DNA from: Catajapyx aquilonaris
Lineage: Eukaryota
DNA length: 64,000 bases
Direction of reading: 5' to 3'
NCBI GenBank assembly: GCA_000934665.2
Contig: KZ538345.1
Location: forward strand, 1 to 64,000
Part shown: positions 1-64,000 of the stretch, one piece after another
How the letters are laid out: every line of letters begins with the position of its first letter
Position numbering within the stretch: the stretch's first letter is position 1
Program-made: the position numbers and the translations under genes
Notes under the pieces: generated by a model
Seen by the model: only the letters and a program-made list of their open reading frames with translations
Databases searched by the model: none
What the model was told of the DNA's origin: nothing

Positions 1-980
1 ATTTTTTGGATAAGTGCGAAATTTCATGCGAAAATCCTTTAAATAGCCATTTGCCCATAAATTTATGTTGCAGTCACCCAGATATGAAAGCTTTTTTTAA
101 AATTGTCTAATCAATATTTTATTTTTGCAATAAGCACATACACTGTCATACACTGCTATACATAAGTACAGAGTGCAGTTTATTTAGGAAATGGTCTCTC
201 TTACTTCTGAAGGAAGGCATAAAGTCACGGGATTTACATACTGACCTAATATAGCCATCTCTTGCTTCCTTTCCGTAAACTGCCTCGGATGCTTCAGGAC
301 CACCTTCACGCATCTTTCCACTGCTTGAGAGTGACATTGTATCGTTACGACAAGGGGTTCCTCAATATTATCCTCTCAAGCTTTTAGATGGAGAACTGCA
401 TTGTGAGTGGAGGTTCCGTCTTGCACTGTTCCACTGGTGGAAGGAGATCTTTCAAAATCTGAGATCTTTTCTGGACCTTTGGAGGGCGAAATTGTCTGGT
501 TTGCTGTTTGGGAAGTTGCCGAAAGGTCTTGATTACATCGACTGCCAATTTCCGGTTTTCATGGTCATCATCATTCTGCAAGCATCGCTAGTAACACATT
601 TTCACGTGCATTTTCATGGTGAGCCCAATACGCGTTTCTTTGGATAACACGCCATAAAATATCCTCGCTTGCCGGTGTCAATAGCGTTAGCAGCTTGATT
701 TGGTGCAAAAAATGTTTCGGGCCATCTGTACATCTTGGGTGACGTTTGATCCTGAACCACATGGGTCCATAGTGGCACACGACGCACTGTGTGAGTAAAC
801 GCAGCTCTTCACAGATGGCCCGAAACATTTATTGCAATTTATGCATATTTATTGCAAAAATAAAATATTGCTTAGACAATTTTAAAAAAGCTTTCATATC
901 TGGGTGACTGCAACATAAATTTATGGGCAAATGGCTATTTAAAGGATTTTCGCATGAAATTTCGCACTTATCCAAAAAAT
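1..980 (-). mobile_element. Deleted DNA transposon with long terminal inverted repeats carrying a degraded transposase C-terminal half (hAT-like, possibly hATm-type)
   Basis: 1-133 is the reverse complement of 849-980 (about one mismatch and one indel). The left TIR runs off the window and the right one probably extends to ~1040. Between them, minus-strand frames 828->146 give YGPMWFRIK, VIQRNAYWAHHEN..LLAMLA, EPPLT, CHSQAVERCVKVV and RDGYIR..SRDFMPSF, with stops and frameshifts. These motifs recall a widespread arthropod cut-and-paste transposase family; the superfamily label is from memory. Confidence 0.75.
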
Positions 981-1049
981 TTCCTTTCATATTTGACTTT
1001 AGAAGATAAGTGTAACATTCGCTCAATGACGCTCATATAGGCAAACTTA

Positions 1050-1127
1050 GTCCTAGCCGGGACTCGAACTCAAGTCCCCAGAGGTGGGAGGCAGTGGCCT
1101 TAATCATCTCGACAAACCCTGCGACCC
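1050..1127 (-). mobile_element. tRNA-derived SINE head fragment
   Basis: The minus strand carries a Pol III B-box-like GAGTTCGAGTCCCGGC downstream of a degenerate tRNA-like 5' segment. No intact cloverleaf. Confidence 0.5.
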
Positions 1128-1515
1128 TTTCTTTGGGAGTAGCTGGAGTAGTGCTTCTTTACTGACGAGAATGGGAGGAGGCGGGAAACGAGCATCGCCT
1201 TGCGCGGAACTGGCGGGGGGTCACTGTTCCATTTTTTTGTGGCTTTGCTGTTGGTTTCCTGTCAACCAAATTTGGCAGAGGAGTAGAGGAGACATAGCTG
1301 CGATTCACTATGCCATGCATTTACCAATATGTCCGCAACTATGTCGCTGGTAAGCATTCATTGGTCTAAGTTAAGCATTTTAACAATTTTCAAGGTCAAA
1401 AAAGGGGGTGTTACACTTGTCGGAAAAAATTTTTATTTCCATATTTGAAGTTTGGGAGGTCCACTTAACAAAACCTGAAATGTGCCTCCAGATCGCCCAT
1501 GACGCTACACCCTAA

Positions 1516-1673
1516 TGTGCAGTCCCCCAGGAGTTTAGGTTGCCAGACACCTCCAAGGTGCAGGTCAGAGACTCTCCCGACGCAGGTGAAAGGGAGTTCC
1601 CAGGCGGGGATTGAACCTGGGACCTTTCACTCAGCAAGCCGAGAGGTTACCATCTCGGCCACCACACCTCCCC
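1516..1673 (-). mobile_element. tRNA-derived SINE (related to the 7398-7737 family)
   Basis: Minus strand: A-box TGGCCGAGATGG and B-box GGTTCAATCC, followed by a body (ccctttcacc..tctctgacc..cctgggggact) resembling the 2823 and 7398 copies. Confidence 0.65.
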
Positions 1674-1697
1674 AGAAATACAACAGCTTAATCCACT

Positions 1698-1985
1698 GAT
1701 GGATGGATGAATGGGAATGGGAATGAATGGCAATGAATGGCAAATAGAAGAAAATAGTACTAGTTATGGCTACTGATTAATTCAGAATGTAATTAATATG
1801 TGAATTTGGATAATAAGGCAAATGGAAAATAGATGGTGAATTGAAAGGAATGGAATGGAAATGACATGAAATGAATTGCAAGGAATGGAAATGACATGAA
1901 ATGAATTGAAAGGAATGGAAATGACATGAAATGAATGGTTAGTGGGAGTGAATGGCATGGAAAATGATGGAATTGAATGGATGAC
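1698..1985. repeat. GGAAT/GAAT-rich low-complexity tract with ~30-bp tandem units
   Basis: The unit aaggaatggaaatgacatgaaatgaattg occurs about 3 times at 1850-1938, within degenerate gaatg repeats. Confidence 0.85.
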
Positions 1986-2254
1986 AAATGAGGGCCTGGG
2001 TGCAAAAAGGGCCCATCCCGGATCGAACAAAAATGAGATTTTTCTGTAGCTATTACTATCTGTTAGTGACATGCAAAACCTCTGCAGGTTTGGATGGGTC
2101 CTGGAGCCATGAAAAAATGTACCAGCAGGTTGTAAGGAGAACTTCCTGCAGTACAGTTTCATTTCTCAGCAGTTACGTTGTGCGGGATGGGCCCTTTTTG
2201 CACCGAGTCCCTCAAATCTAAGTTGCACAGGATGAAATGGTCATGGTTTTAGAA

Positions 2255-2355
2255 GGTGGCACGGTGGTGTAGTGGCTATCGCGACAGCCTTCCACCTCTG
2301 AGGTCCCAAGTTCGATCCCCGGATCGGACAGAGGATGCTTACGTGGATAGAGCAC
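2255..2355 (+). mobile_element. tRNA-derived SINE head (same family as 49222-49387)
   Basis: A-box TGGTGTAGTGG and B-box AGTTCGATCC. Nearly identical to the reverse complement of 49290-49387. Confidence 0.75.
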
Positions 2356-2822
2356 GGAGGAGTAAGATGGAGAGAAAACCTGCCCCAGCCGCCTGGCATT
2401 TTTTGTGTCCAGGGCTTTTCAGTTCGCCAGGCGGCCGCCAGTTGTTGCCAGGGTTTTTTTTGCTCTAGAATCTGGTGCTTTGCACGTGCTTTGTATGGCG
2501 AAGCACTGCGTGAACCACTGATTTTGGTGATTTAACGGAAATGTCTCGTCCTGAGTTGGACTTTTCGATGTGGATGACAACAGTAGTTATGCGAACATAT
2601 TGCCCTGACGGTCAAGTAGTTGTGACATTACGCACGGGGCATTACACTACTGGTCAAAAGTTTAGTATCATCCCCGAGCAGAGGTTTTTTTATTTCTCAA
2701 GCTTAAACTTACAATGCAAATTGAAAGTGTGAGGTACCGTTGAAAGCGTCATGAATAACTCTACAAACCAAAAATGGAACGGTCACTCTAGGTTCAACAG
2801 AGGCGTAGATATTATCTATTTT

Positions 2823-3050
2823 AGGGAGACGGAGTGGCGCCGCGGTAACGCGCGCGCCCACGGAAGTTAAGGTCCCGGGTTCAATCCCCACCCGGGGTTC
2901 CCACCTTCTTTCGTGCAGAGTTGGGCCATCTCTGGCTTCGTTTCGGGTGGCAATATCCGATAGACTAAGCCACCTGGGGGAGTTCACAAAATGACCAATT
3001 AACGACAGCGCACTTGCACTTTGCACATCCCCTCCTATACTTACCCTTGG
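2823..3050 (+). mobile_element. tRNA-derived SINE (7398 family, diverged copy)
   Basis: A-box-like TGGCGCCGCGG and B-box GGTTCAATCC. The body aligns by eye to 7402-7625 (cgtgcagag, tctctg(g/a)cttcgt, gggggag(t/c)tcacaaaa, tgcacatcccctcct). Confidence 0.75.
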
Positions 3051-4639
3051 AACAATTAACATATATATATATTATATGGTTCCCAAAAAATAGTGGTATA
3101 CCACTCCCCTAATAAGAGCCCAAGGTCCGATAATGGGATACAGGAAAAAAAATATATATATATATATATTTATTTTGTTAAAAAAACATTCTCGAACACT
3201 TACATTTTCAACTATAAATATTAATAAATAAAGGTAATCGTCACGAATTGATGCTTTATAATTATATTTATAATAAGGAAGCCTATCACGGGGTATCCAT
3301 TATTATAAAAAATGGTCATGGTCAGAGTGCTCAAGGAATTGAAAATATTTTCATTTAGCAGTGAATGGTGCCTGTCTCTGATTACAAAACAATAATGCAA
3401 AAGTGACTATTTATATTGTCAAATTTAATTTTTCACAGGTTACTGGGCCATTATCCTAGTTCTACTTCTCACCATCGTGATTATAGCAGTGATTCCAGTT
3501 TGAAGTTGACTTTTATTGGACATTCCAAGTGTGGTGCTGTTATGTTGCACCAATGTGGCAGTTTCCTCATAGGTCACTGCAACAGTGATCTGCTGGGTTC
3601 CTTGTTATACAGTATCAGGAATAAAAATGGGGAGTATGCAATTGATATTCACATCATCGTTACAAGTTCAGATTATTTGCTCTGGCTTGATTACACCTGG
3701 TAGACCAAAGGATGACTCTGTGGTTGTCTTTGCTCAGTCTGACTAGGGCAAAGACCACTCCTAATGGGAAGGTCATGGCAGGCCTTGGGCAAGACCAGCC
3801 TGGGGTGACCAAGAGGTCAGTTGCCCCACAGTCAGTGAGAGTTCCCCAACCACTTCCCTACCAGGGAACACCTTGAATGGAGGGAAGGAAGTAGGGGAGA
3901 GAACAAAAAGAGATCTTGGATGGTTGGTACTGCATGAGATCATACTCTCTCTTCTCATTATCTTCCCCTAGACCCCTACCATCGCTCATGAACAGACTCA
4001 AACAAAATTCTCCGTAGCCTACCTAAACAGGCCTTCCTGGTGCATGCAAGTCTGGTGATTTGTTTTCATTTCCTGCAAATATTGAAATCTTTCATAAGTA
4101 AAACTAACAGTGAGCAACATATTAACATGCATACCCTGGCAATTTTGCCAGAATTACACCATAGAAATTTTTTCTAAAATGGGTAAATATTAAGTGGAGA
4201 TAAACAGGGGAATGTGTGATTTCCAGAATATTGCCCACCACTAAACAGAATGTTCTGGGAAATTCTCCATCATCAGTCGTGAGGGTGTCTATGCCTGTGG
4301 CTTGCATGCGTAAAAGCCATGCATAAAAGCCGGGCATTGACCATTTTCTTGACAGCAAATGACAGCCATTCTTTCTACCAGTGGGTCCCTTTTAGCATTG
4401 CAAAGTTGAACAAACCTGCCCGTGCCTTTTATGACAAGTCAAGGTTAAGAGTAACCTACATGTAATTTGAAATGAGCCTTCTGGTTGACAGGTGTAAATA
4501 AGGGCATTCAATTGTGTGAATGTCACATTAAATGGAAAAACCTATTATCAGATGTATTATTTTCTGTTCCCAGTGTCCCTCCTCTCTCCAGTTAGATGAG
4601 GATCTGTTTATATTTTGACACACATCTGTCAATGTCCTA

Positions 4640-4768
4640 GCTCGGTCATTTTGGGAACTCCCCTGGATGGATTAGTCTAGCAGAAATTCCATCCGAGATG
4701 AAGCCAGTGACGACCCAACTCTGCACGGGATGAAGGGGGGAATGCCCAGGCTTGGCATCGAAGCCGTA
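4640..4768 (-). mobile_element. SINE body fragment (7398 family)
   Basis: The reverse complement matches the family body (ccccttcatcccgtgcagagttggg..ctggcttcatctcggatggaatttc..actaatcca..ggggagttcccaaaatgacc). Confidence 0.65.
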
Positions 4769-5607
4769 AGGTAATTCCCTGATCAATACGTATAATCAGG
4801 TCCTGCCAACAGCATGGGTGGTCAACCTAATGTACACTTAGTTACATATGATCTGATATGATGATAATACAGTGTGATACATAATCTGCTACATTACATT
4901 TCTTCTGAAAAGGTAAATATTCTGGCTGGGGAAGGATTTGTTGTATATGATGGTGCGGGGAGTTGCGGGTATAGTCTGCGGGCGGGTAGGGCAATTTGGT
5001 CAAGGGAGACGCTGGGGTGGGGAGGGGTGGGAGTAAATGGGACAGAAGGTTTTGATTTTCTTACAAGTCTTCTACACTTCCTACAACATACAGAAATGGC
5101 TGAAACAATAACAATAATTCCAATTACAATCGCTTCCAAGGGATTAAGAAGGATTAAAAGTGGGTTAAGCCTGCCATGTATCTCAACAACCCTTCAAGAG
5201 TGCTCTAAAATACGTTGCCAATTCAGCAGTTTTTATCTATCTGACCTTTTTTTTGCAATCTCAGTGTAAAGGTATATCCCGAAAGAGGCTGGCTACAAAA
5301 TAATCTGGTAGTTGAATGATATAGCATTAAAAAAGCGACAAGCTCATGAAACTGCGGTTTTGTTCTCTCTGTCAATATCCCGACAAAATTTAAACATTCT
5401 GACAATTTATTTGCCTTTCTTGGTCCAGAGAGGGATGCTGGTTGCTGGACATTCTGCAGTTGCCGAAGCTGAGTTGCGCATGTGCACAGTAAGCATATAT
5501 GCGAATGCAGGGGTAGGCATGCCGGCTTTCTAGCCCGACAAAAGTGCCGAAAAAGGCGACCGAGTAGGCCTTCATCTGATTCAGCCTATCCCACTTTAGA
5601 GAGCATA

Positions 5608-6131
5608 CCGTATTTACGCGCATATAAAACGGTTTTGAGGCGAAAAATCGTGGAAAATTGGTTGTTGACTTATATAAGACGCACCCAGATTTATTGCCGT
5701 AGTTTGGGAACTGGCCTCGAGCTGCCGGCAGCAACCTCGTGTGCAATGCATGTGCGTGTGGAATATATTAGAATCTAGTAGAAAGGGGGGCCAAGTGGAA
5801 AATGGGACAATGCTACGCATCTGAAACGTATAGGTGGCAAGGTCACACCGGAATTGTGCACGTGTGTGGACGGGGAGAGCATAACAATGGAAGTGAAGGA
5901 GAAACGCAGGTCGTACCGTGCCGATTTCAAGAGGAAAGTGATAACTGTGCTGACAGGACATCAAACCGACAAGCTGAAAGGCAATTCGGCGTGAATGAAT
6001 GCATGGTTCTTTCTCACGGGTTTCATCCGTTGTGCCCTGGCGTATAAGATGCACACGCGTATAAGACGCACCCTACTTTTTGAGCTACAGAAATCGGAAA
6101 AAAGGTGCGTCTTATCTGCACATAAATATGG
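5608..6131 (+). mobile_element. pogo-type (Tc1/mariner superfamily) internal-deletion derivative with a Brinker-like DNA-binding domain remnant
   Basis: TA|CCGTATTTACGCGCATATAA ... TTATCTGCACATAAATATGG|TA (TIRs plus TA TSD), with repeated ATAAGACGCACC motifs. From ATG 5887 it reads MEVKEKRRSYRADFKRKVI, then after a frameshift CADRTSNRQAERQFGVNECMV, the HTH pattern of pogo/POGK-like transposases. Confidence 0.8.
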
Positions 6132-6445
6132 TACCTGTGTGTATAATTTATTGGCGTTGGGAGTGGCTGAGAAGGCTGTGTGCATCAAGGCTCATTACTT
6201 CTCCCCGTGCTGCGTGCTGTGCACACGTGGTGAGTACTTTTAAAACTACCACAATAAGGGCCTACTCACTAGGCAGGCATGCATGTATGCTTGCATGTAG
6301 GTGCAAGATGTCACACAAGGTGCCATACACTCAAAGGTTCCACGAAATTTAGAAGAAGGATGCAACCACGATAAATTTTTGATTAACCATCTCAATATCT
6401 GTTTTATTACTCTGTATCTTAAATGTCGCCTTCCTGTCTCTAGGC

Positions 6446-7355
6446 CAGCGGTTTTCAAACTGCGGTACTCCTGGGGGTACGCGAACACAATTTGGGGGGT
6501 ACGCGAAAGATTTCGTGCAATAGCATGCACATTTGTGGGGATTAAATGGAGAAAAAAAAATTATGGGAAAAACAAACCTGGCATCATCTAAGGATATATG
6601 AATCGGATATAAAGTGGAAAACATGTAGAAATATCGGGAGGAGAAATGGGAGGGTGGGTTTGGTGGGGGCTGCGACTTCAAATGAGCAGCCTAAATATTA
6701 TTACTTCCATATGAGGTCAATATGCAGAACCGTGGAACTACAAATTAGATACAGAGTCTCCCTGTGCAAAACAACTGCGCACTTATTCCCAGATATTAGT
6801 GATTAGTGATCCAACTAGCGCAGCAGTATAGGAATAATTATTTTCCCGAAATGGACACGTCAATGAATATATTGGATAAGGAACCCGTTTGATATTTTTT
6901 GTTGCCAATTCCAAACATACCAGTACAGCACCAAGGAAAAAATTATCGAAGTTTCAGAAGATGGAAATATATTTAAAACAGGAATTTGTACATAAAAACC
7001 CTCGTCACCTTTTGGGCGGAAAGCATTGACTATTATCCTGGGATGGCCCCAGGCTGTGCTTTGAAACACTTCATTCCATTATTTTACCGCAACCTATTTA
7101 TGTGAAGCTGGCTTTTCATCAAAACAAAATACCGGACTGTGGGGAAAAAACTACTTGAGACTCAAATTGACATCACTTGTCCCAAACATTGACCACTTGG
7201 GCGCAAGCAAGCAAGCAGACCCATGCATCACACTAACTGGTAATTAGTGTTCACAATTACTACGTATTATAATATGGTAGGATGAGAATGGGAGTACAAA
7301 CTGTCTTGGCAAATTTTAAAAGGGGTACGCGGCGAAAAAAGTTTGGGAAGCCCTG
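6446..7355 (+). mobile_element. hAT (Buster/Charlie-type) deletion derivative
   Basis: Ends are CAGCGGTTTTCAAAC ... GTTTGGGAAGCCCTG, with subterminal GGGGTACGCG repeats and a flanking duplication tctaggc (6439-6445 / 7356-7362). Internal remnants WIRNPF, TYLCEAGFS and LRLKLTSLVPNIDHL..KQA match the Buster transposase C-terminal dimerisation region. Confidence 0.88.
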
Positions 7356-7397
7356 TCTAGGCGTAGAAAATATCCTGCTGCTATAAATCCCGGTGTG

Positions 7398-7737
7398 TTG
7401 TGGGGAGGCAAAGTGGCGCAACGGTAACGTTCACGCCCACGGATGTTAAGGTCCCGGGTTCGATCCCAACCCGGGGACACCCCCTTCATCTCGTGCAGAG
7501 TAAAGTGTCATCTCTGACTTCGTCTCGGGTGGAATTTCCACATACTAATCCACCCGGGGGAGCTCACAAAACAACCACATGCGGACAAGGCACTGGACTT
7601 GCACATCCCCTCCTGTCATCCCTTCCTGCCCGTGGGCCCGGGTGCTGTATAAATAGGATCCAGTTGTATTCTGACGATTAATAAAGGTCCGGCAAGACCC
7701 CAATAGGGGTACGCCTATACCCAATTATTATTATTAT
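7398..7737 (+). mobile_element. Full-length tRNA-derived SINE with (ATT)n tail and 14-bp TSD
   Basis: A-box TGGCGCAACGG, B-box GGTTCGATCC and a 3' (att)n tail. Exact TSD taaatcccggtgtg at 7384-7397 and 7738-7751. Confidence 0.92.
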
Positions 7738-9091
7738 TAAATCCCGGTGTGAGCAGCTTTTTTAAAAAGTAGTATTGGACTCTTTCTATTTGTTGTAGGT
7801 GTATGTGGCTCCATGTTTCCACCGCATATAAAATAATTGGCATAATTTTCCTATCTGAAATTTTGTAAGTTGGTATGGATATTGATAATTTGGCTTTAGT
7901 TAGTGTGGGACATACTGCGTTAATTGCTTGAATTATTGCTTCAGCATATTTAATTTGAGCTTCTAGTTTAAATGATGTTGATGAGGGAAAAGTTGTTCCT
8001 AGATATTTATATGATTTAGTTGTCTCTATTTTTTCGTTATTTATCTTAATTAAATCTCCTTTTTTAATTTCGGCAGCTACTTCTAAAAACTAACATTTTG
8101 GATTATAGAGGTGTTGATTTTTAGATCATTTTTGCTTAAGTAATTATCTAGAGTAGTAATTAATTTTTGTAGATAAATTTTTGTATCCGCAAGGAGAGTT
8201 AAGTCATCAGCAAACTGTAAAAAATTGATATAATTATGTTGGTACCTGGGATCCTTGTTGTTGGTAAGTTGTCTTTGCTTAAATAGTATTTTAGGTCCGC
8301 CATGAAACAATTGAATAATATTGGGCTTAATGCATCTTCTTGTATGACCCCAGTTTTATTGGTATTTTTTATGTGGTTGCTTGATGGTTTATTTGCGTGA
8401 TCCATATATTGGAGTAAAATATGTTAATGAATTGGAGTAATTTCAATGATAATCCCATGTTTGATAGTTTATTGAGCAGTAGTGTGTGATTGACTGAGTC
8501 AAATGCCTGTCCTATACATATATGAATGCTGTGAAAAGTTCTGTTTTATTAATTTTGAGTTGAGAAAGCACATGGAGAAAAAATATAGGATCTAGACGGT
8601 CTAAAACCATTTTGCTCATTTGGAAGTAGGTTCTGGTTTTCTAGGAAGTTGGATAATCTCTTAGCTAATATCGTTGTTAGTACCATTTGAATGTTGTTGA
8701 GTAAGGATATTGGTCTGAAGTTCTTAGGATCATTGTTATCTCGTTTCTTGTAGTTCTTAGTTGGAGATGGGTATTAACCCTATTTGAAGCCAGTTTAATG
8801 GAATGTTAGCATTCTCGTATATGTGGTTTAGTACTTTAGTAAAAACATTTTGGAATTCTATTCCCAGATTTTTGAGTATAAGGTTTGGAATTGCATCAGG
8901 GCCTGGTATTGAGATACTCTTTGGTTTTTTGAGAGCATGTTGTAGTTCATTTAGTGTAATAGGTTTGTCCAGTTCTTCTATTGATCTTTGTGTGTTTATC
9001 ATGAGCTCGTATTGTATATTGTTTTTGGCATACACGGTTAATAGATAGTTTTGCCAATCCTCTAGTGTTATGTTATGTACTGGATTTTCAG

Positions 9092-9352
9092 TCCAAAGGG
9101 ATAATCTCACAGCACCAGGCAGCCCAACAGCAGCAACAGGCTGTGCACATCAATGATCAGGAGCCTCTGACTGCCTCCATGCTGGCTGCCGCACCACCCC
9201 AGGAGCAAAAGCAGATGATTGGAGAACGAATCTTCCACTTCATCCAGAGGACGTACCCAGATCTCGCTGGAAAGTTAACTGGGATGCTGCTCGAGATAGG
9301 CAATTCCCAGCTTATGCAACTTCTGGAGAATCAAGAATCACTCAAGGGCAAG
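9092..9352 (+). CDS. pAbp: Poly(A)-binding protein, penultimate exon (MLLE/PABC domain); 5' boundary uncertain, may be a truncated paralogue
   Basis: Translates [72 protein letters not shown], the PABPC C-terminal domain. Donor AAG|GTTAGT after 9352 (phase 0). Candidate acceptors are ttttcag (9091) or ctcacag (9112). Confidence 0.85.
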
Positions 9353-9619
9353 GTTAGTCCACTGTTTTTCGCTAGAATTATACTGTGGTTTTATACTGGG
9401 AAATTGCAAGCATACGAAGAGATTAGATGTTTTTAGAGCGAGTCATCTGACTTGATATCATAATAGAGTAGGCTACTGGAGCTGGGTTCAGGGCAAGTGT
9501 AGAGTATGCAAGTTTGTCACAGGCTGCCATTGCTGTGGCAACATATTGGACCCTGATTGCATAAGTGCACAACCTTCTGATTGACTCTGTATACATCAGC
9601 TGCTGTGCCTACTTTACAT

Positions 9620-10290
9620 GAGGGGGTGAAAATCAAAAACCGACAGCTCCAAAAAACAAAAAAAATGAGTTAGCGCCGGCAATGCATTCCTCATGCCATG
9701 GAGTACATAATACCTTAATATGGTATTTAAAATTCTACAACAAAGCCGTCAAATGCAGGGGTGAAAAGTGACCTCCGTAACAAAAACCACCAGCTCCATC
9801 CCCACTCGCAGAAAATTACAGATCAAAAACCGCCAGCTCCATCACGAAACTAAAGCTATGGGAGACAGTACATACTGCGAAGCTCGTACGAATAACGACG
9901 GTGCGAATTTTACAGAATTTACAGAATTTTAACAGAACACCTTGCGTAATGCAATGGAACGTTGGTATGTAAGCGTGGAATAAACTTAAACATTTACACG
10001 CCGGATAAACCTGTGTTTCATCTTTCCCTCACTCAATTTTGCATCAAAAACCGCCAGCTCCAGCCTGTTGCAAATCAAAAACCGGCCAGTGGCGGAATGG
10101 ACGGTCCACAGCTCCTTGGGTAATGGCGGATGATTTCATAATAACTTACCAATGGTTGAGTTGCTAGTAAAGGAATCTATAGCCGCTACATTCAGGTGTC
10201 TACGTTGACATACGGCGAAACTGTAGGTTTTTCTCGTTTTTCTCCGTTACGTTTATGACGGAGCTGTCGGTTTTTGATTTTCACCCCCTC
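9620..10290. mobile_element. MITE with 31-bp perfect TIRs and 4-bp TSD (Sola2-like)
   Basis: gagggggtgaaaatcaaaaaccgacagctcc at 9620-9650 and its reverse complement at 10260-10290, with acat on both flanks and internal copies of aaaaaccgccagctcc. GAG...CTC termini with a 4-bp TSD fit Sola elements. Confidence 0.85.
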
Positions 10291-10295
10291 ACATG

Positions 10296-10728
10296 CAGGG
10301 TTCGGAAATTTAACCAACCGTCGCTTTGGGAAATGATATATGGATTCTAGGTGATTACTTTGAGTATATGCAACATGGGTCTCCGAGGCATAGTTTCCGA
10401 GATGATGTGCTGAAAGCACAAGGTATAAAATATCCTGACACGTATACGTCCCTCCACGTGACCTTACCTTTTCATTTAAAAAGGTGTTACCATGTTATTG
10501 AATTTTAATTTATGATCCTGCTAGGTAGTGTAACAGGGAATGTTCTAGGCGATGGAAGTGTCGTAAGCAGTATTCGAAACCTACAAGCTGAGATAATGCA
10601 CTTTTGATTTAATGCTAATTATCTCCGTAACTATGCGTCGGAGACCCATGTTGCATATACTCAAAGTGATCGCCTAGAACCCCTGTATCATTTTACAAAG
10701 CGACGGTAGATTAAATTTCCGAACCCTG
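10296..10728. mobile_element. Tc1/mariner-like MITE with ~110-bp imperfect TIRs
   Basis: cagggttcggaaatttaa..cgtcgcttt..actttgagtatatgcaacatgggtctccga is mirrored at ~10620-10728. The right flank is TA and the left is TG. Confidence 0.8.
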
Positions 10729-10859
10729 TATTGGACATAAGTACATGCAAGTCAATATGCCACTCTGTATTTGCACAACGTTACACAAGGTCTTTGTTAC
10801 GGACCTGCTTACAAATGCTGTCGATTTCTCTCTCTCTCTGTGTGGGTGTGTGTGATCAG

Positions 10860-11201
10860 GTCTTGACTAAGGTCTGGGGACGGAAGTCTGTGGTTTTACT
10901 GTAGCTGTGGGGACCAGTTCCAATTGTGGGGACATTTGTCGGTCCCCACAGTCTCACACACGCGAAGTGTACCATTACAGTGGGGACATGTGTAAATTAG
11001 TGGGGACATGTCCCCACTATTTTCATTTGTAGGGTTTCACAAAAGTCCATTTTTCTCAGCCTAGGTTACTTAGGGTAGGGTAGGTTAGGTAGGGTAGGGT
11101 AGGGTAGGGTAGGTTAGGTTAGGTTAGGTTAGATCAGGTTAGATCAGTTTACACTCGCAGTGAAAAGTGATCAATGTCCGTCCCCACGCCTTAGTCAAGA
11201 C
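10860..11201. mobile_element. Non-autonomous TIR element flanked by (TG)n tracts, with internal TAGGG/TTAGG array
   Basis: 25-bp TIRs (10860-10884 vs 11177-11201, 23/25 match), multiple tggggac/gtcccca motifs, a (TAGGG/TTAGG)n array at ~11070-11135, and TG repeats near both sides. Confidence 0.7.
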
Positions 11202-11442
11202 AAGAGAGGGTGTGTGTGTGTGTGTGTATAAGAGGCGAAGGAATCAACAAGGACCTTCCTTACAACCAGGACTGTAAAATATTTTTGCAATAGAAAGTTT
11301 TCAAAGCATCCTGAGTTTGCAGTAAGCAGATTTACCTTCTCAAGGTGGCCATTCCACTTGTAGCAATAACTGCTGAGACCTTGAACTAAGATATTCAGTC
11401 TGTTCCATTATTGCAAGTGTCTTAAATGAGCATGTGTTGCAG

Positions 11443-11526
11443 GTTGAGGAGGCCGTGGCTGTGCTGCAGGCCCACCGAGCGAAAGAAACAGATGCCGCTG
11501 CAGCGCTCAGCATCAACAATGGCTGA
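11443..11526 (+). CDS. pAbp: Poly(A)-binding protein, terminal coding exon
   Basis: Acceptor gtgttgcag|, phase 0. Reads VEEAVAVLQAHRAKETDAAAALSINNG*, which continues the MLLE domain (KVEEAVAVLQAH). An A-rich 3' UTR-like tract follows. Confidence 0.88.
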   Translation, partial: VEEAVAVLQAHRAKETDAAAALSINNG

Positions 11527-12248
11527 TTTTAAATACCTGTAGCACAGCTCTCCCATACACAAGATTCATGTGCTCAGAAAGAAAGTGACATAAAAGCACA
11601 TGTAATGTTGGGGCAACAACCATCGAAAAGGGTTAGGGCAAAGAGGGACAAAATATATGAAAAACAATGACCAAGATATAACAAAGAAAAGTTCACAACA
11701 AAAAAATCGCAAAATGTCAAAGCGATAAAACACAAAAATTTAAAACAAATTAACAGTAATTACAGCTCTTCTTTTGTTTTTGTTCTCTACCTTATTTTTT
11801 TTGTCTTTGACAGAGTTAAGAATTCCCCCTCCCCCCTTCCTAGGAAAAAAAATTGCAAACAAGAAAAATATAACATACCCAGAAAAACACGAAAAAAATT
11901 AAAATAAGTATCTTTGGTGAGTAATTTAATTTTTTATTTTCAGTGGATGTTGGGGGAGATAAAATTGTTTTAATCCCACTTCCATTTATCATTTTTTTTT
12001 GTGATTTGGGTTCTCAGGGTTCTCTTGCATTGCCCCTTTGTATGAGTTTGGCCAAGGTTTGGCATACTGGTATGGAAAAGAAAAAATAATGATGTTTATG
12101 GTTGCAGTACCGAATCTGAGCCATGGGAAAATTGCCATTTCAAGCAGATCAGATACTTTATGAATCACTTATTTGCCCGTCATGGAAAATTTCCAATTTC
12201 GGATTTATCTGGATTTGCATGCAAGCTCCGCAGTTGTAATTGGATATA

Positions 12249-12340
12249 CAGGGTGGTCACGGTAACTCTGGCAAAAATCACAGGGTGGGTAGAGGCCCCA
12301 TAGGCAAGTATGTTGAGCTTAGGTACCCATGTCCGGAAAT
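12249..12340 (+). mobile_element. Tc1/mariner-like MITE terminus (single end)
   Basis: TA|CAGGGTGGTC terminus like the other CAGGGT-type MITEs in the window. It abuts the truncated 3' end of the LINE ORF1; no partner TIR was found. Confidence 0.45.
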
Positions 12341-12344
12341 GCCC

Positions 12345-13325
12345 CCGTACTGGCCAGTTCCACCTTTGATCTGTTGCGCCTGGTGGGTATAGGCAACCCA
12401 TCGTACTCGAAGGTTGCGTTCATCTGGTGTGCCGCGTGTGGAGGAGACAAAGGTGAAAACAATTGTAAGGGTCCAGCCGGTGATTCTGAATGCAAGCGCT
12501 TGTTGGATGCCTGTGCCGATGACCCTCCGGTGATTCCAGTGTTCAACGTTGAATGGTTCAGTGGCCAGCATCGTGTTAACTCACCATTGAATATGCGGTA
12601 TGAAACTCCCTCAATCATCAGGGTGTCCACTCGCAAAAAAGCTTTTTGGTTTTTCGTCTTCGCCTGCTTCAAGTACGGCAGCAGGTTTCTTCTGGCGTCC
12701 CGGGTTTCCAGCGCAAAATCCTCGCCGAGGTGAATGTCCGACCCGCAGAGTAAGCGTGCATTCGACAGGACAGTGCTCCTATCTTGGTATCGGAGAAACA
12801 TCAGGATAATCGGTCTGCTCCCGAATCTTCTCCCGAGGCGATGTACCCGCTGGAACTCGACTCGTCCAGGTTCAGGATGAAGCTTGAACCTATCCAACAC
12901 CTTTCGAGCTTGGCCCTCCGGGTCTTCCCATGTCTCGTCCTTAACGTCCGGAACACCATACAGCACCAGATTTGACCGCCTTGATTGATTTTCTAACCCT
13001 ATCAATCAGGCTTTGAGGGTCTCCACTTCCCCCCACAGTGCACGATTTTCATCCTCAAGGGCTCGAACAATTTGACGATCCTCAGTCAACTCGGCTCGCA
13101 ACTCGGTAGAGCTATGGTTCCATGATTTAGTCAGCTCGTTAACACACTGAGTTAACTCACGCTGAAGGTCCACCTTTAAGTCCTGCTGCAAGCTACTCAA
13201 GGCAGAGCGTAATTCAGCACCAGTTACAGAAGCCATGGTCCAGTCAGAAACGCTCCAATCGTACTGTCAAATCACACGCACCCTTCTTGCAAGCGAAAGA
13301 GAGCTCAACACACGTCCACCTCCCT
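12345..13325 (-). mobile_element. LINE 5' end and ORF1 (coiled coil plus RRM-like, L2/CR1-type ORF1), one in-frame stop, no ORF2
   Basis: ATG at 13236, then a coiled-coil region, then LKA*LIGLENQSRRSNLVLYGVPD..ETWE..FQRVHRLG..RPIILMFLRYQDR..IHLGEDF..ETRDARRNLLPYLKQAK..KAFLRVDTLMIEG, the typical LINE ORF1 motif series. TGA at 13006-13008. Confidence 0.88.
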
Positions 13326-13959
13326 CAGCTATCTGACGGCGTGTGGTTATTTATTTATTTTAAAACTATTGAATCATCTTTTGCACTAATTTTAGGGTGG
13401 AATCTCTTGAGGAGGTTTGGGGGCAATATGTATGCCAATAATTTGCCGATCAAGGTCGGATATATTTTTTGGTTTTTTTTCCGCAGCTGCAAAAAGATTT
13501 CATTCAAGTTAATCTGGTTAATCCGGTTTATTTATGCACGATTTTGTAGTCCAAAACTCGCGATTTTTACTCGAGAGAAAATTTAAATAGCCACACAGAA
13601 ACCATGTTACATAGTGGGAAAACGCTATAGTTTCGCCACCATAATTTTTTAAAGTCAGCGTCACAGCATATGATTGTGACGCCCGTCTTATTAGGGTTTT
13701 AGCAGGAGTTCAATTGTGTACAAATTCTGAACTGTATTGAAACTCTTACTTGCAAAACTTCACAAGAAGTATTCACACTCTAACTTTAAAATAATTCTGA
13801 ATCATAGTTAGGATCAATGCAGTCTTCGAGCTTTGACACTTGCAAACACATCAAGCCTTTTTTGCGCCTATTTCAAATATGTTATCCCATATTTTCAGGA
13901 ACCCACAGTTTTTAAGAAATAGGCATATTTTAAAGTGGCAAATATCTTCCCATGATACA

Positions 13960-15478
13960 CCGTCAAACGGGGTGAACTTGGTCCAATTCTCCGTTGTACG
14001 AAGATATAAGTGTGACAATATTAATTCACAACTGTGAATTTTTTTAACCTTTAAAATTGGTTCAGGGGGCATGCAGGCAAACTCGAGCGTGATGAAAAAG
14101 CGTTACAGGCAGGGCCCTGGGGGGGGGGGGNGGGCAGCTGGGTGCACTTCCCCGGGCCACCTTCATTCACTCCATTTGGCTTAAACTACAACGTTATTGC
14201 CACTTTTTAAAGACGTATTCACGTCAAAAGCTGCGGCTGGTGTCCCCGACACAACCTAATGTAAATTTTTTTATTTGGTGTTAGACCACACTGGCCAAAA
14301 GGGCGAGTAGGCCTACAAATAATTTTTTTCTGTGCACAATGCTGCATAGGAAGATTTATGACGTCATGGCCAAGTCCACCCCACCGTGGTTAACCCATGT
14401 CCTTTCTGAAACGGGACTACTTTTTGGTTTATAAATCGGTAACAAGTCACTCTTTAATCAGAGAAATTTAGTTTTTCTTTTGGGCAGCAAAAAAATGCCG
14501 TCAATAGTAAGAGTGGCATGCCAAAGCATCAAGTTCTAATTTTTTTAATGCACTCAAGGGCATCCCGATGAGAAGGTGGTTTAACGTCCTAACCAGGTTT
14601 TATAGTAGGCCCTACATTCATCTTCTGAAGATTTACTTTGTGTATTCTGCAACACCTGCTTCAGCATCTCATCTGCATTGCCACCGTATTCATCCTCCGT
14701 TGTCAGGATATTGTTGTCATACAGTTGACAATGTCACTTGAAGACATGAAGGCATGCTTCACAAATTATGTATGCAGAGCTCAGCATGGCTTAGGGTTTT
14801 TTTGAGGGGGGTGGTAATACATGACTGTAGAGTAAATGTGATAATAATTATTGTACTGCTGTCCAACTTAAGAGGGGTAAAAGTGTATAACTTCCAAGAT
14901 AGACAGGTGTCCAACTTAGCAACATTGCAAGGGATAGGCTTTTCCAACCGTTCCAAAGTAATGTCCAACATAGGAAGGTGGCCAACTTATTAAGGTGTCC
15001 AACTTGACAGGTTTTACTGTACCACTGCGATAGGATCAGCGTGAGTGGGTACATACGTGCGGTCAAATTCACCCCGTCTGACATGCAGGAAGCTAGTTCT
15101 GCTATGGTTTTTTAAATGTGTTTTTAAGGAACGGCATACATAAGATGTAATAAATATTAACACCACTGGAAAGGTTCACCTTCATCTCCTAAAAACGGAC
15201 AAGACACTTGCTTCTCAATTTCTTGATTTGCAAAATAAAGTTTGCACACATTGAAAATTGGATGGTTTCATGGGGCGGCCTTTAACATTTATTTCCTTGC
15301 TCACCTATGTCGGCACAGGTGAATTTTTTGGTCTACAGCATGCTACGAGCTGCAGTAATGGCATGACGTCATTGAAAGCCCCATTTTTATTGCACATGTT
15401 ACCTTAAATATTCATTAATGACATTTTTGGAATTGTGGCCAAGTTCACCCGGCCGGCCCAGGTCACCCCATTTGACAG
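13960..15478. mobile_element. pogo/Tc1-like non-autonomous element with a nested second TIR fragment
   Basis: ccgtcaaacggggtgaacttggtcc at 13960 pairs with ggcccaggtcaccccatttgacag|ta ending at 15478. Internal ggccaagttcaccc-like repeats are present. A different end (gtccaactt repeats ..gacaggttttactg|ta) lies at ~14860-15020. Confidence 0.6.
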
Positions 15479-17723
15479 TACTATAGGCCTGAACAAGCGG
15501 GTATAGTCACTCCTCAAAAAAGTGTACACCGGCTCTCCGAAGTGACCACCCCCTTGGGCCTGAATACATGCAATATATTGCCGTATCGCGTATCCTGACC
15601 TAAAATTTACATGCTAATTTTCTGCTGTACCTGGGAGGAACATCCCTCTTGATATAGAGGGATTAAGGGAATAATAGTTGACACATGTGCTGTATGTGGA
15701 TACATTATCAAATCTGAGTAAAATATTCACTTAGCTTGGTTATGAGTCGTACACTGGAATTCCTCATAATTTGACACTAATTTTTGAGTAGCAATGGATA
15801 ATAAGACTTACTGAATTAATGGATGAATTACGTTGCCCCTGTAGTGACAGCGATAAATGAACTAAAAGCATACTAGGAATATTACAAGTATATTGCAGTA
15901 TTTTAAAATATGCATAGGGTCATATTGAGCCATATTATATACATGTTAATTTCTAGAAGAGAGAGGGTAGGTTTGTTTCAAGAAGATAATTGCCGATAGA
16001 AAACTTCTGACTTTATAATTATGCAATATCAGCGCCTCTGAATGCGCAGGTAAGAAATACCGTATATCTAATATTGTTCACTTGAAAAAAAATATCATCG
16101 TTGACCAGCGTAAATGTCACTATAATTACAGACCGTGCTCTGCTGTTCAGTAGCGTGCCTGCACAAGAAGACAATGTGTTATGTGCACTCTGCACTGTAC
16201 AATACGGGGTTCTTCAGGCTTGGTACCGGATGGTGAGCCCTCCAGGTGTACACAATGTGCCATACAGCACCACCTCGAAAAATGCATTGAAATTTCCATC
16301 CAGCAGTTGGCCTCCAAAGAGCCTTGTCCCCAGTGACTCCTGTAATCCTGTGGGTTGTTTTGGACAAAATGAAATTCATTATTTCAAACCTCTCAAATAA
16401 AATTATAGGTATAGGCAGAAATATGAATTACCAGAGCACTCAAGGTTCAAATCTGAATTGCAGTAGCATTGTTTGTAACTGCTCTGACGATCCAGCTAGT
16501 TAGGTCTCACCATAATTATGAGCTCAGAAGTTGTGTTGAAATTTGGTTGGGGTCAGTTTAATCAAAGTCACATTCTATTATTTACATGCTGACTGTATTG
16601 TCCACTGCAATGAGACAACTTGGGTATCTTGTAATGAACAATAGGATTAATGATTACTTTGCTGATGGGTTCAACAACACCTGCTGTACATTAAACAAGG
16701 GATGCCAGATTGCAGTCATTGGTTGGAACTGGCCTGACCAGTCATAATAAAGAACTTGGAAGCGGAAAGTAACAAATAATTTGTCAGCTAACAACAGTAC
16801 TGTCCAAAGGCTGTATAGTCTATGGCTCTATGCCTTTCTTGAGTATGACACATGCAACTATTGAATGGAGGGACATTCTTTGTACCGGTACTGCACATTG
16901 TCATAAACGGATATTGAGCCTCTTACTCCGCTCGAATTCTTTTAGCATTACAAGAACCAATGACTGGCAGCCGGAAGTGACTTGCATACACCTAATGCAG
17001 GGTACAGGGTCAGTGTAATGTCAGACTTGAAGTGTTTGAATTATCGATTTTTTGATCGGCAGAATGTAAGTAAAAACTGAATGTCACTGGATTGCAACGG
17101 AGAGTGACAGTTTTATTGGCTGTTTTAAATAGAGAAATAATTCAGGTATACACAGACCTACAGATATGCATATTATCTATTGTTGCTTTAGTGATTATTA
17201 TCATTTATTGCCATGATTGTTACAGGTCTGTCTAGATTTCATAAGGAGGTTATGTACAGAGGACCAGAGCCATGTTTCCTTTTGCAATATTTATTCTGCT
17301 GTCTTCCTAGCCACTTGAATTATTTCACAAGTGCTCGTTCCAGCGGAAAATGAATGTAACCGAAGTATTCGATAATGGCCATTGCTGCCAATATTGGATT
17401 TGCACACTTACTGCTTACAAAGCAAGTGACTTGAAGGTTAGCCTTACGAGAAGGAAAATCGAAGGCTAGTAGCCATTAGTAAGAAATTCGTCTTTATTAT
17501 GTCAAGAGTATAATTCGTCCAGACATGTCCATTATACTAGTGCAGTGACCACAGGTGACACTTTTCTCGCCCCACCTATCATTTTACCATGTTCTTTGCG
17601 CAGTTCCTGGTGAAATTCTCTGATGATATGCTAGACCCAATGGAATATCTGCAAAGGAAATTGACTTCATTCGGAAAGTTTCGCGTCGAAAAGGTGCTGG
17701 ACAATTTAGTCATCTTGTGAATA

Positions 17724-20240
17724 ATGTGGGGTAAGCCCGATAGCACATGTACTTTAGGGGTCGTGTTACGGACTTCTCACCTAGCCATTTGGATTGCTGC
17801 TGCAGCTGTGGCGGTGGCCGGCTTAAGGAACAGATCGCTTCCTCCAGAATATCCTCAAGAAGCTGTTCTCACTTCCCTTCTGCAAACCTCCAAGAGCTTT
17901 CATTTGTCTGGCTGCTCCCTAGAACTTCTCCATGACTACAAGCAACTCCCTCCTCCCATGCAACAGTTTCTGCAGCAACAGCATGTGATCTTTAAGCAAA
18001 TCAGGTTGCAGACTCTGGAAGATAGCACCAGGTCAAATTCCTGGCCGAAACCTGTGGTGCACAACTCCTCTAAAGGTCTTCCCATGTGGGACTGTTCAAC
18101 TAATGGTTCCAGAGATGACCTGTTCGTGCCGATGGTGGCTCCATGTCTTCTCCATGTTGTGGCAGTGCACAGATCTGGAGCCTCCAGAGCTGTGCAATTG
18201 TTGATGAAGAGGTCTGAAGCGATGGACGTGAGACGATTTCTGTTTTGGTCCCGAGAAGGGACTTCAGCTACCTTCCTCTGGATACCTGGAGTCCCATGGA
18301 TGCGTTTTAAAACGGAGGTACTTATTGCCAGCAAGAAAGCCCAGCTCTTCACCAGGGTTGGTTGGTGGCCCAATCATATGAAGTCCTTGCAGTATCTAGG
18401 AACGTACGATATAGATTCGGAGGTAAGTTTCTTTTGGTTTCATCATGTTTCCGTGTGTGTACTACGACAACAAGTCACTCTACTTTCGAACCATTAGGAT
18501 ACATTGTCACCTGAAATTTTCACTGACCATGCTGGTGACTTCCAAGGAAAAACGGTTCAGTTTTACAACCTGTACGGATGGAGGCGAGTGTCTGGGGCTC
18601 TTAGAAGAATTGAAGAGACTAGTTACTGGCCCAACTTCCACTACCGCTACCTGGAGGCGCTCAGCAAGTATTTTAACATAAACAGCGAGACCTATATCGG
18701 ACCCATGGAGTTCTTCAACAAGGTGAGCAGGTAAAATGCGTTTTTTCCCACATTCTAAACACCAACTTTGGCTTCCAGCAATATCCCAACGGAACATGTG
18801 AGGGATACGTGGGCGAATTTCTGAAGTCTGATGCCGTGCAGTTGATCTTCTACGTACCGATCTCCGATTTCCTTCAGGTTATCACTCTGGAATCGATTGT
18901 CATGAGCACTGCTGTATTTTGAACTGACAATTTTTTGCAGGCCAGCAACCTAGCCGATCCCTTAAACCCCTTCTATTCCGACTCCTTCACTTTTTATACA
19001 CGTCTTCCCGGAACCGATTCATCATGGGCAGTACTAATCCACCCATTTGGAGCAAGCGTTTGGATCATGAGCCTTGTCACTATATTGGTCACATCCCTCT
19101 TTTTGGCTATCATCCTCACACGTCACACATCTGTCCAATCAGAAACTGCACTCATCGCTGTAAGTTCTGCTCATAGTAATATAAACTTGGGTTGATTCTA
19201 CCTTCTTTTCAGGGCTTGGAAGCTGGGTTGAGAATGTGTTTGGAAGTTGGCCTTCCACCCTTGTGCACCAAGACACCATCGAGTGCTTTGCGTCTGACCA
19301 TGGCACCAGGATTGCTTGCTTTGCTGGTTCTGACCACTTTTTACAAGAGCGAGTTATCGTCTTATTTGACCGTACCCGAGATGGAACATCTGCCTCGCAC
19401 ATTTCAGGTGGGATTGTTTTATCCTGACTCTTCAGGACAATTTGTGAGGCTCTCTTGTTCGGAGGAGATGCCTAGAGGGCAGGATAAACTTTCATCCGCA
19501 GGACTTGGCCAAGAGCAACTGGGACTGGGTTATGTACGATGATTTTTTTCTCAAGACTCTGGATGAGGTGCATACCGTACCCCAAGAGACTAGGGCACCG
19601 CTAATTGCACGAGCTTCTGCCTCTCCCCTGACCACCTACGGCGCTGAGACCTGCTTAAACCAGACCTTACTAAAGACATCTCCTGAACGAGCCTGTATTG
19701 GATACGACTACGAATCCACCGCATGGGCTTATATGAATTTCACTGATATCCACGGCCGTCTTCTAGTGCAAAGGTTGCCTTTCTAGAGTACATAAAAAGA
19801 CTGCAAGTCAACCTTACTTTATTTCCAGGTCAGAGCCAATTCTGGAATTCGCAGTGACCGCGGTTGTCCGTAAAAGCTCTCCTCATCGTGCCATCCTGAA
19901 CCATGCTCTACAAATGGTGCAAGAGTATGGACTCAACCTGAAATGGTGCGCCGACGAGCACCAGGAATTTCTCATCATAGGGATGAGGGCAGCCAGGGAG
20001 AAGCTGGAGCTAGGTGACCAATTTTGGCAAGGGGAATTAGTAGGGAAACACAGCACACAAGAAGCACCTCTGAACATCCGCACCTTCAGTCACACCCAGA
20101 AGATGCTGTGTTTGGGTTGGCTGATTGCTACCGTCACCTTACTCCTGGAAATGGCGGTCAAACGTGAGAGAGTCTCGATTTTGAAGGAGGCGCGATTTTC
20201 CTGGTTCTTCCTGAAGCCGGCAGGTGGCGATCATATGTAG
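17724..20240 (+). CDS. Divergent ionotropic receptor (IR, variant iGluR chemosensory family), 7 exons, 706 aa
   Basis: Exons 17724-18422, 18498-18722, 18779-18877, 18941-19159, 19213-19407, 19502-19773 and 19829-20240 are all GT-AG, phase-compatible and join without stops (2121 nt). Motifs: hydrophobic N-terminus, IFTDHAGDFQGKTV, PNGTCEGYVG (S1), LIHPFGASVW (M1), FYKSELSSYLTVP..PRTFQDL (M3), VRKSSPHRAILNHALQMVQEYGLNLKW (S2), PLNIRTF..LCLGWLIATVTLLLE (M4). Confidence 0.9.
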
Positions 20241-23200
20241 GGAGTAGTTGCGTTGCTGTGTGTTGTTCCACTAGATGGTATCACCACTTCGGAAGGGATA
20301 CTCTGTTGCATCTGGGACTCGTGTACTAATCCATTCTATGTGTGTCATATTGTATAGTAAATGCGGCACTTACTATTGTGGAAGGTCATTTTGTTACGGA
20401 AAAGGGCAATGACATGCCGTTTAATTTTTGTGACTGCTAAAAGTACCGTAAAATTTATGCATACTCAATTTTGTGTTTAGTTACATTTACGGTCGCCCAT
20501 AAATTACATATATCGTAGGCTACTGCAGATACTTTTTTCACTATCTTAACCCATACCCATACACAATTCACTGATGTACACCTACACTCATGTAGCCTAC
20601 GCCTAAAATATTGAAGGCCCTCTTCCCGTCTAGTCGGTTTACGTAATTAATATATAGATGATCCCTTTCGCAATATTATTTGTGCAAACTTTTGAGTTTG
20701 AAAGTGTATGTTCTGTGCATTAGATTACAGTTTCTTAGTTTGCTATAGGCCTGGCATAATATGGTCGTATCTACATAATTCCGAATCCCACCGTTATTAT
20801 CATTCTGAAATACTATTCAGATATTAGCAACAGTGGCCCGTTTTTGGGCAAAATTATTGCTATGAAAGGTAATTAGAATGGAATGCCATAGAGGGTGTAC
20901 GTGTGAGCCCTTCATATAGGCCTACTATAAGGTTACGACAATTGTGTGCTTAAGATATACCTAATAGTAATACACGTGCTATAAAATCAAGAGTGGTAGT
21001 AAATAACTACAGCGAAACCGAGTTTAAGAATTTAGCTCACATCCGGATCGGTAAAAATCCCACTTGCTCTCATTTCCACTTCTGTCATTTTATCTGCCAG
21101 TTACACACTTCATTGGAAAGCTCATTTAATGGGCTTTTCAATATGCACATGTAGTCTACATAACTGCACTGCAAACGAGAAGGTGAGGCGATGCTGCAAG
21201 AATCCGCGAAATTTTCGCTGATACGGATTTCGGTAGTTTACAGTACGTAGGCCCTGGATGCAAACGAACCTTCCCTATCACGGACATTTAGTTTGGTCTC
21301 GGTGCATGATAGTTAATGTATTTCTGTAGAGCATAGGCCTACAACCGGATACCCTTGCTGATACCTGTGCAGTACAAAAAATATGGCAAAGGGAGTGACC
21401 CTATACTGTGCGCTCCTACGTGTAGACTACTACAATCATGGTGTTGAGAAAGGTTCCTCCCGGACCCAGGTTCTATAATGCGAATTCACTCTACTTTATT
21501 TTGTTGATTTCGAATGCATTACTGACATGTATAGCAAGAGAGGTGGTGGGTTGGCATAACCTGCTGGATGAAGCCCATTACATAATGTGCAACCTTATTA
21601 TTCCATTATCTCCAAAATAGACTTTAAATTAACTAGAGTAATTTCGTATTAGAATATCTCATCTGAGAAGAAAAGCGCGCCTTTCCCATCACGTTGTAAA
21701 TGGATTTCACTGCATTACGGTACGTTTCCTAAAATAAATTTTATTTTGATGCAGCCAGAAAAAAGATAGGCCTACTCAAATCTAAAGTAGAAACCAGTTA
21801 GCAACTTTCTTATCCATTGTGTCCAATAAACAACATTAAATACTTATCCTACTAACAAATCCCCTTTTTTATTATTCAATTATCCAGGTTTATTTTTATG
21901 GTCTTACCTTATTTTCAGCAAACAGGCGATGCGCATTTTCTCCCATAGTTCGATCCCTTGCCCGCGATTCTAAGAATTTGATTTCTTCTTAAACGACAAA
22001 ACTCAATTTGGAAAGAGCAGGCAACCGATATTCCCCGAACCAACGCGCATTCCGAAAAATATTTCGAACCAACAGCATCTCCTTCGGTCCCTCCTTCTTT
22101 TTGAAACCATGATCCCCATGTCGCCTGGGGAGCTCTTACACATCCTCCCATCCGACCTTCCCATATTGGAACCCCCATCCTCTCTCCCTCCCAAAGAATA
22201 GGGAGTGCGGACACAGGTTTGGGAAAAGAATGTGCTTGGGAGGCGGAAGAAGTAGAAGTTGGGGAGGCCCAGCAAAGCCCAGTGGAAGACCTCATCTCCC
22301 AGCGGTCCATTAGTATGATTACCTCGGGGCGGACGGACAGGGCTGGGCTGGGTGGGGACTTCACTAAATAATCCCTACCTCCCAGCTTTGTTTAAGGCAG
22401 GCAGGCACAGGACAAGCATTTACTATTGCTAGACTCCCGCAGCGGAGTTGCCATTCTTTTCGGTGGTGTCGTGGGATGCCTGGTATTCACCTGCTACTTC
22501 TGAAGGGCTCTCTTGGAACCAATCGGGGATGACTATGAAACTATTAGGGGATCATGCCCGGTTGGGATTTGTCAGTCAGGTCTAGGGCTACAGGGATTTT
22601 GTGGCTCTTTGTTGGAATTGTAGTCACATGTCAGTGACGGTTTTACGATTTGTGGAATTTTGGTCGCCATGGGGAGCCAGTACTGTCCTCGGCCACACCT
22701 TCGGTGTCGATTTGTGGATGGGAGTAATTAGTTTGGGGGGGNGGAGCAGGGGGGGACGATCAGCTCGGTTGTAAGAGTATGCTGTGGTCAACAAATGAGC
22801 TAATTAAAGTTATCTAGTGTATAAAATGAGCGGTCAGTAACATTGATTGTTCCAGGATTTTTGTTTGTTTATACTGACAGTACCGTAGCCTATACTTGAT
22901 CCCTGTGTGTCGGCTCTATAATTTGGTAGCAATATCATAAAATATTGTTTCGATTTTAAAAATCAAACGCGACTACAATACAACACTGCTGGAAATCATC
23001 AGATAAGAATGCACATCATAGGCTGAACTGACAAGATATCCCTTTTCTCTCTTCTCTGAACTACCTAACCTAACTTAACAACACGCCATCACGTAGTCAG
23101 AGTTAGTAGATATAACGAAATAAACACACCCCGGCATAAAATGGAAATATGAATATTTTAAAATGGTATGAAATTCCCTGAGTGTCACCTTCCCGATCCC

Positions 23201-26200
23201 CAAAGGAGTCATAAGATGTCGACTGCCTTCGACGCCGTGTGGCCATATAGCCCGGAGGGTGGCCCAGACACACTGTTCGAACAGGCCACTTTTACAAGGT
23301 GCCATGGGTATAAAATGAGGTGGCTCCCTTAGTTTTACACACCTAACATTGTACTTACAACCACGGTAGTGTTGACAGTTATCAAATAACATTAGTGATG
23401 TTGCATGAGCAGAGGTTTCCTTCCCTGTTCTTTACAGAGTCACACTTGAATTATTCCAAGTTATGACTTATGAGGGTTTGAAATTTGCAAGGCCTTACTC
23501 GATCATGTTTTCTTTACAGAAAAGTAGAAAACTGACTGCTGTAGATCAGAGAAAGTGCGAGTCAAGCACATAATGCATAACAATTCCACAGGCAAAAAAT
23601 GTATCTCAACTCTCTGAATATCAGGCCTTCATTTTGTATACCAACTAGATGGGGGTTCCGTCGTAATTTGTCACCCCCTACTTTCAGTTGACAGGCAGTA
23701 AAATCACTGTTCCTAATCCGATAAAGTTTGAAATGGTTCTAACAGGTCTGAAACACCAGGTTTGGATGTGTCCTTTGTATTGTATGACAATATTTTGTTC
23801 CCATTACATGTTGCTCTCAAACAGCTCTCTGAAAGACATTTGTTTTCACAATGGCCACAATCATGTCACCCTACCAGCTATATTTCTAAGCTCTTCCTCA
23901 CTCCTTTTTCCACCAAAAAAAAGCACCACTGTCAGTGCAATAGCAGCCGAGAAGCTATTGAAACTGGCGCTAAACCCGCAGGCCTAGTTAGCAAATGTGG
24001 CAACCCAACTTAAGTGATTGGTGTTATCGCACATTGCTCACCCCAGCCTGACATCTCCCCCATCTTTCTCCTCCACCCCCCCAGTTGGCGGGATTGGAGC
24101 CTAATCCAGTGTAGGGGAAGCCGTCAACGACGGTGAAGAACGGCCCTTCCCATATCCCATCCTCATCCCACAGAACCGGGAAGGAAGGAAGGAAGGAAGA
24201 GATGGAATCATTCTCATCCACTTCCGTCTGTTCCTCTTATCCCCATTCCAACTTCACCCCACCGGAGAAAAAATGGAGACCCTTTGCGCCTTCATTCAAG
24301 GTCCAGTCTTAGGCCTATCCTTTTTTTTTTAAGGACCCCGATTGGAAATGTAACAGAGGTTGTAGGGCAGGAAGGGGTGAGTCGCGATGGGCAAAAGCCG
24401 TGCTATAGTTGCATACTCACGATCCAATATGTGAAAGCCGTTTGCGACAATCCCACGACCCTGCAACCTCTTCGTCACATTTTTTTGTCAAGTGACGTAA
24501 GAATGGTCAGAAAACAGTTTTTCATAATAATATAGAGGTTCGTTTATTGGTGATAGGTGGTTGAGTGCGCAGGTCCAGAAGATGAGGAAGTAGGGATGGT
24601 TGTATACCCTAGTCTTTGGCCATTCTGACAGCTGCAGCTGGAGGGCATTATGTCGTCTTTCTAGCATTCCCCCGCCCTATCCCTCCCTCCCCCAAAAAAT
24701 AAATCCCAGGAGGGGGGTTAAGCCGCTGGGTTTCGACCTGGGGGCCCAACTTCCCGTCATTTCATTCCTCATTTCACATTTCCCCCCTTTTCTGAGACAG
24801 TATTTTGGGATGGTTGCGAAGAGCAGGGAGATTTGGTAGTGTCATGAGTTCTTGCCAATATTGGGCAAATACCAGAATTTACTCTGCTTTCTTCATATTT
24901 AATCAGATTCAATTCATCTGATAATGAAATTCATCTATTTGGTTTTCGATATCTCGGCGTAATAATAAATAGGCCCTATTTGAATGACTTTGAAGCTTAG
25001 ATATCCTACATAAAAGCCATAAAATGCGATCCGCGTCAATTGCAGTTATATATCAGTTACCTGAGACAAAAGTATGGTCATTTATTTTCAAGGATTGTGC
25101 CACCTTGTACTACTGCCAGTTGTACAAGTATAATCATTGGCCATGGTAGTAATAACTTATGTAATATTATTCATTTGGAAGTACTCCAACAGTATGTAGC
25201 CTATATTTACTTATTGTAACGACCAGTGACCATAATACGTACAGTAAAGGCTCAGCATGAATGTACGGTATAGAATAACTAGTGACATGTTACGCATGAA
25301 ATTTCAAACTAAAAAGTACATAACTCACTATTGTGGGGCACAATATAAATTTCCGCACCCTGTACTCGATAAAACTAATGCTGTATGCTAAAGAACAATA
25401 TTGTCGCCAAACTTTAGTACCAGTAGTTGATTATGGATGAGATGAATGTCAAAATAAAGTAACGCCATCTCAGAGTGTATTCAACGCCCATCATGTTCAA
25501 AGATTGGCAAAACCCACCAACATAATGTGTTCCAGTTCCAATCTTGAAATGGGTCAAGGGTTAAAATTAAGTCTTTACCAGTCCCCCAAAAGCTTCTGGC
25601 AATGAATAACTTCCCCGGGGTTGTCGCCAGACAAAAATATGAAGGTGTCATCATATTTCTCGACTTATAAAGAAACCCCTCACCTGCTACAATCGCTACT
25701 GCTCTCTTCCCACACCATTTCTACGCATAGCATACTGAATCAACCAGGTAGTAATATGACTGAAGTATGGAAAAAAGTGACCTGAAGGGTACACGACATG
25801 AGACCCCGTAGGTGTCGAATTATTATTGGACCGCTAGGTTCTTTCTCCTGAGGCAATATGGGGTCGTAGGAGAGGAAGGTGTGGTAGGTGATCTGGCTGC
25901 AAAGATAGCGGAGCTTGGAGCATCGGGGACGAAAGGCAATTCTTTGGCTCGACAGAGGAGTCGATGAGCAAAAGTTGAATCTGAGCAGGTTGTAGTTTGT
26001 GCAGCCTAGTGAAAGGGGGATTGGGTTCGCATGCAGCTGAGAGGATGGAGATTTGGGGACCCAGCTCCTTTCACTCTGGCTTTCCTTCCTTCCTTCCTCC
26101 TTGGCCTGCCTGCCTGCCTTCCTTCCTTGGGTCCTTTCCCGTCGGCAGAATAGAATAGGCTCGGATCGGCAACGGGGATATTTGAGCCTCATCGAGGAAG

Positions 26201-26897
26201 GAAGATTTTCTGGGATCAAGGCGAGCGGGGTATTTTCTTATGTGATGGAGACAGGATGGCAACGGGAAAGTGATTTTCAAAGTGGATGGAAGGTGGCGCT
26301 CGCTGTTGGCGTTGCTGACGATGCGCCATGGGCTGCTTGGTCAGTACTTTGCCAAAATTAGACACTTTAGTGCAACTTGTTTCGGCCAGAATACGCCAAC
26401 AACAATGGTGAAAAGCGTGGAATATTCTATTTGGACGGGAGAGTGTGTCAAAATTTTGCCATATGCAGGTATGTGCGTTTTGCAGGCCACAGCCAGTGTG
26501 GCTGCACCACAATAATGTGGATAATGTTTTACTTCTTCTAGGTCTGTTGCGCAGTGCAGAACATTATGTAGTATCAGCCAAACATCATTGCGGAAACTCG
26601 CTGTTTCGTAATTATATACCTGCGGCACATTTCCTCAGTTTTTTTTACACTTAAGTCGTTTTCTACAGTTGATATGGCACTCACCAAAGTGACTCGGCCA
26701 AACTATCCTTAAATGAATTTCTCCAACAATATTTGAGGACCATGTTCTCAAATAGACGTGCGTCATGTTCAAGAATTGATTTACAGATGAGAGTTTCATC
26801 CCTAAACGAGCAACATCAGAGAGAGCTAAAAGTCAGTTAACTTAGTGAGCATACAAGGTTGTTCATATTTATTCACACACACTTATAGGTATACGTA

Positions 26898-27030
26898 CTG
26901 GTACTAGACACCATACTAGACACCATACTAGACACCTGGTACTAGACACCATACTAGACACCTGGTACTAGACACCATACTAGACACCTGGTACTAGACA
27001 CCATACTAGACACCTGGTACTAGGCACCAT
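26898..27030. repeat. Minisatellite, 26-bp unit (ctggtactagacaccatactagacac) built of 14+12-bp subunits
   Basis: About five near-perfect tandem units, with one extra 12-bp subunit near the start. Confidence 0.92.
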
Positions 27031-29298
27031 AATATCACTTTATGCAGAGGTGTAATTGGCTCTTGCCGGCAGCCTCATTACTAATAATTACTTCAAACGC
27101 AAGATGTCAAATATTCTGGCAGGTATGTGTGTTTTCCTTTTAATTTAAAATATGAGAGTGGTTTAAATTTAAATTTAATTCGCTATTGGGTATTTTCTTT
27201 TATCGGCTGGTGTAGGGTATAGTGACGTCAAGGCCAATTTTTCTAATGTTACGTGGTTCAGAAATCAGAATAAATTCATAAATCAACACTGATTAATGTC
27301 ATAAAACCACGCAGAAGTTTGATTCCTGGAATGTGTTTATTTCAGGCTTTCCATAACCTCTCCCTTTTCCTCCCCACTGCCAACACCTAATTTTGTACCA
27401 GGTCATGACCCGGTCAAACCAAATATGACAAGCAAAACTTTGTTGACTGATACAACCCAGCTGGTGAGCAGAAGCAGTCTTTTGACAACCAAGTAGTGTG
27501 CCCTTGTCGACACCCATAGGCACAGCGTGCAGAGAGGTGACTGGGAGTGACTTCCCGGAAACTGGCAACAGGTAACAGACCGTGTCAAAAGTTAGGGGAA
27601 GAGTGGGGGGGGGGTGCATGGAACAGGGGAGTCATAATGATGTCGGGCAGTGCGAGCAAACACGTGTTGGTTGGCACCCCTCTTGCTTAGGTCCCTTTCC
27701 AACCTAATTGCCCATAATTGAAAGGCTACTGCTCCAAAGTGGGTGCAGGACCCGGCCATCTGGGACGCCCAAATTTCAAAGAGACCATGGGGCCTGCTTC
27801 TGGTACAAAGTGCTGGCGTGCAAAATAGGTGTTATTTTGGATACTCCTGAATTCCGAGAGTTAGATCTGATATCGAAGTCGGTTCGAGGAAGTGTCTTAT
27901 CTGAGTCAGTGTTATTATGACTCCGACAGCGACAGCCTTGAGAAAGGTTGCTGTCGCCTCATTTTGCGTGTATCGACTTTGCGGTACCGGTACTGAATTT
28001 CAAGGTAGAACATTTAACACGGCGCCTTTGAACGAGAATGAGCAATTTATGTACTTCACACATGTCATATGAATATTTCAGCCCTCATTGATCACCATGA
28101 TCAATAGCATACTCGGAATTCTCGATTCAGTTGATCTAGGTGGCAAATTTGTGGCCATTACTATAATTTTGTTATATTTTTGGTACCATGTGTTACTTAT
28201 TAGGCCTGTGCAGCAAAAAAATGTAGAGGCATTAAAATAATTTGCAAGTTAATTTTATTTACTTTCCTGAACATAATAAGCCTATTGTTAATTATTTTAC
28301 GACAGACTGGTAACTAAATGATATGAGGTGTTCAGTGTTCCGCATAATTTAATCAGCCATTCACACACTCAACATGTAAGAACATGCATAAGTACTAATT
28401 TATTTCTCATTAGCATCATGACAATAATATTATATAGGCTGACAGGATGCAACATACACCTCCTCCATGACCATGTGCGTGCAGGCTTGACTTCTTTGAT
28501 GATAATGAGTATTGTTCTCTCACACAACTACGCAACTTAGCCAGGCAGAGAACCCAGCCCCCTTTTTTTTCTGAAATGCGTGTGTGGGGGAGGAAGCAGG
28601 GGAAGGGGCACCACAACACCATTTGAATATGCATAAAATATGCCTGTTTATTACGAACCTGACCTGTTAATAAAGCTGGGGAGTTCATAAGATAAGCGGC
28701 AACTTTTCATGGTCATCACTTCGCATGTTTCCTAGCACGAACCATATCATTCATTTTTACACGTGTAACATGTAATAATTATTGGCCTATGAGTAGTTAT
28801 GGAAAATCCGGAGGGGTCCCTCCGGGGGAGGAAAAAAAGCGCACTAGTTTGTATACTCTGCCGCAAGTAACTATTTTAATCCCATTCCACTCGGCCAGTT
28901 CAAAGCATGTAAATGTCATGTGTGACTGCGGGCCACACGCATCAGCTTACACCGAGGTCACATTTTATAAAAATCACAGGAAGCCTGCCGTGCACATGAG
29001 TTTTGGCACGGATGTCCCTAATAACACCCGTTTTTAAACGCATGCTGATGTCCATTCTAAACATGAGTCAGCCCCATAATTCCAGCAATCAAGTCCAATT
29101 TGTACATGGTCCTCTTGGTCAGTCGGCAACTAACCTGAAGCACGTGCTAAGACCATTTGACCGGCATGGTTGCGTGGGTGGTAGGGTCGCAGGTGTGTGT
29201 CCCTGAGAGGTCAGGTGAGGCCAACAGCCAATCAATGTTTCACGGCGCTATGGCCAGGTGGCAGCGGCGCACGGCAGCCACGGAAAGAGGAAGGTACA

Positions 29299-29343
29299 GG
29301 CGGAGGAGGCGGTGGAGGAGGAGGAGGAGGAGGAGGAGGAGGA
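29299..29343 (+). repeat. (GGA)n trinucleotide tract upstream of the netrin start
   Basis: ggcggaggaggcggtggaggaggaggag..., directly visible. Confidence 0.9.
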
Positions 29344-29600
29344 AAGAGAGGCCTGTTTGGGCGCCTGGTCCCGCCCGCACCCGCAGTCGATGTTGTGGCC
29401 GATAAGTGATCGGAGGCGTCCCCTTCCGCGCGCCACTCGCCCGCCCGCCACGCACCCGGCACGCACCCCGCGGGGGGCAAGACTTCAGCTCTCATCCGCA
29501 GCGCCACCAACGCCACCATCTGTGGCTCGTCATTCGGACCATGCACGAGGTCCGCTGAGGAGCAGCTGAGCCAGGCCACCCCCGCGAAGCTACTTGGGCC

Positions 29601-30768
29601 ATGGCGCCAATGGCCCTGCTGCTGCCGTTCTTGCTGCTTCTTCTCCTGGCGGCCGGCAGCACCGGGGCCTCCAGTTTCCTCAAGATGTTTGAAGCGCAGC
29701 AGAATCCTCCGGATCCCTGCTACGACGAGGTGGGTCAACGGGCCAGGAGGTGCGTGGCTGACTTTGTCAACGCAGCTTTCGGGAAGGAGGTGTCGGCCTC
29801 CAGCACCTGTGGTCATCCGGCCGGCCGACTCTGTCTGCCCCTAGGAGGAGGGCAAGCCCGCTGCGACGTGTGCGACGACGAACAGGCCCGTCGACGACAT
29901 CCACCAGCCTACCTGACTGACCTGAACAACCCCAGCAACCTGACCTGCTGGCAATCGGGTCCGGTGGCGCCTCATGCCCTGGAGAATGTCACCCTGACCC
30001 TGTCCCTGGGTAAGAAGTACGAGTTGACCTACGTCAGCCTGCAGTTCTGTGGGGCCAAGCCAGACTCGTTGGCCATCTACAAGAGCATGGACTACGGCCG
30101 CACGTGGCAGGCCTTCCAGTTCTACTCCAGCCAGTGCCGGCGCGTGTTTGGCCGCCCGCCCCGAGCCGCCATAACCAAAGCCAACGAGCAAGAGGCCCTG
30201 TGCACGGACGCGCACCTGGGTGCGGAATCGCCAATCGGACCACGTATCGCATTCTCCACTCTGGAGGGCCGTCCCAGCGCCAGCGACTTTGACAACAGCC
30301 CGGTTCTGCAAGACTGGGTGACGGCCACCGACGTGCGAGTGGTCTTCCAGCGGCTGGTGGTTCCTCCCCCTCCGCCGATGCCTCCCCCGGGGTCCATCGT
30401 ACCGGGGCCGGGCCCCGAGCCCTCCTTGGCCCTGCCTGCCCTACCGGACCCGCCACAGCAACTGGCCTTGGCCATGATGGCTCCCAATGGCAGCGAACCG
30501 GTGGTAGACGTGGTAACCGAACCGCCATCCACTCCGGCGCCTCCAGCCTCACCGACGGTGCCGCTGGCCTACGCCGTGGCCGACTTCGCCGTGGGAGGAC
30601 GATGTAAGTGCAACGGCCATGCTGCTCGCTGCCTGACCGGAAGAGACGGCGCTCTCACGTGCGACTGCCGGCACAACACAGCCGGAAGGGACTGCGAGAG
30701 GTGTCGGCCCTTCCACTTCGACCGTCCCTGGGGTCGCGCCACCAGCAGAGACGCCAACGAATGCAAGG
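29601..30768 (+). CDS. Net: Netrin, first coding exon (signal peptide, laminin N-terminal domain, first laminin EGF repeat)
   Basis: Signal peptide [14 protein letters not shown], then [149 protein letters not shown]. Donor G|GTGAGT, phase 1. Confidence 0.97.
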
Positions 30769-32025
30769 GTGAGTAGCCTTCCACTGATTGCTTATCCATC
30801 CGTTGGAATAGTTCAGACGCAAAAAAATCCGGAACACAAATATTGAGAACAATAATATTATGCATCCTGCACAGATGGAATTGGAAACGGGTGTGAAAAC
30901 CAGACCCGGTTGCATAATCCGCAGAAAATACCACGCATCCTCCGGGTTCATATATCGGGAGAATCCGCACCCAGATGTTGAAGGATTTGCATCAAATGGG
31001 AGGTTGTGCTGGTATTTACATGTTTCTTTCATGTCTTTTTGCATACTTGATTAAGCCAGTCTCCCAGAATTATTGGAAAGCTGTCAGTAATCCGCTTTGT
31101 CAATGTGACTCCAAAGATCCGCAGATTAATTAGGGGGACGCTTGCAATATTGGAAAGAGAAGCATCCCGGACGATATTCCCAGACTCATCCCCTCCCGGG
31201 CCTTTCCCCCCATATCCCTCCCATCACCCCCTTCTGCTCTTGCCTCGTGTTTGTTGAGACAAGTTCCGAAAGCGAAATGTTAAAGCCAAGCAGCCCCCAG
31301 ATGGATGAGAGTCTGGAAGAGAAGCAGCAAATCTCGCCAGTGGGCATTGTATGTTATTGGAGAAGTGTCTGCTCTTCTGCAGCCTCACCTCAACCGTTTT
31401 ATATTGCAACATGTGCATGGCTTTTCTGATGGGAGGGGGGGGGGGGAGAAGGTAACGCCCTTGTTGTCTTAGGATAATTGGAAGGAGGATTGCCCATCTG
31501 CGGTGGTCAGCACGCAAGTTGGGCCAGATTGCAGCAGACAAGGCTTGTTCTGTCACCCATGTGATATAAGTGGGCGAAAGATATTAGAAACGGCAGCGGC
31601 CTATTGTCTGGGGAGTGGCAAAGTGCACGCGGCTGCCAAACTCGTTTTGAGAGGGGGGGTCTATATGGAAATAATCCGAGTGACAAGGCCTCGCATGCGT
31701 GGCTTGACCATACATTTCCCTCACCTTTTCACGGAGCCAACCTTCGTGGAAAGGACGGAAAAAGAGAGATGGATAGGAGATACATTATTTGGGTGTCAGT
31801 GGGAGTGCCCACCATCAATCTTATCCGCAGGAACGGAATCTAAAAGCGCGCTCATGCGGAAAGACAGACTGAATTGGCCTCCTCCATTATCAGACGCGAG
31901 CTAGACGCCTTTTACCAATCGCTATTCAAGTATAAACGCTTCCACTCACGCTATCCGCTCACCCGACTTGTTCGCGCGATTCCGCTCCGAATCACGCGTT
32001 GCAACCAGCGATTCTGCTATATACG

Positions 32026-32100
<75 letters not shown>
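32026..32100. repeat. (ATT)25 microsatellite
   Basis: Directly visible. Confidence 0.97.
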
Positions 32101-35100
32101 GCTCGAGAGCACAATTCTCCCAGGGGCGGGTACACCTATTGTAGCAGGTGTCTTATCAGTGCGCTCATTTTTTCCCGGCTGGCAAAAGGGGTCATGAAAT
32201 GACTTAACGCGATCGTTTCATTATACAAACTCCGGATAATGCTCCCATATATTATGGACTCGTAATGCGTAACTGCCCGGCCCTCAAGGACCACATTGCC
32301 AAATATAATAATTTTGGCGGCCGGATGTGCCATTAGCATTACAAGCGCGATAAATCAGGGCAGGTAAAAAACAAAACAAAAGCAGGTCCTGTTATCCGCG
32401 ATCTGTGGCTCTCCAGGGCTATTAATAAATTAAGTAAGTTCTTTTAAGACTGGTTTTTTGACACACGGTGGTGCCTCAGGTAACACCAATTTGGTGGCGG
32501 CCTATTACCTGCATAAACCCGATGGGGGTGGTTTGTTGTATTGGAAATAGGAAGGTACGTGTGCGAAATGACGTTTGGGGAAGGCGATTACCATGGCAGT
32601 GGTGTGTTTGGATCAAAGGAATTTTTTGGGCGATGAAGAGATATATGTGGGGAGTGGGGGAGGAGCACGAAACGCCCTGCTTGTCGGCCTCAGGTGTCAG
32701 GTCTGCGTGACACAAAATGACTCAATGCCTGCTGCCCCTTCCCAGAAGTCTTGCCTGCCCTTTCACCCTTTGCCTCTTCCGCGGAATTTTCGGACCCTGC
32801 TGTTTTTGTGATGGTCGCCAGGATGCTTTTATTTGGGGCCCTGGCTCATTAACAGCTCTATTAGGCATATAGGCTTCAGGCCGGATAAATACCCGATAGG
32901 TCAAACTCGGTCAAGCAGACGCATTGTGTGGTCGAAACAGTCCAAATAGGGCTCGCGGCCTTTTGTTGTCTTGGGTTTTGTTTGGATTTTTGGGGGAGCG
33001 GCCAATACATGTTTTAGCTTCGATTGCTGTTATTTTTTGGGCAATATTTGTGTGTGCGCTGTTCTATGTGCGGTATGCCAGTTTTGTGTCGAATTATGCG
33101 AATGTACGTCACTTTTCGGTTACTTCAATTGGGTTGGGCATGGATGTAGTTAGGATATTAGTCAGGGGGAGGAGGGCAAAAAGTTCCAAACATTTATCGG
33201 AATCTAAAATTAATATTGTTTAACTAAAACCGGAAATTTTGTGCTAATATTTATTATTATTATTGTACATTACGGATATTATGGTTTTTCAACATTATAG
33301 GGAAGGGGAGTCACGGTATTGTTCTGCCAGAGACGTACTCATCGAGGACTATATTAAGCAATGCATAACTCAACTGTGACTGATCTTCCTGCATATCAGC
33401 CTTAACAACGGAGTTACGCTTTCCCCCACCATTTTGGCCAGATCTGAAAATGCCTGGCTATTACCTAACACCTTTTGTTTCAGTCCTGATTTGAAATGGA
33501 ATGGGCCAAGGATTAATTTCATGTAGATCAAAGTGACTGCACAGATAATTCCCCCCCCCCCCCTCCCCCACCCAGTGCGCAGATTTCGTTACAGTCACAC
33601 GTAAATCGGCAACATGTCGAGTATAGGTTAATGAGCTGGATCAAGGGGAAAAGCGCAAAAACAGTGTTGAAAGGGATCAAAATACCGGCTGTGTTGACAC
33701 GCAGAATTGACAATAAAAACAAGTATATATATGGGGTCCGGATTTTTATGGGTCGATACACTGTTAGCCTGATGCATAATACCAGTCCATGCTTTTATAT
33801 CAGCATAATAGCTCGAATGTACCGGGAAGTGAGGTGAAACATGATCCGGGGCCATCCGCTTTGGCATTCGGCTCAGGTAGTGTAGTTATGGCCAGTAATG
33901 TTATCTCGATTCGCGGGCGTGGAGGAAACTCGGCGAAACCCCGCGGATTTAAAGGCGGAGATAAGTTAATTAGCCGGCGAAGCAGTTGTACGTGTTCTCT
34001 GGTAACACGGTTTAGATAACCCGTTTATAGGTAAAAAGACTCGGAGAATTCAATGAATGTGTTGCGTTGGCCCCCACATATTCCGCTCGGGATTTCCAAG
34101 TCAATTATGGGTTCTGCACATGGCATGGGGTTTGGCTTGGAATACACTGCCCGATGGTACACCCTTGAATACATGTGGCTTCATTCTGGGAAATTGCAAG
34201 AAAGATTTGGCCAAACTTGGAAGTTAATCCTAAACATTCATGATGAGCCAGCAAGCCCAGTCCACACCCCCTCCCAACTTTCGACGGATTGGCCGACTGC
34301 TTGAAAGCCCCTATAATATCCGGTCCCATATCCGGAACCACACGGCACTGCTCATCCCGTACAAACGAGATCGACAAAGAAAGCGGGACTAGCCCCCTCT
34401 TTATTTGGCCAGAAATGAAGGCATGACCCCCCTGGCTTGGAGGGGGAAGAGGAAGATTGCTGTTGGCATCAGCGGCCAAAACTTACCTACTGGGGCTAAT
34501 AAAGCTGGAGAAATTCTACCCCCNCCCTCATCACCCCTCCAGCCCTCTTACCCCCTGCGGTGTGCGCTGCCCCGATAAGGCCCGTAAATCAGAAGAGAGG
34601 GGGGAAGTAAGGCGCAATTAGGGAATCCGCCTTGCCTAGGACCACATCCTTCAATCGTTTTTTGGAGGGGATCGGTCTGCTGACAGCGATGCAGCCTTTG
34701 GGTAAGAGGGGTGTCCGTAGCACATGCATTTAGTGGCAAATCCACCTGCGAAGTATTCCGACTCAATTTATCGGGAGAACATTCCGCGGAGATGCCAACT
34801 TCCAGGATTCGGCTGCCAATCATCCGGATTTGCCCGGGCCGTCTGGAGAGATTTGCGCCTACCAAACAACTCAACGTTTTCGGGATCGCTCCATTACTAC
34901 TAGATGGCTGGAGGCCCCTGCCATTACGATTAGAAAAGCTTATGATTTCGGTAGGGGAGCTTGCCACTCCATTTCATTAGTCTTCGTCTCCAGGACCGTC
35001 TCTCTATATGCCCAAATTCGCGGGAAAGTCATGCCCATATGTATATATGGGGAACCCCTATGTAGAGCCCATACCGACTTGAGAGGTGTCCGGTCGGTTG

Positions 35101-37580
35101 AAGGGACAAGATGATCCCCTCCCTGGAGGGTGGCTCCGATGCGATTGTAAACGCCGTAAACGTTGTCGCAGCAGGCCTCATCCGCCGCCTCGACAAATTG
35201 GCTGCTCGCCCTTCTGCTTTGTTGCCCAGAGGGGGTGGGGGGAAGGCTTGCTTACAAATAGTCTCGCCTCCGGCCTGAGAGAATGAAGCGTAAAAGTGGC
35301 ACACAACGAAACTGCCGAGGTGACAACGGATTTATACCGGGTGCATGTGTCGCGTCTTTGGGGGGACGAGGCTGGGAATGAAGACGTGGTCACATGCCAC
35401 CGGCTGCTGGACATTACGTCATGTGGAGGGCAGCTCGGTTGAAATAGGACGTGCCGATAGGGACGGCGTTCCGCACCGTTTGTGGTCGGCTGGGAGAATG
35501 CTGGTGCGATGACTGGTGCTGTACACAGGCTTGAGGGTTGGTGATAGACCGATTTGTTTTGATGTTGACGTTGAAGCGTAATTTCAGCCGGTTGGTGGCG
35601 GTGAGACCGCTGAATTCCTTATTGGAACACTTAATGAAAGGGTGGGGAGAATTTAATTTCAATGCTTAATAACAGTAATGAAGACCACAACGGAAGTGTA
35701 CAAAATTTGCTTGATTACATTAATAACTATTAATTTTAAAGGCTCCAATTTTTGGAATTCCTATACATTTTGAGTTGATGTCCACATTAGCCTATACGTG
35801 AAAATACAGTCCAGTGTCTGGTTTCCACGCATGATTATGCGTTGAAAGGTGTATGCATATAAATGAAAGAGAAAGAAGCTCCGTTAAGCTGCATCATGTA
35901 TTATTAGATTAGTGTCGAGCTTTCATACCTAGTGCCACTTATCACCGAATAACCTGCGTTCGAAGCTGACAGCGTGTGGGCTGCTTGTAAAGTGTGCAAC
36001 TAAGCCTGACAGTATTGTGTAGTCTGCGGATACATACCAGCAAACATGATAGTGCACATGTTTTGCTGACCGAATTATTTTGTACGTTGAAAAAAACAAG
36101 CCCCATTGCTAATGAGCTATTAGTTTTTGAACAATACGCAGCATTGGCTGTAGTGGTATTTTCTTTCGGAATTTGCCTTCTCATGATGTTTCAGTTGACC
36201 TACTAAATTACGAGGAAACATACGCGTCCTTTTTAGAAACACGAAATCCACATGTAAATTCACCTAATTATAGCTCTGCGCATGCTTTTAAAAAACTGAT
36301 CGGGTTTTTAATAGTAGGAAAGAAAGGCGAAAATAAGTGCTTCGCGATATTCTTTCAGTTATTGTAGAGCCAAAAATGTGGTATAGGCCTACATCTTCCA
36401 AGTGAGAAATCTTTCGCACACTTGCTAGTTTCCTATAAGTTATGAGTCGCTGTATTTTTTTTTTACAGCGACACGATGACATTTGCAGTGTTTGTCGCAA
36501 TTCTTTGCGAGTTACACACGTGCCAACTTCAGTCCGGCTCATTCCTAGACTAAAGGGTGATCCGCAAAATCTTGACTCTGGCAGCTTACTACATAACTGT
36601 CAGAAAAATATTGCTTTCATAGCTTTCTGACTAGACGATGATGTTGAATATTACTAAGAAACTAAAATTACTAAAATTTGGACGTATAGTATGAGGACAT
36701 CAAGGCCAATATGCAAGCTTGCACATTTGTAAATAAATCCGCGAATAACAGTAACACATCCCATTTGAAGTGGCAAATTTAGGTGACGTTTCCAGGAAAG
36801 TGCGCGTCGCCTTTCCCGTCCCGCATCGTTGCCCTTGCGCCTGACTGTGAAGGACCTCGGTTATTTCTGACACACCCGGTGTACAACCTGCACTTGTTTT
36901 GCATGCCAAGGCTTGAATTTCCGGCCACGAGACTGGCGTCTTAAGCCATGGCAATAAAACGCTCCGTAGCTCCAGGAATTGGGCGCAATGAGCGAATGTC
37001 TCACCTGCTTAGGGTTGAGCCCTCCACCAAAGTTCCCAGAAATTATCTGTCTAAATATACAGTCGAACCCAAACAACTCCATCTGTGCTCATAACTTTCG
37101 CGCTCGACGTCCTCTGCCCCCCCCCCNCCCCCCCCCGGTCTCTCCACATTTTTTTGTCCTCCCCAGCATCCCTTTCTGTGTATCATTCTTCTGTAGAACA
37201 GAGCAGCCTTTGTGGGGCCGACAACAGGTGATTTATATGATGCTGAACAATTTTTCTTGATTGGCTCACCTCATATAGAGAACAGTCTTATAAACCTCTC
37301 CATAGGCAAGAAGATATGTGCATGGTACAAGTGGGCACCTTCAGCTCTCCAAGTAGGTGGTGCTTGACAAATCTCATCCCATGGGCTTAGAGGCGTACCG
37401 GTGTTGAAAAGGAACAGAAAACACACAAGTTCTCCCAGAGGTTGAGTTATTTTCCGCTGTGCAGGAGGAAAATAAACCGGGTGTTCGCGAAAGGAAAGTG
37501 TGTTTGTAGAAAGGGCTGAGGGCTGCTGAGGGTTGCTTGTAGCTGAGCTGCCAAACCGTTAGTTTCTTCCAAACTTACCC

Positions 37581-37584
<4 letters not shown>

Positions 37585-37645
<61 letters not shown>
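37585..37645. repeat. (TC)n microsatellite
   Basis: Directly visible. Confidence 0.97.
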
Positions 37646-37649
<4 letters not shown>

Positions 37650-38044
37650 TTCTCTTTCTTCTCCCCTTTACCCCTCTGGTTCTCCCCCATCCGAGTTCAT
37701 TTCAAGTCTAATTCGAACCCTTCCATTTGAGCTCATCGGACCTCATCTAACGGTCCCCAGACGTTCTGTCGCCTGCCGGGACACCACAGACATTCAGACG
37801 CCCATATACCGGTATACACTTTGGACGGAATTCAAATGTTGCCTTAGAACTTAAAAGCGACGTTTAAAATTCTTGATGTCACCTAAGCATGATTGTATTT
37901 AGCTATTTTCAAATTTATGGATTCAATATTTAAATGCATCAATGTAATTATTGGTGTAAACTAGTGAAATGTAATCTATATTATTAAAAGCCGACTGTCA
38001 GGGACACTCCTCCCTCACCGTACGGCCTATGCAGCTTTGGTAGT

Positions 38045-38272
38045 GGTGTCCAAATTTTGCCAGCGTTTTCTATATTTGCAAACCACTTTTGGTTTTTGGA
38101 AGCGGTGCCGAGGGACTTTGTAAAACTCAAAAAACGCAAAAAAACGACCGCGTCCGTTCCACGGAATTCCCATTTCCGCCGTTCCGGGCGCCAGGGCTTG
38201 GTGGCGACTCGCTTACTTTTTCACTTCACCGTTGGATGTCGCTTCGATGCCTAATTTTTTGGCAAATTGGTG
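38045..38272 (+). repeat. Dispersed repeat, inverted relative to 59137-59405 (likely MITE fragment)
   Basis: Shared collinear blocks with the reverse complement of 59137-59405: gtc(c/a)aaattt, ctatattt, aaaacgcaaaaaaacgac, cgccgttccgg, ggatgtcgct, gcctaattt, ttggcaa(a/g)ttggtg. Confidence 0.7.
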
Positions 38273-38340
38273 AATAGTAGTAATTTATTAACAGTGTCAG
38301 TATTAAATTATGTCACTCTCTATTATACCGAATGTGTATA

Positions 38341-38534
38341 CAGGGTGTCCGAACAATTATCGGAAATATTGCACTAAGCTGCTTATTTTTTTAGCAGTGA
38401 TGCACCAGTGATGCTTCCCTGGCTTTATCAGTTGAGGGATGTGCCAGGAATGTTGGGGCATATTCTGGCTACATAGCTAGAAGATACATAGGCTTTTCCG
38501 ATAACTGTTCGGACAAAAAAGTTGAGACACCCTG
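38341..38534. mobile_element. Tc1/mariner-like MITE
   Basis: TA|CAGGGTGTC ... GACACCCTG|TA, plus an inner inverted pair tgtccgaacaattatcggaaa / tttccgataactgttcggaca. Confidence 0.8.
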
Positions 38535-41164
38535 TATAATGGAGCATAACCATTTAACACTAATATAACATCTACAGTATATATGAGTAGGCCTATAACC
38601 AAATTGTGTCGATTTTACATCGGCGTGTGTAAGTTAAACATCTTTGAATGAAGTCTTTGAAGGTCAGTAGGCAAAAAGGGTCGGGGTAGTACAGTACGTG
38701 GTCACCTACCAGTATGGTCGCGGAAGTGCACGTAATCAGAGGTCGTAAGGTTACGGCACGCCTCTTAGCTAATAGTTTGTCTTCAGATGCCTGTACGGCA
38801 AGGTTTATGAAGCGTGCATGAATCTTCGGCTAAGTTTACCGTTGGAAGAACAATAGCTCCTAAAGTAAGGGCTCATAACCTTACTGGCCGCACATTTTTA
38901 TAGGGCTGCGTGGGCTGCTTTCATTCCCAGAGTATTCTTGGACCGGGTAATAACAGGATCAAAAAATATATGTTGGGGAAGCTTAAATGCGGGCCCAAAA
39001 GTTGTATTCTCTCATTGTACAGGCTGCTCCAGAATTGAAGCCAAACCACGAGAGGGAGGTTATTAAGCACTTCCATTAAACCGTTTCAGCCGGCTAATCT
39101 ACATTGAGAAACGGGGGTTCCCCTCTCCCAAATTCAATCGGCAATTACTACCTTTGGGTGGGTTGAAGGAGGAATGGTGCAAGGGGGGGGAAAGAGCCAT
39201 CAGATCTTTTCCGACTCACAGGGACGTTAGGGATAATCAGGGAGGATTTGGTGAGAGAGAGAGAGAGNGGGGGCAGAAATAACCAATCTCATCCCCATGC
39301 ATTATCCTGAGTTGTAGGCAACCTGAGCCTCAAGCTCGAGTGGATCTTGCTTACCTCCCATCGAACTTAATGAAATTCCAAACTGGGTCCTTATTCTCAT
39401 TGATGGCTTTTCATTTACTTCCCCCTTGCTCCAGGGTGTCACATTACTCACCTATGCCCATCATTTGGGGGCTTTTACGTTCGGGTTGTGTCGCATGCCT
39501 TTGCCACAAGATCTTCAGGGTGGGTCGTATGGTACTTTACATTGAATAACATGATCTGTGGAACATGATTGACTTAATGGTGGACTTTATTACAAATCAG
39601 GGTATTGGATGCTGATTATGTTAACGTAGAGTAAGAACTTATTTATTTAAAAATTATTTTGTGTTTTAGACTTTTGCACAGTGGCACTAGCTTTCCCACT
39701 GTGTGGCAACAACAGTTCGGCAGAAATTACTGTCAGTTCTGAATGTAAAGATTTGAAACATTTTTGCAATATCAGATATCACATTATATAGACCAAAAGT
39801 CCAGCGACAGGCCTCAAAATGCCAAAGACGTTTTAAAACGAAACAACAGTGGCCGTCGACAGCCTAAGACTGGCCTAAGAAGAGAGCCCGAAAACGCAAA
39901 CACCCGATTGCCCAAATTGAAAAAGAAAATATCATTTTCGAAATATAAGACCCTAATATCCATTACCTCCTTTAAAACAAAAAAAAAACCAAGGGGGCTT
40001 ACGAAATAATGGTCTACGACCCTTGAAGTGTCAACGTCGACTCCAGATTTTTGATCGCCTATGAATGCCTGAACCCCCCCCCCCCCCCCCNGAGAGCGGG
40101 AAATGGAGCGTGTAAGTATCTCCACTTTAGGAAACTTTGCTTCTATACTTGGAATGGGGAAGGGATAGGCAAGGGTCGTCAATGAGCTCCTTCATAGTGG
40201 GGGTCCTTCCCTTCCAAAAAAAAGTGGGGAAAGCTATTTGACCCCGGAGCTTACCTGGCTCCACTTTCCTCTTCCGGTCTCCCCCCCCCCCCCCTCTCTA
40301 CTTTTAATCAAAACGGCCGTCCAACCGGAAAAATCCACAGCACTTTAGAGGCCATCTTTTTTTTCAGTCTCTTACGCACGGTCTAGCTCTTACGGGTTAC
40401 TTCACCCTATCCACTTCCTCTAGGCACGCGCCTCCGGGGCGGCTTCATGGAGGGGAAGGACCGGGGACTGTTTTCCGGATTTACGGGCATGCAGGAGGGG
40501 GTTCGCCTTCCCCGGGAAAGCACAAAAAATAGGGAATCCTCTTTTCCAGACGAGGGGTCCGGTTTTTGCACCTCAAGGCCAGTTTTAGCGTTCCAGAAGG
40601 CAAACACATGGGGGGTTTATCTGCCATCTTCCGCCATCTTGATTGAGCCTTTGCTTTCATGTAATGGTGGGTGGGAGGTGGGGGTCAAGAGATGGCGGTG
40701 ACTTTGGACTCTTCCGTCTCATCAAGTTGGCTCTTCCGACTTGGCCCGGGGGCCCCTTCAGATTTCCCTTTGATCAAAGGAAAACAAGAGTCGTGCCGCC
40801 AATCTCGGAAACTAAAGACGGAGATTGAGGGAGGGGTGGGAGGATGGGGAGGAACAGGTGACCTTTTTCTGAAATAGAAACGCGATTAGGTTTTGCAGTC
40901 CGTCGGCACAATTCTACCTTCGGTTCTAGCGAATTCGGAGTGAATTTGTCGCAAATATGTCCTAGGAATCCACCGTTGCATGATCGGTAGTCAATCCAGA
41001 ACACGTGATTAGTAATCCTACCCTACTTGTTCTGACAAGAGTTCTAAAATTCTAAAATGATACCTTCAATAAAAAATAATGTTTAGTTAGTAACTCAAAG
41101 TAAAGAATTACTTTTTATATGAGTTTCCTGTACCCAGAGCTCCGCCCCAATAACGGGGCAACTT

Positions 41165-41261
41165 AAAATAATAAAAATAATAAAAATAAAAATAAAAATA
41201 AAAATAAAAATATAATAATAATAATAATAAAAATAAAAATAAAAATAAAAATAAAAATAAT
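41165..41261. repeat. (AAAAT/AAT)n microsatellite
   Basis: Directly visible. Confidence 0.9.
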
Positions 41262-41381
41262 CAAACATAATTTAAAGACATACTAGAAAACCATTCGCTT
41301 CGCTCACTTTCTTCCAGGCCTGCGGTTGAGGCCATAGTCTATTGTTAATCGAACCAGGGGGGGAGGGGGGGGGGAGTAGAT

Positions 41382-41634
41382 CAGTCCTTCCGAAACTGTT
41401 GGGTCGCGAATATAATTGAGGTCGTGAGGGAGGGTAACAAATAAGTTTAACAAAATGATTATATCTCTTTGAAAAAATACGCCCGTAAACGAGATGTATT
41501 AATTTATCGATGATTGTCATTGACTACCACTATGTACACTGTACTGTACAGTACAATGCCTTTTCGTGTTGGGGGTCGCGAATTTTACGAGCCAATTTTT
41601 TGGGGTCGCTGACGAAAACGATTAGGAAGCACTG
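41382..41634. mobile_element. hAT (Buster-type) MITE with perfect 8-bp TSD
   Basis: TSD gagtagat at 41374-41381 and 41635-41642, with a central TA. Ends are CAGTCCTTCCGAA ... TTAGGAAGCACTG, with subterminal GGGTCGC repeats. Confidence 0.88.
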
Positions 41635-43059
41635 GAGTAGATGGAAAGCCTTGAGGGGGCAGGGCGGCAGATGTGATGGTGGTAGTGGTGGTGGGGAGAC
41701 TGGGTGTGGGAGTGGGGAGGGAGAGAAGTGAACCCTTCAGCCGACAGCAATCTAATGGACAGTTCCCCCTCCCACCCACCAGAGGCGCTGCCTACACTCA
41801 CTGCGCATGCGGAGAACACATGCCAATAGGAAGCGTCACAGTAACAAATGCGGCGGTCCAATCAGAAAGCGTCTGCAAACATGCCCACTAAGATTTTAAT
41901 ATTATTTATTTATTTTGCACAGAGAAGGTAAAATGACAATAACTGTATTGTTAGAAGTCTGTGGTTTTCCGGGAAATCCATGTATAGGCCTATGAAGAGG
42001 TAGGCTACCGATCTGAAGAATTCGGGAGCCCAGTGTTAATGAGGAAACCAGGCCAGGCTGTCTTTTATCTGGAAGAATCGAAATGTCCCTAATTACCCCC
42101 CTTCTTGCCGCTGCATATGTATGTGGGGAGTCTTTTGGCGCGTGGGCGATTGCAGGATAGCAGTCTGACTGAGAGTTGTGACCCGTGTCCTTGGAGCGGT
42201 CCTTGCCACTGAATTGGGCATGAGGATGGTACACCCCCCTTAGCCCCCTCTGCTTCTCTCTGAAGTAAGTCAGGTGTAGCTGCGCCCACCTTGTCCGTGG
42301 ATAACGCGATGATGAGGCCCTTTCCCCCCCATCCACCATGCACCCACCTACGCCCACCTGCTCCTTACTATTCAAATGGCCTCTTTGTTCCCCCGATTCA
42401 TGTTGTCGACATCACACCTCACTCCGAAACATGCCCTCTTATGGCCTCCACACCTACCGCCCAGAGGGATAAGATAGGTAGAAAAAAAAGAGAAAGGGAA
42501 GGAAGATGCCGAAGAAACAAAACCAAAAAAAAAAATCTTCACGCGACTACTGATGGACTTGCTCTGGTCACGTGGTCGACATTTCGACCCGTTTGACCAT
42601 ATTGCGAGCTGGTGGTCCACACTTCAACAGGTTCTGAGATCCATACTGTTATGTAAAGAGAGGTATAATTAAGGGGTTGGTTGGGTAATGATCCACTGCG
42701 GAATTTCCGAATATACCAAAAAAAGGGTATTGTCAGACGTATATAAATGGGAGTATTAGCAGAGTTAGTGGGTGATATTACACTGCGGTAATTATAACTT
42801 TTGATTGGCCTGCGGGCTCGCGGGACATTACGGAGTTCGAATAATTTGTTCGCAATTTTTTGGACATATCGTGCATTTTTTACAGGTCGATAATTATGAG
42901 AGTTATGCATAACATTGGTATCAAGGACGGAAATCTGTGAAAAGTTTTTCGCCACAGCACCAGAGTATGCATGACCAAATGAGGAATTAGTAATGTAATT
43001 TAGCTCAAATTCGACGCTGTAAAGGAGAAGCTAGGAGTGGAAGGAAGATACTGTATCCA

Positions 43060-43190
43060 CTCTGAAGAGGAAGCAATACCTGAATATATAATTATATGCT
43101 ATTGCCCTGAGACTGACAGGAAGAAACACGTGGAAATCTCCGACTCAGGATGGATTCGAACACAGGACCTCCCGAATGGAAGGCGTAACT
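43060..43190 (-). mobile_element. SINE fragment (tRNA-like head), related to 47095-47235
   Basis: ggattcgaacacaggacctcccgaat is the reverse complement of a B-box-containing head and parallels gaatcgaacccaggacctcccgatt at ~47205-47230. Confidence 0.55.
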
Positions 43191-45685
43191 ATACTATATA
43201 CTAGGCTACCTCTATGCGCATTTGCGGGAGAAGTATAGACCTAATCGGCAGAAATTTTTCAGCAAGCAAGGGCTTTATTTTGTATTACAACAGCAACAAC
43301 AATAATAAACCAACGACAGCGAAGAATCGAAGATGGTGGTGGTCTGGCTCTTGAAAGTATAACATTCTCTCACCATTATTTGCACGGTTAGTAATAAACC
43401 ATAAATTACTCCATCTCATCATTATCATCATCACCACCTCCTCCATCGCTATCGTCACAATTGCAGTTTTGGTAGTTATATAACTACCACTAAAACTGCA
43501 GTTGTGACGATAGGGTAGGGGGGTAGGGCCGTAGGGGACTGTAGGGTGATAATTATTATGGGGAAATATTTTAATAATCAAAGATAACCGAAGGTGGCGA
43601 GTGGCGATGATGATCACAATCACCATCACCATCACAACCAGTGATGATATTCATGTTGATTAGCTGGAGAGTGCATCTTGCTTTGTGCGCGACTCCTACC
43701 AAAATTGCAGTAGTGCCAAATGATCAGTATAGTTGTAGCTTGCGGGTATTTGCGTGTATACCATATAATATACACTGTACAGTATATAGTCATGTTGCAT
43801 GATCTAACGGATTAAATGAAATGATATAGAAACAAGCCCTGAGTCATTCCTATATAATATGCTTGAAACGTTTATATGGGTATGTAATGTACTGTACAAC
43901 TGTATATCGAGGTGAGTGGGAATAGAAACAAAATAATATTGTATTGTTCTACACCTGCAAAATTCAAACGAGCTATGCAAGGTCAGAATGATATGGCCAC
44001 TTTATACCCAAACATTTTTCCTTCGCAAGTTACTGACTTCAGTGTTACAATTTCGTGGGGTTATACATCACATTCATATATAGATTTAATCGGCGTGTCA
44101 TGCAGAGTGTTCTCATAATAAAAGCCCATGTGTAAATGCATAAATTTAAATTAAATTACAAAATACCCGTTTTTAAAGATTTGTTTTTAGATGCATAAAA
44201 ATAAGTTGGTATAAATATAAAATTAGTATAATCACGTGAACAGCACTCCCGATTTGTCCACAGGATGGCCCAATTGACTCACACTTTTAACAATCTAAGC
44301 GTGGTAAAAAGTGATGGATTACTTTATCCTGTCTCTCTCGCGCATTCTCATATGGTAGATCCCGATGTGTATGCTGGTCTGTAATACGTATACAGGTCAC
44401 CCGGAGGGTGCCCACCAGGTCTCCACGAACTGACAAGCAGTTGTCTAAATACTCATCAGTATCTCATAGATAAGTGATTAGTGACAGCGAGGGCGGGAGG
44501 GGAATTCAATCAACCGCGTGCGGTTTCTGATAAAATGTGACTTTAAATAACGTAGTTGAAGAGTTTTCTGCGTTGGCCAAAGTTTGTACGGTATAACGTA
44601 TTTGAGATACTCGTCAACCGAACATTTGTCCCACAGTATAATAATCTCCACCATCGAGTCATCAAGGTGTTGAGGTCGCAAAATGTAGGTCATCTGAAGT
44701 TCATGAAACAGTGAACCATATTCGAGAAAGGTTCTATGACAGTCTCCAACACTCAGCCGTAGGACCACATTTTACCATTTATTTTTTGAAAGCACGCTAA
44801 GGATGTTTACCAAAGGAACACTTGTGTTCTGATGTAAGGCAATGGCATGGATCCAAAGGGCTGTACAGCACATCCGACAGAGACATTTTGGACCCATGTC
44901 AAGTTTATGGGCCGGTGTCTATGATGGCGTGCGGATCCTTTATAGTTGCGGTTCAAGATAAATAAAGCTACGGTTGATAAACTTGTCTTATTGCGTTACC
45001 AACTCCTGCGGCCAAAATTTTTCGCCAATCATAGCCGCCATTTTTTTTTCAACATGCAAAAAGTGTGATGTTTGGCAGGAAAATACACCACGCGTTTTGA
45101 TAAAATGTCACATGATTACACGTCTCGATGTAGTAAACCATGGTATCCTCTGACTAAATTAGCGTTACCGTAAATGTATTCATGCATGCGGTAGCCTACA
45201 CTGTGATCAGACTGAAGTGCCATACTTTACGGCCGAGACCACAAAAACTGTTCTATTGTCCCCCTTTTACATTGTCGTTCATTAACCGGCGTATCTAGGA
45301 ACGCCCTTCAAGTTGACAGCCATAACTTTTCCTCCACCTGATACCATCTACACCGCTAAGATGCTGGTCCAATCGGGGACCCCTCTGTTTTAAAATATAT
45401 AGTTAGTGACAACGATTAGGCCGGCATAAGACTACTTATCCAGCATAACAGGAAGCATGGGATGGAATTGCTTCTTGGTCCTCCTGTAGGTAGGAAGGTA
45501 TCAGATATTCTCCGTTGGAAACGAGGATTGTGCCCGAGTCGCATGTTCAAGTCTCTGCTATTATATCGCACCTCAATACAGGTTCAAACCGGCCTGAAAC
45601 GTAGTTTACTTATGCTGCTGTTTGTCAATAAGGTATGTTGCAGAAAAGGACACCTTGCTGTACCTTGCTGTATGTTGGGTCATCT

Positions 45686-46057
45686 TCCATTCTCTGAAAC
45701 AAAGCCTAATGTCCCATTCCTTCCCAATTAACTACAGGGTGTGCCAATAATTAAGCCTGCAAAAAATTGAACTTATCACTGATGTAGTACCATGTCATTG
45801 GTTCCAATAGGCCATTCCTAATTAGATAATTTCAATTCACAGCATGGAAAGACTATTCATTTCGCCCTTTTAGCAGATAGGGTAATGCTTTTGATAAACG
45901 CTATAAGTGGCTATTCAAGAGTTAGTAACTGCTTAGAAAGAATCTGCTAAATACTGTAGCTTAGCACTTTGGACATTGCAATAGGAACACCCAATATATT
46001 TATATTAAAGTAAATAAATGACATTTATATCGTTGAACAACAGTATAGTAATTTATT
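45686..46057 (+). repeat. Local direct duplication, copy 1 (contains a CAGGGTG-type MITE plus flanks)
   Basis: Aligns by eye with 48811-49173 along its length, including sequence on both sides of the tacagggtg..ggaacaccc MITE. Confidence 0.85.
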
Positions 46058-46880
46058 CCAGAATTTTTGAAAGTGTGGTCGTGAAGATCATGAAGGAATA
46101 ATTGGAGGGTTGATTACCAGGTTGATGGGCCTGCCCTTTCTACCGTTTGAATTGTGGTGATATGTCGAGGAGGGCAGCGAGTCTTTCATTTTGGTTCAGA
46201 ATGGAGTGCACAAAACTGAGTGTGACATAATCCGTAGGTTTCTGCTTGTTGTTAATTGTTGACAAAAACTAACAGTAGCAGTGAGAGGAGGGATGTTAAA
46301 ATTCAGAATTTTAGTTGTTAAAATCATGGGTTTCAACAGACATTTATGAATGGCAGCCAAGATGTATAGGACCGACGCATTAGCTATATGACCTACCTCA
46401 GAAATATTAAAATTCAGGGCTAGGAACCGCACGGGACATATATACCACCCACGGGCACCACCTGCTTTAAAAACAACCCGCTCCCCAAAAATTCAATCCG
46501 GGAGTAAAAAGTAATTACCAGATTAAATAATACCATGAGTGACATAAAAGCACCTTAGGGCCATTCCCGTTAATTGATAGTAACCCGGTTCCTATGATTT
46601 AACAGAGGCTAATGATTCTCCCTCCCACCTCTCGATTCAACCTGGGTGGCCAAGAGGCCACATCCAAACTGCCCTCCAGGTCTATACCCATGGTACCAAA
46701 GCATCAACCGGTTAAAAATACACGCTGTTAGTGATTTACCTTCTATACCTACATTACCTACATAACAGGCTTTAAAAAAATTAAGGGTATACCTTCTGTA
46801 TGTTGGTTGTGTGACCGATAGTGGACCCTCTCTATCCGCGGGGGATTTGTTCGGGCCAATACCACAATTGGCAGTGTACA

Positions 46881-47277
46881 CAGGGTGTTCCAAATATCCG
46901 GATCACTTTTGGATAACTGCTATTGCCTGATAGCAGTTATTTTTGTAGCAGTTATCCAAAAGTGACCCGTATATTTTTATTTATTTATTTATATTTACCC
47001 CTTTGGGAGAATCGGCGCTCCATTAGGGGGGGTGGAATACCACCATTTTACCACTCAATTTTTCTGACTTTTTCACACATGGGTGGGGCCAAGGATAGGG
47101 AAGGAAGCGGCTGTGGCCTTTTATACGGAAGCGACCCCGGAATTATCCTGGGGGGGGGGGGACACCGTGGAAAACCACAGAAATCTACGGTCAGGGTCGC
47201 CGGGGAATCGAACCCAGGACCTCCCGATTAGCAGTCGGACCTGCTTCGGTAGTGACCCGGATATTTAGAACACCCTG
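46881..47277. mobile_element. Tc1/mariner-like MITE with a nested SINE fragment (~47095-47235, minus)
   Basis: TIRs cagggtgttccaaatatccggatcact / agtgacccggatatttagaacaccctg|ta. The interior has ggaaggaagcggctgtggcc..ggaaaaccacagaaa..gaatcgaacccaggacctccc. Confidence 0.8.
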
Positions 47278-47639
47278 TACAGGCACGTCCTCTGTATACC
47301 TTAAATCATATCTACCTTATAGTAGATCACTAACTCATACCCAACCCTGTTCACCATCCCAGTCATTCGCACGTTAATACCTAATCAACATGGAGGTCCA
47401 GCCAACAAATTTTTTAAAGCCCCACCTGAATCATAAAACGGCTCTTAATTGGCAATTTTTTTTCCCTCTCCATTGCCAACCGCTGAATAGCTTGAATGAG
47501 CCGTGATCTGGCGGAATGAGTAGACAGCTCGGCGCCCACCTTCAACAGAAAATACAACCAGACGGCAGCACTGTCGCCACGTCCTACCCAACTCTGTAAC
47601 CAGAGCGGGAAGAAATGGTCTTTCTCTCCTCCTCCCCCC

Positions 47640-47744
47640 NNNNNNNNNNNNNNNNNNNNNNNNNNNNNNNNNNNNNNNNNNNNNNNNNNNNNNNNNNNNN
47701 NNNNNNNNNNNNNNNNNNNNNNNNNNNNNNNNNNNNNNNNNNNN
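47640..47744. other. Assembly gap
   Basis: Run of N between poly-C and poly-T tracts. Confidence 1.
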
Positions 47745-48810
47745 TTTTTTTTTTTTTTAAGAAGGCAGTAGCTTCGGGTATATACACTTTTTTTGGGGAA
47801 CAAAATTCACTCAGAAGAACCAAGACTGCTTTTATACTAGGGTGTTGAGATAAGAAATGGGCGCGTGTAATTGCGCTGACAACGGCCATATTTCTAATCC
47901 GGAGCAGGGCCCTCAGTTTAGTATTCCAAAACCGGCCGGATGGGGGCAGGCTATTCGAATTTCATAGCCTGTCACACCTTCTAAAAAAAAAATTTATATA
48001 CATATATAAAAAAAACAACTTATATAAAAACAATCAATTTCACACCGTAAAGAGAGGAGCGTAAAAGTAAGTTGGGCTTTTTTTTTTATTACTCGGTGCA
48101 TAAATTGATGCAAAGTGGTCCAAAATGTCGGAGGGCATTAATGGCGGCAGTTTGGGAAAAGGAAAAAGGGGGGAACTGTCGTGACAAATGTGCTCCAAAT
48201 TGAAAATGTCGCGGGTGTTATAACTTGGCGGATTGCTCGAATGAGAACGGGGGCAAGAAGGGTGTCACTTTGGAGCGGTTGGAGAATTCGGCGGAGTCAG
48301 TCATTTGTACGGCGTTACGGACTCTAATTTTAGTGGGTCTGGATGTGCAATTTTCGGGAACATTTTTTTTTCGTTCTCGGTTTGATGTAATAAATTTTAA
48401 GGATATATGTACTTCGAGACTCCCATACACATTAAATCACCTGTATAGATGACTTATAACAGCTCTTGGTTATAATACCGTAAATAGTTTTGCTCTTTTG
48501 GAACTGTGTGTATGAAATCGAATTAGGGCAAATGTCTGATTATGCATATGTATTCTCAAGGCACAGTCCGATATAACCGGAGTTTTTCTCCTTTATTTTC
48601 TGTGATACACCGGTCAGTGCATAGAGTTATTATACCAACTAATATCTTGCATAGAAGTAGAGGCTCACCAGAAATATGATGTCTGCTAGTAGTTTCTTCT
48701 TCCTCGCATCAGTTTCACACTGACAGATACACTGCTTCATTATTGGCGTCAAAGGGGGCCAATTAGGGCCTTCATAACTTACCATGAAACCAAGAAGCAT
48801 TTATGTTCCA

Positions 48811-49173
48811 TCCATTCTCTGAAACAAAACCCACTGTCCCATTCCTTCCCACTCACCCCCCTACAGGGTGTTCCAATTAAGTCTGCAAAAAATTGCACTT
48901 ATCACTGATGTACCATGTCATTTGTTCCAATAGGCCATTCCTAATCGGAAAATTGCGATTCACAGCATAGAAAGACGATTCATGACGGCCCAAAAGCAGA
49001 TACGGTTATACTTATGATAACAACTTAAAGTAGCTATTCAAGAGTAACTGCTTAGACAGAAGCTGATAAATATCTTAGCACTTTGGAACATTATAATTGG
49101 AACACCCAATGTATTTATTATATTAGAGTAAATAAATGACATATATATGTTTGAACAACAATAGGAATTTATT
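48811..49173 (+). repeat. Local direct duplication, copy 2
   Basis: See 45686-46057. The MITE TIRs cagggtgttccaatt / aattggaacaccc are clearer in this copy. Confidence 0.85.
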
Positions 49174-49221
49174 ATTTTCATTCAACGACTTTAATCATTT
49201 GCCTGATCTGTGATGGATTTA

Positions 49222-49387
49222 AATTGTGGGAGGAAACGGGAGAACCCCGAGAAAACCCACGCAAACACGGAGAGAATCCATCGAAACACTTTCCACATAA
49301 GCATCCTCTGCCCGATCCGGGGACCGAACTTGGGACCTCAGAGGTGGAAGGCTGTGGCGATAAGCACCACTACACCACCGTGTCGCC
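49222..49387 (-). mobile_element. tRNA-derived SINE with V-SINE-like central domain
   Basis: Minus strand: head ggcgacacggtggtgtagtgg..aagttcggtcccc, then ttctctccgtgtttgcgtgggttttctcggggttctcccgtttcctcccaca. Confidence 0.8.
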
Positions 49388-49616
49388 CATTACTCATTAC
49401 ATCTAGCAGGCGCTGATTTCGAATATGAAGTTTCTATCAGGATCAATAATTTTCTTGTAGCAAACTTACCTTTTTTCTAGAAAGTATTGCACATTGCAAT
49501 AGCACCTCATGTATATTTTAAAGTAATAAAATTCCATATTAGGATTTATCGGCTTATCTATACTTCTTCCAAAATAGGAGAAACATGATAGGCAATGTTA
49601 GTCATTACTTACTAAC

Positions 49617-50406
49617 TGAATCGTGGAAATCAAAACCGCTCTATGTTACATTTTTCGGATAATTATTGAACGAATCCTAGAATACAGATCGCACATGCGT
49701 GATATTGGTATCCACGGAAAGATGTGATGAAACTGTCGACATACCAGATGGTACGACTCCTTTGAGTTGAACGACGACTGAATGGTAAGGGACAATATTG
49801 GACCCCACCGCAGAGGCTGGAAAAAAGAAAAAAACATCTCAGTTTTAATTTCTACACAATCGTGGAACGTCAAACTATGTTATGTTAAGCGTAAATGAAA
49901 TGGTGCACGTAACTCAAAATTGTGATTCGCAGAATCCAATGCGGAAAAAATAGTTCCGGCGAAACTGAACGTGCGTTGCAAGAGAGGGGTGATGAAGTAC
50001 CTCTCACGTACTGCTCCTGCATGAGTGACGTGTGTCGAACCACATGGTATAAGTTCAGTTTCGCCGGAACTATTTTTCCCGCATTGGATTCTGCGAATCG
50101 TATTTTTGAGTTACGTGCACCATAAATTTGATTTTATAACTTAACATAGCGTGGTTTTACGTTCCACGATTGTTTAGAAATCAAACCTGTGTTTTTTTTT
50201 CGGCCTCTCCGGTGGGGTCCAACTGTCGCTTACCATTCAGTCGTTCAACTCAGGGAATCGTACCACCTGGTATGTCGACAGTTTCACAATATCTTTCCGT
50301 GGATACCAATATCACGCGTGTGCGATCTGTATTTTCGTTCAATAAGGGTGAGTTTATAGTTTATCCTGAAAATGCAACATAGCTCGGCCTTTATTTCCAC
50401 GATTCA
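49617..50406. repeat. Long inverted repeat (foldback), ~350-bp arms, 82-bp spacer
   Basis: 49617-49970 pairs with 50053-50406 through long exact blocks (gatattggtatccacggaaagat, gaaactgtcgacatacca, atggtgcacgtaactcaaaa, gattcgcagaatccaatgcgg, aaaaatagttccggcgaaactgaac). A weaker outer match gcgctgatttc/gaaatcagcgc lies at ~49410/50521. Confidence 0.92.
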
Positions 50407-50624
50407 ATTACAAATTATGTGGAATTTCAGTGTTCTGTACTATTTTGCTACCATAAAAACGGCGATTACTAAAAATTTCGGAATGATAGAAAATATGGGC
50501 TAAGATATTTGAAATCAGCGCAAAAAAACAAACAATACGATAGCATATTCTTGTAGGCTAAAATTATCTTAGGTCTGGTCGTTTTAAGACAGCCAGTTGT
50601 GGTCGTTCCTCCCTATTAATACTG

Positions 50625-50688
50625 GCTCAAAACGATGGAGACGATTTTGCATTTGTTTCAATGCAAAATCGTCTCGATCTTTTTGAGC
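50625..50688. repeat. 64-nt near-perfect hairpin
   Basis: gctcaaaacgatg-gagacgattttgcatt-tgtttc-aatgcaaaatcgtctc-gatctttttgagc: a 29-bp stem with 2 mismatches and a 6-nt loop. Confidence 0.85.
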
Positions 50689-51023
50689 GATATAATACCT
50701 ATATGGATATGGATATGCAGGTGACGGGGTGATGTATGGAACCCTTAGTGTTTTCGGGTGATCGCACCAGGACTGTCCTTTGTTGTGGCCCGCCAGGCAC
50801 GGTCCTTCGCATTGCCCGATGATTTTAGTTAGTTGCGAGTTTTAGCAATTGAATAATTGTTATTAAGCCACATTGAGGCAGTTTATCTCTTCAAAATGAT
50901 TGTGTATGGGCTATCTTATTTCTGCTTAATAACAATTATTATACAATAATTGCTAAAATGGCTGTACTACTAACTTACTATTTTTTGTCGAAATCGGAAA
51001 AGGTTTGTCGGAAAAGTGGTAGT

Positions 51024-52118
51024 TCAATTTTGTAGATCATTGTAATTGTAATTTTCAGTTTGCTGGGTCTGCATTTTATCCTTTTTGATCCTGTACGATG
51101 GTTTTATATTAAGGTAACTACATTTAAAGGTTTCATCCACAACCATGATGACACCCAAGTTGTTGGGCTCACTGCGTGTGTAGTTGGGGGCCGAGAAGAC
51201 GGTAACAAGTTTTCGGCCGGCGAAGTATTTATACCCTTTTGGACATACTTGATGAGCCCGGCACACGAGGTCCAGATTGAACTTCTCCAAAAACTCTATG
51301 AGAGCGTCCTCGCCAAATACCAGACTCACTTTCCTGTCGGCGTTGGGTGCCCACCCTACGCGACCTTCTTGAGGATCGGCCCATAACAGATCACACATGA
51401 GACCGTCATTCGGTACAGTCGCCGGACGTTTTATAAGTCTTATTTGGTCCAAGTTGTTCAAATGTGGGCTAATTCCTCCGTGGCAGCAGAAGATCTTGCC
51501 ATCGATGATGGCCGACACAGGAAGTACGTCGAATACGGCATTAAACATCACCCACACCCGCGCCCGGTGACTCCTTTCACATTCTGCTAGGAACCCGTAG
51601 TTCCTGTTCATGGAGCCGCACTCGTGGTTGCCCCTCAACATGTACAAGTTTTCCGGGTACTTTATCTTATAACATATAAGCAGCATCACGACCTCGACCG
51701 AGTTTGGTCCCCGGTCAACGTAGTCCCCCAAAAAGAGGTACTTGTTAGTGGAAGGGTGACCTCCGATGTTGAAAATTGTGAGCAGGTCTTTATACTGTCC
51801 GTGGATGTCCCCGCAGACCTTTATGGGCGTATTCACCTCCAGGAGCATGGGCTGACTTAGTAATACTATCGTTGCTGCTTCCAACACTCTTCGTATGACG
51901 GGCTCTGCCATCTCGACGTACTCTTGGTGGAAGGTAGGCATCGCTAGCAACCGCTGTATCAAGGTGTCGACATCGTGGTCGATCTCCTCAGTGATCGCCC
52001 CAGTGCTCGCCCCAGGGGTAGTATCAGTGGTCGTACCAGTGCTCGTCCCAGTGGTCGCCCCAGTGGTCGTACCAGTGGTCGTACCGGTGGTCGTACCAGT
52101 GCTCGTGCTTGCATCCAT
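51024..52118 (-). CDS. Divergent PP1-like serine/threonine protein phosphatase catalytic subunit (PPP family), nested antisense in the netrin intron
   Basis: Uninterrupted 364-aa ORF with all PPP motifs: GDIHG, GDYVDRG, LRGNHE, CHGG, DLLWADP, RAHQ, FSAPNY. PP1-type context: LLSQPMLLE, YLFLGDYVDRG, YKIKYPEN, IIDGKIFCCHGGISP, GLMCDLLW. Possible in-frame upstream exon 52235-52187. Confidence 0.95.
   Translation of the reverse strand: MDASTSTGTTTGTTTGTTTGATTGTSTGTTTDTTPGASTGAITEEIDHDVDTLIQRLLAMPTFHQEYVEMAEPVIRRVLEAATIVLLSQPMLLEVNTPIKVCGDIHGQYKDLLTIFNIGGHPSTNKYLFLGDYVDRGPNSVEVVMLLICYKIKYPENLYMLRGNHECGSMNRNYGFLAECERSHRARVWVMFNAVFDVLPVSAIIDGKIFCCHGGISPHLNNLDQIRLIKRPATVPNDGLMCDLLWADPQEGRVGWAPNADRKVSLVFGEDALIEFLEKFNLDLVCRAHQVCPKGYKYFAGRKLVTVFSAPNYTRSEPNNLGVIMVVDETFKCSYLNIKPSYRIKKDKMQTQQTENYNYNDLQN
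51988..52107 (-). repeat. Coding 12-bp tandem repeat x10 encoding (TTTG)-like units
   Basis: Units of consensus ccagtggtcgta on the + strand translate on the minus strand as TSTG TTTG TTTG TTTG ATTG TSTG TTTD TTPG ASTG AITE. Confidence 0.92.
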
Positions 52119-53548
52119 GGCGTGTGAGACCCAGCAATCTTAAACAAAATGAGAGAAAATATTAGACTTAAAAATCTAATACTTACCTATTCCGAGGCCG
52201 AAGGCGGGCTGACCGCGGTCATTCCGCGGTTCCATGGTTACATAATGGAGTCTCTCTGGTAACAATATTTGACCCCTTCTAGAGAAAGTGTATCAATTGA
52301 TATGTCGAGGAGAACCACGAGTTTGGACTTTTTACTTTAAATTTTTCTGACAATGTTATAGTAGAGGATGGCCAAGGAAAACTTTGTTAAATCGTATATT
52401 GATCATATTAACTTCAATTTAATCAAATCAATGGTGTATTGGTATGTGGAATCATGCTTGGGTACATTTGGGCGCATTAAAATTATATTAAAATTATTGA
52501 TATTGACCAATATGTTAAGACTCAAAAAATTGGAATTTAGCTAAAGTTGATATAAAAATTAAAGTTTAAATTCTGCCAGGTTCCTATCATTTTACGTGAC
52601 CATTACAAATGCGAAAAAATTGCAGATTTTCCCCACGCGGCAACAAATACTGTATGGGTATATTTAAAAACTCAGTTTCACTTTTTCATCTGTAGTATCC
52701 TCACAGTGAAATCTATCTAGATACTTCTGAACAACAATAACAATAATAACAACAACGCGATTGTTTGCTTGTGAATTGAAGACTGCGGCATTTTGAAAAA
52801 GCAACGTATCATTTATGCTTCATAAATGCTTCATAAAGATTTAAAAAAATCAAGACCACCATTAAGCCCTACATTGTTAAATATTACACAATCTCCGACA
52901 TCTCCATTCATTACCACCCTAATTAGAGCCACATTTGATTCGCCTGTACCTTCCATTTAATAAATTGAAATCCTGCTCCCAATATTAGCCCGAGATATTC
53001 TTTCCTCCACCTACAAGCCGACACTGATTACCTAATCCAATTTCGCCATAGCCTGATCCTCACCCTCATTTTTATTTTACCGTCAGGGCCTTCCCCCCCC
53101 CCCCCCCCNCTCCTTCCAACCTAGGACAGAAAGTAATCACGACCGCATTTAAGTTTCCCATGTCACTGCTGACCGCCAACCGACATGTCCTCCGTAAACC
53201 GTACGTGCCCCAACTCCGACGGGCGATTGCGGAGGAAAGTGGAATGGTGTTTTAATCTGATTGTTTGATGATGGGTACAAGATGAGGGGTACCCCCCCGC
53301 TCGATTCCAAAACCACAGCCATCCATTTCTGCAGAGCCTCAGCCGCAATATTCCGGGCGGCGCTCCGCATCGTATCTCCTCCCTCCGCGCCTAATTTAAT
53401 ATGCGACCCGCACAGCCACCTTAGCAAATCATGCCCCCCACCCAACCCTCCTCCACACCCGTCCCTCCCCACGTCCACAAAATTTGTCTGAGCGCTTTAT
53501 CAAGCCAACCCAAGCATCTCAGGAAACCCCCCCCCCCCCCCCCCCCCC

Positions 53549-53694
53549 NNNNNNNNNNNNNNNNNNNNNNNNNNNNNNNNNNNNNNNNNNNNNNNNNNNN
53601 NNNNNNNNNNNNNNNNNNNNNNNNNNNNNNNNNNNNNNNNNNNNNNNNNNNNNNNNNNNNNNNNNNNNNNNNNNNNNNNNNNNNNNNNNNNNNN
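53549..53694. other. Assembly gap
   Basis: Run of N between poly-C and poly-G tracts. Confidence 1.
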
Positions 53695-54004
53695 GGGGGG
53701 GGGGGGGGTGTTGAGGTCACGTCCGATACGTCTTTATTCAAGCAGGCCACTCAACTGCGGCCAGGGACACTCCACATGAGGTGCTTCCTTTGCAGCCGGA
53801 CCTGCACTTTGTCACGCTTCAAACTGCTGCTTGTTTGGCTTTTTTTTGTTGCAACCACTTGCCACTTGTTCGTTTTATCGCTTTAATTAGCATTTGATCA
53901 GGTTGGTTGTGTTACTGACATGGTGGTATTTGCCATGCTTGATGGGAATTTTTTGTATGTGTAAATAGCTTCAAATATGTTATCATGTCGTCTCATTTCT
54001 CTTC

Positions 54005-54005
<1 letters not shown>

Positions 54006-54079
<74 letters not shown>
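54006..54079. repeat. (ATT)n microsatellite followed by (GTC)n
   Basis: Directly visible. Confidence 0.97.
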
Positions 54080-57000
54080 CGTCGTCGTCGTTGTTATTAT
54101 TTACAAAGTACAGTTTGTTGATCATAAACGTACTGTACTTGGACGACGAAAAAAACACGGTATCACGAGCGCCTTCAAGTAATGATTTCGAGTGTAAGAT
54201 TCGATTGGTCGTATCGTACGTAAATATTGCGGGTAACATGCAGCTGCAATGCGCCTGTATACAGTAGTTATAAAATAAATAATGCACTGGGATATCCGTG
54301 CAGTGTGTTTATCTATAGAACAAGAGTTGTATTGTATTGTATACTGAACTGCCGTACATTGATCATCCCTCTCCTTGGGTGTTCCTGTTTAATGCACGTT
54401 CCAGCTGTTTATAGATATTGTGATTGGCGACCGTCTTTTTTGTCACGTCATCGCCTACTTAACGGCTCACTTGATATATACTGAAAGTCACACTTTTCCT
54501 GCGAATACAAGACGTGTGCATGATCCTGAATAAACTACCGCGCCGCTAAGAATTTATTGTTGTATGCATTACAAAACGAATTGAATAAATTTATTATGCA
54601 CCCTATGGGCTTTGGACTGGCGAAAGAATCTGGACACAGAGTTACGATATAAACCAGAATGCTGCCAGAGCATGGTGGCTCCTTACTTAAAAAGAAACCT
54701 GTACAATATCGTAAAAGAATTCTTGTACTGGAAAATGTGCCGTCACGCTAACCATTGACAAAGCGGTAGCTGTCATTTATGGCATTACCTTCGGCACCTT
54801 CACGTTACGCGATGCTATCAGCTATTATTTACTGAAAGGAAGGCGGGGTCGGGTGGTGTAGAACTTGAGGCGCAATGAAGAAAATTCGTGACGTTGAATG
54901 AGAAGGAATAGTCCAGGGTAGGGTAAAAGGCAGTCAGGTTCCGTTGGATTCCTGAATCCCGAGTGTCATAAACCAGTAAGTTGTAGCCGTATAATTGTGT
55001 CCCATGAGTAAGGTGAGGGGGCACCAGATGATACTATAAAGGTTTCCTTCTTTCGGGAGGGGACTCGCTAGACTAGTTTCAAGGATGATGGTGGAGGTGG
55101 GGGAAGATGGAGTGCGTGGGAAATGAGGTGAGAAAGACGGCAAAGAAAAGGTATTCGGCGTTTCTCCCCTTCCCCACCATCGTCTCCCCAAGGCGATCTA
55201 CCCAAATGGTGTCGCCTGACCAGAAATTCGAATATTAGGCAGAGTGCAATGTGACAACGTCAAACGAGCATGCGCCAATCAACGACGTTCATCTGGCGCG
55301 CTGAGCCTGATCGCAGTGCTCTGTGTGATGTTGCCATGTGTATATTACATCATTTGTCACGATTAAGCCGTATCTCGTAATTCTTCCAGCAGTGGCAGCG
55401 CAAGTACACAGTGAGGTTAATGGCTTTGCACCTTCCCTGCTTCTTTCATGATTCTTTCTCGAATCAAACCATTCCTTTTTCCTATCCTCCACTAACTCAA
55501 GTTCCCCCGCCTTGGAAAACCCCCACTTTTCCTCCCCTAATCCGGATCTAATTGCTCTCATGCTTTATTCATGGCCCAGCGCAGGCGCCTAGCCCTCACT
55601 CGATGGAAGCCCCGTCTCCCGGCCCCTAGGCGACTTAATTCCAATTAACTAATTGCAATCAAGTTTCCGCCTCGACTCAGAGACGGAAGAGACGATAGGT
55701 GGGGAGAAATTTTTGAAAGGAAGGTTATTGTTTTTGGAGAAAAAATGGCGGAAAGGGTTAGGAGCGCCCCCCCCCCCCCCCNNNNNNNCCCCCCCCCCCC
55801 CCCCGCCCCCATTTGTTCATAAGCGAAGGCGTTGGCAATAAAGCACATGAGCGGTGGTGAATAATGGCGGTGGTGAAAGTTGTAGCAATTTTCCTCGGAT
55901 GCGGAAAATAACCATGATTTATACACAGCGAATCAGTGGGGAGGGTTGCCTCACCTGGTAGCCACGGGTTGCCAGCTCTCTGGATCGCTTCCGGCCAAAT
56001 AAGGGGGACCATAGGATTGGGGCAACTATGGGGTATTGTTATGGGCATTTATTGTTGGATCGAGGGGCTGGGTCGGCATTGATGGATGCTTTCGACGCCT
56101 TCTCAAAAGACCCAAGGGTTCTTTTCTGTTGGTCTGGTAAAGGACACCCCAGGAATTCCTTTCACTCAATTGCGCTGGTAAACCTTCCGATTCTTGTTTA
56201 GACCTTGTGGCCCAAGTCCAGTCCACACTTTTGGTCAACACGTTCAGACCGCCAAAGTTGTATGTCGCCGGTTGACATACCCACAAGTCACGCCGACCAG
56301 CTAATGACTCATCTACTTCTTTTCAACTCAGTCGCATACCATGTGTCCCAAGTTGCTGTAGATACTTCTTGACACCCAGGGATTGAGCCCTGTATTTACA
56401 GCCGGGCCAACCCAGCCATGTAGATTCCTTGGAATCTCCGGATTCCACAAAACATATCTTGGCTGGTCAAATAAGGGGGGAAGGGGTGTGGGTGTGTTTT
56501 CTCAGCAGGGTAGCAGATCCCAATCCGAATGTCCCATCTTCGAAAGAAAAAGAAGAAAAAAAAGAAAGGTCAGGGAATTTAGTTCGCTGGCTCGCATGCA
56601 GCAGCGCCACCAAATCTCCTGGCGGCATCAAGCGGGGCTAAGAATCTCAGCGCGCTAAATTGGTTGCCTTATCTGATTCTGGGATAGACAAAGGGAAGAA
56701 GGAGCAGACCCGTTTCCCTTTTGGCCGTCGTTGTTGTAGATCACCGCCGTCCCCCAGACGGACGGCGCTAATTACTATTCTTGATCTTTCTGTCCCGAAG
56801 TTTTTTTTTTTTTTTTTTCATTCTCCGGGTTCGTTTTCTTCAGGACTGATTGGGCCTGTCAGCAGGAATTGCCGTCATGCCTGGTCGACAACTAAACATT
56901 ACGGTTTAATTGTTTTTTTCCACCCTTGGAATGATTTTCTCCCGCCGGTCCTCATCTATATAGCGCAGGAATGATGACTGAATTTCAAACCTGCGGGGAA

Positions 57001-59136
57001 GAAAGAGATATCTTGTGCATAATTATTTAAAAATGAAAATAGTACATGAGCTATTTTTTGCGTTAAATTTATGGTGAGGATGTTATGCCATGGGCGTTGT
57101 TGATCTTTGAAAAAAATAAACGATGCTCCTCCCCTACATCTATAATCTATATTGACCAAAGACATCACGGAAAAGGTCCTGCGTCAGTCATTATGCAATC
57201 AGTACAAGTGTGGTATCCAGGACATCCAATAATAGAGTTTACTAGGTTTATTCCTGTCTCGCATAAATCACTCCAAACGTTAGGACGAAGTCATATTTTT
57301 GCCACCAGTGACATTAATTATCCTCTGGGTCAATTTTGTCGCATGAATTTGCTGAATATTCAAGAGCCAAACAATATTAGATTTTATATATAGATTTGTT
57401 TTAAATAACTTGAGTCGCCTTCTTCATGATTATGAATATCCCGACACGTGCACCCGCCCAACATGAAATGCACAGAATTGACATGAGCACATCAGTATAT
57501 GGCACAACGGTCTGAGGAGAGGTGCTCAACTTATCAATGAAGGATATTATATGCGGAAGTCCTTAACTGGCTGCATGAATCGTGGTCAGTGTTGAAATTA
57601 AGTGCAGATAGGAACATATCCCATCGCCCATGAGTAATAATGTTTACTAATATTTATGCTGATCCGTATTCTTTTCGCATAGTTTTGTGCTATTAACTGT
57701 ATAGAAATGTCAAATTATAGCACCCTGTTATTGTTGGAATTGTTTTTACTGCGTTTTTAAAATTTCAAAATATTAGACTTTGTAAAACCACCGTTGTTTG
57801 TATTGATATTACGATAATATTACAATCATCACTTATTTGAATTACTCTGCTAATCTGTCACGCACGTCCACAATGCCAATTGCAAATCTTGTGATTAAAA
57901 CTTATTCACTTTGCTATTTCCCTCAGTTTATTAATATACAATATACGCATCTACTTGCTCCCAACATAATGCAAAGAATATTGCATTACAACACTTGACA
58001 TTCTATACACAATTAACTTGGACATATAATGCGTGTCTCGTAATATGAACTGTATATTTCCAGAATTTAACGAGTCAGAGCAGTCCATAAATGATATCAT
58101 CTGGTAGGGGAAGACCCTCGTCCTCCTCCCCCCCCCCCCTCCCCCCCATCCAGCGATTTCTTTTGGCCCTCGGAGGGGGAAGTCGTAATCACATAAATGC
58201 GATGCAGTATTTGAGCGAGCTTAGTTTGAAAACTGCGCCCTCCCTGTTCATAAAGATAATTTAATTTCCGTCCAATTTAACGAAAAAAAAATCCCTCCGG
58301 CATTGTATCTATAAACATTTGCGCATCATTTTGTACAACAAAAAGGCGCGATCTTACATGTGTTTAGATCCAGCACGCGGTGGCCTTTTTGCCGCAAGGA
58401 GGTGGGAGCTGCAGGGCTGCCAACAGTGTCGGCAAGCCCTTGGGATGATCCCCCTTTCATCCGGGCGTAATTAGGCTCACCCCCCACCCTCCCTGTGGGG
58501 GATCAAAAGGGGCCAAGCCCCGGCGCAGGTCGAGCAATAACGTTGGCCGCCACGATCCGCGCTAATGAGGCGGGCGCAGAAAGGGTCAGCTGGGATGAGC
58601 GCCACGGAATCCCCCGGATCCAAAATCCCTCAAACCACCCCCCTGTCTACCACCCACCCAAAAACCGAAAAAACCGCAAAACGGGCTACAAAGCGAGGAC
58701 CGGCGTTGCAGTTATACTGGGTTTGCCATATCTGGGACGAGCAAGGACACCTCAAAGGGTAGTTTGACCCAATAGTCTGGTATAGCCTTTCGCATAATGT
58801 GGACTGTAATGCCAAGAGCGCCGATTTTATGCTACGTATGTATCTGTTGCTTCTGGGCCTGAATCCGGGATGTGGAGGATTCATTTCGTATTATAGTCCA
58901 TTAGCGGAGTGGAGACTCAGAAGGTGGATGACTCTTGCCCCAGACACGACTATACCAGAAACCACCAAGCCCCTGGAAGCATGGGAAAGATTCAATAAAT
59001 TTTTCAGAGTTTTCAGATTCGATATATGAATTTTCCCTATTGGCATCTTGTTATATCCTTTTCCTACATGCTTCATAGAAATTGATTTATGGACCGGCGA
59101 TTGGAAGATAATTTTAGTAATTTAAGCAGAGAACTA

Positions 59137-59405
59137 GGCACCAACTTGCCAAAATTTGGCAAACAAATTAGGCAAAATTGCGAAAGTGGAGAGAGGGAGG
59201 GAGAGAGAGAGAGAGAAAGAGAGACGCGGACCAGGCAGCGACATCCGACGACGAATTACCGCTCGCGGCCGGAACGGCGCGGCGTTTGGTTTTTTAAGGC
59301 GCTCGTCGTTTTTTTTGCGTTTTATAAATTCCCTGGACACTATTTCCAAAAAAAAAAACAAAGTTTACTGAAAATATAGGACACGCGGGCTAAATTTTGA
59401 CATCA
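59137..59405 (-). repeat. Dispersed repeat, second copy of 38045-38272, with an inserted GA tract
   Basis: See 38045-38272. Confidence 0.7.
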
Positions 59406-62400
59406 TTTCCAATGCTGTAGGCCGTACACAGCGGGAGGAATCGCCATCACAGTAAGGTATTAATAATATAAATGGTAGTGACGTCACAAGCGTTTCATTT
59501 TCAGTTTCATTGACAGTTGTATGATTTATCTCGCGTGTCTCATAATTAACATTATAGCCATCGTTGCTGTTACACCACGAAAAGCACAATTAATCAATCC
59601 TAATTTAGCTCACACTCTTGTCAGTGGAAATGGTGCGTATACTCTCGTATCTCACTTTAGCCCTCCTGACATCAATATAAGCAAGATATAAGGGGTAAGG
59701 TTCTCGTGGTGGAATGCACCTTCGGTTCTGCCTGGCCTGTTCTTGTCGGATACACTCAGGTACAGGAGTACCAACATGACTCAGTAGCATCGGCTGAATT
59801 TCCACCGGTACGGATGTGAGATCCGTTCTGAAACACCATGATATTATGGGCTAGAAAGGTGTTTAGTGGGGTTATTAATTTTAAATCTAAACTGATAATA
59901 ATGAGTGATCAATGGCATATGTACAGTAAAATCCATATTATCATCATTCATAGCAGCAGGAGTCTCCGCTGATAAATATCTATAGACTCCAGCATTAAGT
60001 CACATTAGACAATCACCTGGTGTTGCACTCAACAAGAGCAGCCATTTAAAAAAACACACTATGAATCATCAACTAAAGGAGACGGCAACAATGCCGTGCC
60101 TATCTGCTGGTCGATTAAGCAGCATGGTGCCGGCTTGTTTGGTTCTAATTGCGCTTACTGCGTGACTTCCGTGCCACCAATTAATGCTAATATCTATGCT
60201 AGTATAGGCAGGGGCATATGTATATCACGAAAGGAACTCATCCCAGCTTGGGCCACGAATTTTTGGAGGCTTCCCGCAGTCCCGGGTCTCATGTGTCGGC
60301 CAATGCCCCTCATACATCCCATTGATGACCTCGTTCCCTGTCGCGATTGGATATACAGTATTGAAATAAGTCCGCATTCCCTGCAACTGCAGGCGGCCCT
60401 ACAAATCAAGGGCATCCAAAGAAAGATATGCTAGTCCTACTTTCCTATCTCCATTATTGCAATTAGAACCGAGTAATGGGTGTCACTCTTTAGCTGTGAA
60501 TTATGGCTATTGGACACAATTCACATTACCTTTTTAATTAATGAAGGACAGGTTGTCTTCTTCTCGGTTGTGGCCATGTCCCTGGACAGCCCTGCAATGA
60601 GGCGGCAACAGCTTTTTAAGACCACCCATAGCTCTCATAATTCAACGCCCATCCTTGGGACACCTGCCCCCCCTCAACCCCCTTGCCCTGGTCCCCTCCC
60701 TCTCTTCAATTCTTCACACCTATGGCTCAGGAGGAGGAAAAATAAGTATGGCCCCCCTACCAGTTGCATCTCTATTCCTTGCCCATTTCTATGGAATTCT
60801 TGCACACGTCAGAGGTAGTCGAAATTAAAACTAGCAGATTTAAATTTTCAGTACAAGGATAGGTAAAGCAGCGCCAATTGCTTATGTCAGGAGCATATAA
60901 TTATTTTCATAAGGGCAGGGTTTTGCAATTTATTGTTGTCCCCATTCTTTTGACATCCCAGACGTGTACCGGTACTGAAAAATAATACCATACCTACCGT
61001 ACAAAAAAAAATCAACGTGGCAGTGATATAATTACGCAGCTCGTAACTAATTTAAATTGAAAGTACGGCTGTCAGACCCAGCATTTAATGTGACAATAAT
61101 CTCAGAGCTCAATTAGGATGAAGCACCCAATTGAAATATGACAACCACTTTTCGGCTCCTGCACAATGGCGATTATGGATGTGTAAGAAAACGCTTTCTA
61201 ATCTCAACTAATCGTACCCCCTCTTAATCCTACATCCCCCATTGGAATAGGGCGTTGCCATGTAGGAATGAGCCAAACGAGGTGTGAAGCATATACCCTC
61301 GTGAGTAGAAGATTACTGCGAGAGGTGCATAACCAGTGTGAGATCCATTAATTAGAGGTTTCACTCTCTCGCCTGGCTTATTTCAACACCCATGCCTTTT
61401 TTTTGTGTGTGTGGTTTGGTACGGAAAGTGGCGGTAACATGCCTTGACGTGATGACTTGGTTGTAGGCGGGTGTTGCCAGTTGATGGCAACCCTGTGAGG
61501 AATTGGCGGGAAAGGAGGCGGCCATTCCTGGTGATGGCAACAACGCAATTCTTCTATGTGGCAAAGGTCGGGCGTATTGTCGAGGCCGTGGCAGCGACGA
61601 AGATGCCCATGACAGCCGTGTCCAACGGAGAGATGAGCACAAAAAGAAGGCCACATACCCACCCATCCACCCACCCCCTTCCTGGTCCCAACCCCTGCAG
61701 AGCCACATAGCCAAGCGTATAGGCCTGACCACTTGGGATTTCCTTCTAAGGTGTGACCTTGCCACTACACCTGAACTGGAAGATGAGTTTTGGGTAAAAA
61801 AAAAGGTCGTCCCCCGATCCACCCCCCACATGGATTGCAGGATTCCGCTGTGAAAGGCCTAGATAAGGATGTCATCATCAAAAATCAAGGTGGAAGAAAT
61901 GAAGTCATTTTATGGTTGACCAGCAACTATCGGAGAATGGTTTTCTAAATCACAGGAAATAATCATATTTTCGAGCATACAAAGTGCTTAAATTACTACG
62001 CAGTATCAGGTCTTTAAAGTGTCAGCCGAGCTGCCCTTTCCAGCAGTCAAATTAGGCTCAAAATAAATTTGGGCACCGCGTTTTGATTCATTTTTGTACG
62101 AAACGTCTCAGGGAAGTCTCCTTCGGAAGTCTGCCAAGAAAGAAAGAAAGAAAAAAAAAACTGGCGGTTTACTCATGGGACCACGCTTCATCCTCTGGGA
62201 AAATCAAAGAGTTTGTTTGTTCTAATGGAGGGAGCAGGAGAAACCGCCATGTTCTTTTGCTCTGGATTTGAAAACGACAGGAGTGAGCCAGAAAGATAAG
62301 AATCAAATACTGCAAAGCCAAATAATCACCATCCCTTCACAAATATTTGGTTAGGTCGAAGGTCGCCAGGCATATACCTTAATAGGGGAAACCATGTGGA

Positions 62401-63490
62401 CGTTTATGTCTGTTATGCACTTATGACGTTGTGTGTCTGAAGGGCTAGTATACGTATAGGTCCGTTGATGATGTCGTGCAGGTCCATAACACTGTCACGT
62501 TTGTTGCCATTAACTGTGATATTAATAGCATTCAAGTCAATGGGCGGTCGGAGCAAAATATATTTCCTTAAGAAACTATTATTGGCGCTCTCGTTTGGCA
62601 CTACCTTGGAAGATCTCCATTCCAGTATTTCTTACATCAAAGACACTTCCTATTCGTATCCCATTTTTAGCAATGTCATTATGCAACAGGTTGTACCACT
62701 CCAGCATTCTCATATTAAAGCCAAAATGAGCTACTGACTAATTGAACGTCCTTTACAACGCAATTCAAAAGTGACTCCAACAGTCACACGTTTTGAAATT
62801 GACATAATTATTACCTGGGCAGTGTTTATTAGGCGCCACATCCTCGACTCCACCTGAGACCATCCTTTCCAGCCCCTAACCGACTCCTTACAGAGTACGC
62901 CCACGGGCCATCTGCACAGGGCAGAACCAGTTTTGGAGCACTTCTAGAGGGAGGACCAACCATCAGGAGTACGTCGGTGCTGTTGGCCAAAACGTGTGCC
63001 ATAAATTACAGGCCAGAGGTTGGGTAGGGGGCAAAAAAGGGTAAGTGACGGATGACGGATAAAGGAAATGAAAATGGCCACCACCGGAAGTTGAGACGTT
63101 ATTTTTATTGGTGGAGCTGACCTGAGAGAGATTTATAGCGTTTATCCGGACTAGTTACGTTGTAAGGCTCGGGAGCTAAGGAGGGCAATCAGCATAACAA
63201 TGCACACTGACGGTAAAGTTGCCCACTTTTTGCTCCTTTCCTTAAAGGGTGCTCCTCCACTTCCAAGTGTTTAATCCGCTTAATGTCGTGTACTCTGTCC
63301 GATGTCCCGATTGCAGGGACCACCTTGAAGCTGAATACAAATTGCGAACTTGCCCTCTTTGGCGTGAAGTCTTGATCACTTGGAGGGATATCAGGGTGGC
63401 GCCCAATTCAAATGGGTGCCAATGACCTGAGTTCGATCCGTGGTGGGGCTTGTTGTCCATGATTGACATGATTCAACTTGCTATTTCCAG

Positions 63491-63679
63491 CCTGCAACTG
63501 CAACCTGCACGCTCGCCGTTGCCGGTTCAACATGGAGCTGTACAAATTGTCCGGACGGGTCTCAGGCGGCGTGTGTCTCAAATGCCGACACAACACGGCG
63601 GGTCGACATTGCCACTACTGCAAGGAGGGTTTCTACAGGGACCCATCTAAACCCATCACCCATCGCAAGGCCTGCAAAG
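63491..63679 (+). CDS. Net: Netrin, second coding exon (laminin EGF repeat 2)
   Basis: Acceptor ctatttccag|, phase 1, matching the exon 1 donor. Reads [63 protein letters not shown]. Donor G|GTAGGC. The remaining exons lie beyond the window. Confidence 0.97.
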
Positions 63680-64000
63680 GTAGGCCTGCTCACTTTGCTC
63701 ATTCAAGTGTATGCAACGAGGAACAGTCCCATGCTGTACAAGATAGGACGGTAAGGCTTTGCACGTGTGAGTGTGTGAGACGAGTGTGTGTGTTGGTAGT
63801 GGAAATCAAGGGCAACCTTTTTTAGGTGAATGATGCATGCCAGAAACGTCGCCAAAACCTTTTTCCTCCACCTTGACACCTTCCCAAACACGTTCGTATC
63901 CAAAGCAAAGCAGACATCGATCCCCAGACCATATGACAGCCTGCGTCAGCTTATGTAACGACCCAGTTTTCGATTTTCTGCGCTTCTCCTGTCGAGGGTG

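Follow-up and report, generated by a model that had tools for sequence, protein, structure and literature searches.

Introduction

Protein phosphatase 1 (PP1) is among the most conserved of eukaryotic enzymes, and its specificity comes mainly from partner proteins. Divergent, sperm-linked PP1 paralogues are found in Caenorhabditis elegans (GSP-3 and GSP-4). In Drosophila, PpY-55A, PpN58A, PpD5, PpD6, Pp1-Y1 and Pp1-Y2 are novel, male-specific PP1 retrogenes (Miskei et al. 2011, PMC3137614), one of which, PpY-55A, kept a parental intron (PMC3137614). These retrogenes derive from canonical PP1, evolve fast, are restricted to lineages and are hard to place in trees. Outside Diptera, Wang et al. 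(2020, PMC7331678) describe three male-biased PP1 paralogues with RNAi phenotypes in the planthopper Nilaparvata lugens, NlPPP1-Y, -Y1 and -Y2, all of which retain the GDxHG, GDxVDRG and GNHE motifs. NlPPP1-Y1 and -Y2 are intronless and NlPPP1-Y has 4 exons; the canonical genes NlPPP1-alpha and NlPPP1-beta have 7 and 3, respectively. According to the same study, DmPpY-55A, DmPpN58A and NlPPP1-Y share 50-58% identity with PP1-alpha, and the C-terminal TPPR/TPQR site is missing from Dm Pp1-87B and Pp1-13C as well as from the male-biased NlPPP1-Ys.

Here we analyze a PP1-like gene found in a 64-kb window (the whole stretch of DNA studied) of the Catajapyx aquilonaris genome. Like the Drosophila retrogenes, it codes for a PP1-type catalytic subunit in a coding region that is free, or nearly free, of introns. 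Male-specific expression is documented for the fly genes. The Thr/Gly repeat N-terminus of the phosphatase and its nested antisense position are traits that we did not meet in the descriptions of the Drosophila retrogenes. The planthopper proteins are poorly conserved PP1 paralogues lacking a C-terminal TPPR, as is the phosphatase, but NlPPP1-Y1 and -Y2 are ∼71-73% identical to fly PP1-alpha, and the phosphatase is only 51-53% identical to canonical PP1. With GSP-3/GSP-4 it shares, by description, the condition of a divergent PP1 paralogue. By analogy, the phosphatase looks like a further fast-evolving PP1 duplicate of the kind known in flies and planthoppers.

Results

An intron-free reading frame on the strand opposite to netrin

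A preliminary description of the window reported an unbroken, intron-free ORF of 1095 nt on the strand opposite to netrin, and this was borne out: the complete coding sequence spans 51024-52118 (minus strand), carries no internal stop, and codes for 364 amino acids plus the stop codon (371 codons from stop to stop). Only netrin exon 1 (405 codons) is longer among the ORFs of the window. The control for chance ORFs was a set of 60 surrogates of the window generated by a first-order Markov model; their longest ORFs had a mean length of 182 codons, and none exceeded 251. The third-position GC content of the phosphatase (0.61) lies above the local GC (∼0.40-0.45), and in the same direction as that of the netrin exons (0.73-0.75). 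A tblastn search of the 64-kb window revealed no further PP1 fragment.

The 364-amino acid frame starts in the context GCC ATG G. Close to its start, a 12-nt tandem repeat (51989-52106, minus strand; 9.8 copies, 82% matches) preserves the frame and gives rise to an N-terminal extension of low complexity that is rich in Thr and Gly (about residues 5-43). It is followed by the PP1 catalytic core with its N-terminal helix (residues 49-346; 51081-51974, minus strand), which is 53% identical to PP1-gamma, and by a C-terminal tail (residues 347-364; 51027-51080, minus strand) that lacks the TPPR/TPQR Cdk site. The earlier span of the gene, 51024 to 52235, was right at its lower limit only, since 52235 is an upstream ATG and the unbroken ORF starts at 52118. 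This ATG opens a candidate 49-nt mini-exon (52187-52235, minus strand), separated from the main frame by a candidate 48-nt intron (52139-52186, minus strand; GTAAGT...TTTAAG). Both are hypothetical: if spliced, the mini-exon would add 23 in-frame residues, and if unspliced, it would be a 19-codon upstream ORF. On the other side, the single-copy 3′ flank (50811-51023, minus strand) is likely the 3′ UTR; the one hexamer in it that resembles a poly(A) signal, at 50920, reads AATAAG, and no A-tract is present.

The protein has the active site of PP1

Both Pfam matches exceeded their curated cut-offs: Metallophos was found at 2.7e-43, and STPPase_N at 4.8e-07, with 30.6 bits where 26.8 are required. 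Among solved structures the best match was PP1-gamma (4.9e-107, 53% identity), compared with 8.7e-76 for PP2A; the bit scores were 361 for PP1, 290 for PP2B, 258 for PP2A and 208 for PP5. Canonical PP1 alpha/beta/gamma (for example PDB 7sd0, 1it6 and 1s70) provided the best match over the whole core, and the layout, STPPase_N plus Metallophos, is common to both. The core keeps the motifs GDIHG, GDYVDRG, GNHE, HGG, RAHQ and SAPNY. The claim that the metal-binding motifs are intact was confirmed by alignment, since all 12 catalytic, metal- and phosphate-binding residues checked are identical to those of PP1-gamma (D64, H66, D92, D95, R96, N124, H125, H173, D208, R221, H248 and Y272 in PP1 numbering; the list draws in part on PMC10003451 and PMC7599070). 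Were all sites changing evenly, the chance of keeping the 12 would be ∼6e-4. Judged from these matches, the protein is a catalytic subunit of the PP1 subfamily of PPP phosphatases.

Fungal phosphatases of the Ppz1 type carry a low-complexity N-terminal extension ahead of a PP1-like core, an arrangement that the Catajapyx protein shares. The Ppz1-type structures (PDB 5jpf and 5jpe) scored below PP1 (1.9e-92 versus 4.9e-107) and the present host is an arthropod, hence membership in this group was rejected.

Substrate and regulator surfaces are remodelled

Whereas its active site is identical to that of canonical PP1, the phosphatase differs in the acidic groove, in part of the hydrophobic groove, in the beta12-beta13 loop and in the C-terminal tail. 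Its identity to PP1-gamma is 53%, to an insect PP1-alpha 51%, and to every full-length PP1 found between 51 and 58%. The reported change of many near-invariant residues could be quantified: with 113 PP1 domains as the reference, 135 columns reach an invariance of 95% or more, and the phosphatase departs from 21 of them; most of these changes fall on substrate and regulator surfaces. Canonical PP1s closely resemble one another, and in the PP1 tree the terminal branch of the phosphatase measured 1.07, against a median branch of 0.09.

All four acidic-groove contacts are replaced (E218P, E252P, C273T and D277N), and among the 12 contacts of the hydrophobic groove 5 differ, I130M, I133N and G222K being three of them; the groove residue lists draw on PMC10003451 and PMC7599070. 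The beta12-beta13 loop, to which toxins and inhibitors are directed, is rewritten and one residue longer, and the catalytic domain has 10 acidic residues fewer than PP1-gamma. The changed near-invariant positions include G222, E252, C273 and F276. G222K, at a 98%-invariant position, adjoins the catalytic R221, which is immediately preceded by a one-residue insertion; to judge from the alignment, the two together could impair activity. Of the 13 residues that we take to form the RVxF-binding pocket, 9 are identical, F257Y, L289F and F293Y are conservative, and the remaining change is M290K.

Substitutions avoid invariant columns

The phosphatase was altered at 43 of the 73 columns that are 80-95% conserved, compared with the 21 of 135 invariant ones (Fisher p = 2e-10); the rate of change was 16% at invariant columns versus 59-91% at the others. 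When 2000 copies were allowed to drift neutrally in simulation to 45% protein divergence, 0.2% of them remained free of stops, a figure that ignores indels. Because the changes avoid invariant columns, and because neutral drift so rarely leaves the frame open, these results indicate that purifying selection acted on the gene during most of its history. They argue against long-term neutrality, and not against a very recent silencing.

A silent or recently dead copy, i.e., a processed pseudogene whose frame is still open by chance, would account for the lack of an AATAAA signal and for the altered positions G222, E252, C273 and F276. We regard it as quite unlikely, given the rarity of open frames in the simulation (indels again ignored), the sparing of invariant columns, the retention of the complete set of catalytic residues at the low probability given above, and a GC3 well over the local GC. 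The intact frame and the substitution pattern point instead to an intact, strongly divergent PP1-type gene, as originally described, at least as far as long-term constraint can be read from sequence.

No close relative or supported sister

In very large protein collections, no relative was found with more than 60% identity over more than half of the protein. The best match was 58% identical at 80% coverage in a near-length word search, and 64% identical at 26% coverage in a search of shorter proteins; in each, the 8000 candidates sharing most words were scored. An exhaustive HMMER search of 1.84 billion cluster representatives gave a best, partial match of 60%; since these representatives stand for 50% clusters, a cluster represented by a canonical PP1 could still contain a closer relative. 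The exact protein sequence does not occur in a 15-billion collection, and in a protein atlas only generic PP1 clusters were matched. Finding no orthologue in the very large collections searched fits the view that the gene is lineage-specific.

The protein was about equally close (∼55% identity) to PP1s from plants, protists and animals. Trees were built with 213 and with 51 other sequences (the latter with FastTree), drawn from outside the named fly and planthopper paralogues, and neither tree gave the query a supported sister. Its placement was unstable, with local support of 0.52-0.78 and neighbours that differed between the trees. The only nematode protein near it was Pristionchus pph-1 (support 0.62-0.73).

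A single-copy gene of the host

The contig that bears the ORF covers 47745-53108 (5,364 nt). Read-contig depth was 31-48 over the ORF and 30-36 over single-copy flanks, no variant rows were seen within the ORF in read contigs, and the depth of the ORF equalled the single-copy depth of the host in three runs. The contig also contains interspersed repeats of the host, at distances of 340 nt to 2 kb from the ORF; some of its repeats recur in other parts of the window, and it carries elements at thousands-fold depth. One of its repeats, of 380 nt, is 81% identical to 45686-46057, just left of the gap.

Two origins that would undermine the gene had been anticipated, namely contamination and carriage in near-identical copies by a transposon. 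Foreign DNA from a parasite, a symbiont or food could explain why plant, protist and animal PP1s are about equally distant, and either origin would be compatible with a contig flanked by gaps. Host single-copy depth in all three runs and host repeats so close to the ORF contradict the first, and over most of the ORF neither depth nor variants revealed extra copies of at least 90% identity, which contradicts the second. Because the gene is single-copy at host depth and repeats of its contig recur in the window, neither contamination nor carriage by a transposon explains it, and we consider the two origins, taken together, very improbable. Capture by a transposon through an 18-nt inverted pair that flanks the ORF was likewise rejected: by a rough estimate such a pair is about what chance yields in 5.4 kb, and the depth is that of a single copy.

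The statement that every transposon ORF of the window has decayed held, in that one weak RT fragment was the only TE-domain match among the 102 ORFs scanned (of 111 with at least 90 amino acids). The only Rfam match was tRNA-like (47193-47258). Read contigs break at 51485-51510 and one joint connects 48893 to 51481, a hint of a second locus sharing ∼30 nt with the C-terminal half. Read contigs of a second sample under the same species label cover only repeats, and are uninformative on presence or absence of the gene.

Probable position within the netrin intron

Netrin exon 1 ends at 30768 (AAGG|GTGAGT), and exon 2 begins after 63490 (TTTCCAG|, at 63491). These boundaries delimit a host intron of 32,722 nt (30769-63490, plus strand) within which the scaffold places the phosphatase in antisense, in agreement with the reported 32.7-kb netrin intron, provided that the scaffold is correct. 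The phosphatase contig is preceded by a gap of 105 N (47640-47744), which adjoins a tRNA-like repeat of very high copy number; the right edge of the contig is marked by a single N (53109), and a second gap, of 146 N, lies further right (53549-53694). No read contig bridged either 47640-47744 or 53549-53694. Since the scaffolding spans two N gaps in this way, the placement in the intron is conditional.

It follows that the gene could be real and its position a scaffolding error, the 5.4-kb contig coming from elsewhere in the same genome. Apart from the unbridged gaps, each of which borders repeats or low-depth sequence, a difference in composition speaks for such a misplacement: the observed/expected ratio of CpG is ∼1.0 in 49001-55000, compared with 0.62-0.76 in other segments of the intron and flanks. 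However, the high CpG extends beyond the contig into 53695-55000, and therefore the domain is regional rather than bound to the contig. In addition, the depth of the contig equals that of the left flank, the 380-nt repeat is common to the contig and 45686-46057, and the short, sized gaps resemble those that we would expect from read-pair scaffolding. We consider a misplacement unlikely, and retain the nested position as the probable one.

Retroposition or another route

That the gene is a retrocopy agrees with its intron-free coding sequence; the accompanying hallmarks could not be found. Near the gene there is neither a tract of more than 6 A nor an AATAAA, and no flanking direct repeat was present among 6 direct-repeat families. 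The absence of a poly(A) remnant and of a target-site duplication is expected, because such hallmarks decay at this divergence, and a retrocopy origin is plausible.

The same absence would also be explained if the gene arose by duplication at the DNA level followed by intron loss, or if it were one exon of a multi-exon gene. The candidate upstream mini-exon, in frame and preceding a 48-nt GT..AG intron, would suit this reading, as would the possible second locus at the contig breaks; and a male-biased PP1 with introns exists, namely NlPPP1-Y with its 4 exons in the planthopper. Against it, no intron interrupts any part of the catalytic domain, in contrast to the canonical PP1 genes of insects, which contain introns, as the N. 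lugens exon counts show; the loss of hallmarks is anticipated in any case at 47% protein divergence; and an intron in the 5′ UTR could have been gained after retroposition, PpY-55A having itself retained a parental one. An origin other than retroposition thus seems possible, if doubtful, and retroposition is the route that we prefer.

Discussion

The explanation that best covers these results is that the locus is likely to be a real, single-copy gene of the host which would code for a catalytically competent, strongly divergent Ser/Thr phosphatase of the PP1 type. The enzyme would have retained the dephosphorylation of phospho-Ser/Thr, and recruitment through RVxF partners is probably still possible. 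Its substrate, inhibitor and toxin specificity would be altered, and it would not be under Cdk control. By analogy, the gene may descend from a duplicated canonical PP1, the simplest route being a retroposed copy that landed in a long intron. Expression is likely tissue-restricted, and the best guess, by analogy with Drosophila and Nilaparvata, would be the male germline.

A more far-reaching reading, which we advance tentatively and with some scepticism, is that the phosphatase represents an independently evolved pancrustacean PP1 isozyme. Its active site would have been kept while the acidic groove was neutralised, the toxin/inhibitor loop rewritten and a Thr/Gly repeat added, so that it may evade both Cdk control and the inhibitors to which PP1 usually responds, and act on private substrates, probably in the male germline, with antisense nesting separating its expression from that of netrin. 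If this were true, "reproductive PP1s" would have arisen independently a third or fourth time, in addition to the cases of flies, planthoppers and nematodes.

The phosphatase locus does not overturn current understanding. For annotation of this so far unannotated genome, it would be a real gene nested in the netrin intron that homology-transfer pipelines could overlook or wrongly name a canonical PP1. Natural paralogues in which the active site is preserved and the substrate and inhibitor grooves are rewritten reveal which surfaces of PP1 tolerate change. If the gene is expressed in the germline, the recurrent and independent emergence of such paralogues among different arthropods would strengthen the case for reproduction as a driver of PP1 diversification.

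An intact PP1-type gene, probably antisense within netrin

The minus strand carries, at 51024-52118, a 1095-nt reading frame from ATG to stop (364 codons and the terminator), which bears out the preliminary description of an unbroken ORF of this length on the strand opposite netrin. Measured from stop to stop it has 371 codons and is the second-longest ORF of the window, behind netrin exon 1 (405 codons); when 60 surrogates of the window were generated with a first-order Markov model, their longest ORFs had a mean of 182 codons and a maximum of 251. The Pfam domains STPPase_N (Ser/Thr-phosphatase N-terminal domain; residues 50-95, 4.8e-07) and Metallophos (residues 98-292, 2.7e-43) were both detected above the curated cut-off. 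The top solved-structure matches were PP1-gamma, PP1-beta and PP1-alpha (4.9e-107 to ~1e-104, residues 49-346), with 361 bits for PP1 versus 290 for PP2B, 258 for PP2A and 208 for PP5. BLASTP identity was 53% to mammalian PP1-gamma and 51% to insect PP1-alpha. We conclude that the locus is a real, intact, single-copy and strongly divergent PP1-type gene.

The main start lies in a GCC ATG G context. Upstream, a 49-nt segment begins with an ATG (52235) and ends in AG/GTAAGT, and removal of a candidate 48-nt GT..AG intron (52139-52186) would fuse it to the main ORF without a frame change, lengthening the protein by 23 residues; if no splicing occurs, the same ATG gives a 19-codon upstream ORF. 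Such a spliced mini-exon is hypothetical, the in-frame fit having a 1-in-3 chance. Hence, the upper limit of 52235 first assigned to the gene does coincide with an ATG, but as the start of a hypothetical mini-exon, the main ORF starting at 52118. The single-copy 3′ flank extends for ~213 nt (within a read contig at 50811-51510), and its only poly(A)-signal-like hexamer is AATAAG at 50920.

The netrin host gene and placement of the phosphatase

Two netrin domain ORFs were found on the plus strand, one at 29559-30773 that combines Laminin_N (3.5e-64) with a laminin EGF domain and one at 63472-63822 (laminin EGF). The closest matches of the former were arthropod netrins (Hymenoptera, Daphnia; 53-59% identity, >90% query coverage), which makes the host a pancrustacean arthropod; the collection searched contained no annotated species close to it. 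Exon 1 ends at base 30768, followed by GTGAGT, exon 2 begins at 63491, just after TTTCCAG, and the frame stays open through the junction. The intron (30769-63490) is 32,722 nt long, in agreement with the 32.7 kb described previously, and contains the phosphatase ORF on the opposite strand, a placement that comes from scaffolding. Upstream of netrin, an exon at 9091-9352 (+) encodes a PABP-type MLLE domain (PF00658, 4.3e-23; ttttcag acceptor, AAG/gttagt donor), and from its sequence there seems to be a poly(A)-binding-protein-like gene on the same strand.

The phosphatase ORF lies on a contig of 5,364 nt (47745-53108), bounded on the left by a 105-N gap and on the right by a single N at 53109, with a 146-N gap later at 53549-53694. 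Logan contigs were mapped on 45500-56500; three of the runs came from the probable source sample and a fourth from another sample. In each source run a pair of contigs (50811-51510 and 51485-52690) matched the ORF with zero differences, and no contig spanned the 105-N or the 146-N gap. Because neither large gap is spanned, the nesting in the netrin intron, which is probable, depends on the original scaffolding. In X1, one of the three source runs, word depth was 31-48 over the ORF, 30-36 in the single-copy left flanks and 21-39 at 54.3-56.5 kb. The contig also carries repeats of ~7,000-fold (50638-51004) and ~80,000-fold (49170-49536) depth, and three of its stretches recur in the window (e.g., 48811-49173 versus 45686-46057, 81% over 380 nt). 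A contaminant or a transposon-borne phosphatase is unlikely, given the host-like single-copy depth, the high-depth elements on the contig and the recurring stretches.

In all three source runs the contigs break within the ORF at 51485-51510, where the codons for IIDGKIFCCH lie, and each run has one contig that connects 48893 with 51481. Depth along the gene was 48 in 51005-51738 versus 31 farther 5′. A second locus with ~30 nt in common with the C-terminal half of the gene is possible.

CpG observed/expected was ~1.0 over 49001-55000, versus 0.62-0.76 in the other measured intron and flank segments. Since this domain continues beyond the right end of the contig, the high CpG is regional and not a contig artefact; we presume that it would mark a germline-unmethylated domain if this arthropod has gene-body methylation. 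Locally, the assembly is weakest in the contig between the single N and the 146-N gap (53110-53548; 439 nt, GC-rich at 56.5%); read-contig depth is very low (0-9.5) at 53207-53573.

Repeats around the gene

A tRNA-Ser(GCT)-like sequence at 47193-47258 (-) (ARAGORN; Rfam 30.9 bits) lies in a repeat (46968-47334; word depth ~86,000 in the source runs) that adjoins the 105-N gap and is probably a tRNA-derived SINE. The ~80,000-fold element is followed by ~800 nt of nested inverted repeats (49606-50417), whose arms reach 80 nt and are 93% complementary. The arrangement, which lies 0.6-1.9 kb beyond the phosphatase stop, looks like a foldback or MITE-like transposon. A near-perfect 29-nt palindrome (50625-50688) lies within the ~7,000-fold repeat, ~340 nt 3′ to the end of the ORF. 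Among 102 scanned ORFs, transposon coding remnants were confined to a weak reverse-transcriptase fragment (RVT_1, 8086-8355 (-), 3.7e-05, below cut-off) and a 228-aa ORF without Pfam match (12322-13005 (-)), which by eye we take to resemble LINE ORF1; within this set, the decay of transposon ORFs noted earlier was confirmed.

Active site and surfaces of the protein

The phosphatase core was aligned with 213 PP1-like domains, and 113 canonical PP1s of animals, plants, fungi and protists, a subset from the first search, served as reference. The 12 residues examined for catalysis, metal binding and phosphate binding were all identical, so the metal-binding motifs are intact as first proposed. The changes reported at near-invariant PP1 residues were also found: 21 of the 135 columns at least 95% invariant across the reference were altered (PP1 numbering: E34V, A57T, P83S, N86K, I104V, F119Y, I130M, D138A, K141E, R143S, N157D, G222K, V232L, V251C, E252P, F257Y, C273T, F276P, L289F, F293Y and I295N). 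With the groove residues listed in PMC10003451 and PMC7599070, the four canonical acidic-groove contacts were all replaced (E218P, E252P, C273T, D277N), 5 of 12 hydrophobic-groove contacts were changed, and the catalytic cleft was kept (5/5; R96, H125, D220, V250, Y272). The β12-β13 loop reads SAPNYTRSEPNNLG; that of PP1-gamma is one residue shorter. In another loop, one residue is inserted ahead of the catalytic R221. The domain has 33 acidic residues, versus 43 in PP1-gamma. The RVxF pocket, by a residue list that we assume to be correct, is mostly kept (9/13 identical, three conservative changes, and M290K). The TPPR Cdk site (motif from PMC7331678) is absent from the C-terminal tail. The first ~45 residues are Thr/Gly-rich; their codons form a 12-nt tandem repeat that keeps the reading frame (9.8 copies, 82% matches).

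Constraint on the phosphatase

Changed columns amounted to 16% of the invariant class, and to 59%, 66%, 76% and 91% as conservation falls (Fisher p = 2e-10 for the first two classes). When neutral drift was simulated on the gene's own catalytic-domain DNA (45% protein divergence, indels ignored), only 0.2% of 2000 replicates stayed stop-free. If change were even at the observed identity, the chance of keeping all 12 active-site residues would be ~6e-4. GC3 is 0.61, with regional GC at roughly 0.40-0.45; netrin exons (0.73-0.75) deviate in the same direction. Taken together, substitution placement, simulated drift, active-site retention and GC3 show, at the level of sequence, purifying selection on fold and catalysis for most of the lineage's history. 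This past constraint is well supported, and the gene may have been silenced recently, after it.

Relatives of the phosphatase

In the searches run, no relative more than 60% identical over more than half of the protein was found. The best match was 58% identical at 80% coverage in a near-length word search, 60% over a partial match when 1.84 billion cluster representatives were searched exhaustively with HMMER, and 64% at 26% coverage among proteins under 200 aa; the exact sequence was absent from a 15-billion collection. Plant, protist and animal PP1s were equally near (~55% identity). In a FastTree of 214 domains its terminal branch measured 1.07 substitutions per site (median 0.09) and its neighbours had low support (0.73-0.78); a 52-sequence tree gave other neighbours (0.52-0.62). 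Judged by these comparisons, the protein is a long orphan branch of PP1 type.

Origin and known paralogues

An origin by retroposition agrees with the lack of introns in the catalytic domain, given that this genome has an intron of 32.7 kb; canonical PP1 genes of N. lugens have 7 and 3 exons, i.e., contain introns (PMC7331678). Neither an A-tract nor a flanking direct repeat was found at the gene (six direct-repeat families), so that the retrocopy proposed initially is consistent with gene structure but lacks these hallmarks. Drosophila PPP genes were retroposed repeatedly, giving PpY-55A, PpN58A, PpD5, PpD6, Pp1-Y1, Pp1-Y2 and others; the novel PP1 retrogenes are described as male-specific, faster evolving and hard to place in trees, and PpY-55A retains one parental intron (Miskei et al. 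2011, PMC3137614). In the planthopper Nilaparvata, NlPPP1-Y, -Y1 and -Y2 are male-biased and lack TPPR, and two of them, -Y1 and -Y2, have no introns (Wang et al. 2020, PMC7331678). DmPpY-55A, DmPpN58A and NlPPP1-Y are about 50-58% identical to fly PP1-alpha (PMC7331678), a range that includes the identity of our phosphatase to PP1. Nested genes typically arise as short young duplicates inserted into long introns (Assis 2016, PMC5174743). A retrocopy origin and a germline role are reasonable analogies. By the same comparison, the gene fits a known kind, the fast-evolving PP1 paralogues. It adds a new, unannotated case from a further arthropod, and its surface changes are particular to it.
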